The notes beneath the pieces were generated by a model, which did not search any database, was not told the origin of the DNA, and saw only the letters and a program-made list of their open reading frames with translations. Shown piece by piece: positions 1-64,000 of a stretch of 64,000 bases of DNA. Within the stretch, counting starts at the first letter, position 1. Each line of letters starts with the position of its first letter. The position numbers were made by a program, and so were the translations under genes. Location of the stretch: assembly GCF_018350175.1 (NCBI RefSeq), contig NC_058368.1, positions 18,044,001 through 18,108,000 of the forward strand, given 5' to 3'. The DNA comes from Felis catus (lineage: Eukaryota).

Positions 1-988
1 GGTCTTGATTTCAAGGAAGAAACTGCTGATGTGTGGTTGTTACAGAATTTCACGTCTTCTTAATGGCGATTACCTTAAGATGCCTGTTGTTAGAGTTTGA
101 GGGATAAATGGAAAATTAAGGTACTCTGTTTTTGATAGGAAGTGAAGAGGAATATTGTGACTTTGTCGCACTGGTCAGCCTGCGCCGCTCTGGCTCAGAT
201 CCTGATCTGCAGGAGAGGCTAGTGTGCAAATCGGGGAGGGTACTTACCGGCTTGTTTTTCTCGCTCTTTGAAATTCACATTAGACTCAGTGGGTATGCTG
301 GATTGGCACAAGGTCTACACTTTTTAAAGTGGGTTTCTGTTATCCTAATTACCTAGTTTAAAATAATGTATTTCTTAAAAGATGTTTTGGTAAAGTGTAT
401 CTGAGAGGCAGTGTGAAGAGGTTGGAAGAAAATAGATCGGAGTTGGATGAAATAGGTTATTCTTTGAGAATGACTTAATTCCTCTAAGCCTCAGTTTCTC
501 CATCTGAAAAAAAAAGTCACAAGCAGTAAATGTCAAGTACCCAGGAGCTTGGCAAATAGTCAATATTTAGTAAATGTCAGTTTTTCCCTTAGGTTACAAG
601 GTGTGCTTTCCATTTTTACATCTCAGCTTCTGTGCTCAGCACCCCTGCCCAGAATAAGGCGTTTGTAGAGCAGACGCTAATACATCTTCATATCACTCCC
701 TTCAATTAATGTTTCCCAGTCATTTTTTTCCTGTGACTCATACATTTATTCTTTTTCACAAAGAAGTTGTTCATTTTATTAATCAGCAGTGAAATAAATT
801 AACCAGGTTCTAGACCCAAATGTTAACATAATTAATAATGTCCTAAAAGACATTCAACTTAATAAAATATTGTTATGTTATTTTAAATGTTTGTTATTAG
901 TGTCATTAATCATATACATTATTGTTCGTGTTTTGAACTTACGCGTAATATGGAAAAAACATTTTAGTTATGCTATAATTAATTGTAG

Positions 989-1053
989 GTGTTGAAGAAA
1001 ATATTCAGGAAGTTGTTGGGCATATTACTGAGGGTGTGTGCAGGCCTCTGAAG
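989..1053 (+). CDS. COG6: COG6 coding exon (exon 11 by human numbering), 65 nt, (G)[21 protein letters not shown]
   Basis: ttgtag| acceptor, AAG|gtaaat donor; peptide recognised as COG6; joins next exon in frame. Confidence 0.95.
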
Positions 1054-1217
1054 GTAAATATTTTGCTTTTATATATGTTATATGGTATCTGGATAAATTA
1101 TTGCCTTATTCCTATGAGTTTAAAAATAACTTCACAGCTGGAAATCGAGCTATAATTTTCTCAAATTAACACATTAGTGTAGGATTGTAAAATACATTTA
1201 AAAATAATCATCATCAA

Positions 1218-1440
1218 GGCACCTGGGTGGCTCAGTCGGTTAAGCGTCCAACTTCAGCTTGATCGTGATTACGGTCATGATCTCATGGTTCACAGGTTCA
1301 AGCCCATGTCGGGCTCTGTGCTGACAGCTCAGAGCCTGGAGCCTGCTTCGGATTCTGTGTCTCCGCCTCTCTCCGCACTCCCTGTGCTTGTGCTCTGTCT
1401 CTGTCTCTCTCAAAAATAAACAAAAATTAAAAAAAAAAAA
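1218..1440 (+). mobile_element. SINEC (Can-SINE)
   Basis: ggcacctgggtggctcagtcggttaagcgtcc head, CT tract, A tail. Confidence 0.9.
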
Positions 1441-3772
1441 GAATTAATGTATTGAATCTTTGTTTTCCAACTCTATAGGTGGTAAGATGATGCTTCTTTT
1501 TATATGACTGTTCTGGGTTGCAAAGCGATTACTAGCTAACATTTGAATTTTACCTTTCTTAATAAAAACTTATGATATGCTCAGACCTTCATACATCATG
1601 GTGGGTTGTATGAAAATAAGTTCATATACAAAGATAAATGGCATGGGAAATAGAGCTGAATGCTGTATTGCATGGTACAGAAATAGTGCCCTCAGATTGC
1701 TGATGTGTACTGGGGAACAAACGTCTACTCCAAGCAGCCATCTATGATGTTGAGACAAAGGTTTGTTATTATCCCTTTCAGTCCTGCCTCCTCCTTGTGT
1801 CCCCTCCCCATAAACACAGATTCTCTCCATCTTTCTCTTGCTTTCTGACTCCTGCTTTGCTACAGCTCTCTCTCTGGCACTGGAATGGAGAGCCGCCATT
1901 GGGTCTTTTATCTCCTCCCAAGATTGTTGTCCAACTGCCTGTGGCCCCTTTGGCTACTTTTAATTTCTGCCTTTATCATCTCTGCCACTTCCGATACAGT
2001 TACAGTTTCTTGAGTGTTTATTATGTGCCAGGGACAGTTGGAAGCCTGTTACGTCTGAGCCATTCTTCCCGTCACTGCTGTTCAGCTTTGCTAATAATGC
2101 TTGTTTTTCTCCGGCGCCTTCTACTTTCTAGTTGGTTCCTGCTGCCACCACCTCCGTAGTCTCTTTCAGCCTTTGTACATTTGTGTTTTTCTCTCATCGC
2201 CTGTTGTTTTTCCTGGGACTGTTGGCCTTTGCTGAAAATGGTGGCCCTCTTATGTCACCCTCAGAAAACGGTGTGGCAAACAACCTTCGTGTATTGGACA
2301 TAAATCCCCTGATTTTTCAGCCTTTCTCTGTTCTTTTCATCGTAGCTGAAAGGATGCTGCTTTCCCGCAGAACCTTTGTGTGTGTGTGAAAAGGGACGGA
2401 ACTGGGTTTGTTTCCTCTTCCTTCCTCTGTGTCTTCCCTCTTTTCCTTCCCTTTTTCCCCTCCCTCTTCCTCCTTTCTCACTTGCTTGACAGAGTTGGCG
2501 GAAAGAGTATTTTTTTGATGCCTGAACATTTTTGGAGAGACTTTGCCAGATAGCTAAGATGCTGTTACAAATCTACTAGAGAAGAGCTGTCTATCTACAA
2601 TTAGCATCTATTATATTTTGTCCTGATAATTACATTAACATTCAGAAAATATCACTTATTGATATATCATTTAAATCACTATTGAGGCAGGCCTTGGACC
2701 TAGAAAGAAATCGTAATGTGTAAATTGTGGTTTTTAAATTCACATGCTGTTCACAATTTATAATATTGTGTTAGTTAGCTCCTCTACTAATGTGTAATGC
2801 CAAAAGATGTATAAATTTCATAAACGTATTAATGTAAAGGTCATTTAATTTCTGTAATCTGAGAGGTTTTTGTATGCTCACATACATACATTTGTAAATC
2901 TATTTTAGCAAATCACATATGTTGGCATTATGACATCTTCCAAAATCTAAGTACAGAGAAACTTCAGTTTTCAAAAGCATGTATTAAGCATCTGTGGTGT
3001 ACGTACTGTTCTCCCAGATGCTGTGGAGATGTAAAAGCAGCAGAAAACAAATACAAGGTCTGTGTTTAGAATCTAGTTAGGAAAACAGGAAGACACAATG
3101 TAAGCAGCGGCTTAAGGGCAGATACAATATGTAAGGAAGTGCATCCCGGTGTAATTTAGCTTGCATTCATTAATTAGGGAATATAAAGGGAATGTAACGG
3201 ATGGAATTTAATTCAAGATTCCTAGTAGTTAACCTTAAGAGAGATCGAGTTAACTTTGAACTAGATCTGATATTGCCCTGGTAGTCGTAATTAGACATAT
3301 ATGTTGGTGCTAATTTAAAAAAGGAAATTCGGTATAATAGTTTGAAGATAAGAATTCTTTAATTTTTTTTTTTTTTCTGAATAGTTGATGATAGAGCAGT
3401 ATTTCACTGATAATCTGCTCTTAGGGAGGTAACAGCTGATTTGCAAATAGTGCTGAACTAAATTCCATTATATACTGGTAAAAAACCTCACAATGACCTC
3501 CTCATGTATTGGTTATTTTGGTAGCGACTGCCTTCAAGCCAAATTCTGTAGGTAAAGGATTTTTTTTTTTTTGGTAGAGTATATCTGTGTTAAAATATTT
3601 CTGTTACTCTACTATCCCTTATAATTTAATATTCAGAGATTACTTAGAAGGAATTTTGTGATTTCTACAGAATTAAATTTTGTCTTTTTAAAATGCTGTT
3701 TAGACCACATGTGATTGTAGAATGAAAATTATGCCTTTAAGAAATGTTTAATTTTTTTTCACATTTTCACAG

Positions 3773-3864
3773 GTTCGAATTGAACAAGTAATAGTTGCTG
3801 AACCTGGGGCAGTTTTGTTATATAAAATTTCTAACCTCCTCAAATTTTACCATCATACAATCAG
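3773..3864 (+). CDS. COG6: COG6 exon 12, 92 nt, [30 protein letters not shown](S)
   Basis: ttttcacag| acceptor, CAG|gtaagt donor; phase 0 in, phase 2 out. Confidence 0.96.
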
Positions 3865-4083
3865 GTAAGTGGAATGGTTAAATGTGCTTGTTAGACCCTC
3901 TGTGATACGTAATTTCAGGTAGAAACACAGTATAAGGTTTTAGTTTTGTTTGCTTTCACCATTTGTTTGACTAAATATAAACCAGCAGAACCTCCACACC
4001 TTATGAATCATTATGTATGTGTTGTTTGTGCTGTATTTTGAGGTCCGCCATTTCTTTTCCCTTTCTTCCCCAAACATAACTGT

Positions 4084-4084
<1 letters not shown>

Positions 4085-4116
<32 letters not shown>
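4085..4116. repeat. (CA)16 microsatellite
   Basis: Direct read. Confidence 0.95.
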
Positions 4117-4117
<1 letters not shown>

Positions 4118-4754
4118 CCTATATAACAGTATAAGTTTGTAAAAGAGATCCATGGTACCTACAGTAATTATACATTACACTCAAAATAGAGCACAATAAG
4201 TGAAGTGTCCTATTCTGGGTATAAATAATGTAAGTTTTTTTTTTAACATTTAGTTTTCTATTAATGATAAAACAGAACTATAGCTTTGTCTGCTTTCAGT
4301 AAAAGCTACTTTATCTGATTAGGAACCACTTATTTTCTCTATAATTTGATCTTTGACTCCAAAAGATTCATTTATCTTCACTTTGCAGTGATGGTATACT
4401 CTTGAGCTTTATTATAAATGTCACTATAAGACCATATTCCGTGTCTTGTGTTCCATGTAGTTGTGTTAAAACAATGACCTTTCACACTATATTTTGGATA
4501 GTTTCCATTACTATCCATTAAAAATGACTTAACAATTATTTTTCATCCAGTATGTTAGTATCAGGAACAGAAGTCCAATTGTTAAAATCCGGGGTTATTA
4601 TAACTAATAGGAGAGGTGCAGGGATCTCTAATTAAGGAAGCACCAAAAGACTATGGTGGTGTAGTTCCCTACCTTCTTGTAGCTGAGACTAGCCACCCAG
4701 AACTTCACAGTTAAGAGATGGAATTCACATGCTATTAGTAAATTAAAAAAAAAA

Positions 4755-4958
4755 ATTTTTTTTAACACTTATTCATTTTTTGAGAGACAGAGTGCAAGTG
4801 GGGGAGGGGCAGAGAGAGGGAGACATAGAATCCGAAGCAGTCTCCAGGCTCTGAGTTGTCAGCACAGAGCCTGATGTGGGGCTCGAACTCACGGACCACA
4901 AGATCATGACTTGAGCCAAAGTCGGACGCTTAACTGACTGAGCCACCGAGGCACCCCG
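4755..4958 (-). mobile_element. SINEC
   Basis: Reverse-complement head ...gactgagccaccgaggcacccc. Confidence 0.9.
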
Positions 4959-5459
4959 GTAAATTTTTAAACAAAACCAACAAGCCACAGGCTATATATA
5001 ACTAATCAGTGATAGGATTTGGGTTAGTCCTCTAACATTTTAGATATAAATTTATTACCATCATTTGCCATGACTCAGAAGCAATAAATTAGTTTCAATT
5101 GTGATGTGGTAAGCTTCCTAAAATAAGAGAATGATACGTACTTAGAAAACACAACAGCAGCTGAAAGCAGCTAACACATAACTAATGCCGTATTAGGCAA
5201 AGGTAGTGGTAAATAATTTTTAAATTATTTATGTAGTAATACCCATGATGGTACTGAACAAAATTTATCATTTGAAGATAAAGATAACTCAGTTTCTAAT
5301 ACAAAGAATGCTAAGAAAAAATCATTTGGATTCTGAAGGTAATATATTTATTAGACTCTGAGAATTGTAATTTTTCTGTCTTTGAAAGTGATGATTTTGA
5401 GGATGACAGTTGGATCTTTTGATCATTTTTTTCCATGTACTTTTTTTACTTGTTCACAT

Positions 5460-6600
5460 ATTTCCTCATTTAGTCAATTAAAAAATTGATTGCAGATGTC
5501 AGTCTACTAGATGCTAAAGATATGGCAGTGAACAAAACCGCTTAAACTTACATTCTAATGGGGAGAAAGACAAACAAGTATAAAATAATAATTTAGATAG
5601 TGCTAAGGACAACAAGGAGAAATAAAGCAGGAGAAAGGAAACGAAGTATAGGGAGTGACCACATATGAGCAAGTGTATGTGCATGGGGCTATTTTAAAGG
5701 CCTTTTGGTGGAGGTGATATTTGAACACAGACCTGCATAGCGTGAAGGAGTCGGGCATGTAAAGGTCTTGTTAAAGAGCATCCTAGACAGGGTATTCTGG
5801 TCCTGAGGCCGGAAAAAGCTTGCATTTTACAGGACCAGAAGGAAGGCCAGTGGTTGGAATAGAGTGAATGGAAGGAGTAGGGAGGAATGAAATCAGAGAG
5901 GTAAGCAAAGGCCAGATCATGTAGGACTTTGTAGGCTATGGTGAAGATTTTGATTTTATACTGAGAGGGTTGGAGAAGATGTATGTGTGTGGGGGTGGGT
6001 GGGGATGTTTCAGTGACTTGAGCTGATTTATGATATATAAGGTGACTCTGGACACTGTGAATAATGTAGTGTACTGGGATAAAGGGGAACAAGGTATTTA
6101 GGAAGCAGTCTGTGTTCTGAGCAGAGATGGTGATGTGTCAGAGTGATAGTCTTGGGGTGATGAAAAGTAGGGTTTCCAGAGACAATAGGAAATATATATG
6201 GACTAGGTAGGGTGAAATGTGGGGAGTCTGGGACGAATTCTTGGCTTTTGGTTTGAACAGTTAGATGGGTGGTATTGTCGTTTGCTGAGAGGGAGGATGC
6301 TGGAGAGGAACAGGTTTATGGGAGTGGGTGGGTACTGAAGAGTTCAGCTCAGTTTTGGCCGTGTGGGATTCAGCATCCCTGTGAACATGCGGTGGGATGT
6401 GTTGAGTTAGCAGACAACAGAGAAGTCAGGGCTGAACCTATACATCTGGTAGTTTGCAGCATATAGATGGTATTTGAAGCAACAGGACTAGGTAAGATCA
6501 CTTAGCAAGTAAGTACAGATGAAGAAGAGGCCTAAGACTGAGACCTGGGGAGCTCTCATATTTAGAGGTTAGAAAGAAAAGAAACCCACAAAGAAAATTG
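5460..6600 (-). mobile_element. LINE-2 relic
   Basis: gcagtgaacaaaac...cttacattctaatgggg; aggaaggccagtggttggaatagagtga; ggccagatcatgtaggactttgtaggc. Confidence 0.75.
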
Positions 6601-6863
6601 GGGAAAAATAGGAGACGTGCAAATTTTCAAAAAAAAAAAAAAAAAAAATGCCCCCTATACATTCAAACTCCCAGAGGATAGATTCCATCAAAAGGCAATA
6701 GTGAACGAGGCAAAGGAAGATGCAGAATCCATGAAAACAGGGAATCCAGCATACTTTGATTACATTTCCTTACTTGTAAACCTTTTTCTCTCTGTGCTTA
6801 GTAATTGCTTTGTTTTTGTATTTGCTTACTTTCCTATGTCCTGATTGCTGTTTTAGACCCAAA

Positions 6864-7445
6864 TTTTTTTTCTTTTACTATATAATTTATCATCAAGTTA
6901 GCGTGCAGTGTATACAGTGTGCTCTTGGCTTTGGGAGTAGATTCCTATGATACATCACTTACATACAACACCCAGTGCTTATCCCAGCAGGTGCCCTCAT
7001 CAATGCCCATCACCTATTTTCCCCACCCCCCCTGCCCCTCCACCCCCATCAAACCTCAGTTTGTTCTCTGTATTTAAGAGTCTCCTATGGCTTGTCTTCC
7101 TCTCTGTCTGTAACTATTTTTTTTTTTTTCCTTCCCTTCCTCCATGGTCTTAAGTTTCTTAAATTCCACATATGAGTGAAAACATAAGATTTCTGTCTTT
7201 CTCGGACTTACTTCACTTAGCATAATACCCTCTAGTTCCATCCACATCGTTGCAAATGGCAAGATTTCATTCTTTTTCATTGCCAAGTAGTATTCCATTG
7301 TATAAATATACCACAGCTTCATCTATTCATCAGTTGATGGGCATTGGGCTCTTCCCATATTGTTGAAAGCGCTGCTATAAACATTGGGGTACGTGTGCCC
7401 CTGTCCTGTATCCTTTGGATAAATTCCTGGTAGTGCTTTTGCTGC
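6864..7445 (-). mobile_element. 5'-truncated carnivore L1 3' end, TSD AGACCCAAA (6855-6863 / 7446-7454)
   Basis: ORF 7074..7322 matches ORF2 C-terminus (KLWYIYTMEYY); 3'UTR present. Confidence 0.9.
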
Positions 7446-8110
7446 AGACCCAAACCCTTAAGTGGACTCCACATTTTCTCACCGTGTAGTCAAGCACATC
7501 TACCAATTCTTCCCAACTTCTCTCCCCTCTTCCCTTCCTACATTCCTCTTGGAACCTTCATTCTCTTCCTCCAGTCTGGACTGCTTGCTTTCTAGGCCTC
7601 CTGCAAGGCTGTGACACTGGGGTTTGTCTTCTTCATCAGCCTGCTCATTCCCTTATGTTGAATTCCCTGATGCCTCAGTTAGCTCTGAATAGTATTTACA
7701 TGCCTGTAATATTGTAAACATTGAGTGTTGATTCACCAGAACCCTGTGATATAACTGTATTAGAGAGCCTGGGAAAGCTGAAGTTTGGGTATATTGTGGT
7801 GGGGGATGAGCATTATGTTAAGAGAATTTGACTCTCATCTTCCATAGCAGGGTTTTTGTAAATAATACCTAAAACTGAAAAATCAAGTAATGGCAGGATA
7901 AGCATGTTGGGTATAAATATGGAGTGAAATGCAATAACCATCTGTAAGTACTTGGCCCAGTTACTGGTACCTGTTGAGTACTTTGCAACCATTAGTAAAT
8001 TCTAGATCTGAGTAAGTGCAAAATATGGCTGATAACTCCAATTTTTTTTTTAAATGAATGTAAACATATGTTGTTATCTCTCCAAAGTTTTCATTAAAAT
8101 GTCAGTTTCT

Positions 8111-8325
8111 GGGCGCCTGGGCGGCTCAGTCAGTTAAGTGTCCAACTCTTGATTTCAGCTCAGGTCATAATTGATCTCATGGTTCGTGAGTTCGAGTGCC
8201 GCATCAGGCTCTCTGCTGACAGCACAGAGCCTGCTTGGGATTCTCTCTCCCTCTCTCTCTGCCCCACCCCAACTCACTCACTCTCTCTCTCTCTCTCTCT
8301 CAAAATAAATAAATAAACATTAAAG
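8111..8325 (+). mobile_element. SINEC
   Basis: gggcgcctgggcggctcagtc head, (CT)n, A-rich tail. Confidence 0.9.
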
Positions 8326-9154
8326 AAATTTTTAAATATCAGTTTCTGTTTGTATACATTCAGTTTTTTCCCCTGTTGGCTTGGTGTATTTTACTATTTA
8401 GAAACATACTTTTTTTTATTGTATGTATAGGCATGTGTGGGAATTTCTTTCAGTTTATTTTGGTGTTTAGCTTATACTATTTTTAATTGAAATACTTTAT
8501 TTTTTTGTAAATATAGGTATTTTGGCTACCTGTTTAGGAATTTGCTTTTATTTTGCTATTTACTTTATATATATGTTTGTTAATTTGGTTTGCCTGCATT
8601 AACTATATAAGAATTCATTCCAATTTGTTTTAGTTTCAGAATGTATTGAAGTAAATGGCATTAGTATTTGCTTTTATAACATGTCATGTGTAATATATCA
8701 GTTTTCTGTAAATTGGCTTTTTTTGATTGTTTGTTTACTATCTAATGGTATTTAGTAATGCCATTATATTTATTTTCAGCAATCTAAATTTCTTTTAGGT
8801 ATAGTAAGATGGTATTGTGCCATTAGAAGTTAGGATTTCCTACTGGATTATGGTATATTTTCACATCAACAAAAACCTTTTCTCCTAATATCAAATTTTT
8901 AAATGACTTTCAGTACATGAATTAGAATAAAATTGGGAATTGTTTTATATACAGGCTTGTTTTACATTCTAGAAAAAATGAGAAAATTCCTTAGATAGGT
9001 CTAAGAAATATCCTTGTAATAGCAAATTGAGGAGTATAGAGTGTGCTAATAATTAGATATTTTAAAATATTACAAGATTTTTCATATTCAGTCTAAATTT
9101 GCTGCTACTTAGGCAGTCGTATAAAAATTGAGAAACTTTATATATGATGTCAGG

Positions 9155-9200
9155 TTTTTTTTTTTTTACTCACCTTTTTTTAATGTTTACTTATTTTTGG

Positions 9201-9244
<44 letters not shown>

Positions 9245-9400
9245 AAGTGGGGGAGGGGCAGAAAGAGAGAAGGACAGAAGATCCAAAGCAGGCTCTGCGT
9301 TGTCAGCACACAGCCCGATGTGGGGCTCCAACTCAAGAACCACAAGATCATGACCCAAGCCGAAGTCAGACACTTAACTGATTAAGCCACCCAGGCGCCC
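9155..9400 (-). mobile_element. SINEC with (GA)n
   Basis: ...gccacccaggcgcccc end at 9400. Confidence 0.9.
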
Positions 9401-9806
9401 CTGGTGTAAGAGTTTTAATGGAAAGAATAAATCAGTGTTAATAAAATTTAAATATTTTATGAATAGAGTTATTATTGATGGAATGGCTTCCTTAAAGTTA
9501 AAATTAGGTCTTGGATAATCAAGACATGCATTTACCGTAATAGAGAAAAATGGATGGATTTGCATCTTATAAGTGTTTTTCTAAAAGAGATTGTGAAACA
9601 CTGGAAACATTTGTTTGTTACCTAACTCTTAAGTAAAATATCTCTGTCATTTTTATGTGAAACTAAAGTAGTTGTTTTTAATTCACAGCTTATATTCTCC
9701 ATACATACTTTTATTTTAAATCTAGATCTTTTAAGCGAATTATATTCAGTTAAAGAACTCATTGTGTCAGGCTTGTTTTGCAACCTGAAATATTCTTTGC
9801 TTTTAG

Positions 9807-9924
9807 TGGCATTGTTGGAAATAGTGCAACTACATTATTGACTACCATTGAAGAAATGCATTTGCTAAGCAAAAAAATATTCTTCAATAGCTTGAGTCTT
9901 CATGCAAGTAAATTAATGGACAAG
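9807..9924 (+). CDS. COG6: COG6 exon 13, 118 nt, (S)[39 protein letters not shown]
   Basis: gcttttag| acceptor, AAG|gtatgt donor; lies within ORF 9778..10008. Confidence 0.96.
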
Positions 9925-10860
9925 GTATGTTTGGAAAATGCAGTTCTTAAACTATGTGAGTGTGAGTTTTGCACATTTAAAAATGTTTTACTGTTTTTAC
10001 ATTGGTAATTTTTTCCCATTCCATACAGTGTTGTTTTGAGTGCTTCCTGTGAACAATTTATTTTGAGATGGCTTTACTGGATCTGGGCTTATAGGCTGGG
10101 TTCCTGGAACAGTATAACATTGAGTCATAATTAGAGGTAGAATCTCAAGCCTTAGTTTCACTACCAGTTTTCTATAACCAAAAAGTTGTAATTAAAGCAA
10201 ACTTACTATATTTAGGTCAGGGCTAAGATGACATACAGATTGGAAAACTGAAACTCTTACTGAATGTTTTTTTCTAAACAGTTTGCTTATAGTTTTACTC
10301 TCTGATGGTCCAGCTTTGTCCTTAAGAAATTTATGCTCCTTTGAGTTATATACTGCAATTAATTATGAAAATAAACAAGATAATAAAAAACTCCCACCGG
10401 AAACAAACAAAGCACCACAACAAAAATCTGGTAACAAAATCTGAGAGTCCCAAGAGCTAGTATTTTCAACTGAGCAGTGTGTTGTGATAAGACCTTAAGG
10501 AATGGATTTACAATGAGCAAACCCTTTTTTATTTTTATTTCATTATTAAGGACTCAGGTCTTTTAAGGATGCATCACAATCAACATACTAGCTTTTTTTT
10601 TTTTTTTTCTTTTAATCATACCACTCTAATAGTCTGGCTATGTTAGACCCAGAATTGTAATATAGAATAGTTGGTAGCATTCCAATCCTGAGTTATCTGG
10701 TCAATTTTTACATTCCTAAGTTCAGAGAAGCTTAGGAGTCTGACCTCCTGTAGGACTCAAATTCTTTTGGAAAAGCAACATGAATTTATGGACCTGGACC
10801 CGCTTATGTTTTTTTCTGTTGTATGTATTTTTGTTTATGTAAGTTTACTAGTAGTCCGTT

Positions 10861-11205
10861 CTTTTTTTTTTTTTCTTTAAGATTTTATTTATTTAGTTAG
10901 TTAGTTTTCTAAACTTTTTTATCGTCAAGTCAGTTAACATACAGTGTAGTCTTGGCTTCAGGAGTAGATTCCCGTGATTCATCACTTCCATACAACACCC
11001 AGTGCTCATCCCAACAAGTGCCCTCCTCAGTGCCCATCACCCATTTTCCCTACCCCTATCAACCCTGTTCTCTGTTTAAGAGACTCTTATGGTTTGCTTC
11101 TCTGTTTGTATCTTACTTTTCCTTCCCTTCCCCTATGGTCATATGTTAAGTTTCTCAGATTCCAACATATGAATGAAATCATATGATATCTGCCTTTCTC
11201 TGACT
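10861..11205 (-). mobile_element. Carnivore L1 3'UTR fragment
   Basis: Similar to 6864-7200; T-rich tail. Confidence 0.85.
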
Positions 11206-11269
11206 AACAGTTCTGGTTATATATATGTTTACATGAGTTCTTAAACAAAAATTTTTAAAAAATAGTTCA

Positions 11270-12610
11270 TGTGTACTTTGAACATGAACAAACATTTGCT
11301 AGCTGATGAGAGTACAGTGGCAAACAAGATTGGTTGGCCTCGGGTTGCTTCTCCTTTAGTGGAAAATAGTCAAATTAATCAGTAGTTGCCATAGAACCAC
11401 ATGTTTTATGAAAGACATGTGCCCAAGGTGCAATGCTAGCACAAAAGGAGAAGGAGCTTTCTAGAGAGGGAGATAGAAGGCTTAAACTTGGAAGGACGTA
11501 GAATTTAAATAGGTAGATAAGGGGGTAGACAGAGGCTATCCTAAGTAGGGGAAATAAAAAGAATGTGTAAGAGCACAAGCTGTGAGTCACCAGTAAACAA
11601 ATATTTCATTTATTAAAAAATCACCTGGGGGCGCCTGCGTGGTTCAGTTGGTTAAGTGTCCAACTTTGGCTCAGGTCATGATCTCATAGTTCGTGAGTTC
11701 CAACCCTGCGTTGGGCTTTCTGCTGTCAGCACAGAGCCCGCTTCAGATCCTCTGTCCCCCTCTCTCTTTGCCTCTTCCCTGCTGCTTCTCTTTCTCTCAA
11801 AATAAATAAATTTAAATAAAAAAAAATCATCTGGAAAGTGTAGCATGTAGATAGGAGAGAGACCAGGTTGCAGACAGGAAGATTATGGGAGTATCAAGGT
11901 AGTTTTTTATGAAAATCATGATCTAAGGTAGAGATTCTAGGAACAGCCATGAAGGAACACATTCTTAAAGGGGTAAAGGTAAACCTTCAGAATTTGGTGA
12001 CTGATTGAATATGGGTACATGAGAGGGAGGAACCTAAAATAATTCCTATGTTACCAACCTGGGAATATTGATAGTAATCACAAGTATCTATAACCTGGAA
12101 AGATGGTAAAATTTACAGGATAAAGATGATATTGCTGACATTAGTTAGACAGGATACCTTGAGATATCCTATTTTGTCTTATCCAGTTGGGAGCTGTACA
12201 ATGGGTTTAGATAGTTTTACATATAAAAGATAGTTGGATCCATGGATTTGGATGAGGTCACTAGGAATCATGTTTAATAAGAGCAAAGTTCTCAGACACA
12301 CAGTCTTGGGAAACCCGGACATTTAAGGGAAGAAAAAAAGCCCACCGTGGTGGGATGCTGAGGGAGGATGATGGGAGACTCAGGAGAAAAGCGAGGAAAG
12401 GGTTTTCTCAGAAAAGCCAAGAGAATAGAGTTTCAAGAAGCAGGACATGGTTAATGACAGATACCGTATAAAGAGTTCTAGTAAAAAAAGGACAGTAGGT
12501 TTGTTATCTTGGACAACACATAGGGATCCGTGACTTACTGAGAACAATTGTAGCTGTGTGCTGAGGACAGGAGCCAGACTGTAGAATGTGGAAAAGCGCA
12601 TGGATGTGCT
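11270..12610 (-). mobile_element. LINE-2 relic interrupted by a SINE
   Basis: aatttggtgactgattgaatatggg; agaaaagccaagagaatagagtttcaagaag. Confidence 0.6.
11627..11825 (+). mobile_element. SINEC
   Basis: Head and tail present; TSD-like aaaaaatca(c/t)ctgg. Confidence 0.9.
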
Positions 12611-12699
12611 TATTACCCAAAGTTTTACCGGTTGGAAAACATGTGGGCTACAGACTGAAAACATAGTAGGCATTCATATTTTTGAAATTTGAAAGAGAA

Positions 12700-13760
12700 C
12701 AACAAAACAAAATGGTAAAAGGAAAGATGGAATTAAATTTCTGTGATAAATTAGGAAACAGGAAAAATTGATTTTTTGAGAAGATCCAACAAAATTGACA
12801 ACCTTCTGGCAATTCTTTAACCAAAAAAAAAAAAAAAGAATTAAAAATTAGAATATCAGAAATTTGAGATATTAACCAGAGATACGAACTAAAATTTATT
12901 AGAAAATACCATATTAAAATGTAACAGTCTTATGCTAAAATAATCTGAAAATCTGAATACAAAGAGTGATTTTAAGACAATATAAGTGGACAAAAGGGTA
13001 AAAAAAAGAAGTGGAAAACTTGAATACACCTGGCGAGGGAAGAAAAATTATTGGAGAACATGCTGCTAGGCTTAGTTGAGGTTATACAGATAGCTTCATC
13101 CACACCTATGAACAGATAATTATCCAGAACACAGGAAAATATAGAAGAATTCCCAGTTCAATTTAGGTGTTGTAACACTGACATAAAAGCCTTTAGAAGA
13201 CAGTACAAAAGTGAAAATCACAAATCAGTCACTTTAAATTAAAAAAAAAAAAAAGTTAAAAATACCATTAAGCCAAATCCAGCATTATGTTCAAAACAAG
13301 TATGGGTTATTTGCAGAAATACGAGAATGTTTAAGTGTTAGAAAATACATTAAATATCTCAGTGTTAAATAAGAAAATTTTATATTATCATGATAGTTGA
13401 TCAGGTTGTTGGAGGAAAAATCTTACTAAATAAGAAAGCAGAAATTCTTCTTTAACCATGTAAAGATAAGTAAAACTAACAGCCCACATTATGATGAACA
13501 CAGAAGCACTACCAATATACTCTATGTAAGTCAAGAAAGAATAAGACAAGAATGCTTGCCAATAACATTTTTAAATAATAGAAAGGCCAGATTAAAAAGT
13601 GAGAGGTATAAGTATTTCAAAGGAGGAGACATTAGATTATTTCTAGATGCTATGATTGTCTACTTCAAAAGCCCAAGAAAATTAATTGAAAAGTTTTAGA
13701 ACTAGTAAATGTATTTAGGAAGTTATTTGGTGACCAGATCAATACACAAAAATAGTTTTC
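12700..13760 (+). mobile_element. Very old L1 ORF2 fragment
   Basis: A-rich decayed ORF2-like blocks (aacaaaattgacaacc, ctagatgctatgattgtctac). Confidence 0.6.
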
Positions 13761-14816
13761 AGGGAAGGTGGTGAAGTTGGAGGCACCTGTAATCTGTCTC
13801 TGCACCAAGACAAAAATTGCACTGACAGAATCCGTCTCCCTCTCAAAATAAATAAATAAAACTTAAAGTGCTCAAAGAAGAAAAAAAATCAAGATGGTCT
13901 TTCAAAAGTGAGGGCATTCTTTCACAAAAATGAGACCTTCCCAAATAAAATAAAGCTGAGGGAGCTCATTACTACTAGCCCTGCCCTGTAAGAAATGCTC
14001 AAGGGAGCCCTGCAGGGTGAGATGTAAGGACAGTAGACAGTAACTCCAAGCTTTATGAAGAAATAAACATCTCGATAAAGGTAAACACACAAGCAACTAA
14101 AAGTCAGTATTGTAACAAATGTTTGAACTCCACTTTTTGTTACATGATTTAAGAGCCTAAAATCTTCTAAAAAAAATATTTGCTGTAAAAGCTAGCATTG
14201 TTGTGACTTTGGTTTGTAATTCCATTTTTTGTCTACATGATGCATTTAAGAGGCTAATGCATTTAAAATAATTATTAGTTTGTATTTCGTGACATCAGCT
14301 ACTGACAGGGTGGAGGTGGAGCTGTAAAGGAGCAGAGGTTGTTTTGTAGGTTATTGACGTTAGCTGGTATAAAGTCAAATTAGAGTGTTACATAATTTTC
14401 AGACCTTAAACGTAATCCCCATGGGAAACACAAAGAAAATAGCTAAATATACACAAAAAAAATGAGAATTGAAATGTTGCATTCACTATAAAAACCAACT
14501 TAAAAAAAGACAATAATGCAGGAAATGAGACAACAAAAGACTATAAGGTATATAGAAAATAATAGCAAAATGGTAGAAGTAAGTTTCTTCTTACCAGTAT
14601 TTACCTTGAATATAAACAGATTAAATTCTCCAATAAACAAATAAGAGATTGGCAGAATGGATAAAACTACAAGATGCAACTATATGCTGTCTACAGGAGA
14701 CTTACTTTACATATAAAGACACATAATGAAAGTGAAAGGGAGGAGAAAGGTAATCCATGTAAATACTAACCAGAAGAGAGCAAACGTGGTGATAACATCA
14801 GACAAAATAAACTTTA

Positions 14817-16006
14817 TTATTATTTTTTTTAATATATGAAATTTATTGTCAAATTGGTTTCCATACAATACCCAGTGCTCATCCCAAAAGATGCCCTCTT
14901 CAATGCCCATCGCCTACCCTCCCCTCTCTCCCACCCCCCATCAACCCTCAGTTTGTTCTCAGTTTTTAAGAGTCTCTTATGCTTTGGCTCTCTCCCACTC
15001 TAACCTCTTTTTTTTTTCTTTCCTTCCCCTCCCCTATAGGTTTCTGTTAAGTTTCTCAGGATCCACATAAGGGTGAAAACATATGGTATCTTTCTCTGTA
15101 TGGCTTATTTCACTTAGCATCACACTCTCCAGTTCCATCCACGTTGCTACAAAGGGCCATATTTCATTCTTTCTCATTGCCACGTAGTACTTTATTGTGT
15201 ACATAAACCACAATTTCTTTATCCATTCGTCAGTTGATGGACATTTAGGCTCTTTCCACAATTTGGCTATTGTTGAGAGTGCTGCTATAAACATTGGGGT
15301 ACAAGTGCCCCTATGTATCAGTACTCCTGTATCCCTTGGGTAAATTCCTAGCAGTGCTATTGCTGGGTCATAGGGTAGGTCTATTTTTAATTTTTTGAGG
15401 AACCTCCACACTGTTTTCCAGAGTGGCCGCACCAGTTTGCATTCCCACCAACAGTGCAAGAGGGTTCCCGTTTCTCCACATCCTCTCCAGCATCTATAGT
15501 CTCCTGATTTGTTCATTTTGGCCACTCTGACTGGCCTGAGGTGATATCTGAGTGTGGTTTTGATTTGTATTTCCCTGATGAGGAGTGACGTTGAGCATCT
15601 TTTCATGTGCCTGTTGGCCATCTGGATGTCTTCTTTAGAGAAGTGTCTATTCATGTTTTCTGCCCATTTCTTCACTGGGTTATTTGTTTTTCGGGTGTGG
15701 AGTTTGGTGAGCTCTTTATAGATTTTGGATACTAGCCCTTTGTCCGATATGTCATTTGCAAATACCTTTTCCCATTCCGTTGGTTGCCTTTTAGTTTTGT
15801 TGATTGTTTCCTTTGCAGTGCAGAAGCTTTTTATCTTCATGAGGTCCCAATAGTTCATTTTTGCTTTTAATTGCCTTGCCTTTGGGGATGTGTCAAGTAA
15901 GAAGTTGCTGCGGCTGAGGTCAGAGAGGTTTTTTTTCCTGCTTTCTCCTCTAGGGTTCTGATGGTTTCCTGTCTCACATTCAGGTCCTTTATCCATTTTG
16001 AGTTTA
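14817..16006 (-). mobile_element. 5'-truncated young L1 (1.19 kb) with TSD AGACAAAATAAACTTTA (14800-14816 / 16007-16023)
   Basis: Near-identical to the 3' end of the full-length L1; ORF 15034..15996 is the ORF2 C-terminus; inserted in an older L1. Confidence 0.95.
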
Positions 16007-16624
16007 AGACAAAATAAACTTTAAGTCAAAAATTATTATAGGAGATAAACAAGGGCAATTGGATATTAATCAAAGGTTCAATACAGCAAGAACATAAAAC
16101 AATTATTAAACTTAACTGATGACAAACAGCAAAATATATGAAGCCAAAACTAACAGAATTGAAGGGAGAAATAGATCTGTATTTATAGTTGGAGACTTCA
16201 ATAACCTATTTACATTAATAGAATAATCAGACAGAAGTTGACACAGTCAACTGATGAGATCTAATGAACGTATACAGAGCACTCTACCCAACAAAAACAA
16301 CAAAAACAACAGTGTACACGTTCTTCTGAAGTACACATTGCTCATTTTCCATGGTAGTTGTATGTTAGGCCACAAACTGATCTTAGTATATTTTAAAAGA
16401 TAGACATGATACAAACTGTCCTCTCTGACCACAACAGGATAAAGTTACAAATCAGTAGCAAAAAAAAAACTGAATTTACTCACAAATCTATAGAAATTTA
16501 ATCATAAACTACTTAGAGACAAATGAAAATGAAAACACAACATGTCAAAACTTACAGGATGCAGTGAAAGTGGTATCAAGGGGAAACTTTATAGCTATAA
16601 ATACTTACATTTAAAAATCAAGAA

Positions 16625-16808
16625 AGGCCCCTGGGTGGCTCAGTGGATTGAGCATCCAGCTTTTGATTTCAGCTCAGGTCATGATCCCTGGGTTGTGGAG
16701 CTCTGTGCTGAGTGTGGAGCCTGCTTAAGATTCTCTCTCTTTCCTTCTACCCCTCTCCCCTGCTTGCAATCTCACTCTCTTTCTCTCTCAAAAAACAAAA
16801 TAAAATAA
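16625..16808 (+). mobile_element. SINEC (older subfamily)
   Basis: ctgggtggctcagtgg...gcctgcttaagattctctc. Confidence 0.85.
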
Positions 16809-17463
16809 GAAAGATGTCAAATCATCAACTAACTTTACACCTTCAGGAATGAGAAAAGAATACACTGAACTCAAATCTAACACAAAGGAAATAATAAAGA
16901 CTAGAGCAGTCTTTATTCTAATCTAAATGGAGATTAGAAAAACAAAGAGAAAATCAGTCAAACCAAAATATGGTTCTTTGAATATGTCAACGAAATTGAC
17001 AAACCGTTACCTAGTCTAGACTAAGAAAAAAGAGAAGATTCATATTACTAAAATTAGAAATGAAAGTGAGACATTACTACCAATTGTATGGAAATAAAAA
17101 GGACTTTAAGAGAGTATTAATGAACAACGATATGCCAACAAATTGGATAATCAGATAAAATGGACAAATTCCTAGAAATACAAAAGCTACCAGGACTCAT
17201 GAAGAATTAGATTGAATAGACCTATAACTAGTAGAGAGATCAAATCAGTAATCAAAAATCAATTGCACACCCACTCTGCAAACAAAAGCCCTAGATCTCA
17301 TGGCTTCACTGGTGAGTTCTACTAAACATTTAAAGAACTACTATCAGTCCTTCTCAAACTTTTTTTAAAAATTGAAGAGGAGGGAACACTTCTTAACTCA
17401 TTCCATGAGGCCAGTCTTACCCTGAAACCAAAGCCAGAAAAAGACACAAGAAAAGGAACTAGA

Positions 17464-17680
17464 GGGGCGCCTGGGTGGCTCAGTCGGTTGAGTGTCCGAC
17501 TTTGGCTCAGGTCATGATCTCATGGCTTGTGAGTTCGAGCCCCACGTCGGGCTCTGTGCTGATAGCTCAGAGCCTGGAGCCTGCTTCCGATTCTGTGTCT
17601 CCCTCTCTCTCTGCCCCTAACCCACTCGCTGTCTCTGTCTCTCTCAAAAATAAACATTAAAAAAAAATTAAAAAAAAAAG
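17464..17680 (+). mobile_element. SINEC
   Basis: ggggcgcctgggtggctcagtcgg; gaactaga repeated on both flanks. Confidence 0.9.
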
Positions 17681-18088
17681 AACTAGAGACCAATATCTCT
17701 CATGAAACCTATGCAAAAATCATCAGCATAATACTAATGAACCAAATTAGGAAGCATATTAAAAAGATTTTACACCATGATCAAGTGAGATTTATTCCTG
17801 GAATGCATATGAAAGTCACACAATATAGTTATCATTTAACAAATGGAAAAAAAAAACATGGTCATCTCAATTGATGCAGAAAAAGCATTTGACAAAATTC
17901 AGCACCCTATCATGATAAAAAACACTCAACAAACTAAGAATTGAAGGAAACTATCTCAACATAATACAAAACTTCCAGCAAACATCATGCTCTTTTCCTA
18001 AAGGAAAAGACTAAAATATTTTCCTTTAAGATCAGGAACAAGGCAAGGATGCCCACTTTCACCACTTCTGTTAAAAATAGTGTTGAAG

Positions 18089-18297
18089 TGGGGTGCCTGG
18101 GTGGCTCAGTCAGTTAAGTGTCTGACTTCAGCTCAGGTCATGATGTCACTGCTCGTGAGCTCCATGTTGGGCTCTGTGTTGACAACTCAGAGCCTGGAGC
18201 CCACTTTGGATTCTGTGTCTCCCTCCCTTTCTGCCTCTCCCCTACTCGTGCTCTGCCTCTCTCTCTCAAAAATAAATAAACATTAAAACAAACAAAC
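18089..18297 (+). mobile_element. SINEC
   Basis: Head and tail present; degenerate TSD aaaatagt.ttg.aagt. Confidence 0.9.
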
Positions 18298-19319
18298 AAA
18301 ATAGTCTTGCAAGTTCTAGCCATAGCAGTTAGTTAAGAAAGAGAAACAAAAGTTACCCAAATTGGAAAGGCAAAAGTAAAATTGTCTTTGTAGATGATGT
18401 GATCTTATATGTAGAAAACCCTAAAGATTCTAGCAAAAAAATGAACAAACAAAAAAAAAAAACTAGTGAGTGACTTCAGCAAAGTAGCAGGGTGTAAAAT
18501 CAATACCAAAAAATCCGTTACATTTCTATACACTAACAATGGAAAGGAAATTATGAAAAAATTCTATTTATAATAGCATTAAAAAGAATTAAATGCTTAG
18601 GAATTAACCAGGGAGATGATAGACTTGTACAATGAAAACTATAAATGTTGCCGAAAGAAATTGAAGAGGACATGAATCAATGGAAAGACATCCCATGTTC
18701 ATAGATTAGAAGACTTTCTATTATTAAGATATCAATTCAAAACAATTATAGATTCAGTATAATTCTTACCAAAATCTCAAGGACATTTTTTTCAAAAATA
18801 GAAAAACCCATTCTATAATTCATGTGGAATCTCACAGGATCCTGCATAGCCAAAACAATCTTGAAAAAGAAGAAAGCTAGAGGATTCACATTTCCTAATT
18901 TCAGAACTTAATACAAAGCAACAGTAATGAAAACAATGTAGTATTAACATAAAGGCAGATACATAGCGCAATGAAATAGAATAGAGAACCCAGGAATAAA
19001 CCCTTGCTTTTATGGTCAAAAGATTTTTGGAAAGGATGCCAAGACCATTCTATGGGGAAAGGACAGTCTTTTTTTAACACGGTGTTGTGAAAACTGGATA
19101 ATCACATGCAAAAAATGAAGTTAGACCCTTATCTAACACCATATACAAAAATTAACTCAAGTAAGATCAAAGACTTAAAGGTAGACCTAGAATTATAAAA
19201 TTCTTAAAATAGGACAAAAGCCTCACAACATTGTCACTATTTGGAACACATAGAATATATGAGGACTTTCAAAACTCAACAACAACAAAATAGTCTGACA
19301 CAAAAATAGGTAAAAGATA

Positions 19320-20185
19320 AATAGCACACATGGAACATTTTCTAGGATAGAAATAAGGTAGGCTACAAAAGAAATCTTAGCAAATTCAGAGACTTAAACT
19401 ATATCAGCTATCTTCCCTGACCACAATGATATGAAACTGAAATCAGTAACGAGGAAAACTGGAAAATTTAACATGGAAATTGAACAACACACTCCTGATC
19501 AACCAAGGGATCAAAGAAGAAATTAAAAGGGAAATAAAAAAGTTTCTTGAGACAAATGAAAATGGAAATACTATATACCAGAAGTAATGGGATACAGCAA
19601 AACCAGTTCTAAGAGGGAAGTTCATAGCAATAAACACTTACGTTAAGAAGCAAGCGAAAGCCCAAGTAACCTTCCTGTACACCTTGGGGAACGATAGAAA
19701 GAACAAACTGAGCCCAAAGTTAACAGAAGGAAAGAGATAATAAAGGTTAGAGCAGAAGTAGATGAAATACAGAACAGGAAAACAATTGGAAGGATTAACT
19801 AAACTAAGAGTTGGTTCTTTGTAAAGATGAACAAAATTGACAAACTATTAGCTAGACTCACCAAGCAAAATAGAAGACCCAAATCAAAACTATAAACAAA
19901 AAAGGAGACATTTCAACTGATTTTTTGGAAGAGTTTGAGAAAGACTGATGTGAATTCTTTAAATGCTTGGTGAAATATAACAGTGAAGCCATCTAGTCCT
20001 GGGCTTTCTTTAAAATTTTTAAACTGATTTCATCTCCTTACTAGCAGTTGGTCTATTCAGATTTTCTGTTTCACCCTAATTCAGTTTTGGCAGGTTGCAT
20101 TCCTTCTAGGTTGTCCAATTTGTTGGTATATAGTTGTACATAGTACCTCTTATGATCCTTTGTGTATTTGTCATATCAGTTGTAG
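19320..20185. mobile_element. Second old L1 ORF2 fragment: plus 19320-19921, its continuation inverted 19922-20185
   Basis: gcacacatggaacattttctaggatag (EN end); reverse complement of 19922-20185 continues ORF2 from caactgat. Confidence 0.75.
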
Positions 20186-22159
20186 TGAGCACTTAGTATT
20201 GGCCACACACACACATACACTAATGCTTAAAATGGTTACATAATAAGGAAGAAAGGAAAGAGTAATATCCCTATATGCCAGATCTCATGGGACTTATTAG
20301 TTCGGTGAATAACTAGTTCCCTTCATTTTGTGCTAACTTATTGTCTTTTGTACCCTTTTCATTGTGCCATGCTTACTTTGCAAGAACACCTTGAATTAAG
20401 CTTGTCAGTTTCTCTTTTGTATACTGACTGCTGAGCACTCCTGAAGAAAATCATGTAGACACGCAGACTAGATTTACCAAAACTCACCATCTCCAACCTC
20501 AGCGAAGCCCGCCATAATGGCAGTCGTACATATGCTTAAGCAGCCATTCCTGTTTACCTGTCACCCATTTTCTCAAATCTGTGCTTGCTCCTACTTAGAT
20601 TGCCAGCCTTTGCTAACATTGGATAATAGGCATTGTAAAATACCTTTGCCCTTACGCTATATGAGCAAAAAGTGACATCTTTTTTGGGGCGGGGGGGGGG
20701 GGGTTCAATGATTCTAGTGAGAATGAACATTGAAAATATGTTTATTGGCTGTTTGTGAGTTGCTTGTTCATGTCCTTTGCCATTTTCCTACTGGGTTTTG
20801 TCTTACTATTTTCTGATATTCTTTATACATTAGGAATATTAACTGTCACTTTTATTAGAAATATTTTCTCCAGGTCATTGTTGGCCTTTTACATTTGCCT
20901 ATAGTATTTTCTGACACATTACTTCTGGTTTTTACATAGTAAAATCTGAAGTTTTTGTTGTTGTTGGTAGTGGTAGTTTTTTTCTTCACAGGGTCGGGGT
21001 GGGGGTTCCCTTTGGGAGTATGTGATGCTTGAAAACTTCCCCACAACCAGAAAATATAGTTAGAATTTAATATATGATAGCATCTGTCAGTGGGACAATA
21101 TTAGATTATTTAATAAAGTTATTTAGATGCATGTTCTTAGGTGTTTTTGTGGCTTCATTTTTACATCAATTTTTAATCTACCTGAAGTTTATTTTTGTCC
21201 ATGCTGAGAAGGAAGGGTTTCTTTATTTTTCCCAAATGGTTATCCATTTATTCTATTTTTACTCAGACTACTAGGTTCTTATATATTTTATGTCTCTAGT
21301 AAAGTTAAAATAGAAGTTGCAAGAAAATAAGAAAATAAAATGGATAAAGAGGATGGCATCTTTCAATTAAAACCTAGAACAATATAGGGTATAAATGGGG
21401 GGGGGAATTAATTGTAATTTGAATATTTTAAGTGCAAGTTATGTGAGTTTATAGCAGTGGATGGGTTTTGACTATTATTGGTTACTGTTATCATTATCAG
21501 TAATTATGCCCTGAAATGTTTTTCTCAGATATGAATTGGGCTATATTTAGAGATATTTTAACATTAATCAAAATGGGAATATGATGCTGTTTATAGCTTG
21601 CATGTTGCTTACATCTGCAACCATGTCAGGGTTCTTTCAAGAATTATCCTCCTTTCATTAAATTTTACTGTTCCATATTTTATATTAATTATATTTTTTT
21701 CTTATTCTGCATCTTGTAAATCATTCACTTCTTTTACAAAGATTCTACCCTTATAAGGAAAACAACACTTACTCAGAATGGTCTTCATTAGCAAAGCACC
21801 CAAGTGGAAATTTTTGTTAATAAAATTTTAAGTAAGTGAAAAAAATAAATACACAAATAAAATAAAAATTTAAGTATATGGTAAAATTATTAGGAAGAGT
21901 AGCCTTTAAAATAAAGGTATTGCCAGAAATGAACTCTCTTTATATGATTCCTTCTGTGCTTTTAAAAAGACATATTTGGACACTAATTCTTTATTCGCTA
22001 TAAAAAATACATTCAAGGACATCATTTTATTGACAGTTGTATCTTTTCCCTAACAAAGCAGTTTGCAGCACTTGAGAGTATCCAAGTGTGTGCGCTCCCT
22101 CCTTATCACCTCTCTTGAAACGTTCATAACTGCAAAGCCAGCAATGTCTAAAGGGAATT

Positions 22160-22635
22160 CAGTCTTCCTCGACTTACGACGGGGTTGTGTCCCAAAAATA
22201 TCCTAAGTTGAGAATGCATTTAATACACCTAACCTACATCATAGTTTAGCCTAACCTATCTTAAACATGCTCAGAACACTTACATTAGCCTGCAGTTGGG
22301 CAGCATCATCTAATACAAAACCTATTTCATAATTAAAGCATTGAGTATGTCATGTAATCTCTTGAATATCGTACCGAAAGTGAGACAGAAACTGGTTGTG
22401 TGCTCACAGAGTGGTCATCAGTTGTTTACTCTTGTGACCGCCTGGCTGACTGGGAGCCGCTGCTTGCTGCTTCTGCCCCGCGTCACAGGAGAGAAGTGCA
22501 CTGCCTGGTGATAGCCCGGGGAAAAAATCAAAATTCAGAATTTGAAATACAGTTTCTACTGAATGCGTATTGCTTTCACACGGTTGTAAAGTCAAAAAAT
22601 TCTAAGTTGGACCACCATAAGTCAGGAACCGTTTA
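22160..22635. mobile_element. TcMar-Tigger DNA transposon relic (MER47/Tigger5-like)
   Basis: Imperfect terminal inverted repeats (ttcctcgacttacg ... cataagtcaggaa); internal aatgcatttaatacacctaacctac and ttctactgaatgcgtattgctttc as recalled for MER47. Confidence 0.8.
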
Positions 22636-22815
22636 TGTGTATCTGTGCTGCAAAATACACAGTGCCATATCAATTTAAGCTAGACAGGCGTTGGCTAAAA
22701 TTCTTTTCACTATAGTGGTGTTATAATTCTAATTTAACATGTGTCATAAATGAAACCCAAATAAAATTAATAGTAGTCAGGGTTAATTTACTCAGTCCTC
22801 TGGAAAAACAAAACA

Positions 22816-22885
22816 AAACTAAACTAAACTAAACTAAACTAAACTAAACTAAACTAAACTAAACTAAACTAAACTAAACTAAACT
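22816..22885. repeat. (AAACT)14 perfect pentanucleotide microsatellite
   Basis: Direct read. Confidence 0.95.
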
Positions 22886-23810
22886 AAATGGTCCTTTAAA
22901 TAAATTGTGACTTCAATTCTAGTATTTAGTTTGTGTTTGGAATCTTCTTTTACTGTTCGAAATGTAGTAAATGGACCAGAAGCTTAGCCGTCACTTCTGA
23001 GCTTCTTAGACGTTCAAAAATCTTAGGCTTGCCTAGACCTACTGAATCCGAATATGCATTTGAAGGTTCCCTGATCATCCGTACGCATGTTAAAGTTTGA
23101 GAAGTGCTGTCCTACATGAAGAGTTTGAGTTTTACATTATTCCTTACAGATTGTTCTGCCAGGAAAAACAGAAACAGTATTCTCAGCTAAAATGCTTTTT
23201 AAATTTTAAATAAAATTGTGTTAAATAAAAAGTTGTAATTATTTGAAGTTATCTCAAACAAATGTTAGTTTGCATTTTAAGATTTATCTTGGGTATTTTT
23301 ATCGACTTAAGAACTTTAATTCCATAAGTAAATATGTAGGACAAGAGGGAATTTTTGGAGGTGATGGATATGTTTTATGGCATCGAATTTGGTGATGGTT
23401 TCATGGGTGTATGTGTATCTCCAAACTCACCAAATTATATACGTTAAGTAAGTACACCTGTTTGTTATGTCAATCATACCTCTCAACAAAGTGGTTTTAA
23501 AAAACACCTTAGTTCTATGTATTGTCAGTTGCTAGAACATATATGCATGCAGATAGAGCAAAAGGAGTCTATATATAAAATGAAGAAGTCAGTTTAAAAA
23601 TAGGAGGGTTGTTTTTTTTTTGGTTGGTTTTTTTATTTTTGAAAGTAGATGGGTGAGTGGCCTTCTAAGAAGCTACAGAACAGAAAATTAGAGGACTTTA
23701 AATGGAAGATATTTGAAAAATAAAACTAAAGTTGACAGTGGAATAAAGGCTTAACAGTTTTTGTAATTTGTATGGTGCAGCCTTTTCATTTTCTTTGAAA
23801 AAAAATCAGA

Positions 23811-24023
23811 GGGGCGCCTGGGTGTCTCAGTCGGTTAAACGTCTGACTCTTGGTTTTCAGCTCAGGCCATGATCTCACAATTTGTGAGATCAAGCTGGGC
23901 GTCATTGGGCTCCACCCTGACAGCATGGGGCCTGCTTGGCATTCTCTCTCTCACTCTCCCTCTGCCCTTCCCCTGCTTGTGCACGCTCTGTCCCCAAATA
24001 AATAAACTTTAAAAAAAAAAAAA
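23811..24023 (+). mobile_element. SINEC
   Basis: ggggcgcctgggtgtctcagtcgg head, A tail. Confidence 0.9.
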
Positions 24024-24124
24024 ACATCTACCTATAAAAGGGATGAAAAGTGTCATAATAAACAGTCACAGGAAGTACAACTCTGTTTAGTTTCTAGCGG
24101 TATACATTTTTTAAAAAGAGAGTT

Positions 24125-24415
24125 TCTACATAAGGGAAGGGAAGGAAAAACAATATAAAAACAGGGAGGGCGACAAACCATAAGAGGCTCTTAAATATAG
24201 AGAACAAACCGAGGGTTGCTGGAGGGGTTGTGGGTGGGGGGATGGCTAAATGGACAAGGGGCATTAAGGAAGACACTTGGGATGAGCACTGGGTGTTATA
24301 TGTAGGGGATGAATCACTGGATTCTACTCCTGAAATCATTATTGCACTATATGCTGAGTAACTTGGATGTAAATTAAAAAAAAAAAAAAAGCCAATAAAA
24401 AAAGTTAAAAAAAGA
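24125..24415 (+). mobile_element. Carnivore L1 3'UTR fragment with A-tail
   Basis: gagaacaaaccgagggttgctggagggg...gggatgagcactgggtgtt. Confidence 0.85.
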
Positions 24416-24649
24416 GATGTTCTAATATGTGGAATATGAAATTTTCAGTAGACTAAACGTTTTTAAATGTGAGATTTTTATAGTTCAACTTTATCAATTG
24501 GAAAATGTACATAAAACTTATGTGTTTTTCATAAAGCTCTTTTGTACATTAATTATTAATGGCCATGTTGTTTATGAATTTTGGATACTTTTATAATCCA
24601 TTGTTGATTTTCAGTGCTTACAAAATATAAACAAAAAGATCAAAAGAAC

Positions 24650-25950
24650 TTTCTTTTTAAGTGGCGATGTAACTGACAGTACACAAATCTTAAGTGTATA
24701 GTTAGTTGAATTTTTGTATTTCTGTATGCTCATTTATCTCCACCCAGATCAAGGCATCAAACATTTCCAGCATCTCAGAAAGCTTCTTTATGCCTTTACT
24801 CAGTCCCCCCAAGGCAAACCATTATCTGACTTTTATTTCCTATTTTTGTGTGCTATTCAAATTCACATAAATAGATACATGCTTTTTCCAACTTTTTTGG
24901 ATCTGACTCCTTTCAATTTAACATATCTTTAAGATTCACCCATGTTGTCTGCAGTAGTTATTTTTCAGTTATTGTGTAATAATTCAGTTTTAGAAATGCA
25001 CCACGGTGTATTGATGGACACTGGATTGTTTCCAGTTCTTAGGTACTGTAAATAAGGATCCAGTGAATATTCTTGTACATGTCTTTTGATGGATGTAAGT
25101 TTTCATTTCTCTCGTGTGTATACACAGGAATGGAATGTCTGGGTGATGGGATTGATAATGTTAGTAGATACCACCAGGCATCTTTTAAAGCGTGTGTACC
25201 AGTTTAGTCCACCAGAAACGTGTGAGAATTTCGTTTGTTCCACATCCTCTCCAGTACTTAATAGTGCTGATCTTTTCAGTTTCAGCCATTGTGGAAATTA
25301 TGTGGTGGTATTTCATTTGTGATTTGCACTTTCCTGAAGACTATAAAGATGTTGAACAGTCTTTCATATGTTTATTGGTTGCTGGATATACTCTCTGTGA
25401 AGTGTCTTTTGAAGTCTGTTACCCAGTTTTCTATTGGGTTATCTATTTTTCTTACTGATTTGTAAGATTTTTTTTTTAAATGTGTTCTGGATAAAAGGAA
25501 GCATTACAAATATTTTCTCCCAATTTAACGTGTCTTTTCACTCTCTTAGTGGAGTATTTTGATGAACAGAATTTCTTCACTTTAATTTTGTTCTGTATCC
25601 TGACTTTTATTTATCTAATCTCTTCCTGCCCTTAGGTTATGAAGTTATTCTTACATGTTTTTTTCTAAGAAGCTTGGTTTCTTTAGTTTCCACATTTAGG
25701 TCTTTGATCCATCTCAGATTAATTTTTAACTATGCGATGAGGTAGTGGTCAAGGTTAATTTTTTTTCCCATATGAATATCTAGTACATCAAGCACCATTT
25801 ATTATAAAGGTAATCCTTTCCCACTGAATTGCAGTGGAAACTGTCAGAAATCGCAAGACCATATATGCGTGGATTTGTTTTGTGAATGTTTATTCTCCTC
25901 CCATTGGTTTATTTGTCTGTCCGTTTACCAGTACCACGCTGTCCCGTATA
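24650..25950 (-). mobile_element. Ancient L1 3' region, antisense
   Basis: gattcacccatgttg, ggattgtttccagtt, ccacatcctctccagtactt, agcaccatttatt blocks. Confidence 0.75.
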
Positions 25951-26382
25951 ACACTTAACCATTAGAAATCCATTTCACTTGGATGAAATTAAGTTGCAGT
26001 GATAGGAGGATGTTAATTAGATACTTTTCTACTTTAGAGTTTCTTTCCATTATTTTTACTACATTATTATAAAATTATAGATTTTATTTATCTGACATCT
26101 GCCACAGTTTTCATTTGCTTTTGAAGCATAATTCTGACCCAGGGCTAATCTGGTATGTGTAAAAGCACTTCATAGAAGGTCCGTTTGTTAAATGAAGTGA
26201 GTTCAAGTAGTACTTGTATCATTTGTCATTGGCTCTAACTAAGGCATGAGTTTTGTTTGAATTTTGCAGCTTTTACAGACCTTAATTCAAGGGGATCAAA
26301 AAAGGTTCTCTTCAGCTATCTCCTATTGGTGCATGAAATTTCTGTCACTAGCCTTCTGTATGGCGATTGAAAATGAAATTTT

Positions 26383-28068
26383 TATTTCCCTGATGAGGAG
26401 TGACGTTGAGCATCTTTTCATGTGCTTGTTGGCCATCTGGATGTCTTCTTTAGAGAAGTGTCTATTCATGTTTTCTGCCCATTTCGTCACTGGATTATTT
26501 GTTTTTCGGGTGTGGAGCTTGGTGAGTTCTTTATAGATTTTGGATACTAGCCCTTTGTCCAATATGTCGTTTGCAAATATCTTTTCCCATTCCGTCAGTT
26601 GCCTTTTAGTTTTGTTGATTGTTTCCTTTGCAGTGCAGAAGCTTTTTATCTTCATGAGGTCCCAATAGTTCTTTTTTGCTTTTAATTCCCTTTCCTTTGG
26701 AGATGTGTCAAGTAAAAAATTGCTGCGGCTGAGGTCAGAGAGGTTTTTCCCTGCTTTCCTCTCTAGGGTTTTGATGGTTTCCTGTCTCACGTTCAGGTCC
26801 TTCATCCATTTTTAGTTTATTTTTGTGAATGGTGTAAGAAAGTGGTCTGTTTTCATTCTTCTTCATGTTGCTTTCCAGTTCTCCCAGCACCATTTGTTAA
26901 AGAGACTGTCTTTTTTCCATTGGATATTCTTTCCTGCTTTGTCAAAGATTAGTTGGCCATACTTCTGTGGGTCCAATCCTGGAGTCTCTATTCCATTGGT
27001 CTAAGTGTCTGTTTTTGTGCCAATATCATGCTGTCTTGATTATTACAGCTTTGTAGTAGAGGCTAAAATCTGGGATTGTGAAGCCTCCTGCTTTGGTCTT
27101 CTTCAAAATTACTTTGGCTATTCGGGGTCTTATGTGGTTCCATACAAATTTTAGGATTGCTTGTTCTAGCTTCGAGAAGAATGATGGTGCAACTTTGATT
27201 GGGATTGCATTGAATGTGTAGATAGCTTTGGGTAGTATTGACATTTTAACAATATTTATTCTTCCAATCCATGTGCACGGAATGTTTTTCCATTTCTCTA
27301 TATCTTCTTCAATTTCCTTTATAAGCTTTCTATAGTTGTCAGCATACAGATCTTTTGCATCTTTGGTTAGGTTTATTCCTAGGTGTTTTATGATTCTTGG
27401 TGCAGTTGTGAATGGGATCAATTTCTTTATTTGTCTTTCTGTTGCTTCATTATTAGTGTACAAATCAAAACCACACAGAGATACCACCTCACACCAGTCA
27501 GAGTGGCTAAAATGAACAAATCAGGAGACTATAGATGTTGGAGAGGATGCGGAGAAACAGGAACCCTCTTGCACTGTTGGTGGGAATGCAAACTGGCACA
27601 GCTGCTCTGGAAGCAGTGTGGGGGTTCTCCCCAAAATTAAAGATAGATCTACCCTATGATCCAGCAGTAGCACTGCTAGGAATTTACCCAAGGGATACAG
27701 GAGTGATGATGCATAGGGGCACATGTACTCCAATGTTTATAGCAGCACTTTCAATAATAGCCACATTATGGAAAGAGCCTAAATGTCCATCAACTGATGA
27801 ATGGATAAAGAAATTGTGGTTTATATGCACAATGGAATACTACTTGGCAATGAGAAAGAATGAAATATGGCCTTTTGTAACAACGTGGATGGAACTGGAG
27901 AGTGTTATGCTAAGTGAAATAAATCATACAGAGAAAGACAGATAACATGTTTTCACTCTTATGTGGATCCTGAGAAACTTAACGGAAGACCCTAGGGGAG
28001 GGGAAGGAGGAAAAAAAAAAAGAGAGGGAGGGAGCCAAACCATAAGAGACTCTTAAAAACTGAAAACA
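26383..28068. mobile_element. Young L1 with 5' inversion (twin priming): minus segment 26383-27460, plus segment 27459-28068; 3' end missing
   Basis: ORFs 26323..26805(-), 27026..27487(-) and 27535..27945(+) are ORF2 pieces; both segments break at consensus ...cagggaaata|caaatcaaaacc. Confidence 0.92.
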
Positions 28069-28277
28069 GGGGTGCCTGGGTAGCTCAATCAGTTGAGCGT
28101 CCGTCATGATCTCACGGTTCGTGAGTTCGAGCCCTGTGTCGGGCTCTGTGCTGACAGCTCAGAGACTGGAGCCTGCTTCGGATTCTGTGTCTCCCTCTCT
28201 CTCTGCCCCTCCCCTGATCACGCTTTCTCTCCATCTCTCTCAAAGATAAACATTAAAGAAATTTTTTTTTTAAAAGA
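28069..28277 (+). mobile_element. SINEC, probably chimeric (no direct TSD; left inversion breakpoint)
   Basis: Left flank is young L1 3'UTR, right flank is old L1. Confidence 0.85.
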
Positions 28278-29410
28278 AAGAAATATGGGGAATCCTTCAG
28301 ACTAAAATACAGAGACACTGGACAGTAACTCGAATTCACATGAAGAAATAACACCACTAAAGGTTCTGATATAGGCAAAGAAAGTATTAATGTATTTTCC
28401 ATTTGTAATTCCCTTTTTTCCCCTGATTCAAAAGACAATGGCATGAAGCAATAATTATAATTCTGTGTTAATGAGTCCACAACATAGAAAGATACAATTT
28501 GTAACTATGGTAGTGGAAAGGAAGAGGAGACCTGGTCTACATAAGAGTAAAGCTTTTGTGTGCTATTGAAAGTAAGGTGGCATTAACCTGAAGTATACTG
28601 TTATAAATTAAGATGTTTAATTATAATTCCCAGGACACCACTAAGAAACTAACAAACACCACACACACACTCACACACACATATATGTAAATAAACGGTA
28701 AGGGAATTAAAGGAGCATACTAGAAAATATTAACACAAAAGAAGGCAGTAACAGAGGGACAGAGGAACAAAAACAGTTAAGACATAAGAATAACAAAACA
28801 GCAGACACAAATTCTACTTTATCATCAATTAAACGTGAAAGGATTAAACATGCCGTCCAAAAAGCAGAGACTGGCAGATGGACCTTAAAAAAAAAAAGAT
28901 CCAACTACCCATATGCTATCTTCAAGAAACAAAAGGTTTAGGGGCACCTGGGTGGCTCAGTCAGTTGAGCATCTGACTCTTGATTTCAGCTCAGGTCATG
29001 ATCTCATGGTCTGTGAATTCAAGCCCCACACTGGGCTCTGCTCTGACAGTGCGGAACCTGTTTGGGATTCTCTCCCCCGTCCCTCCCCCCTGCTCCTCCT
29101 CTACTCATGCTGCAGGCGCTTGCTCTCTCTCTCAGAATGCGTGTATAAACATTAAAAAAACAAAACCAGAAAGGTTTAAATACACAAAGGGGTTGAAAGT
29201 GAAAGGATGGGAAATGACAGACTTTGCAAGCAAAAACCAAGAGCTAGAGTAGTTATGCTAATTTCAGATAAAATAAACTTTAAAGACAAACACCACTAGA
29301 AACAAACACATTTTATAACCTTTATTATCAAGAAGACCTGACAATTATAAATGTGTGCATCTAACAATAGAACCACAAAGTACATGAAACCAAGATTGAC
29401 AAAATTAAAT
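28278..29410 (+). mobile_element. Old L1 (ORF1 end to ORF2 start); inverted half of the element at 29749-30830
   Basis: ggacagtaactcgaattcacatgaag post-ORF1 motif; EN-start remnants at 28820-29400. Confidence 0.75.
28941..29165 (+). mobile_element. SINEC
   Basis: Flanked by aaaggttta on both sides. Confidence 0.9.
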
Positions 29411-29660
29411 AAAAAGTATCTCTCATGGAAAATATTTATTTCAAGTTTCATACCTCCTTCAGTTTTGCTTCCTTTTTTCTGTTAAATTCAAACTGAATTA
29501 AGAAAAACTCCAGAATATGAAGCCATCTTTATAAAAGTATTTTCTATTCATTCACCCAATTTAAAAAGATATCCAGAATGTTTTTAAACTGATGGTAATG
29601 ATGGCTAATTAATGTTATTTCTAAATAAAGGAATTTTTATACTTTATTTATACCCTCCCC

Positions 29661-29748
29661 CCCGATGCGGGGCTTCAACTCACAAACCGCAAGATCATGA
29701 CCTGAGCCGAAGTCGGACACTCGACCGACTGAGCCACACAGGCACCCC
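29661..29748 (-). mobile_element. SINEC head only (88 bp), right inversion breakpoint
   Basis: tRNA-like 5' part only; body and tail absent. Confidence 0.85.
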
Positions 29749-30830
29749 AGGATTCCCCATATTTCTTGTGGAACAGGTTTACTGGTGAAGAATCTTTGTT
29801 TTCCTTCATTCTTAAGAGTAGTTTTACTGAGTATAGAATTCTGTCTTGACAGTCTTTCTTGCAGCCCTTGAATATGCTATCCAGTGCCTTCCGGCCTCCA
29901 TGTTTTCTGATGAGAAATCAGCTGTTAATCTTATGAGAATCCTTTGTCATAATCACTTCTCTTACTGCTTCCAGATTCTCTCTTTGTCTTTTGACAGTTT
30001 GTGTGATGTGTCTTAGTGTGAAACTGTGTAAGTTTATTCCTTGTGGAGTTTGTGAGCTTCTTAGATGCTTAGATTAATGTTTTGTTTTAATCACATTTGT
30101 GAAATCTTTGTCATTAGCTCTTCAAATATTTTTTTCTGCGCTCCTCTCTCCTTCTAAGAGAACCACATTGTACTTAATGTTGATGGTGTTCCATAGGTCT
30201 CTGAGGCTTTGTGAATTTTCTTTCATTTGTTTTTCTTTCTGTCCCTCAAACTGGATAATTTTAATTGACCTATCTTCAAGTTCACTGATTACTTATTCTG
30301 CCTACTCAGATGTGCTATCGAATCCCTAGAGTGAATTTTTCATTTTAGTTACTTTCAACTACAAAATTTCTATTCAGTTATTTCTTTTTATCATTTTTAT
30401 TTCTTTGTAAATATTCTCTATTTGATGAGACATTGTTCTCATACTTCCCTTTAGTTCATTAACCTGGTTCCCTTTCTTAAAATCGCCAATTTTGAGGTGC
30501 TGAGTGGCTCAGTTGGTTGGGCATCTGACTCTTGATCTCAGCTTGGGTCATGATCTCACGGTTTGTAGGTTTGAGCCCCACAAGCTTGGGATTCTGTCTC
30601 TCCTTCTCTCTGCCCCTTACCTGCTGTGCTCTCTGTCTCTCTCTCTCTCTCTCAAAATAAATAAATAAACTTTAAAATAAAATACAATAGTCAATTCAGA
30701 TTTTTTGTGTAGTAACTCCAGTGTCCAGGCTTCCTCAGGGGAAGTTCCCATTGACTATTTTTTCTGTGCATGGACCATGTATTTTTGTTTCTTTGCATGT
30801 CTTATAATTTTTTGGTTTTGTTGTTTTATG
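29749..30830 (-). mobile_element. Old L1 ORF1 region, antisense
   Basis: gagtatagaattct and tttctgatgagaaatcagctgttaatctt, typical antisense old-L1 ORF1 blocks. Confidence 0.75.
30495..30685 (+). mobile_element. SINEC with internal deletion
   Basis: ggtgctgagtggctcagttgg head, (CT)n, AATA tail. Confidence 0.85.
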
Positions 30831-31866
30831 AAAGAGGGAAGATTTTCAGAGGTCCATACTTTGATATTCCTGCTGCTGTCACTTATGTATTAACTTTTCT
30901 ATATAAAACATTCTTCATATAAATCCAGATATTTAAAAATTCTTATACTTTTATGTCTGACACAAGGTTATAGTCTCTTACATAGACTTCTGAGTATCAT
31001 ATTTTTTAGATAAGATCTGACTATGTTATTATAAGTACTCAACAAAAATTCACCAGCACATCTTCTTGGATATCATGATGCCAGCAAGTAGAGAGAATGA
31101 ACTTGGCATACCTTCCAGTTTTAGTACCCAATAGTTTATATGCAACAATCCCACTAATCCTTAAAGAATCCCTCTGAAATTCTGAGAAGTTAAAGAACTT
31201 ACCCAGGACCACACAACTAGTGATTGGTAATCTAAAGTGTGAAACTAATCTTTAACTTCGGTGCTAAAGATTTCAGTGGCAGTGTTACACCGTGTAGAAT
31301 AGTGGGCACTGTGTTTCTGTGAAGTGTGTAGCCCATAGACTGATCTGAATATCACCTGTGATGCTTATTGAAGGATGGATTCCTAGTCCCCAAACCTATG
31401 CATATTGAGCCACATTTCTGAGATTTGGGCCTGGAGGTGGATGATGATTCTCAACTATATTATCGTTGGGGGAGTGTTGGTTTCTAGATTGCCTTTTTCT
31501 AATGACTTGGGCTAAAAACAAAACAAAACAAAACAAAACCCAAAACAGTAGGCCATTTCAAATCTGCATAAAAATATAATTCTACATCAAAGACTACTGA
31601 GTTTTCTTGTAACTTTCGAATTTTAGAAGTATAAATTCTTTACTTCTTATTATGAGAAGAATATATTAATTCTGTGATAATACAACAAAAACCTTTGGTG
31701 TCACTTTATGCTTATTAGTATCAGCTATGGATCAATTCTAGATTTTGTAATGCTCGCCAAATCTTTACATCTTTTACATGTATTGTTTTACTGTGAATTG
31801 TATTTATTTATACATTAAAATTTAGTGGAAAATGTAAGCAGTGGATGAAGCCACCCTTTATTTTAG

Positions 31867-31998
31867 GTTGAACTCCCACCACCTGATCTTGGACCAAGTT
31901 CTGCATTAAATCAGACACTCGCATTGTTGCGTGAAGTTTTGGCATCTCACGATTCTTCAGTTGTACCGTTAGATGCCCGTCAAGCTGACTTTGTGCAA
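31867..31998 (+). CDS. COG6: COG6 exon 14, 132 nt, [44 protein letters not shown]
   Basis: ttttag| acceptor, CAA|gtatgt donor; overlaps ORF 31924..32145. Confidence 0.96.
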
Positions 31999-32322
31999 GT
32001 ATGTTGTAAATCATTTTTAATGATTATTTATTGCTCCTCTGTTATACATTCTGTTGAAATTCTGGCATTTTATAACCCGTGCATTGTAACAGTCCCTGTC
32101 ATTGATTTTTTCTTTCACGTATTAGATCAGCTCTCTTTAATTTAAAAAGTACTTTATTCCGTGATGCCCATTGTAAAAAACATTATGATTACTATACCAT
32201 TTAATCTTACAAGTTGCTCCCCTTCCGATTAGTTTGTCATTCTTTCTGAAGTACTGTTAACCCAGGCCTGTATCACTGATTGGGGAATAAAAAATAGATT
32301 TGATTTTATTTTTCACTTACAG

Positions 32323-32490
32323 GTTTTATCGTGTGTCTTAGATCCTCTCCTCCAGATGTGTACCGTATCTGCCAGCAATTTAGGCACAGCTGACATGGCC
32401 ACTTTCATGGTCAATTCACTCTATATGATGAAGACAACACTAGCTCTGTTTGAGTTCACTGACAGACGACTAGAAATGCTACAGTTTCAG
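32323..32490 (+). CDS. COG6: COG6 exon 15, 168 nt, [56 protein letters not shown]
   Basis: cacttacag| acceptor, CAG|gtaagc donor; overlaps ORF 32356..32544. Confidence 0.96.
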
Positions 32491-32615
32491 GTAAGCTTTG
32501 TCATAAGATGCCTGCTCACTGTGACGGAGCCTTTTTTCATCTGATCTCAGTTACTGGCTTTAGTCCAATTTCGGTGACCTAATTTCAATAAATTCTTGGG
32601 TATAGTCTGATGGAA

Positions 32616-32618
<3 letters not shown>

Positions 32619-32650
<32 letters not shown>
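32619..32650. repeat. (CA)16 microsatellite ~130 bp after exon 15
   Basis: Direct read. Confidence 0.95.
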
Positions 32651-32651
<1 letters not shown>

Positions 32652-33290
32652 CGCACACACATACTTGGTGTTTCAGTTTTGTTTTGGGAAGCCAGAATAT
32701 GTAATGAGTATGATATTTTATTCAAACCATAGTATGTGATGATAGAATGAAGCTTCTCTTATTGATTGGAACAGCAACTCTGTATGCAGATTTCACTTGC
32801 TGAACTGTGAATAATATGCTATATTTTCCAAGCTTGCTAGCTAGTGCAGAAGGTGTTACAGAGGACAGATACATTTTTATCTATGTGTAAACCAGTGTTA
32901 GGCAAAACATTACAATTTGTTATACCAATGACTCTAGTCCTATAAACCAAATAGTATCATTTAAGAGTTTGTGAAGTGGCTAAGCCGTTTATAAAATTCA
33001 CCAGATACTTGGCTTCTGATTTTGAAATAGTGACTTTTGGTGTCTATAATGTTTTGAAGAAAAAATGCTGACTGTTCTGTGTTATTACAAGTATATAAGT
33101 AATATGGCAGTGGCTATAGTAAAAATTTGTTTGTGAACTTTGGGGGTTTTCTAAAGCATGAATTTTGATAAGTCTAAACTTGTGATATTTTCTAATTTCT
33201 AATTTCTTCTTTTAAAAGAAATATAATGAGGTATGATTAATTTTCCTTTCTTAAATAACTGTTTTTTTGTGGAATACAATTCTTTTTTTA

Positions 33291-33492
33291 AGGAGCACCT
33301 GGGTGGCTCAGTCAGTTGAACATTTGACTCTTGATTTTGGCTCAGGTCATGATCCCAGGGTCGTGGGATCGAGCCCCGTGTTGGGCTCCATGCTGAGCAT
33401 GGAGCCTGCTTAAGATTCTCTCTCTTTCTCTCTCTCTCCCCCCCCCCCACTCTCTCTCTCTCCCTCTCCTTTGCCCTTCTCACTCTCAAAAA
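33291..33492 (+). mobile_element. SINEC (older subfamily)
   Basis: gcacctgggtggctcagtcag...gatcccagggtcgtgggatcgagcccc. Confidence 0.9.
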
Positions 33493-33849
33493 ATTTTTAG
33501 AAATCTCTTTTTAAAAAAATTCATTGGTTTTTACTGTATTTATCACTGATTCAATCCCTAAACCCTGCCATTTGTCTAAATCTTTTCTCAAGCTGTTCAG
33601 GTATATCAGGTGTTCATCAGTCTGTTTTATCACCAGTCACCTGTGTTCCTTAAATATTCCCTGGTCATGTTTTGCTTTCCAAGGGGACAAGCCCCAGTGT
33701 GTAAGTGCTTATGAAGCCTGCACTTAACTTCATGCTTGGTTATAGGCTGTTGGCCAGTGCTAGCTGCATGGGCCAGCCCGGAGCTCTGAGAGAGGATTGT
33801 ACAATGATGTGGGTACTGGAAGGCATGGTTTATTTAGGCCCTCCAAAGA

Positions 33850-35200
33850 CATTTTATCTTGCTGCATAAACAATTTTTGGTTTTTCATACCTTTTCTATC
33901 AATGGTCTATTAATTTTCTTCTACTCTGACTTACCTTCTTCCAGCGTTTCAAGTAAGGAGTCCAGGCTAGTCTGATTCTCTTTTCTTTGTGGTAACTTTC
34001 TCTGTCCATCTGGAAGCTCGTAAGGATTTTCCTTTGAGTTCAGATAGTTAGTTCCTCGGGGTATTTTTGGTATGTCTCCTTCCCCATTTGGATTTTGCAG
34101 AGCCATTTCAGTCTGAAGATTCAACCCTTTTTTTTTGCTCAATATAGTTTTCTATTACCTAATTAATTATCACTTTTCTTTGTATATTCTGAATTTTCTA
34201 TTTTCTATATTTTATATTTTATAATTATATAATTATAAAAATTTTATATTTTATATTCTGAAGTTTCTGCCTTTATTGGTTTTATCTCCAGAATCTCTCT
34301 TTTAATATCTTTTCATATCTCTTTATTTAATCTTTCTTTGATGTTACTATGTTACTTTTCTTCCATTCTTCTTCAGATGCTAATTTGATTCTTAGCTCTT
34401 TCATTAAATGTTTATATTTGCACATCTTGGTGTTTTTCTTTCTTTCTTTTTTTTTTTTTTTTTTTGATTTCCAGTAAGTCTAGTGTCTAAGGCCTCTAAT
34501 TGTACTTTCTTGGACATTTACTTAAGAGAAAAAAATAAAGTACTCTGCGTCTTTTAATAGGGTTGCCTCCGGAAAAGTTACTCCTTCTAATCATTCAGAT
34601 GGGCTTTCTCATAGAACATACTCCCCTTTTTTAAGTTAGTTGGAAGTTTTTTAGGGGGAGGGCCTCAGCAGCAAACTGGAGTTACTCGGACAACAGAAGC
34701 ATTCAGATGGTAACAGCACAATGGGTAGCGTTACTGTGCCCCGGCAAACAGACTGGCAAAGCTGAGGGAACTTGCTGGTCAGGAGAAGAAGGAAGATCTC
34801 CAAACTCTCAGGCCTGTCCTGGTAAAAGTAGGGGGCAGAAGACTTCTTCCCACTAAGGGATACTTCAGCCCATTAGGGTAGTCCACTTCTGTGGATTCTG
34901 CCCCCATTAGCATTAGATGGCTTCCCCGAGGATAACACAAAGCAGGTGAGCACATACAACTCACATCTGCTAGTCAAGTCTTCGTGGACAGTTCCTAAAC
35001 CTGAAATCTTTGGCCAACCTTCTGCTGGGTTCTCAACTCCCCCCTGGCAGAAACCTGCTTTCTCCCCGGGAGAAACCCGTTGCCTCCAGGCGTCTCCATA
35101 CGGCACATTTGATTGGTTGAGTCAGTCCAATAAGTTGAGAAGGTAGGGGTATGTGGAGGTCAGGAACATCAGGCCTTCATCTTCCCAGAAGTCTTCCTAA
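33850..35200 (-). mobile_element. Highly decayed L1/HAL1-like ORF1 and GC-richer 5' region
   Basis: T-rich antisense ORF1-like blocks (gagccatttcagtctgaagattc); assignment tentative. Confidence 0.4.
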
Positions 35201-35557
35201 GTATTTTATATTGTTGTTATCTTTTAATGTTTCCTGTTTGTTTGTGTTTTGTTTATTGCCATCTTTTAAAAGAGCTAACAAGAGACTCAATTTGTTTGAC
35301 TAGTGGCTAGTACTGAAATCCTTTCAGTTCTCATTTTTAAAATGAGACTTTCTCTCCCTTTTGTAGGAGGACTTCCTCTTTGGGGGAAGGCAAAGATTTT
35401 GTCACAGAAGTGGCCCATGTGCCTCATGGTCTGGAACTCATGGCCGCTGCAAGGAATAAGTCCGTGATGAAGAGCTGACTCCAGAGTGGTCTACTTGTAC
35501 TCTCCGCGGTCTTATTCCTCTTTTAAAATATTTTCTTTCTGCTGGGTTTTCTTTTAG

Positions 35558-35665
35558 ATTGAAGCACATTTGGACACACTTATCAATGAGCAAGCTTCTT
35601 ATGTTTTAACTAGAGCCGGCTTGAGTTATATCTATAACACCGTGCAGCAACATAAACCTGAGCAG
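35558..35665 (+). CDS. COG6: COG6 exon 16, 108 nt, [36 protein letters not shown]
   Basis: ttcttttag| acceptor, CAG|gtaagc donor; open frame. Confidence 0.96.
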
Positions 35666-35689
35666 GTAAGCACATGGAAATACGCATTT

Positions 35690-35920
35690 AGAGTGTGGGG
35701 TCTAGAGCTAGCCTCCAACTGAACCTTGGCTCTGCCGCTTACTAGCTATTCTCACTGGGAAAGTGACTTATCTCTCTGTATCTGTTTCCTCAGCTGTGGA
35801 ATTGGGGTAATGATAATATCTGTATCGTAGGTTGTTCCGAAGATTAAGTGAGGTAACATATGTACAGTTCTTAGATGACTACCCGAGACTGTAGTAGAGT
35901 GCCCCTAAATATTAACTATA
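35690..35920 (+). mobile_element. MIR
   Basis: ggctctgccgcttactagct...gggaaagtgacttatctctctgtatctgtttcctcagctgt core. Confidence 0.8.
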
Positions 35921-36244
35921 CTTTTTACTATTGATAATTTTGGTTAAAAGTAATGAAAATATACAAAAATCAGTATTATAAATTGTATAAAGGATATTCA
36001 TACTGGTAAATTTTTCAGAGTCCTGTATCACTATGGGTTCATTGAATGCATAGATTGCTGTGTAAATGCAGTCATCCCCTTTTTAACTTAGCAAATCTTG
36101 GTCTGTTACTTTGGAAAGGTAAATACTTCTGAGACCAACATAACATCTTGTTAAGTTATAGAACTCCAGTGGAAATAGAGAAGGGAGTGGGGGAACCTGA
36201 GAAATTCACGTAAGCATCTTTCTTTAGAAAGCTAAGAACTCATT

Positions 36245-36364
36245 TTTTTAAAGATTTTGTTTTATCTTATTAAGTAGGCTGCATGCCCACCACGGGGCTC
36301 AAACCCATGACCCTGAGATCAGGAGTCACACACTGTACCAACATGCACCAGCCAGGCGCACCCC
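36245..36364 (-). mobile_element. Short SINEC variant
   Basis: catgaccctgagatcaggagtc...gccaggcgcacccc. Confidence 0.75.
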
Positions 36365-36890
36365 GCAAAGAACTCGTTTAAGTGGCATTGACATGAAACA
36401 TATTTTATAGTCCAGGAGCTCTTAAATGAAGCTTTCAAAAATCACCGGCTCCAAATTTGTTATTTTGATAAAGCAGCAAGCAGATTTCTACCAGAGAAGC
36501 ATCAATTCTGCTGCCGTTTTATACTATCTCATTGTCAGGGTGAGACTTCAAGCCTCCGTATCTTGCTGCCATTTCCTAAATGCTTCCTCGCCTGTTTGCT
36601 TGCTTATAAGTCAATCTGAAATATCCTGGTGTTCCTGTTGTTAAACTTCTGCTTGTCACTCCCTCCGACAAATACGATTATGTGCCTTCGTGCTAGTTAC
36701 CCAAAAATGAACAAGCCATAGTCCCTGCTCTCACTGAGGTTGAAGAGATGACGCTTGAGTTCTTTGGAAATGAACCGAATTTCCAGATTTGGGGAATCTA
36801 TTAATAGACTGTATTTCATAAGTGAACGGAAACTGTAGCACCTTTTTTACATCTTGTTTTTGCTGTTTTTGTTTTTTTTTTTTTTTCTAG

Positions 36891-36944
36891 GGCTCTTTAG
36901 CTAATTTGCCCAACCTAGATTCCGTGGCACTGAAGGCTGCAATG
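36891..36944 (+). CDS. COG6: COG6 exon 17, 54 nt, GSLANLPNLDSVALKAAM
   Basis: long poly(T) tract then ctag| acceptor, ATG|gtaagt donor. Confidence 0.95.
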
Positions 36945-37872
36945 GTAAGTGAATAAGAATAAAATCAAGCATTTCAGCATAGGTTTCCTTATGGAACACT
37001 ATTAATTTTTTCCTGTGTGATAGTTTTGTCCTCAGTGGTAATTTTGTCTCTTGATATATACTTTATCCACAGGGGGTTTAAGGATGATGATTGCACCTAC
37101 GTTTCCTTTAACTAAGGTCCGAACACGACATCCATTTGTGCTAATATTCCACTACACCCTCATAACCTCATCATCCCTGTTCAGGTTTTCTTCATTTTCA
37201 GAGTTTTACTCCTAATGTCATAGAGAAACGGGAATGACAGACACGAAGAAGTTGGGCTGTATATCATTCAAGACTTGCTGCTATTAGTCTTTATAGTTCT
37301 TGATTTCTCTCTGAGATCACTGAAATCAGAGTCCAGTCTTAAAATAACGTATTACTCTGGAGCGTGAGACTCCTCGAACCTCCACTTTATTACCTTCTTT
37401 TCAAGTGAAGAGCTTGCTTGCACATCCCTCTCTGCCCGCCTGCCGCTTCCCGGAGTGTGTTTCCATGTCTTAAGTATAGACTTTGCGTGTATGTATGTCC
37501 ACCAATCACGTGACACTCATTTAGCCCTTGTAGGATGATGTTCTTTGGAAGCTATATAATAATAACGCTAGCGATAGTAATAACAGTGATGAATAACACC
37601 AGCCAGTAACATTTGTTGCGCGTGCCAAGCGTTTTTCGTGTATTAACTCTAAACCTCCGAACACCCCATTCAACTTAGTACTTACACTCTCAACTACTAA
37701 ATAAGAAAAGTCACATCATGACAAAAGACTAGAGAAAGAGAAGTAACAGTCATAACTTCTATTCATCAAACATCACAGCAAAAACTTTCAAAACAGATTT
37801 CATTCTAAAAAGTTTAAGTAAAGATAAATGGAAATGAATACATTTTAGATTATTTCAAAAAGGTGAGTTTCT

Positions 37873-38091
37873 GGGTGCCTGAGTGGTCAGTCGGTTAAGC
37901 ATCTGACTCTTGATCTCGGCTCAGGTCGTGGTCTCACGGTTTGTGGGATTGAGCCCCAGCGTCAGGCTCTGCACTGGCAGCACGGACCCTGCTTGGGATT
38001 CCCTCTCTCCCTCTCTGCCTCTCTGCTACTCCTCCACTGGCACACATGCGCGTGTGCACTCTCTCTCTCAAAATAAATAAACTTAAAAAAA
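37873..38091 (+). mobile_element. SINEC
   Basis: gggtgcctgagtggtcagtcgg head; A tail. Confidence 0.9.
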
Positions 38092-38539
38092 GATAAGCTT
38101 CTTAGAAAGTTAAATATACACTCACCGTACTACCTAGTGGTCTCACTCCAAGGTATTTGCCCCCCCAAAATGAGGACATAACTCTACACACAGATCAGTC
38201 ATCTTCGTACTCACTAAATGTGTTTCCTCCCTGTCTTTCTCTCCCCACCGACACATATCCAGTCCGTGATATAAACCCACAAAATACATTTAAACCCCGT
38301 TGCAAGTTCTTTTGTGCGTGGTCTTAAACTTGAATAACAATTGAGTTGAAGATTTTATGTCTCTCTAACGAAACAGAATCTTGTTTTGTGTGTGGTAACT
38401 GCCTGCTGCTTCACTGGAATGCTTCAGGGCACTTCAGTTCGGCATACCCCAGGCTCGAACTCTGTCACGACTTCCTGCCCCCCACCCCCAGGTCCTCCTC
38501 CAAGTGTTCTTAACTCAGAAAGCAGTAAGAGCTTCTGTC

Positions 38540-39410
38540 CATTATTCTTTCAACATTGTCCTCTGTTTTCTAGGCATTATGCTAAGAATTGGGATGAAAG
38601 TAGACATGATCTAGTAAGGGGTATAGCTGTTACACAACTAAATAAGTGTGAAAAGAATACAGTTATGAATTGTAATAATGCTGTGAATTAAATGGCACAG
38701 ATCCAGATCTGAGAGTCATGCCCTTCCGTCCTGTCACTAAGCAGATGCTGCTGATTTTACCGTCCAGTTCTCTCAAGTATCTCCTCTTCTGTCTGCCGTG
38801 TCATTGTCCTTGTGTCTAAGGTGCCGCGGTAGCTGCCTATTTAGTGTCCTTGCATCTACCTTCCATTTCCTTCTTCCTGCGGCCAGACTTAGTTTCTTAA
38901 AACTTAGATCAGATTATTCCCCTCCTTCAATGGCTTCCTCATGCCTTTCCAATAAGAATTAAAATCCTGTAAGAAAGCGTGTGGGACCTATACGAACTGG
39001 TTTCTGTTCGCCATTCTCTTTCTCACTTCAAGTCTTCGTGCTGTCCCGTCCACGCAACCCCCGAACCCTCACTGCGCACACTTACTCAGTCTCTTTTCAT
39101 CTCTAAGATCTCACTTCAGGTTTCCTTTCCTCAGATTCTTTAGCCAAACACAGAAGCTAGGTCCATCCTCCTGATTCACACTTTTATGCTACTTTGGTTT
39201 TTTCCTTCATAGCATCCAACACAGTTTGTAATTACATATTTATTGACCTTATTACTTACTTACCATCTTTCTCAGTAGGCCGTAGCTCTCTGAAGCTAGG
39301 GACTGTCCTCTTATGCTCACCACTATATATACTTTACCTAATATACTACCTTCCTAATAGTAGGTACTCGATAAATATCAGTTGAAGGAATAAGTAAATG
39401 AATAATTAAC
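38540..39410. mobile_element. LINE-2 relic(s)
   Basis: ccttcaatggcttcc; 3' end taatagtaggtactcgataaatatcagttgaaggaataagtaaatgaa. Confidence 0.6.
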
Positions 39411-39578
39411 ATACAGTGGATTTAAGGAAGTAAGGTAGGCTTGAAATCTGGTCACTTTACTTCTTGTTAGTATTTTTTATTCAAAAGTTCGTTGAGGGAG
39501 ATTAAGATGAACCACTTGGATTTAGAATTTTCAAAGCAGCTATGCTGATATTAACTACTTTAAGAAGTCGACACTTGT

Positions 39579-39744
39579 GGAGCGCCTGGGTGGCTCAGTC
39601 AGTTGAACGTCTGACTTTGGCTCAGGTCAGGATCTCATGGTTTGTGAGTTTGAGCCCCGCATTGGGCTCACTGCTATTAGCATGGAGCCAACTTCATATC
39701 CTCTGTCCTCCTCTCTCTCTGCACCTCCCCCACTCGCTCACTTG

Positions 39745-39776
<32 letters not shown>

Positions 39777-39790
39777 CTCAAAAATAAATA
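39579..39790 (+). mobile_element. SINEC ~200 bp upstream of exon 18
   Basis: ggagcgcctgggtggctcagtc; (CT)n. Confidence 0.9.
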
Positions 39791-39989
39791 TTTTTAAAAA
39801 ATGAACTTTATACTTTTAGGGAATTTTACTTAGAATGTTGAAGAAATAACTCATTTGATCACAAAGAAGTCGCTATTTGTACTATGGTATATTTCCTAAG
39901 ATTTAACCCTTAAGTGAGTTGGTTATATTTGAGATGTCCGTTAGCAGATGAACGCACTTTATGTTTTGCTCTTTCTCGGTTTCATTTAG

Positions 39990-40069
39990 GTTCAGTTTGA
40001 TCGTTACCTGTCAGCCCCAGACAGCCTGTTAATGCCACAGCTGAACTTTCTCCTAAGTGCCACAGTGAA
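39990..40069 (+). CDS. COG6: COG6 exon 18, 80 nt, VQFDRYLSAPDSLLMPQLNFLLSATV(K)
   Basis: catttag| acceptor, GAA|gtaagt donor; phase 2 out matches the last exon. Confidence 0.95.
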
Positions 40070-40823
40070 GTAAGTGTGTTTCTGTCTCAACTAGTTGGTT
40101 AAGATTCACATATTTTTCAAAACAGCAAGCACATTTCTTAGAAAAAAATTTCTTTTCAAGAATAGGACATTGACGTTCTCCTAGATTGAAGAATATAGAT
40201 TGAAGATTTAGGGTTACCCGCCTTTTTTCACGGCTCAGCCACCCTAAGAGATCTGACCCGACCCTGCTCATACTTACTGCTTACATGTAGGTGGCTCCAA
40301 AATCTCTACTTAGTGAATGATTCTTAAAATTGATGTGACTATAATGGAAGCATATAGCCATAATACCAAACTAATAAACATGTCAGAATGACATTGAAAA
40401 TGTCGTGGAAGCTCAGTAGTATATTAATTGTGCTGTGCAGACGAGCTGCTGTACAGACTGTTTGGATCTGTTAGGTATATTTTGTAATTTTTCAGTATCA
40501 CCTATTTACCAGGAATGTGTTCAAGACAAAGAACTATACAGTAATATCTCAGAATGTTACGGTTAGAAGAAACAGAGGGATCATATTGTCTGACCTTCCT
40601 GATTATAAGGAAAATATTGACAAATTTAAGTTGCGTGGAAGTAGGAAATTAGACAATTTTAGACATTTTTTTTTTCCTTTCCATTCGCCCTGCTGTGTAT
40701 TAAATGCTTTCTGTGTAACAGGCACTAAGGATTAAGATTTGAAGGACATTTGCACTGTCTTCAGGGAGATCATAGTCTGTTGGGTCAGTTAGACGTGTGA
40801 ACAAATATTTATTTTATTTTAAT

Positions 40824-41041
40824 ATTTTTTAAATGTTTATTATTTTTGAGAGAGAGAGGGAGAGAGAAGAGAGAGAATGAGCAGGGGAGGGGCAGAGAGA
40901 GAAGGGGACACAGACTCCGAAGCAGGCTCCAGGCTCTGGGCTGTCAGCACAGAGCCTGATGGCAGGGCACGAGCTCACGAACTGTGAGATCATGACCTGA
41001 GCTGGTCCAGCCCTTAACTGACTGAGCCACCCAGGTGCCCC
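40824..41041 (-). mobile_element. SINEC
   Basis: ...gagccacccaggtgcccc. Confidence 0.9.
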
Positions 41042-41579
41042 ACAAATACTTATATGAAAAGGTGCGGTAAGGAAAGAACTATTGAACTTGAAGAAAATAC
41101 TCCAGTTACCAGAAGGGGAGCCGTGGGGCAGAGACGGCACACTTGTTTCCTATTGTCCTGGAGGGCACGTCCGCAGCAGTCAATAGAGCAAGGAGGTGGC
41201 TTCTGACTCAACACGCAGGAAAATTTGAATTAGACTGGCCAACTAGAATTGACTGGCAAGGGGATGGATCAGTTTTTCTCAGACATAAAGTTGGGAAATT
41301 TGATCATTTTAGGTGTAGTTAATGATTTTAATTTTTTTTTTTACTTTTATATTTTATCATCCTAAAAGATCTCATACTGTCTACTTACCTGGAATTCTAA
41401 AGACCTGAGAGATTGTAAAAGAAAATCCATTATGCCGTGTCTCAGATTGTTTGTGTGTGTTTCTTAAATTATTTTTCTTAACCGAATACCTGTAGTTCTT
41501 TAGATTTAACCACGTTTCAATCTTAGTATTTGAATGTTGCGCCGTCTGGGATGTCACTAAATATAAAACATACTGTGAT

Positions 41580-41585
<6 letters not shown>

Positions 41586-41624
<39 letters not shown>

Positions 41625-41830
41625 TTTCAACGTTTATTTATTTTTAGGACAGAGAGAGACAGAGCATGAACGGGGGAGGGGCAGAGAGAGAGGGAGACAC
41701 AGAATGGGAAACAGGCTCCAGGCTCTGAGCCATCAGCCCAGAGCCTGACGTGGGGCTCGAACTCACGGACCGCGAGATCGTGACCTGGCTGAAGTCGGAC
41801 GCTTAACCGACTGCGCCACCCAGGCGCCCC
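41586..41830 (-). mobile_element. Very young SINEC_Fc with TSD AAACATACTGTGATTCTTTT (41566-41585 / 41831-41850)
   Basis: CpGs intact, uninterrupted T run of about 30 nt, perfect TSD. Confidence 0.96.
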
Positions 41831-42462
41831 AAACATACTGTGATTCTTTTCATAATATGCTGAATGACGGGAAGTTTTAACGTGTTTTATAAAGGATGGC
41901 AGGTAGAGCAGATGCCATAAAGGGGAAATTGGAACAGATTTGGCTACATAACACTTTAAAGTTTTTGTCTTGTTTTTGTTTTTACAGAAAACAACAATAT
42001 AAACCAAGTTAAAATAAAAACCATAATGTGGAGCAATATTTTCAATTTATGTAACAAAGTATCCTTAATATATTATCCTTAATAGCAAACAAAATACCAC
42101 AAATCAGGACAAAACAGTAGAAAAACAGACACTGTGTGTTTGGACAGTTCACAGAAGAAATGCAAATGGCAAATAAATAGAACATAATAATTATCAAAAA
42201 ATGCAAATTAAAACAGCAGTGAGAATATCTGTCCATCAGATTGCTGACAATAAGGCGTTTGTTATATGCTAATTGAAAGGGTCTGGGAAAATGGGTATTT
42301 TCATATGTGAGAGTATAAATTAGTACAATCTTTTTAGAGGGCAATTTGACAACTTCCATCAAAACTTTAAAAGTTTATGTCCCTAGACTCAGGGATACCT
42401 CCTAACAGACTCCCCCCCACCCATTCCTAAGCTTTAATAAGAGTTAAAAGTAAAGTTACAGA

Positions 42463-42644
42463 GGGGCGTCTGGGTGGCTTAGTTGGTTAAGTGTCCAGCT
42501 TCAGGTCAGGTCATGATCTCACTGTTCGTGAGTTCAAGCCCTGCGTTGGGCTTGGTGCTGACGGCTCAGAGCCTGGAGGCTACTTCAGATTCCGCGTCTC
42601 CCTCCCTCTCTGCCCCTCCCTCCCTCTCTCTCCCTCTCTCTCCC

Positions 42645-42732
<88 letters not shown>

Positions 42733-42740
42733 GAATAAAT
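42463..42740 (+). mobile_element. SINEC with expanded (CT)n/(CTGT)n
   Basis: ggggcgtctgggtggcttagttgg head. Confidence 0.9.
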
Positions 42741-43831
42741 TTAGCCAGGAAACAAAGTTGTATAGAAAGTGGAGAAAAGAGAATGAAAATAATTTTAAGG
42801 AATTCTTCCTTCTTTTCTTCCTTGGGATGAATTAGAGATGTTCTTTTTTCAGTGTCAAACTCCAATATTCACCTTTCAGTGATACAAATATTAGACATTG
42901 GAATACAGAAGATACAGTTAAACATATATATATATATATACATATATATATATGTATATATATATGCATATGTAAAATATTCTCAGTGTCTTTTCTTGAT
43001 GATTCAGAATTATTTCTGAATGTTATTATATCAGATGTGATTTGAGAACTCTTATTCAGGAATCTTCCTTGATTTGACATACTAAAAAAATAATGTAATA
43101 ATGTAAAAAACAATGCCTTTATAGGAAATATTTCCTCTTTACTTAAAGAGGTATACAGAATAATTTTTTTCTTCTTTACCTCCTTTTAAGCCACCTGTAT
43201 TAACTATCAGGAATACCTGTTCTCAATAAAAATAAAGTAAGTTTTGGGGGAAAATAGTTCCACCAGGAAAAGAACAGCTACTGGAAACCTGTAAGCTGAA
43301 ACATAACTGGAGCTTGCACAATGCTTTAGAGACTCGAGAAAGCCCAAGCCTTCAAAGAGAGGTTAATCTAGTCCTACATAAAGCCTACCTTATACTCAGA
43401 AAAGCTTAAAAACAAAGTATGAAGTATCATGCTGATTTTTAACTAAACCAACTGCCTTCCTGAACAAAGCTTAGCACTCCTAAGGATGACAATAAATACA
43501 GTCAACCGTATAGCATGTGTAATGCAATATTACTTAGAAGAAGTAGTAGGAAAATATGAACCAAAACTAGGAAAAAATCTGTCAATAGAAACAGACAAAT
43601 GACAGTTTATAAAACTAGCAGTTAAGTTCCTTATAAGCAGCTAGTTACAGTGTGTTCAAGGACTTAAAGGAAAACATTATTATACTGAGAGAAGAAATAG
43701 GGAATTTTAGAGCTGAGAATTCTAGACCTGAAAAGTGTAACATCTAAAGTGAAAAATTGACTGACTGGGTTTAACTCTCAGTTGGACACCCCAGAGAGAA
43801 AGATCAGTCAACTTGAAAAGAGTACAGTAGA

Positions 43832-44762
43832 GGGGGGAAGCGGCAAGATGGCGGCTTAGGAGGACGCTGGGCTCACCGCGCGTCCTGCTGATCACTTAGA
43901 TTCCACCTACACCTGCCTAAATAACCCAGAAAACCGCCAGAGGATTAGCAGAACGGAGTCGCCGGAGCCAAACGCAGACGAGAGGCCCACGGAAGAGGGT
44001 AGGAAGGGCGGCGTGGCGGTGCGCGCTCCACGGACTGGCGGGAGGGAGCCGGGGCGGAGGGGCGGCTCGCCGGCCAAGCAGAGCCCCCGAGTCTGGCTGG
44101 CAAAAGCGGAGGGGCCTGACGGACTGTGTTCCCACAACAAGCGCGACTTAGCGTCTGGGAGGTCATAAGTTAACAGCTCTGCTCGGAAAGCGGGAAGGCT
44201 GGAGGACAAAGGGAGGGAGAGCTGCTGAGCCCCCTGACGACAGAGCTCAGCTTGGTGGGGAACAAAGGCGCTCGCCAGCGCCATCTCCCCCGCCCATCCC
44301 CCAGCCAAAATCCCAAAGAGAACCAGTTCCTGCCAGGGAACTTGCTCGCTCCGCGCAAACACCCAACTCTGTGCTTCTGCGGAGCCAAACCTCTGGCAGC
44401 GGATCTGACTCCCTCCCGCTGCCACAGGGCCCCTCCTGAAGAGGATCACCTAAGGAGAAGCGATCTAAGCCTGCCCCTCCTACCCCCGTGCACCTTGCCT
44501 ACCCACCCCAGCTAATACGCCAGATCCCCAGCATCACAAGCCTGGCAGTGTGCAAGTAGCCCAGACGGGCCACACCACCCCACAGTGAATCCCGCCCCTA
44601 GGAGAGGGGAAGAGAAGGCACACACCAGTCTGACTGTGGCCCCAGCGGTGGGCTGGGGGCAGACATCAGGTCTGACTGCGGCCCCGCCCACCAACTCCAG
44701 TTATACACCACAACACAGGGGAAGTGCCCTGCAGGTCCTCACCACGCCAGGGACTATCCAAA
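43832..44762 (+). promoter_or_regulatory. L1 5'UTR internal promoter, CpG-rich, YY1-type motif CAAGATGGCGG at 43844-43854
   Basis: Only clearly CpG-dense stretch in the window; YY1 core near the 5' end, as known for L1 promoters. Confidence 0.8.
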
Positions 44763-45656
44763 ATGACCAAGCGGAAGAATTCCCCTCAGAAGAATCTCCA
44801 GGAAATAACAACAGCTAATGAACTGATCAAAAAGGATTTAAATAATTTAACAGAAAGTGAATTTAGAATAATAGTCATAAAATTAATCGCTGGGCTTGAA
44901 AACAGTATACAGGACAGCAGAGAATCTCTTGCTACAGAGATCAAGGGACTAAGGAACAGTCACGAGGAGCTGAAAAACGCTTTAAACGAAATGCATAACA
45001 AAATGGAAACCACCACAGCTCGGCTTGAAGAGGCAGAGGAGAGAATAGGTGAACTAGAGGATAAAGTTATGGAAAAAGAGGAAGCTGAGAAAAAGAGAGA
45101 TAAAAAAATCCAGGAGTATGAGGGGAAAATTAGAGAACTAAGTGATACACTAAAAAGAAATAATATACGCATAATTGGTATCCCAGAGGAGGAAGAGAGA
45201 GGGAAAGGTGCTGAAGGGGTACTTGAAGAAATAATAGCTGAGAACTTCCCTGAACTGGGGAAGGAAAAAGGCATTGAAATCCAAGAGGCACAGAGAACTC
45301 CCTTCAGACGTAACTTGAATCGATCTTCTGCACGACATATCATAGTGAAACTGGCAAAATACAAGGATAAAGAGAAAATTCTGAAAGCAGCAAGGGGTAA
45401 ACGTGCCCTCACATATAAAGGGAGACCTATAAGACTCGTGACTGATCTCTCTTTTGAAACTTGGCAGGCCAGAAAGAATTGGCAGGAGATTTTCAGGGTG
45501 CTAGACAGAAAAAATATGCAGCCGAGAATCCTTTACCCAGCAAGTCTGTCATTTAGAATAGAAGGAGAGATAAAGGTTTTCCCAAACAAACAAAAACTGA
45601 AGGAATTTGTCACCACTAAACCAGCCCTACAAGAGATCCTAAGGGGGACCCTGTGA
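44763..45656 (+). CDS. L1 ORF1p, 297 aa from ATG 44763 (coiled coil, RRM, CTD)
   Basis: MTKRKNSP start; heptad-rich region; [22 protein letters not shown] motifs; the track ORF starts at an upstream GTG. Confidence 0.96.
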
Positions 45657-45706
45657 GACAAAGTCCCAGAGACATCACTACAAGCATAAATCATACAGAC
45701 ATCACA

Positions 45707-48700
45707 ATGACTCTCAACCCGTATCTTTCTATAATAACACTGAATGTAAATGGATTAAATGCACCAACCAAAAGACATAGGGTATCAGAATGGATAAAAA
45801 AACAAGACCCATCTATTTGCTGTCTACAAGAGACTCATTTTAGACCTGAGGATACCTTTAGATTGAGAGTGAGGGGATGGAGAACTATTTATCATGCGAC
45901 TGGAAGCCAAAAGAAAGCTGGAGTAGCCATACTTACATCAGACAAACTAGACTTTAAATTAAAGGCTGTAACAAGAGATGAAGAAGGACATTATATAATA
46001 GTTACAGGGTCTATCCATCAGGAAGAGCTAACAATTATAAATGTCTATGCGCCGAATACCGGAGCCCCCAAATATATAAAACAATTACTCATAAACATAA
46101 GCAATCTTATTGATAAGAATGTGGTAATTGCAGGGGACTTTAACACCCCACTTACAGAAATGGACAGATCATCTAGACACACGATCAATAAAGAAACAAG
46201 GGCCCTGAATGAGACATTGGATCAGATGGACTTGACAGATATATTTAGAACGCTGCATCCCAAAGCAACAGAATATACTTTCTTCTCGAGTGCACATGGA
46301 ACATTCTCCAAGATAGATCACATACTGGGTCACAAAACAGCCCTTCATAAGTTTACAAGAATTGAAATTATACCATGCATACTTTCAGACCACAATGCTA
46401 TGAAGCTTGAAATCAACCACAGGAAAAAGTCTGGAAAACCTCCAAAGGCATGGAGGTTAAAGAACACCCTACTAACGAATGAGTGGGTCAACCAGGCAAT
46501 TAGAGAAGAAATTAAAAAATATATGGAAACAAACGAAAATGAAAATACAACAATCCAAACGCTTTGGGACGCAGCGAAGGCAGTCCTGAGAGGAAAATAC
46601 ATTGCAATCCAGGCCTATCTCAAGAAACAAGAAAAATCCCAAATACAAAATCTAACAGCACACCTAAAGGAACTAGAAGCAGAACAGCAAAGGCAGCCTA
46701 AACCCAGCAGAAGAAGAGAAATAATAAAGATCAGAGCAGAAATAAACAATATAGAATCTAAAAAAACTGTAGAGCAGATCAACGAAACCAAGAGTTGGTT
46801 TTTTGAAAAAATAAACAAAATTGACAAACCTCTAGCCAGGCTTCTCAAAAAGAAAAGAGAAATGACCCAAATAGATAAAATCATGAATGAAAATGGAATT
46901 ATTACAACCAATCCCTCAGAGATACAAACAATTATCAGGGAATACTATGAAAAATTATATGCCAACAAACTGGACAACCTGGAAGAAATGGACAAATTCC
47001 TGAACACCCACACTCTTCCAAAACTCAATCAGGAGGAAATAGAAAGCTTGAACAGACCCATAACCAGTGAAGAAATTGAATCGGTTATCAAAAATCTCCC
47101 AACAAATAAGAGTCCAGGACCAGATGGCTTCCCAGGGGAGTTCTACCAGACGTTTAAAGCAGAGATAATACCTATCCTTCTCAAGCTATTCCAAGAAATA
47201 GAAAGGGAAGGAAAACTTCCAGACTCATTCTATGAAGCCAGTATTACTTTGATTCCTAAACCTGACAGAGACCCAGTAAAAAAAGAGAACTACAGGCCAA
47301 TATCCCTGATGAATATGGATGCAAAAATTCTCAATAAGATACTAGCAAATCGAATTCAACGGCATATAAAAAGAATTCTTCACCATGATCAAGTGGGATT
47401 CATTCCTGGGATGCAGGGCTGGTTCAACATTCGCAAATCAATCAACGTGATACATCACATTAACAAAAAAAAAGAGAAGAACCATATGATCCTGTCAATC
47501 GATGCAGAAAAGGCCTTTGACAAAATCCAGCACCCTTTCTTAATAAAAACCCTTGAGAAAGTCGGGATAGAAGGAACATACTTAAAGATCATAAAAGCCA
47601 TCTATGAAAAGCCCACAGCTAACATCATCCTCAACGGGGAAAAACTGAGAGCTTTTTCCCTGAGATCAGGAACACGACAAGGATGCCCACTCTCACCGCT
47701 GCTGTTTAACATAGTGCTGGAAGTTCTAGCATCAGCAATCAGACAACAAAAGGAAATCAAAGGCATCAAAATTGGCAAAGACGAAGTCAAGCTTTCGCTT
47801 TTTGCAGATGACATGATATTATACATGGAAAATCCGATAGACTCCACCAAAAGTCTACTAGAACTGATACAGGAATTCAGCAAAGTTGCAGGATACAAAA
47901 TCAATGTACAGAAATCAGTTGCATTCTTATACACTAACAATGAAGCAACAGAAAGACAAATAAAGAAACTGATCCCATTCACAATTGCACCAAGAAGCAT
48001 AAAATACCTAGGAATAAATCTAACCAAAGATGTAAAGGATCTGTATGCTGAAAACTATAGAAAGCTTATGAAGGAAATTGAAGAAGATTTAAAGAAATGG
48101 AAAGACATTCCCTGCTCATGGATTGGAAAAATAAATATTGTCAAAATGTCAATACTACCCAAAGCTATCTACACATTCAATGCAATCCCAATCAAAATTG
48201 CACCAGCATTCTTCTCGAAACTAGAACAAGCAATCCTAAAATTCATATGGAACCACAAAAGGCCCCGAATAGCCAAAGGAATTTTGAAGAAGAAGACCAA
48301 AGCAGGAGGCATCACAATCCCAGACTTTAGCCTCTACTACAAAGCTGTCATCATCAAGACAGCATGGTATTGGCACAGAAACAGACACATAGACCAATGG
48401 AATAGAATAGAAACCCCAGAACTAGACCCACAAACGTATGGCCAACTCATCTTTGACAAAGCAGGAAAGAACATCCAATGGAAAAAAGACAGCCTCTTTA
48501 ACAAATGGTGCTGGGAGAACTGGACAGCAACATGCAGAAGGTTGAAACTAGACCACTTTCTCACACCATTCACAAAAATAAACTCAAAATGGATAAAGGA
48601 CCTAAATGTGAGACAGGAAACCATCAAAACCTTAGAGGAGAAAGCAGGAAAAGACCTCTCTGACCTCAGCCGTAGCAATCTCTTACTCGACACATCCCCA

Positions 48701-49531
48701 AAGGCAAGGGAATTAAAAGCAAAAGTGAATTACTGGGACCTTATGAAGATAAAAAGCTTCTGCACAGCAAAGGAAACAACCAACAAAACTAAAAGGCAAC
48801 CAACGGAATGGGAAAAGATATTTGCAAATGACATATCGGACAAAGGGCTAGTATCCAAAATCTATAAAGAGCTCACCAAACTCCACACCCGAAAAACAAA
48901 TAACCCAGTGAAGAAATGGGCAGAAAACATGAATAGACACTTCTCTAAAGAAGACATCCGGATGGCCAACAGGCACATGAAAAGATGTTCAGCGTCGCTC
49001 CTTATCAGGGAAATACAAATCAAAACCACACTCAGGTATCACCTCACGCCAGTCAGAGTGGCCAAAATGAACAAATCAGGAGACTCTAGATGCTGGAGAG
49101 GATGTGGAGAAACGGGAACCCTCTTGCACTGTTGGTGGGAATGCAAATTGGTGCAGCCGCTCTGGAAAGCAGTGTGGAGGTTCCTCAGAAAATTAAAAAT
49201 AGACCTACCCTATGACCCAGCAATAGCACTGCTAGGAATTTATCCAAGGGATACAGGAGTACTGATGCATAGGGCCACTTGTACCCCAATGTTCATAGCA
49301 GCACTCTCAACAATAGCCAAATTATGGAAAGAGCCTAAATGTCCATCAACTGATGAATGGATAAAGAAATTGTGGTTTATATACACAATGGAATATTACG
49401 TGGCAATGAGAAAAAATGAAATATGGCCTTTTGTAGCAACGTGGATGGAACTGGAGAGTGTGATGCTAAGTGAAATAAGCCATACAGAGAAAGACAGATA
49501 CCATATGGTTTCACTCTTATGTGGACCCTGA
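45707..49531 (+). CDS. L1 ORF2p, 1274 aa from ATG 45707 (APE-like endonuclease, reverse transcriptase, Cys-rich C-terminus)
   Basis: [25 protein letters not shown] (EN); [12 protein letters not shown] (RT); CWRGC...HCWWEC; no stops or frameshifts. Confidence 0.98.
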
Positions 49532-52308
49532 GAATTTAACAGGAACCCATGGGGGAGGGGAAGGAAAAAAAAAAAAAAAACAGGTTAGAGTGGGAGAGAG
49601 CCAAAGTATAAGAGACTCTTAAAAACTGAGAACAAACTGAGGGTTGATGGGGGGTGGGAGGGAGGAGAGGGTGGGTGATGGGTATTGAGGAGGGCACCTT
49701 TTGGGATGAGCACTGGGTGTTGTATGGAAACTAATTTGTCAATAAATTTCATATTAAAAAAAAAAAAAAAGAAAAGAGTACAGTAGAAACGATCCAAACT
49801 GAAGCAGTGATAGAAAACATTAAAAGGCTAGAAAAAGATGAAGAGAGCCTTAGTGAATTGTGGCATAATATTAAGCAAACTCAAGTAGGTATAATAACTG
49901 GAGTGTCATAATGAGAATGAGTCAGAAAAAATTTGAAGAAATGAAACAAGTTTTTCCAAATGTGATGGAAAACATGAGCCCACAACCCAAGAAGCTAAAT
50001 AACTCAGCAGAGAAAACCATACCAGAGTATACGTACCATCATCTTATCATTGAAAACCAGGGATAAAGAGAAAAATCTTGAAAGCAGCCAGAGGGAAAAA
50101 GACATATTGTGTATAGGATTCGAATGATGGTTAAGTATACTACTGACTTCTTATTAGAAACAGTGCAAACGAGAAGGCAATAGAATATCATCTTTAAATG
50201 TCTACTTTGTGTGTTCATCACATGTATCTTTCAAACTCAACGCACAAAAAATACATTTTGTGATAAATAAAAGTAGACTAGTATGCTGCACTGTAGAAAA
50301 TGATAAAGGAAGTCTGTCAGGCTCAAGGAAAAGAATACCAGAAGAAAACTCAGATCAACACAGGAATAATGAGTACAGTAAATGCTAAATATAAAAGGTA
50401 GTGGACCATTTAAAACAAAAATACTAACAGTGAATTGTGGAATTTTTAACACATAGAAATGAAATTTATAAGAAATGCACAAAAGATGGAGTGGGAAGGA
50501 AGTAGAAATACATATTTATGATGTTACAAGGTTATTATATAATATAATAATATTTTTTGAAGGTAGATTGTGAACCTTGCAGCCAGCTCTCAAATGAACA
50601 AAATTATCTAACATTCCAATAGTCAAGATAAAATAGAATGCTAAAAAAGCAATTATATCAAAACAAGGCAGAAAAAGAAGGGAAAAGAATAGAAGGGGAA
50701 AATCTAAAAAAAAAAAAAGCAGGATGATAGACTTAAATTCAGCCTTATAAATAATTATATTAAATGTAAAAGAACTGTTACTTCAGTTAAAAGGCAGATT
50801 AGATTCTTAGATGAAAAAGCATGGCCCACTGTCTGCTGTCTATAAGAAATACACTTTAACAGTAAGGATACAGATAGTTTAAAAGTAAAATCGTAACAAA
50901 GCTAAAGAAGTTGTATTAGTATCAGAAAAATTAGACTGCAAGACAGATACCAAAGATAAGGAGGTACGTTTTACAATAATAATAGAATCAATTCGTGAAG
51001 AGGATATAATTGTCAGTGTGTGCATCTAATAGCAGAGCTTCAAAAAATAAGCAGTATAAGTTCATAGAATTGAGGAAGAATAGATACACTGACAATTGTA
51101 GGTAGGTATTTCAACACCCCTCTCAGTAATTGTTAGAAAAAGTAACCAAAAATCTGACATGGTGTAAAGGAACTGAACAATGCCAGCAATCAAACCTAAT
51201 ACATATAGAATACCACACACATTTATAGAAGGTAACATTCTTTTCAAGTGCCTATAAAACATTCACCAAGCTAATGTAAGAATGAGCAAAAAAGAAATGG
51301 GTATAATCCACTAGTGAATATTTTTATCTATAAACATGGTATGCCTGTTTATTCAGATATTTTAGAATTTTCAATAAAGTTTTATAATTTCCTCATATAG
51401 TCTTCTGTCTATATTATCGGGTTTCTTCCTAGGAAATAATTCTGTGACTATTATGATAAGATCTTTTATTTTCTGTTACCTGTTCTAATTAGGTATTGCT
51501 GGTGTATATCAAATGTACTAAATTTCATATGATCATTTTGAATCTGGCCAAGTAACTAAACTATTTTAGTTCTATTAACTTATCAGTTGTTTAGTTTTTG
51601 GTGAAGACAGCTAAGGATAATGAGTTTTATTAATTTTTTTTCAGTATTTATGACTAAAATCATTGTATCAGTTAAGAACTGCAAGGTAAATAGTAGATGT
51701 AATAGTGAGTGTGCATATTTTACTTTGAATTTTAATGAAAATGTTTCGGATGTTTCATCATTAAGTGTGAGTTTTGCTGTGGATTTTCAGCGTTCCAACA
51801 GTCATATGGTATTCTTTTCCAACTGGTTATGTGATATAGTTAATCTAATAAATTCAGTATAACTTCAGTCATAATTCTCAAAGAACCACTTTATTAAATG
51901 TTTATCTAGAAAAAAGTATGTGAGAGGAGACTCTAGTTACTTTTGAACATCTTCACAGTTCACCACTCTGGTCCAAGGTAGTGTCACTTGTGCCTATATT
52001 ACCACGTTAGCTTCTGAACTATTCTGTTTTCACCCTTGCCCCACCCCAACTCCTACAGTGTAATCAATCTGAACACCTCAACCAGATTGATTCTTTAACT
52101 TCACTTAATCCTCCCATGAATTAGGATTTCCTCTTTCCAGTGGCGACATCACTTAGAAAGTTTAAATAATTGAACCAAGGGCAAACAGAAGCAAGCAGAG
52201 CCAAGATTTGAATCCACTATTTCTGATTCCAATGCCTATTCTCTTTAACACTAGCCTGTACTGTATTTTTATTAGTCCTTTCTATGTTGAGATTATATTA
52301 TTATTTTT

Positions 52309-52512
52309 TAAGTGTATTTATTTTTGACAGAGACAGAGTGTGAGCATGAGCTGGGGAGGGGCAGGGAGAGAGAGGGAGACACAGAATCCGAAGCAGGCTC
52401 TAGGCTCCAAGCTGTCAGCACAGAGCCTGATGTGGGGCTCGAACCCACGAACTGTGAGATCGTGACCTGGGCTGAAGTGAGACGCTTAACCGACTGAGCC
52501 ACACAGGGGCCC
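52309..52512 (-). mobile_element. SINEC with TSD TGAGATTATATTATTATTTTT (52288-52308 / 52513-52533)
   Basis: Direct flanking repeat. Confidence 0.92.
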
Positions 52513-54600
52513 TGAGATTATATTATTATTTTTAAAGGAAGCTCAAAAATATTTGCATATGTGATAGGTTAACACTTATATGAGATATGTGGGTTTGGTC
52601 TTATGTAAAATGTACTTTAATTTTACAGTCAGTGACAGAAAGCTGACCTGGGATAAAAATCAACTTGATCCATTGTGACATCATTGGTTTTGGTATTATG
52701 ATAAAAGAAAAATCAAAATTCTTTCATTTATGATCCCTAAATACATTATCATCTTTTCTTTTTCGTTTTCCAAGACTTAAGCTGTTAATACCTTCTCTCC
52801 CGTGATGCATTTGATTGCACTCTTAACTGTGGTTCTGTAATAAAGCTCAATTTTAGTGATCACAGAGCCTGACTGTTGAAATAGCTATTTTTAGAAATGC
52901 TGGGTTTATGGTAATGATGAAAGTTGTGTCATGTTGTTATGGCAACCAAAAATCCTAAAGTACTGATTAATGACAAGCTCACTGATTCTGGAAGTATGCA
53001 GTTCATTTCTTATCATGGCTAAAGGCTTTAAATAATTATTTTAAATGTTTTGTGAATCTGTTTTAAAATGGGTGGCATCTCCATTTAATTATATATTAGT
53101 CTTTATTAGTACTTCTGACATTTATAATAAATTGTTTGGCATTGTAACATTTATAACTGGACACATTGAATTTCTTAATGCATGGTATTCTGATGCCTAA
53201 GAAAAATACTGCTTTTCCCTCCAGTTTTATAATATCCTCATCTCCTTCCATTTTTTTTCCCAGTAGTTAACTGCATGGTTATTATCTTTGATGTATACAC
53301 TGGTATAGCAAACTACTTTCTAAATGTAAGAAAGATTTTTCAAAACTTGGAAATAGGGCAGATCAGGTCTGGGAGAGCAACGTGTCCTTTCAGGGTCACA
53401 CTGAAGCATTGTTACCAGGCCCTTCGAGAATTATTTAATTATTTAGGGGCATGTATCATAGTTTGATGCTCGGCTTACTGTTGATAATTAAAGGCCCCGT
53501 GCTTCTTCATGTCCTATGTATTTTTTTGCTCTGGGGGACATGAACCCATGTTTTATTCTAACCTTCCTTTTCAAATGCCTATAAATGACCAGTTCCTCAG
53601 AATGTTCTGTGAACCAGCTTTACCATCTCAGTAGTTCCTCATTAAGGAGTTATTAAGTCATTGGCATTCTTTCATTTTTTATCTGTGTGAGTCATGTTTT
53701 TAATTATTTGAAAGTTATAATTGCACTGTGAGGATTATTAAACTGTCCAAAGGCCAATAGGACACCACCTGATAAGTGGCCACCTATGAGATTTTCATGG
53801 TGGTAAAGAGACCAAGGCAGTTAACGGTCTAACTTTATAGACGGTCATAGCCTGCATCCAAATATTTCTTTTTTCCCTTTCAACTGGCCCTTTTGCTTAT
53901 GTGAAAAGCAGGACTCGTCTTCAGATTTTTAACCTGTAGAAATAATTCTAAAGGTACTCTCCATTCACCACCTATGGTCTTGGCTGTGACTGATCAGAAT
54001 TCAGTGTGGCAGGCGATCTGAGGTGAATGCCCGTGCTCGCGCCAGTGCTCAGCATACACTACTGAAAACACATACTGCTTTTCTTCCTTCTTGTACGTGA
54101 GGCGATCAACAGATGAGCACGTTCCGAGTTTTCAGAAGCGTATGACTGAGATGATTTGTCAGTGATTTTGTATTTAGTTAGAGAATACCTGAAACTTCCA
54201 TTTTAAACGTTATTTGTCACTGTAATGATTCATCATTATTTGAGACTGTGTATTTTATAAATGATATTAGTGAATAATTTGGACCAAGACACCAGGCAGG
54301 CAAACAGATAGATATATACACAGATATACATATATACTTTTTAAGATAAAAGATACATAATAATTGCATAGTAATTAGCACTATAAATAAAGAGGAGGGG
54401 ATAGTAAAATGGCAAGACGGTAAACCCATGTTAGCACCTCAGATACCTCCCATTTTATGTACAGATAACTGATATGCTTATTATACATCAGTATTTAAGA
54501 AACCCAATTCCCCAAAATAACGTGGGGGGAGGAATGTATGTATGTATGCATATGTACGTATGTGTATAAATTAGATAGGCACATAGAGTTTTTATTTTTT

Positions 54601-54800
54601 GTTATTTTTTGTACATATTTATTGAGAGAGAGAGAGAACAAACACGAGTGGGGAAGGGGCAAAGAGAGAGGAGAGAATCCAAAGCAGGCTCCACACTCAG
54701 TGCAGAGCCCGATGCGGGGCTCGATTTCCCAAGCGTGAAATCATGACCTGAGCCAAAACGAAGAGCCAGACACTCGACCAGCTGAGCCACCCAGGCACCC
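54601..54800 (-). mobile_element. SINEC with TSD GAGTTTTTATTTTTT (54586-54600 / 54801-54815)
   Basis: Direct flanking repeat. Confidence 0.92.
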
Positions 54801-55837
54801 GAGTTTTTATTTTTTCACCAGCAGATCATTAAAATGCTCTTAATCCTCAATGGGATAATTTAAAAACTGAAAGTACCTTGTAAGTATCAAGTTCAATATT
54901 TTGCCTTACAGTGGTGAAATTAGTCCCAGAAAGGCTAAATTTCTTGTTCAAAGCAACAGTAATAAGTGGCAGAGCTTCGACTAGATTCAAGGTCTTCTGA
55001 CAATAATGTCCATCACTGTACTGTTTTCTCTCTACTGAGTATGATTCACTGGAAACAAAGCATTGAGTGTGAGTGTATGACTCTATATCCGGCTTTGGTA
55101 GTGATAGTGAACTCTTACATTTGTCCAGGAATGGGGAGTCGTTATCAGTCACAGTTCCCCGCTCTTTACAGTTTGGATTTGACTCAGATTCGCTCTGGAG
55201 AATCTCTCTTTCCATTGCATTTCTCTCCTATTGGCTAACAGTTCTTTCCCCTTCCCTTTATTCACCCCACTGCATGAAAGATTTCCTTTCTCCATGAGCT
55301 TTGGTATCTCTTATCTTGTTTAGCACAGCCGTATTCATTTTTTTAATCCCTTCCCTATCTTGGTAGCTTCCTAAACTGAGGAGCGGAATGAGAAACTGTA
55401 TTATACTATCAAACACCAACATTGAAAATAAATGATAAACTCTGGCTTGGTCTTATTGTCTTGATTTTATTTATTTGTGTCTTAGCAGTATTGCTTTATT
55501 CTGGTTTTCTCCATTGCAGATTTGTAATGATTTTTCTGCTGCATTGTGAGTTGTAGACATTTGTAAGCTAGTTTAGCTTATAAATAGAAGCATGCCCTGG
55601 GTTACAGCTAAACTTCAATAAATTTAAATTTTTTCATCCTTTGGACTTGAGATTAAAATTTAAAATGTATTACTTTATATTTTTCAACAACTCATTCTAC
55701 ATTTACCAGTTACTCTGGATTTTAAAAAATTATATTTAATATTCATTGTGCTGTATTCTGATTTTAAATTTCTTACGAGAGGGAATAGCCTTGTTTCTTT
55801 GTATTCTTTATGTGGTACAAATAACACACTATGTACA

Positions 55838-55918
55838 GACTGAGTATAGATTTTAGAGTATGAGGTATAAGTAATGGGGACTGAGTATAGATTTTAGAAT
55901 ATGAGGTGTAAGTAATGG
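55838..55918. repeat. 41-bp tandem duplication, two copies, two internal mismatches
   Basis: gactgagtatagattttaga(g/a)tatgaggt(a/g)taagtaatgg starting at 55838 and 55879. Confidence 0.92.
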
Positions 55919-56063
55919 ATGCTTTATACACCCCCCAAAAATCTGTCTTGCTGCTTTGAGTAAAGAACAAAAAACACTATATCAGTAATCTATTTTTGAC
56001 ATGTTGCAAAATGGGCATCAAATGTGTATCATATTTAACAAATTTTTTAAATGCCAGTTGATA

Positions 56064-56270
56064 GGTACGTCTGGGTGGCTCAGTCAGTTAAGCGTCTGAC
56101 TTCACTCAGGTCATGATCTCACAGTTAGTGAGTTCAAGCCTTGCGTCAGGCCCTGTGCTGACAGCTCGGAGCCTGGAGCCTGCTTTGGATTCTGTGTCTC
56201 CCTCTCTCTCTGCCCCTCCCCAACTCGTGCTCTGTGTCTCTCTCTCAAAAATAAATAAATGTTAAAAAAA
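56064..56270 (+). mobile_element. SINEC
   Basis: Flanked by aaatgccag on both sides. Confidence 0.9.
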
Positions 56271-57185
56271 AATGCCAGGTTATAGTATTTTTAATCTATT
56301 TCATTTATGGAAAATAGTTTTGCATCATATCTATGCAATTGTTAAGTTCAGTTAATTATAGGAATGATCACTAAGATCAAAAATATCTGGAAGGCTCATC
56401 TGGTCAAGTAGATTTCCAAACCAGTTTTTACCATCCTCCCTTCCAATGAAAAGGTAGCATAGCCAGAAGCATCACTCCACTCTGCTCAGAGAATTTACTC
56501 CGCGTAACTTTCTTCTACCCACTCTTATTATGTAAGCTTTAGCAATTTTAGGGAAATGACAAGTTGTTTCACCCCACCAAGAGTCTGAGACCCCATCGGA
56601 ACAGGGTGCTGATGATCCAGACCTCAGGATTAGAGTTGTGCTACGGAAGGTATTCTAAAGGGTTTTAAATGGCCGAGTGAGGGATTTTGACTTCTCTGGC
56701 ACCAGAAGAAGCCATTGACGCTCCTTGAAGGAAGGCCCCGGGTGGGGGAGGGACAGGATAGAAGGTACGCTTGAGAAAGATTAATCTGGCAGTAGTGCTT
56801 ACCGTAGATTGAAGGTGGAAGAGACTCAAGAGGGGAAGACCAGATAGGAGTTTTTTCTGTACTCCGTACAAGAGTTCATTAGGGTCTGAATGGAGGTGAC
56901 GAAACGTGGCCGTGCCACTGACAGAAAGAAGAAACAACTAGAAAAGAAGGTTTGGGAGTAAAGCTTGAAAGACATCTTTAAATTGAGTTGTGAAAATCAG
57001 AAAAAAAGTCCTGTTTTTATCACTAGATACAGTGATACAGGAATAGAAGTAGCTGAGGCTGGTATGAAGTAAATGTCGTGAAAACGCAGAGAGAGCTGAT
57101 GCAGATTTAATGAACCCAGTGCTGTTTTTTTCTGGCCAGATTTTTAAAAAATTTGCTTCAGTTCATTTACATCCTTTTATTCTTT

Positions 57186-57402
57186 GAGGCACCTGGGTGG
57201 CTCAGTCAGTTGAGTGTCTAACTTTGGCTCAGGTCATAGACTTGAGGTTGGTGAGTTCAAGCCCCGTGTCGGGCTCTGTGCTGACAGCTCGGAGCCTGGA
57301 GCCTGCTTCGGATTCTGTGTCTCCCTCTCTCTCTCCCTTCCCCTGCTTGCACTCTGTCTCTCTCTCTCTCTCAAAAATAGTAAACATTAAAAAAATAAAA
57401 AA
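57186..57402 (+). mobile_element. SINEC
   Basis: ggcacctgggtggctcagtc head. Confidence 0.9.
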
Positions 57403-57517
57403 ATGCTTTCTAATCCACTTGGAGTTAGTATATATTTACTGAAAGAGATTTTTTAAAAATTTATTTGGACATTTAAAGATCTATACGTTATTTTTATTAA
57501 AACAAATGTAAATAAAA

Positions 57518-57730
57518 GGGGTGCCTGGGTGGTTCAGTCAGTTAAGCATCTGACTTTGGCTCAGGCCATGATCTCATAGTCCGTGAGTTCAAGCCCCGCA
57601 TCAGGCCGTGGGCTGACAGCTCAGAGCCTGGAGCCTTCTTCCGATTCTGTGTCTCCCTCTCTCTCTGTTCCTCCCATGCTCGCACTCTGTCTCTTGTTCT
57701 CTCTCTCAAAACAAATAAGGATTAAAACAA
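57518..57730 (+). mobile_element. SINEC
   Basis: ggggtgcctgggtggttcagtc head. Confidence 0.9.
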
Positions 57731-57877
57731 ATTTTTTTTAAAGGTTTTATTCTTTTATATGCTTATGTAGAGATGACCTTTGTGGAAAATGCTGTTACCT
57801 ATTGTAGGCAAGTGTCACATTATTTTACCCGGCAATATAAGTGAAATCTAAAATGTGGTTACTAGTGTAGGAGCTAA

Positions 57878-57906
57878 ACAGTATATTTATAACAGTATAT
57901 ATAACA

Positions 57907-57958
<52 letters not shown>

Positions 57959-58027
57959 TATATACAGTGTATATATATACAGTATATATATATATACAGT
58001 ATATATATATGTGAAAGGACAGTATAT
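57878..58027. repeat. Compound (TA)n / ACAG(TA)n repeat
   Basis: Repeated acagtata units with variable (TA)n, the longest about 22 units. Confidence 0.9.
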
Positions 58028-58412
58028 TGTAAGTTATTCTGAGGTTTGAAGTATTGGCAAGTATGAATAATTATAAGCCTCTTTCTTCAAGGTTAATGTG
58101 TTATCAGTCACGTTTGCAAAATCAGCACATTGATGATAGGTCACAGTTTCCATTTCTTGTTTAGTAATCATAAAGATACAGCTGTGAACATAGTCCCTGC
58201 CCGTCTGCAACAATGAATAAATAACGAATATAAAATAGTGTGTTTTATTCCCAAACCAAAGTAAGTAACTTGTGTGGTTGTACAATAATTTCTTTGTAGT
58301 ATGTATGTGATAATTACGAAAGTGAAATGCATTGGTTCAAATATGAAGCTTCTTACTATCCTTAGTATTTTACTTTCCGGTGTGTGTTCACATATTGTTT
58401 GCTTATCACTAG

Positions 58413-58560
58413 AGAGCAGATCATAAAACAATCTACAGAATTAGTCTGCAGAGCCTATGGGGAAGTGTATGCCGCTGTGATGAATCCAGTCAACGAATAC
58501 AAAGATCCGGAGAGCATTCTACACCGATCGCCACAGCAAGTGCAGACACTTCTCTCCTGA
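58413..58560 (+). CDS. COG6: COG6 terminal coding exon 19, (K)[48 protein letters not shown]
   Basis: tatcactag| acceptor; TGA at 58558-58560; C-terminus recognised as COG6. Confidence 0.96.
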
Positions 58561-59990
58561 TCCTCTTATTTGAATGTGTCAGCGAAATATCGCCTCCCCT
58601 AAAACTCGGAAGGTGTTCTTGTTCTTCAGTTGGTGCTCTTTGCTCTGAAATTTGACGGTTATGATTCTCTTTGTATCATTTCATTGTAGGTCTCGATAAT
58701 TTCTTTGGTCACAATAACAGGAAGTAATTTCATGCTGACCTGGGTTGTGTTGCTCTGTATCTGCGCCTTACATAGAGATGCTCTGTTCTCTGCAAGCCAC
58801 CTCCCCGGTTCGGCAGTTTTCGGGAATATACATGTATGGAAAAAAGAAGTATGAGAGGTTTGAGGGAGTTTTCTTTACGACATCAGTTCCAAATTAATCA
58901 TACATAAGAAACTTGTTGAAACTGAAGAATGAGTTATGAAGATGTGACATAACGTCTCTTTACCTAAAGATTAATTTGGTTTCTTATTAGTTACTAATGT
59001 GAGTGGATATATTTAAACTGAGGAGCAGAAATATACACGTAGCAAAAAGTGGGAAAAGAGAGAGAAGTAATTTAAACAGGGTGGATTTCTCTCTGTGCGC
59101 GCCCTGGACTGAACTCACGGTGAAGTTCAGCACTTCGAAAGGACGTTAGGAATATAGGCATCCTATATGCCTATAAGTCTAGTGTTTAACGATAGATACT
59201 TCTTACATAATATGAGCTCTAAACCCAGCCAACTACAAATTTTATCTCTTGTTCAAACCAAAGAAATAATGACCTGCTCTAACGCAGGCGGGAAAATTCT
59301 GAGTAGCAATTGTTCATTGACGGTGTATCTGTCCCCCTGGTGACGGCTCACAGAGAATGATTGGAGCTCTGAATTTAGAACTTTACTTATGAGTAAGATT
59401 CAGAATCACCTTCTTTTTCAAAAAAATAAATCTCAGTACTTTGTTGATAAGATTTCAAAGACAATTCTTCTTAGCAAAATATCTTAATTTCTGGCAAATC
59501 TATAAAAAGAGGTTAGTCCCTAAATTACAAGCAAGAAAACTGAGGCATAAGGAAAAAATGGACAAAGTTAAAATATTTTGCAAAGTAGTAAGATAAAACT
59601 AATGTTTATATGATATGCAATGTATAATGTGTTAGTATTTACAGAACGTGGCCTGTTCACCTGTCTGAAATTTATAATTGTTTATATTAATATGATTATT
59701 TTGGAGGCAGAGCAGTTACTTACCTCTTTTGGTATGAATCTGAGCTTTCACAGTCTTTTTCCTTCAATGAGTATGTGTGATACAGAAAAGATAAAAAAAT
59801 AAAGTATGATATAAATCAAGAGCTTAAATTTTATATAATTTATTTCCACTGTGAAGAAAAGATTGCTACCTTGCCATCAGTGAATTCCTTTGTTTTCTGG
59901 GAAAAAGGTGTATTTGTCTTTTTACATGGTTTTCTCAACATATTAAAACTATTTCTAGAACAGTGATAATTGCAGTATTTTTATATATCT
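58561..59990 (+). other. COG6: Probable COG6 3'UTR; candidate poly(A) signals AATAAA 59425-59430, AATAAA 59798-59803, ATTAAA 59942-59947
   Basis: No recognisable repeats after the stop codon; true cleavage site cannot be fixed from sequence alone. Confidence 0.5.
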
Positions 59991-60249
59991 CATCATTGTG
60001 TTTCCAGAAAACGTACAAATAGAAAGGGAGGTACAGGGTAGGGCGAAGTTGAGATAAGCAGTGGAAGATGGGTGAGCAGAAGGTACTATCAATATAACCT
60101 TGAGCACGAAGTTAAAACAAAAGACTGTACGTGCTAATCCATGAACATAACGCTTGTATTTGCCATAGACTTCATAGTTTGCAATTTAAACTGTTTTGAT
60201 GTGGCTTAAGTATAACCTTAGTCAATACGTGTCAGCCTTTTCTTCAGAG

Positions 60250-61250
60250 AAAAGTATTTGCCTGGCAAAAACCTTCTCTTATTGAAGGTTTCTCTTCGGT
60301 TTCTTTCTCTGCACCTGAACTTGAACAAGTGAACGTTGCCTGAGAAAAGTCACATAAATGGACTGATTGACTTTTTAAATTCATGTTCACAGTCTTCAAA
60401 TGGCACTCAGTATTGCCTTGTAGTTCTACCTCCCGTCTCTTGGCTAAACTCATCTCTCTGCTTTTCAAGATGACTTTCCACCCCACTCTTAGGTAAAGAC
60501 CTTCGTAGTTCATAGAGAAAATAGAAGCTGTTAGATTAAGCTCCCCTGTTTTCCTACCTTCGAATCTGGCGCTCGCCTTCTCCGCCTTTCCTCCTCCTGC
60601 CTTGGAGAAACTGCCCCTTGTCCTGTCATAGGCTGTTCCCTTCCTTCGCACTCTGGATCCTTTCTTTTCACCTTTTCAGACGCTTTTATCTCTGAGTTAT
60701 CCCTTCATTTTGCTCCCGCAGCTCCGTGGCCTGTCCCGAGAATTATCCTCAGTAGCATATACAGCGCTCTAGTGTTGATAATACTTTTAAAGCAAACAAA
60801 CAACTCTGCACCTTGCAGATCCCAACACCGTCATCTCTCAGCTTCTTTTAGTGGTTGTTGACACCTGCTGTCTTCCACTTCCCCTGCCATTGTGTCTTTA
60901 AAGTATCCCGGTGAGGCTTCAGCCTCTCACCGCACAGCACAACTAAACCTGATGAGATCCTCCTACTGTTATATATTGTCAAATCCGATGGATTCTTCAC
61001 TATCCTTATTTGAAATACTGTTGTTGTTGTTGTTGTTGTTTTCCAGGCTTTTGTGGCACCACTTTCTACTAGTTTTCCTTCTATTTCTCAGGCCAAACCC
61101 TTTTTTGACTTCCTTCCCTGGTTCTTTTGCCTCTTTACAACTTTTAAAAGTTGACATACTTTAGGGCTTGATCCTGGAATGTCTTTTTTCCTCCCCTTAG
61201 GAGTTATTACCTCAGCATAGCCTAGCCTTTCCTGACTGCTGTTAGCTCAG
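60250..61250 (+). mobile_element. LINE-2 relic
   Basis: Pyrimidine-rich; catagagaaaatagaagc; gtcaaatccgatggattcttc. Confidence 0.5.
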
Positions 61251-61594
61251 GTGTCCTTAGATATATCCATATAATGGAATATTCTACAGTATTGAAAAAT
61301 GAGTTATTTTCAAATAATATTTAAGAAAAAACTATAGAAGAGTATGAGTCCATTTATAGAATTTTTTTTGTAAAAGGTAAAACAAAATTGTACATTATTG
61401 TACACCAGTTGTATATCGGTGCACATGTGATAGAGCTATGAGGAGAATATAGGAAATGATTAGCATGGAATTCAAGACGATCTCTGAGGAGGGAGGCACC
61501 AGATCTGTCAAAGTTATTAATGCTCTCTTACACTGGGTTGTTGGTACCTGAGTGTTCATTTAAATCTCTAAAATTTGCATATATGTTACCTTAA

Positions 61595-61788
61595 TTTTTT
61601 TTTTTTTTTTAAGAGAAAGAGTGCATGCAAGCAGGGGCAGGGGCAGAGGGAGAGAATGAGAGACTCTTAAGCAGACTCCATACTCAGTGTGGAACCCGGT
61701 GCAGGGCTCGATCCCATGACCCTGGGATCATGACCTGAGTCCAAATCAAGAGTCAGACGCTCAACCAACTGAACCACCCAGGCGCCCC
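61595..61788 (-). mobile_element. SINEC (older subfamily)
   Basis: ...ccacccaggcgcccc; poly(T). Confidence 0.9.
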
Positions 61789-62199
61789 ACATGAGCTCTT
61801 ATCTGTATATTTTACAATTTAAAAATATTTCTAAAAATTTGCTGAGCTCATGACCTGGGGTAAGAGTTAGAATTCAATATATGTTAACTAGTTGTTTTTT
61901 TTTTTGTTATTAAACAAATTTAGTAAGTAGCTACCAACACCAGGCTCTGTAATAAACAGGATTTTAAAAGTTTGCTGAAATCTGCATCCATCATTGCATC
62001 CCTGTCTTGCACAAAAATGGTCACATGTATTCTAAGTAAACATAATGCAATTTCATTGAGGGTTTTTAAATGTAGGTGAGAGGCAAAAAATGAAACTAAC
62101 ACCATCCTCTGTAACAGCCAGATGTATGTACTTGATATTTAAGAGGCTGATAGCACAGAAAAGAAGGTTTTAAAGCACAACTATACATTTCTCATTCTG

Positions 62200-63860
62200 A
62201 GATGAACATACTGACTAGGTTACATTAATTAGCTAGTTAAGATGTAAAACTGTATTAAGGAATCCCAAAATTCTGACTCTCCGTAAAAGCAACAATAAAA
62301 CTGGCCCCCAAGAACCACCGAAAACAACTTTTTTTAGAACTCTAGAAACTAGCTCACAGCAAGTCAGGTTATACTTAAAAACAAAAGCTGAGTCTTGATA
62401 ACAGCATGCTTTGTGGAATTTTAAGCTAGCCCTGTGCCTTGTTCCCAAGCTTAGCAGTAGCCTTTTGCAAAGAATGTTTTTATTTTATCTGTCTCATGCC
62501 TACCCAGAAGATTCCTGTTCTAAAAGCTTATATTTATCTCATCTAACTTGGAACATTTCCAATGCTAAAGTCACCACCCCAGGATAGGGGGAGAGTTAGG
62601 GGGCGTACATTTCTCTTCTGCCTGAAGCAATAGGATGAACAATAGACTAAGCAAAAAGCTTAGGAAGGGAGGTTAGCAGTGAGATCTCCGTAAAGGCATG
62701 GAAAAACCCAGACATATCCTTGGAAATCTAGAAAGCTATGTATGTGTTGTTTAGGACTGCATGCCCAGAAAAGACCAGAGAGACCCTAAGCTGTCACCTC
62801 TGGTTGCATCTTGAAGGCATGCCCCAACACTCATCACAGCACACCCCAGTCAAGACTGGAAGGTTGTTTTGGTTCCAGACACGTAAGGAAATCTCTGTCC
62901 AGTTGTTAGCAGACTGCTAAGCTAATGGACCACTTTAAGTGGTCACACACAACAGAGCAATTGTCAACGTTACAGGATTCATTTAGCAAAATCACACACA
63001 ACAACAGCTACAAAAAGCACCGACCACAGCGAACTCTGAGGTGCAGGGCAGGAGAATCCAATTTCAGCAGAATGTGTGCATTGTAATGTTCCAAATGCCC
63101 ACTTTTCAAGAAAAATTGTTTACAAGATACCTAAAGGACAGCCAGAACACGGGGAGGGTGGGGGGGAGCACTCAGTAGAAACTATCTCTGAAGAAGCCCA
63201 GATGTTGGACTTAGTAGACAAAGACTTTAAATCGGCAATTTTAGATGTGTTCAGGGACTGAAGGAAGGTATGAGGACAATGCCTCCTCAAACAGAGACTA
63301 TCAATAAAGAGCTAGAAATTGGAAAAGATGTTTTCATAAAGTTATAAACTTATCAAAATTATAATTTAAACTCATAATTTTATAAAAAGTATAAATATCT
63401 CGTCTGGGGTTGAAAATTATAATTGAAATTTAAAAATCCACTATAGGAGTTGAACAGCTGTGAACAGTCAGTAAAAAGAATCAGCAAAGTTGAAGTTAGA
63501 TCAGTAGAGATTATGCAATCTGAGGAACAGAAAGAAAAAAGAATAGAAGAAAGTGAACAGGGCCTCAGAGACCTGTGAGATGTTATCAACAATATTCACA
63601 CAATGGGTGTCTTGGAAGGAAAAGAAAGGGGAAAGGGGACAAAAAAATATTTGGAAGAAATATTTTTTTCAGAAAGTGTACAAGTTTGTTGAAAATTTAA
63701 TAACACACATTTAAGAAGTTTACCAAGCCCAGATAAAGGTACACACTGAGACACATCACGATTAAATTATCAAAAGCCAAAAACTCAGAGGGGACTTTGA
63801 AAGCAAAAAGAAAGATAACTCATCATATACATGTGATTTACAATAAGATTATCACGATGC
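62200..63860 (+). mobile_element. Old L1 5'UTR/ORF1 fragment downstream of COG6
   Basis: gaagcccagatgttggacttagtagacaaagactttaaat; gaaaagtgaacagggcctcagagacctgtgaga. Confidence 0.75.
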
Positions 63861-63863
63861 TTT

Positions 63864-64000
63864 GAGGCACCTGGGTGGCTCAGTCAGTTGAGCATCCATC
63901 CGACTCTTGATTTTGGCTCAGGTCATGATGCCACCAGGGTCATGGGATCCAGCCCCGTGTCGGGCTCTGTGCTGAGTGTGGAGCCTGCTTGGGGTCTCTT
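63864..64000 (+). mobile_element. SINEC, cut by window end
   Basis: ggcacctgggtggctcagtcag head. Confidence 0.9.

Follow-up and report, generated by a model that had tools for sequence, protein, structure and literature searches.

Sequence evidence for a probable inversion between two opposite CanSINEs in a COG6 intron of the cat, with DNA lost at one junction

Results

The window, i.e., the whole 64,000-nucleotide stretch of Felis catus DNA analysed here (contig NC_058368.1), contains part of COG6. Consecutive parts of the Pfam profile COG6_C were matched by exons at positions 3773-3862, 31867-31998, 32323-32490, and 35558-35665. The exon at 31867-31998 (plus strand; COG6_C positions 234-273, E 3.5e-4) is the next one downstream of the locus described below, and exons 32323-32490 and 35558-35665 carry on the profile after it. 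Upstream, a probable exon of 118 nt at 9807-9924 on the plus strand has canonical splice sites and an open frame; it gave no Pfam match of its own at E ≤ 0.1, and it bridges COG6_C positions 193 to 234 between the flanking exons. Thus, the profile matches and this candidate exon place the locus within a 21.9-kb COG6 intron, which we take to be intron 13 by human exon numbering. The right junction lies 2.1 kb from the next COG6 exon and the inverted block contains no exon; therefore, an effect of the inversion on COG6 is unlikely. Separately, a COG6 search of metagenome contigs gave one locus from 367 pattern matches, aligned at three exons only. On this contig of 2544 nt, the three COG6 exons keep their order, are separated by short introns, and show 69-75% DNA identity; it evidently represents host DNA, from a distant vertebrate.

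The left side of the locus is occupied by an L1 with a 5′ inversion of the twin-priming type. Its inverted part (26378-27463, minus strand) is 91.3% identical to 47927-49020 in reverse, its 3′ part (27459-28068, plus strand) is 88.6% identical to 49014-49634, and the two parts overlap briefly at 27459-27463. The reference for these comparisons is an intact L1 in the same window, which runs on from 49634 to 49770; those last 136 nt before the poly(A) end are missing to the left of the short interspersed element (SINE) that starts at 28069. L1 3′ UTR had been noted there in the preliminary description, and it indeed matches the intact copy as far as 49634. The same description called this L1 young; it is present on the left as stated, but at only 88.6 to 91.3% identity to the intact copy it sets just a loose lower date. 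For its 15-nt candidate target-site duplication (TSD; 26369-26383), positions 28069-31000 contain no partner with fewer than 4 mismatches. A 10-nt version of the candidate TSD finds one-mismatch matches at 29195 and 30338, a length indistinguishable from chance.

The intact L1 itself (43832-49770, plus strand) is full length, lies in sense to COG6 inside an old L1 ORF1, and is flanked by a 17-nt TSD (43815-43831 and 49771-49787). Both its ORF1 (297 aa, 44763-45653) and ORF2 (1263 aa, 45707-49495) are open. This copy appears to be very recent and is possibly polymorphic.

The SINE at 28069-28277 (plus strand) was delimited by aligning it with 24 further SINEs from the window. It has no direct TSD, the longest exact match being 5 nt, as had been claimed earlier, while several other SINEs of the window gave exact TSDs of 14 to 20 nt by the same test. 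The earlier account was thus right about its position and TSD, but it omitted a 13-nt deletion at 28102/28103, which shows 1-nt microhomology and is absent from the other 14 aligned rows. Immediately upstream, 28055-28068 (plus strand) carries a TT/AAAA endonuclease site motif and is a candidate 5′ TSD. Within 28069-31000, the best partner found for it differs at 3 of 14 positions and stands at 30369, which is outside the block.

Directly 3′ of the tail of this SINE, positions 28278-28296 are the exact reverse complement of 29749-29767 (19/19), with 1452 nt between the arms. The right 19-mer abuts the head of a second SINE, which lies on the minus strand and lacks its tail; both the exact match and the two placements bear out what had been proposed for this pair. 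Among the 25 longest inverted pairs listed, out of 90 in 24000-33000, the 19-mer is the sole pair at 100%. When 27500-30500 was simulated 300 times with an order-3 Markov model, position being left unconstrained, a single simulation gave an exact inverted match of at least 19 nt. We read the two arms as the TSD of a single SINE, with the tail-side copy at 28278-28296 (plus strand) and the head-side copy at 29749-29767 (minus strand).

The right SINE head occupies 88 nt (29661-29748, minus strand), starting at 29748 and stopping at SINE nt 88 in a C7 run. This run is shared with the flank, the SINE contributing three C, and may possibly represent a microhomology junction. The two heads agree at 61 of 75 aligned positions (~81%). 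Since they are distinct and each stands at a plausible insertion junction, the locus holds two separate SINE insertions, hereafter A (head at 28069) and B (head at 29748). The left SINE would accordingly be a chimera with the head of A and the tail of B, as judged from its flanks and not from internal diagnostic positions. Differences outside CpG between the heads (4/27 before the 13-nt gap and 2/29 after it) do not locate the crossover. Two further ideas were dropped. The G-rich sequence beyond the B head was rejected as a collapsed L1 3′ UTR, since it scored no better than 56 to 77% of shuffles, and a duplication of SINE nt 48-88 in both copies was not supported, with differences at 2/29 non-CpG and 6/12 CpG-prone sites.

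An assembly artefact, i.e., a contig flipped between the two SINEs, has to be weighed here, because both junctions lie within repeats and Lee et al. excluded a locus of this kind as misassembled (PMC2603318, in its accessible text). The stretch shared by the SINEs is nevertheless just 75 aligned nt at 81%, and the window is free of N. A mis-join would be expected to leave the two SINEs whole, and likewise the L1 3′ end; a SINE-to-unique junction at nt 88 and a loss of about 0.3 kb would not be expected from it. We therefore consider an artefact very unlikely.

The orientation of the block was read from an old L1 in which it lies. Typing of stop-to-stop old-L1 fragments by Pfam and PDB proved too weak: an L1 family was found in 1 of 17 fragments (E 0.028, below the cut-off), two others gave weak matches to unrelated families, and a PDB match to ORF1p reached E 0.16. 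Other L1s of the window were used as references instead, namely the intact copy at 43832-49770 and old copies near 13300-14830, 49780-51300, and 63000-63863. With these, tiles matched on the minus strand at 25100-26049 (5/6), on the plus strand at 28250-29499, and on the minus strand at 29750-30549 (5/5). Flipping the block back thus yields an old L1 that is all on the minus strand and in gene order. The corresponding pieces are a C-terminal part of ORF2 at 25026-25954 (minus strand, outside the inversion; tblastn with the intact in-window ORF2, E 5e-16 and 2e-7), the ORF1 end, spacer, and ORF2 start with the endonuclease at 28297-29410 (plus strand; ordered matches to 13990-14816, 45629-46157, and 50629-51044), and non-inverted ORF1 at 29768-30480 (minus strand; tblastn to in-window ORF1 residues 42-267, E 9e-6). 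ORF1 had earlier been said to run on the minus strand from ~30830 to 29749. This is confirmed from about 30550 downward and not confirmed beyond, as tiles from 30650 to 31299 gave no L1 ORF1 match. The stretch 25950-26378 offered no homology usable for orientation.

The continuation of the old L1 across the break that had been noted earlier, from minus-strand ORF1 onto the plus strand at 28297, is likewise found in the in-window alignments. On these references, the pieces 30480 to 29768 on the minus strand and then 28278 to 29420 on the plus strand follow L1 order, and an alignment to 13863-14155 crosses the 19-mer, passing from one piece into the other. Shuffling the left part 300 times reached its score once. 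Flipped-back order scored higher than the present order against all three L1 references (256 vs. 143, 243 vs. 58, and 184 vs. 168). With the intact young L1 as reference the gain was slight: 11 of 300 shuffles of the continuation reached it (fraction 0.037). Coincidence of the 19-mer with two separate old L1 insertions might be entertained, as opposite-orientation L1 fragments are common in the window. Yet 19 nt is rarely reached in simulation even when position is free, and the two L1 pieces join at the 19-mer itself, with L1 positions that follow directly on each other, which leaves chance a negligible probability.

Inside the block, two tiles also matched on the minus strand, 28550-28749 (37 AT-rich nt) and 29300-29499 (56 vs. 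a shuffle maximum of 46), and the piece 28480-28640 has its flipped match at z 5.3. The minus-strand matches are short or contain many gaps, and we read them as AT-rich noise, because plus-strand matches of similar score lie in L1 order and the minus match in 29410-29660 was not repeated. The AT-rich sequence at 29411-29660 is presumed to have been inverted with the block; it showed no convincing L1 homology in 12 tests (2 of them at a shuffle fraction of 0.007) or against the intact L1. The block also carries an older-type SINE as a passenger (28941-29169, plus strand), which has its own exact 9-nt direct TSD and a longer head insert.

A different history would have the old L1 originally on the plus strand and A and B as direct repeats, with an inverted copy of ORF1, TSD, and B head placed on the right and a SINE-SINE deletion then removing the original. 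The left junction taken alone, with A head, B tail, and loss of the 3′ flank of A, is indeed what a deletion between direct repeats would leave. Such a history calls for one more duplication and for a third breakpoint, located beyond 30550, and the old ORF2 part to the left of the locus is on the minus strand, as a simple inversion predicts; it thus seems scarcely probable. The left and right old-L1 pieces are assumed here to be one element.

If 25026-25954 and 28297-29410 belong to one element, it lacks roughly 2.3 kb of ORF2, from the endonuclease to about residue 910 in the reference frame, and has unassigned sequence there instead. Elsewhere in the window, a middle-aged L1 ORF2 fragment (16888-19884, minus strand; 67-70% to the intact copy) is broken by two SINEs. 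Its piece 19327-19884 matches 46293-46872; it shares the strand of 16888-19186 but is out of sequence with that part and overlaps it, and may be rearranged or a second copy.

Discussion

The arrangement is best explained by a real intronic inversion between two pre-existing CanSINEs in opposite orientation, with DNA lost at the right junction, a reading that we regard as highly probable. The plus-strand SINE at 28069-28277 and the minus-strand SINE head at 29661-29748 bracket the block, in agreement with the recombination between oppositely oriented SINEs first suggested for it. A flip of roughly 28100-29660 had been proposed; by the in-window L1s at least 28278-29410 is inverted, while an exact left breakpoint at ~28100 was not borne out. 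The 13-nt gap at 28102/28103 is only a candidate for the crossover site and may be unrelated to the event. The inversion postdates the L1 at 26378-28068, as had been proposed, and this order follows from the sequence.

In the sequence of events that we envisage, the old L1 would first have lain wholly on the minus strand, and the younger, twin-primed L1 would then have inserted to its left. SINE A would have entered the 3′ UTR of the younger L1 on the plus strand, and SINE B the end of the old L1 ORF1 on the minus strand, creating the 19-bp TSD. Lying about 2 kb apart and ~81% alike, A and B would have paired and the intervening DNA would have been reversed, so that the A head became joined to the B tail at the left junction. 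At the right junction, the B head, stopped at nt 88, would have been joined to internal sequence at a short G/C run.

A clean crossover leaves two whole SINEs and two swapped TSDs. Here, just one of the two expected swapped pairs survives, that of B, and the absence of a partner for the candidate TSD of A is consistent with deletion. A deletion at the right junction had been anticipated, and one SINE tail, the 3′ end of the younger L1, and a TSD are missing there. The losses would comprise one SINE tail, the second TSD of A, and the terminal 136 nt of the younger L1 together with its TSD. Summed over a SINE tail (which measures 134 nt in the left copy), the 14 nt of the A TSD, the 136 nt of L1, and the L1 TSD, the total loss would be at least ~0.3 kb.

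How inversion and deletion were combined is a finer question. We would give an even chance to a single step of template switching or break repair with one homeologous and one microhomology junction, in which a homeologous switch from A to B, together with a return into B through microhomology at its nt 88, would account for both the inversion and the deletion. It is favored over the two-step alternative of a clean crossover and a later, independent deletion, which we hold to be possible at a distinctly lower probability.

The flip could alternatively have occurred during the insertion of B itself, its nascent cDNA recombining with the resident SINE A. The B cDNA, fixed to the 28278 side, would anneal to A, and the other cut end would copy the 88-nt head and join the nearby G-run; in a variant, two SINEs inserting concurrently would have swapped partners. 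Such a course would leave the same kind of inverted TSD as recombination of a resident pair, and the two copies are still identical at 19 of 19 positions. Furthermore, the accessible text of two reports, one on tumours (bioRxiv 2024.08.27.596794) and the other on reporter assays (PMC13526784), describes TSDs split between junctions ("heteroduplications") as well as reciprocal inversions that arise from concurrent L1 insertions. On the other hand, a coincidence in time as well as in place would be required. According to the available part of the latter study, mismatches between cDNAs inhibit such recombination, and A and B differ by ~19% today. Germline catalogues have recombination of resident pairs as the common route. 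We thus judge inversion during insertion to be quite unlikely; if true, the locus would be a germline fossil of the retrotransposition-coupled inversion that those accounts describe solely for L1, in tumours and cell lines. The likeness lies in a TSD split between two retroelement-bridged junctions. In contrast, those events concern somatic or experimental L1, extend up to megabases, and form during insertion, whereas two diverged SINEs, a kilobase block, and a germline genome are involved here.

The preferred reading, recombination of the resident pair A and B, makes the locus an ordinary SINE-pair inversion with deletion that is probably real, and likely a carnivore example of the class, of modest importance. 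The younger L1 is 9 to 11% diverged from the intact copy, so the inversion may have preceded the radiation of the felids and is not necessarily polymorphic, although this reasoning is not a dating. If confined to one felid lineage, the inversion would be a near homoplasy-free marker. More generally, swapped inverted TSDs together with broken collinearity of an old L1 can reveal small inversions in one genome without an outgroup, and a swapped-TSD approach could be run genome-wide, counting such inversions in carnivores.

In the literature searched, supplements and subscription papers being outside its scope, we found no report of this locus or felid catalogue of SINE inversions. One paper sets inversions aside in its accessible part (PMC13320814). 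A preprint on dog SINEs (10.1101/2020.10.27.358119), as far as its available text goes, finds inverted pairs to be depleted only at distances up to about 100 bp, and so is not relevant to a pair 2 kb apart. As to the elements themselves, the right head lacks the longer head insert that bears the subfamily I motif of CanSINEs, as well as the A-box T>G change and the 1-nt gap of the copy at 41830. It thus resembles subtype IIA of subfamily II (Walters-Conte et al. 2014, PMC4084570), which fits an origin on the felid line within about 35 My; the call rests on motifs in the accessible text of that paper and concerns the right copy, the left SINE having lost that stretch. The SINE heads look like feliform subfamily II, which is reported there from Felidae and Prionodontidae.

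Complex Alu-mediated inversions (Balachandran et al. 2022, PMC9675761) resemble the cat locus in size (about 1-1.6 kb), in pair similarity (~81%), and in carrying a breakpoint deletion and short microhomology. The lesions here are the deletion on the right and, on the left, the 13-nt gap with 1-nt microhomology, which may be unrelated. The loss in the cat, at least ~0.3 kb, is somewhat larger than their 38-251 bp. These complex inversions, mediated by transposable elements (TEMR), are attributed in that study to MMBIR or serial replication slippage.

The closest counterpart is the class that Lee et al. (2008, PMC2603318) defined as RRMI, including Alu-RMI, with 49 loci of median 1452 bp and deletions in 12 of 49; the ancestral state was inferred there from unmatched TSDs, according to its accessible text. 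The cat locus differs in involving tRNA-derived carnivore SINEs (~210 nt) and not Alu, in retaining a single swapped TSD, and in being deduced from one sequence alone, without an outgroup. It shares with these loci same-family SINEs in opposite orientation at both breakpoints, reversal of the intervening sequence (28297-29410 by the in-window L1 references), and a swapped or unmatched TSD as the diagnostic, here that of B. It is further alike in a size at the published median, in deletion of part of an element and of internal sequence, and in its genic location. The class of inversion and its size have been published before, as have a deletion that goes with it and the use of TSDs as a diagnostic (PMC2603318, as far as its text is accessible; PMC9675761), and the cat intron closely follows this known pattern.

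Follow-up and report, generated by a model that had tools for sequence, protein, structure and literature searches.

A recently inserted full-length LINE-1 with two open reading frames in the last coding intron of cat COG6

In Felis catus, the final coding intron of COG6 very probably carries one young full-length LINE-1, a copy from the felid lineage that is amplifying at present and a product of target-primed reverse transcription. The element occupies positions 43832-49770 (5,939 nt, + strand) of the analysed window, a stretch of 64,000 nucleotides, and lies within the intron 40070-58412; an earlier note on this DNA had likewise placed it in the last COG6 intron. The element is genuine, yet an unremarkable representative of the well-known L1 family, presumably of the L1_Fc type in Repbase/Dfam nomenclature.

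Structure and coding capacity of the element

Comparison of the two end regions revealed a target-site duplication (TSD) of 17 bp, exact at 43815-43831 and 49771-49787 (both on the + strand); it is the only word of at least 9 nt common to both regions, and its sequence is found at just these two sites in the 64 kb. The 5'UTR (43832-44762, + strand, 931 nt), delimited by composition and by alignment to L001, an independent felid L1 locus, has a G-rich start, a GC content of 63% and a CpG island, and is predicted to contain an internal promoter. Its 53 CpG give an observed/expected ratio of 0.57 overall and 0.75 over the initial 500 nt, versus 0.32 for the window, which agrees with the proposed retention of CpGs. 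The position of the 5' start, checked against one comparison locus, is identical in L001, with 92% identity over 1,728 columns; 36 CpGs are common to both copies, 10 have decayed in L001 alone and four in the COG6-intron copy alone. The pattern match at 43845-43854 (+ strand, element positions +14 to +23), present in L001 too, is the core of a YY1-type motif, as proposed earlier; a literature look-up on this motif found no passage. Downstream of the ORFs, which are separated by a 50-nt spacer (45657-45706, + strand), the 3'UTR (49532-49755, + strand, AATAAA at 49741) aligns up to its end with a truncated L1 copy at 14817-16006 and, by this alignment, contains no transduced sequence. It is followed by a poly(A) tail of 15 A (49756-49770, + strand), read directly from the letters; such a tail is short for a brand-new L1 insertion.

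Both ORFs are open on the + strand, as previously noted, and are two of the four ATG ORFs of at least 150 aa in the window. With the family 5' start and two ORFs free of stops and frameshifts, the copy is full-length and intact in the L1Base sense, and its domains (RRM and C-terminal domain in ORF1; APE-type endonuclease, reverse transcriptase (RT) and Cys motif in ORF2) are those of a LINE-1. ORF1 (44763-45656, + strand, 297 aa) consists of a coiled coil, an RRM and a C-terminal domain, according to Pfam (PF02994, E 1.5e-25, and PF17490, E 3.6e-24, both above the cut-off) and human ORF1p structures (E 1.5e-59). It is 98% identical to a Felis catus protein and differs from its nearest relatives in 1/221 and 2/297 residues.

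ORF2 (45707-49531, + strand, 1274 aa) was delimited by alignment to human ORF2p and by Pfam. It comprises the endonuclease (residues 10-229, 45734-46393, + strand, PF03372, E 1e-23), the RT (residues 516-772, 47252-48022, + strand, PF00078, E 1.6e-48) with FADD at residues 699-702, and a C-terminal Cys-rich segment in which the motif C-x3-C-x7-H-x4-C is read at residues 1129-1146 (49091-49144, + strand). Residues 4-1273 form one unbroken alignment of 1,984 bits with human ORF2p 5-1274, colinear over 1,270 residues. The endonuclease residues N13, E42, Y114, D144, N146, D204 and H229 and the RT residues D599, D701 and D702 are the majority state among 237 aligned homologs (240 minus the three felid-type rows P0177, P0308 and P0327); N13, E42, D144, D204, H229 and D701 correspond to human positions listed as critical in 10.1101/721357. 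The motifs reported in the earlier note are thus intact.

The closest known proteins are those of the cat L1s UniRef100_A0ABI7ZE45 (P0390), A0ABI7WDS5 (P0395) and A0ABI7W6C3 (P0001), with 97.6-99.7% identity. ORF2p is 99.7% identical to P0390 over 1,168 aa (three residues differ, and the minority states I160, Q722 and S1127 are common to both) and 98.7% identical to P0395 over 1,274 aa. The lengths of ORF1p and ORF2p are those of the F. catus L1 proteins, while three residues are private to the COG6-intron copy. The dog L1_Cf, for instance L1_Cf-104_5 (10.1101/2020.07.31.231761), is likewise a carnivore L1 with two open ORFs, and ORF2p is 75% identical to a dingo protein. Intact human L1s (L1Hs, L1RP; PMC10883270, PMC5210629) have the same architecture and a colinear ORF2p; in contrast to them, ORF1p of the cat element is shorter, the human REKG, ARR and YPAKLS are replaced by RGKR, ARK and YPASLS (family-level changes), and no conserved antisense ORF was found in the 5'UTR. 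An antisense ATG ORF of 125 aa (44284-43907), considered as an ORF0-like gene, was rejected, being broken in L001 and matched in length by 209 of 2,000 Markov shuffles.

Insertion, age and polymorphism

The insertion interrupts an old L1 ORF1 remnant, whose left part (43534-43814, + strand) is recognized by weak tblastn pieces (E 0.075 and 0.30) and whose right part, on the same strand (49788-50204), matches ORF1p residues 177-247 (E 1.6e-4). The nick context TT/GAAAA at 43815-43831 is one mismatch from the L1 endonuclease consensus 3'-AA/TTTT-5' (PMC10760644). A poly(A) tail, a TSD under 20 bp and an endonuclease-type target are the scars of target-primed reverse transcription described in the same source, and the 15-A tail, the 17-bp TSD and the TT/GAAAA site are found here. 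The events were probably as follows. The RNA of some parent L1 would have been translated, its ORF2p would have nicked the TT/GAAAA site within the old remnant, priming on the poly(A) would have led to copying of the whole RNA, and a staggered second nick would have given the 17-bp duplication, no earlier than about 0.4 My ago (0.08-1.1). Afterwards the L1 has in all likelihood remained silenced, a passenger removed from COG6 transcripts by splicing.

The recent date proposed earlier is borne out at the protein level, where the divergence is very low, as expected of the youngest felid lineage: only 3 of 1,571 residues (L29 of ORF1p, T77 and L558 of ORF2p) are private versus the sampled felid L1 proteins, i.e. 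16 ORF1p and 31 ORF2p relatives, the latter thinning to two sequences per column at the C-terminus (the 80% identity filter for ORF2p dropped no rows). The resulting divergence of 0.085% corresponds to 0.39 My at 2.2e-9 substitutions per site per year (PMC9290555), under an assumed 75% non-synonymous share and on the basis of three amino-acid changes; an age of roughly 0.4 My (0.08-1.1) would therefore be an upper bound. Identities of 93.7%, 91.3%, 88.6% and lower show the window's remaining L1 pieces to be older.

At such an age polymorphism is plausible, and we regard it as rather probable that the L1 is still dimorphic among domestic cats. In dogs, 1,410 dimorphic intact full-length L1 copies are reported for 12 canine samples (PMC13756887). 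In a sequencing-run index, 99 words were sampled across the stretch at the left junction; of 20 holders (8 studies, one organism label, 14 of the 20 flagged as possible sources of this DNA), 4 contained every word (share 1.00) and 16 were one word short (0.99), the missing word not being assignable to the junction, and these shares are given no weight as evidence. If dimorphic, the locus would be a natural experiment on a housekeeping gene whose last intron holds a sense L1.

Possible activity of the element

The earlier note called the element probably retrotransposition-competent, which is too strong, because the private change I77T (codon 45935-45937, + strand, located by the felid and wider L1 alignments) sits in a conserved endonuclease column; moreover, open frames are a poor predictor of activity, since no more than 29 of the 142 intact L1s tested from human jumped in culture, 5 of them at or above the L1RP level (PMC10883270). 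Column 77 holds I in 22/22 felid pieces; among the 199 other L1 homologs, 193 have I or V there and one has T, the human residue being V. T77 may impair the endonuclease. As to L558, inside the RT domain, I558 occurs in 10/10 felid pieces; at position 29 of ORF1p, I occurs in 10/10 felid relatives. Where conservation across 120 homologs (a dog-heavy set) reaches 90% or more, ORF2p has 28 departures; two are private and 26 are felid family states, for which a reading as decay was dropped.

The prospects that the L1 would jump measurably in a reporter assay lie, in our judgement, slightly below even. About evenly balanced is the reading that the copy is intact but dead, its frames being open from youth alone and T77, L558, L29 or an unseen promoter change being disabling; it agrees with the replacement of I/V at column 77 and with the inactivity of most intact human L1s. 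On the other hand, T77 lies outside the catalytic residues, an I-to-T change would retain a beta-branched side chain, I558L is conservative, and a single substitution is less severe than a trialanine block.

That the copy would be an active ("hot") source element, transcribed in the germline from its CpG-island promoter and producing daughters, some of them with 3' transductions of 49788 onward, seems unlikely. Such a role would suit the presence of every checked catalytic residue, the retained CpGs and the existence of close relatives, and, in PMC10883270, 15 of 20 human polymorphic intact L1s with close relatives were active; a cloned intact dog L1 was mobile in HeLa cells (10.1101/2020.07.31.231761). 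Yet no daughter appears in the small sample of relatives, where T77 is found in 0/22, L558 in 0/10 and ORF1 L29 in 0/10, and the low share of active copies among intact human L1s also argues against it. While the dog L1_Cf jumps in culture, no equivalent test of a cat L1 was found in the literature searched; among the matches listed, with subscription journals mostly outside the coverage and COG6 itself not queried, there was no paper on cat L1 activity. The practical value of the element is that of a clone-ready candidate.

The host gene, and the standing of the locus

COG6 lies on the + strand, where five of eight candidate exons match Pfam COG6_C in order (profile segments 164-193, 234-273, 279-332, 335-367 and 417-462 of 462) and three have no match. 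The last coding exon (58413-58560, + strand, 48 codons and stop) matches COG6_C 417-462 of 462 with E 3.3e-9. The penultimate coding exon (39990-40069, + strand) has AG/GT ends and a phase-2 end in frame with the last exon; lacking a Pfam match of its own, it fills profile 368-416 in residue count together with the exon at 36891. The intron between them has 18,343 nt, and the L1, in sense orientation to COG6, is separated by 3.8 kb from the exon before it and by 8.6 kb from the exon after it. The earlier note mentions neither this orientation nor the old ORF1 remnant as target, the 15-A tail, T77 and L558.

A regulatory allele, in which the sense L1 would slow elongation or cause early polyadenylation so that the COG6 mRNA ends before the last exon, is improbable. 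Read-through from the penultimate exon would meet a stop just one codon past the exon end, visible in the donor context, with loss of the last 48 residues, and such an mRNA could escape nonsense-mediated decay because no splice junction lies downstream. The shared strand and the 10 AATAAA and 6 ATTAAA on the L1 sense strand favour this outcome, as does the 3.8 kb gap, which falls in the 0-5.9 kb range of PMC3192792. According to that source, full-length L1s cause more interference in sense than in antisense orientation, and introns contain half as many of the former; the interfering copies have in common with ours the tandem orientation, internal poly(A) signals and a position few kb from the upstream exon. 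Against it are the 3.8 and 8.6 kb separating the L1 from the splice sites and the approximately 1,000 sense full-length L1s tolerated in human introns (PMC3192792).

Human COG6 disease exists. The joint possibility that the L1 segregates as a dimorphism among domestic cats, can still move and causes a COG6 hypomorph, via transcripts ending in the last intron with the last 48 residues lost, has a very low probability; if true, the element would be a first feline L1 with proven function and, in cats, a candidate allele for a Golgi-trafficking or glycosylation phenotype. As things stand, the importance is small, since a carnivore genome probably holds many young L1s that are intact, of which this is one.

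An assembly artefact (a collapsed family consensus, which was also raised earlier, or a misplaced repeat) is extremely improbable: L1s are difficult to assemble, and full-length copies in a 2016 cat assembly were counted as 1 intact and 8,075 non-intact (PMC5210629, Table 1), but here an exact TSD breaks up an older remnant, the window has no N, and a consensus is disfavoured because it would hold majority states, whereas the copy has three states found in no sampled relative. The single intact cat copy of the 2016 L1Base table is most likely a matter of assembly quality. The rarity of intact L1s asserted earlier stands as a fraction and fails as a count, with 146 intact copies in the human and 264 in the dog reference (PMC5210629) and 234 ORF1p and 780 ORF2p member sequences, many of them fragments, in the felid-type clusters.

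Neither of the two exact proteins was found in a collection of 15 billion proteins. Among viral contigs, 0/48 pattern matches were related loci; among metagenome contigs, 3/348 were, L001 alone being felid-type and none spanning the COG6-intron locus. The look-alike in other genomes was one unrelated human L1, with 6 of 180 words in common.

Structure and genomic setting of the element

As judged from its sequence, the element (43832-49770, plus strand; body of 5,939 nt) passes every test for a full-length intact LINE-1; it is a real, young, intact and ordinary L1 of known type. Both reading frames are open, as the earlier note had stated: ORF1 (44763-45656, plus strand) encodes 297 aa and ORF2 (45707-49531, plus strand) 1274 aa, with a spacer of 50 nt between them. 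The 3'UTR contains AATAAA at 49741, and the poly(A) tail comprises 15 A. The two copies of the 17-bp target site duplication (TSD), also reported previously, lie at 43815-43831 and 49771-49787; this word is confined to these two places in the 64-kb window, and a chance 17-bp match between two 161-nt end regions is, by simple arithmetic, of the order of 1 in 100,000 or rarer. The TSD and ORF coordinates thus confirm the original placement of the element. Its 5'UTR (931 nt, GC 63%) has indeed retained CpGs (observed/expected ratio of 0.57, and 0.75 in the first 500 nt, versus 0.32 in the window). Since an independent felid L1 on the metagenome contig L001 starts at the same G-rich point, the 5' end is complete, and since the 3' end matches that of a truncated L1 copy (14817-16006), the element carried in no transduction.

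The L1 of L001 (92% identity overall) lacks 12 nt of the element's 5'UTR (about 227-260 of L001); therefore, at least two 5'UTR variants exist. An antisense 125-aa ATG ORF in the 5'UTR (43907-44284, minus strand) is probably due to chance, since it is disrupted in L001 and 209 of 2,000 shuffles contain an equally long ORF.

The location in the last COG6 intron, proposed earlier, is supported by the exons: COG6_C Pfam matches occur in five of the eight exons tested, in order and on the plus strand (with a weak extra match at 991-1053), and exon 39990-40069, without a Pfam match of its own, has proper splice ends and joins in frame to the last coding exon (58413-58560, plus strand). Because these two exons bracket the element, it resides in the last coding intron (18,343 nt) in sense orientation to COG6, at distances of 3.8 kb (donor) and 8.6 kb (acceptor) from the splice sites. 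A COG6 intron also harbors a near-perfect (AAACT)16.6 pentanucleotide array (22806-22888). The insertion target was a degenerate L1 ORF1 with the same orientation as the element, its right part matching with E 1.6e-4 and its left part weakly (E 0.075 and 0.30). The anatomy of the element, the scars of target-primed reverse transcription (TPRT), the place and the orientation are directly observed. If the TPRT model (as excerpted from PMC10760644) is applied, ORF2p would have nicked the target at TT/GAAAA, L1 RNA would have been reverse transcribed at full length at the nick, and the element would have been silenced afterwards.

Encoded proteins and age

ORF1p contains both L1 ORF1 Pfam domains and ORF2p the endonuclease and reverse transcriptase (RT) domains; residues 4-1273 of the latter form a single continuous alignment with human ORF2p (1,984 bits). 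The motifs previously described as intact agree with the majority residue among 237 homologs at endonuclease N13, E42, Y114, D144, N146, D204 and H229, at RT D599, D701 and D702, and at the four Cys/His ligands. The felid L1 endonuclease (45707-46393) has family-wide replacements, E48, R56, T65, T100, S132, V139 and F180, in columns at least 90% conserved in a dog-heavy homolog set; three of the seven change lysine to an uncharged or acidic residue.

The nearest named proteins to both ORFs are from Felis catus, and felid-type clusters comprise 234 (ORF1p) and 780 (ORF2p) members, many of them fragments. A 2016 table (PMC5210629) lists 146 intact L1 copies in the human reference, 264 in dog and 1 in cat; the single cat copy is most likely an assembly effect, since a later long-read cat assembly is reported to have far more full-length L1 (PMC7581003) and draft-assembly bias was noted for cat (PMC5203782).

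Among 16 felid-type ORF1p sequences, the nearest relatives differ at 1/221 and 2/297 residues, and L29 (I in 10/10) is the only private residue, that is, a state absent from the sampled felid proteins. In ORF2p, compared with 31 felid pieces, a small sample that thins out to two sequences at some columns, only T77 (I in 22/22) and L558 (I in 10/10) are private; the nearest relative, UniRef100_A0ABI7ZE45, has 3/1,168 differences and shares three minority states with the element. A collapsed-consensus assembly product, instead of a true single copy, is argued against by these private states. Three changes in 1,571 codons give a divergence of 0.085% and, at 2.2e-9 per year (PMC9290555, in part), an age of 0.39 My (95% range 0.08-1.13), in line with the recent insertion suggested before; the insertion would be younger if the private changes were inherited from an unsampled parent or arose during reverse transcription.

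Activity, polymorphism and possible effect on COG6

Of the cloned intact L1s from one haploid human genome, 29/142 jumped, and among human intact L1s with close relatives 15/20 polymorphic and 3/8 frequent ones were active (excerpt of PMC10883270). The close relatives of the element thus raise the odds of its activity. On the other side, ORF2p column 77 holds I or V in 193/199 homologs and T in only one, and L1 proteins are described as having little tolerance of change (10.1101/721357), so that T77 would count against activity. In view of this residue in a conserved endonuclease column and of the human precedent, the former rating of the element as probably retrotransposition-competent had to be lowered: measurable retrotransposition is predicted with slightly less than even confidence. 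The private residues recur in none of the sampled relatives (L29 in 0/10, T77 in 0/22 and L558 in 0/10), so no daughter copy was seen; a role as a real source element appears unlikely. Dog L1 was shown to jump (10.1101/2020.07.31.231761; PMC13756887, both in excerpt); for cat L1, a functional jumping test was not found in the literature searched.

Judged on age alone, the element is somewhat likelier to be dimorphic than fixed. In a sequencing-run index, the left-junction stretch had 20 holders under one organism label, with all 99 sampled words in 4 and one missing in 16, which fits a variable site, not assignable to the junction.

Because of its sense orientation, 16 poly(A) hexamers on its sense strand (10 AATAAA and 6 ATTAAA), an in-frame stop just one codon past the donor, and the interference with transcription published for sense full-length L1s (PMC3192792, in part), the element may possibly affect COG6. 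That it is at once dimorphic, mobile and truncating COG6 transcripts is highly improbable.

Other repeats in the window

The 5'-truncated felid L1 at 14817-16006 (minus strand, 93.7% identity to the element) contains a 320-aa ATG ORF at 15034-15996, seems to be flanked by a TSD of about 17 bp, and is neighbored by older L1 ORF2 remnants (14607-14709 and 16051-19884). Another L1 (26378-28068) has the usual twin-priming shape: its 5' part is inverted, 26378-27463 lying on the minus strand (91.3% identity) and 27459-28068 on the plus strand (88.6%). Directly after it, from 28069, a SINE-like sequence that resembles a CAN-SINE lies within its 3'UTR. Old L1 ORF1 remnants are present at 63459-63811 and 13935-14012, both on the plus strand.
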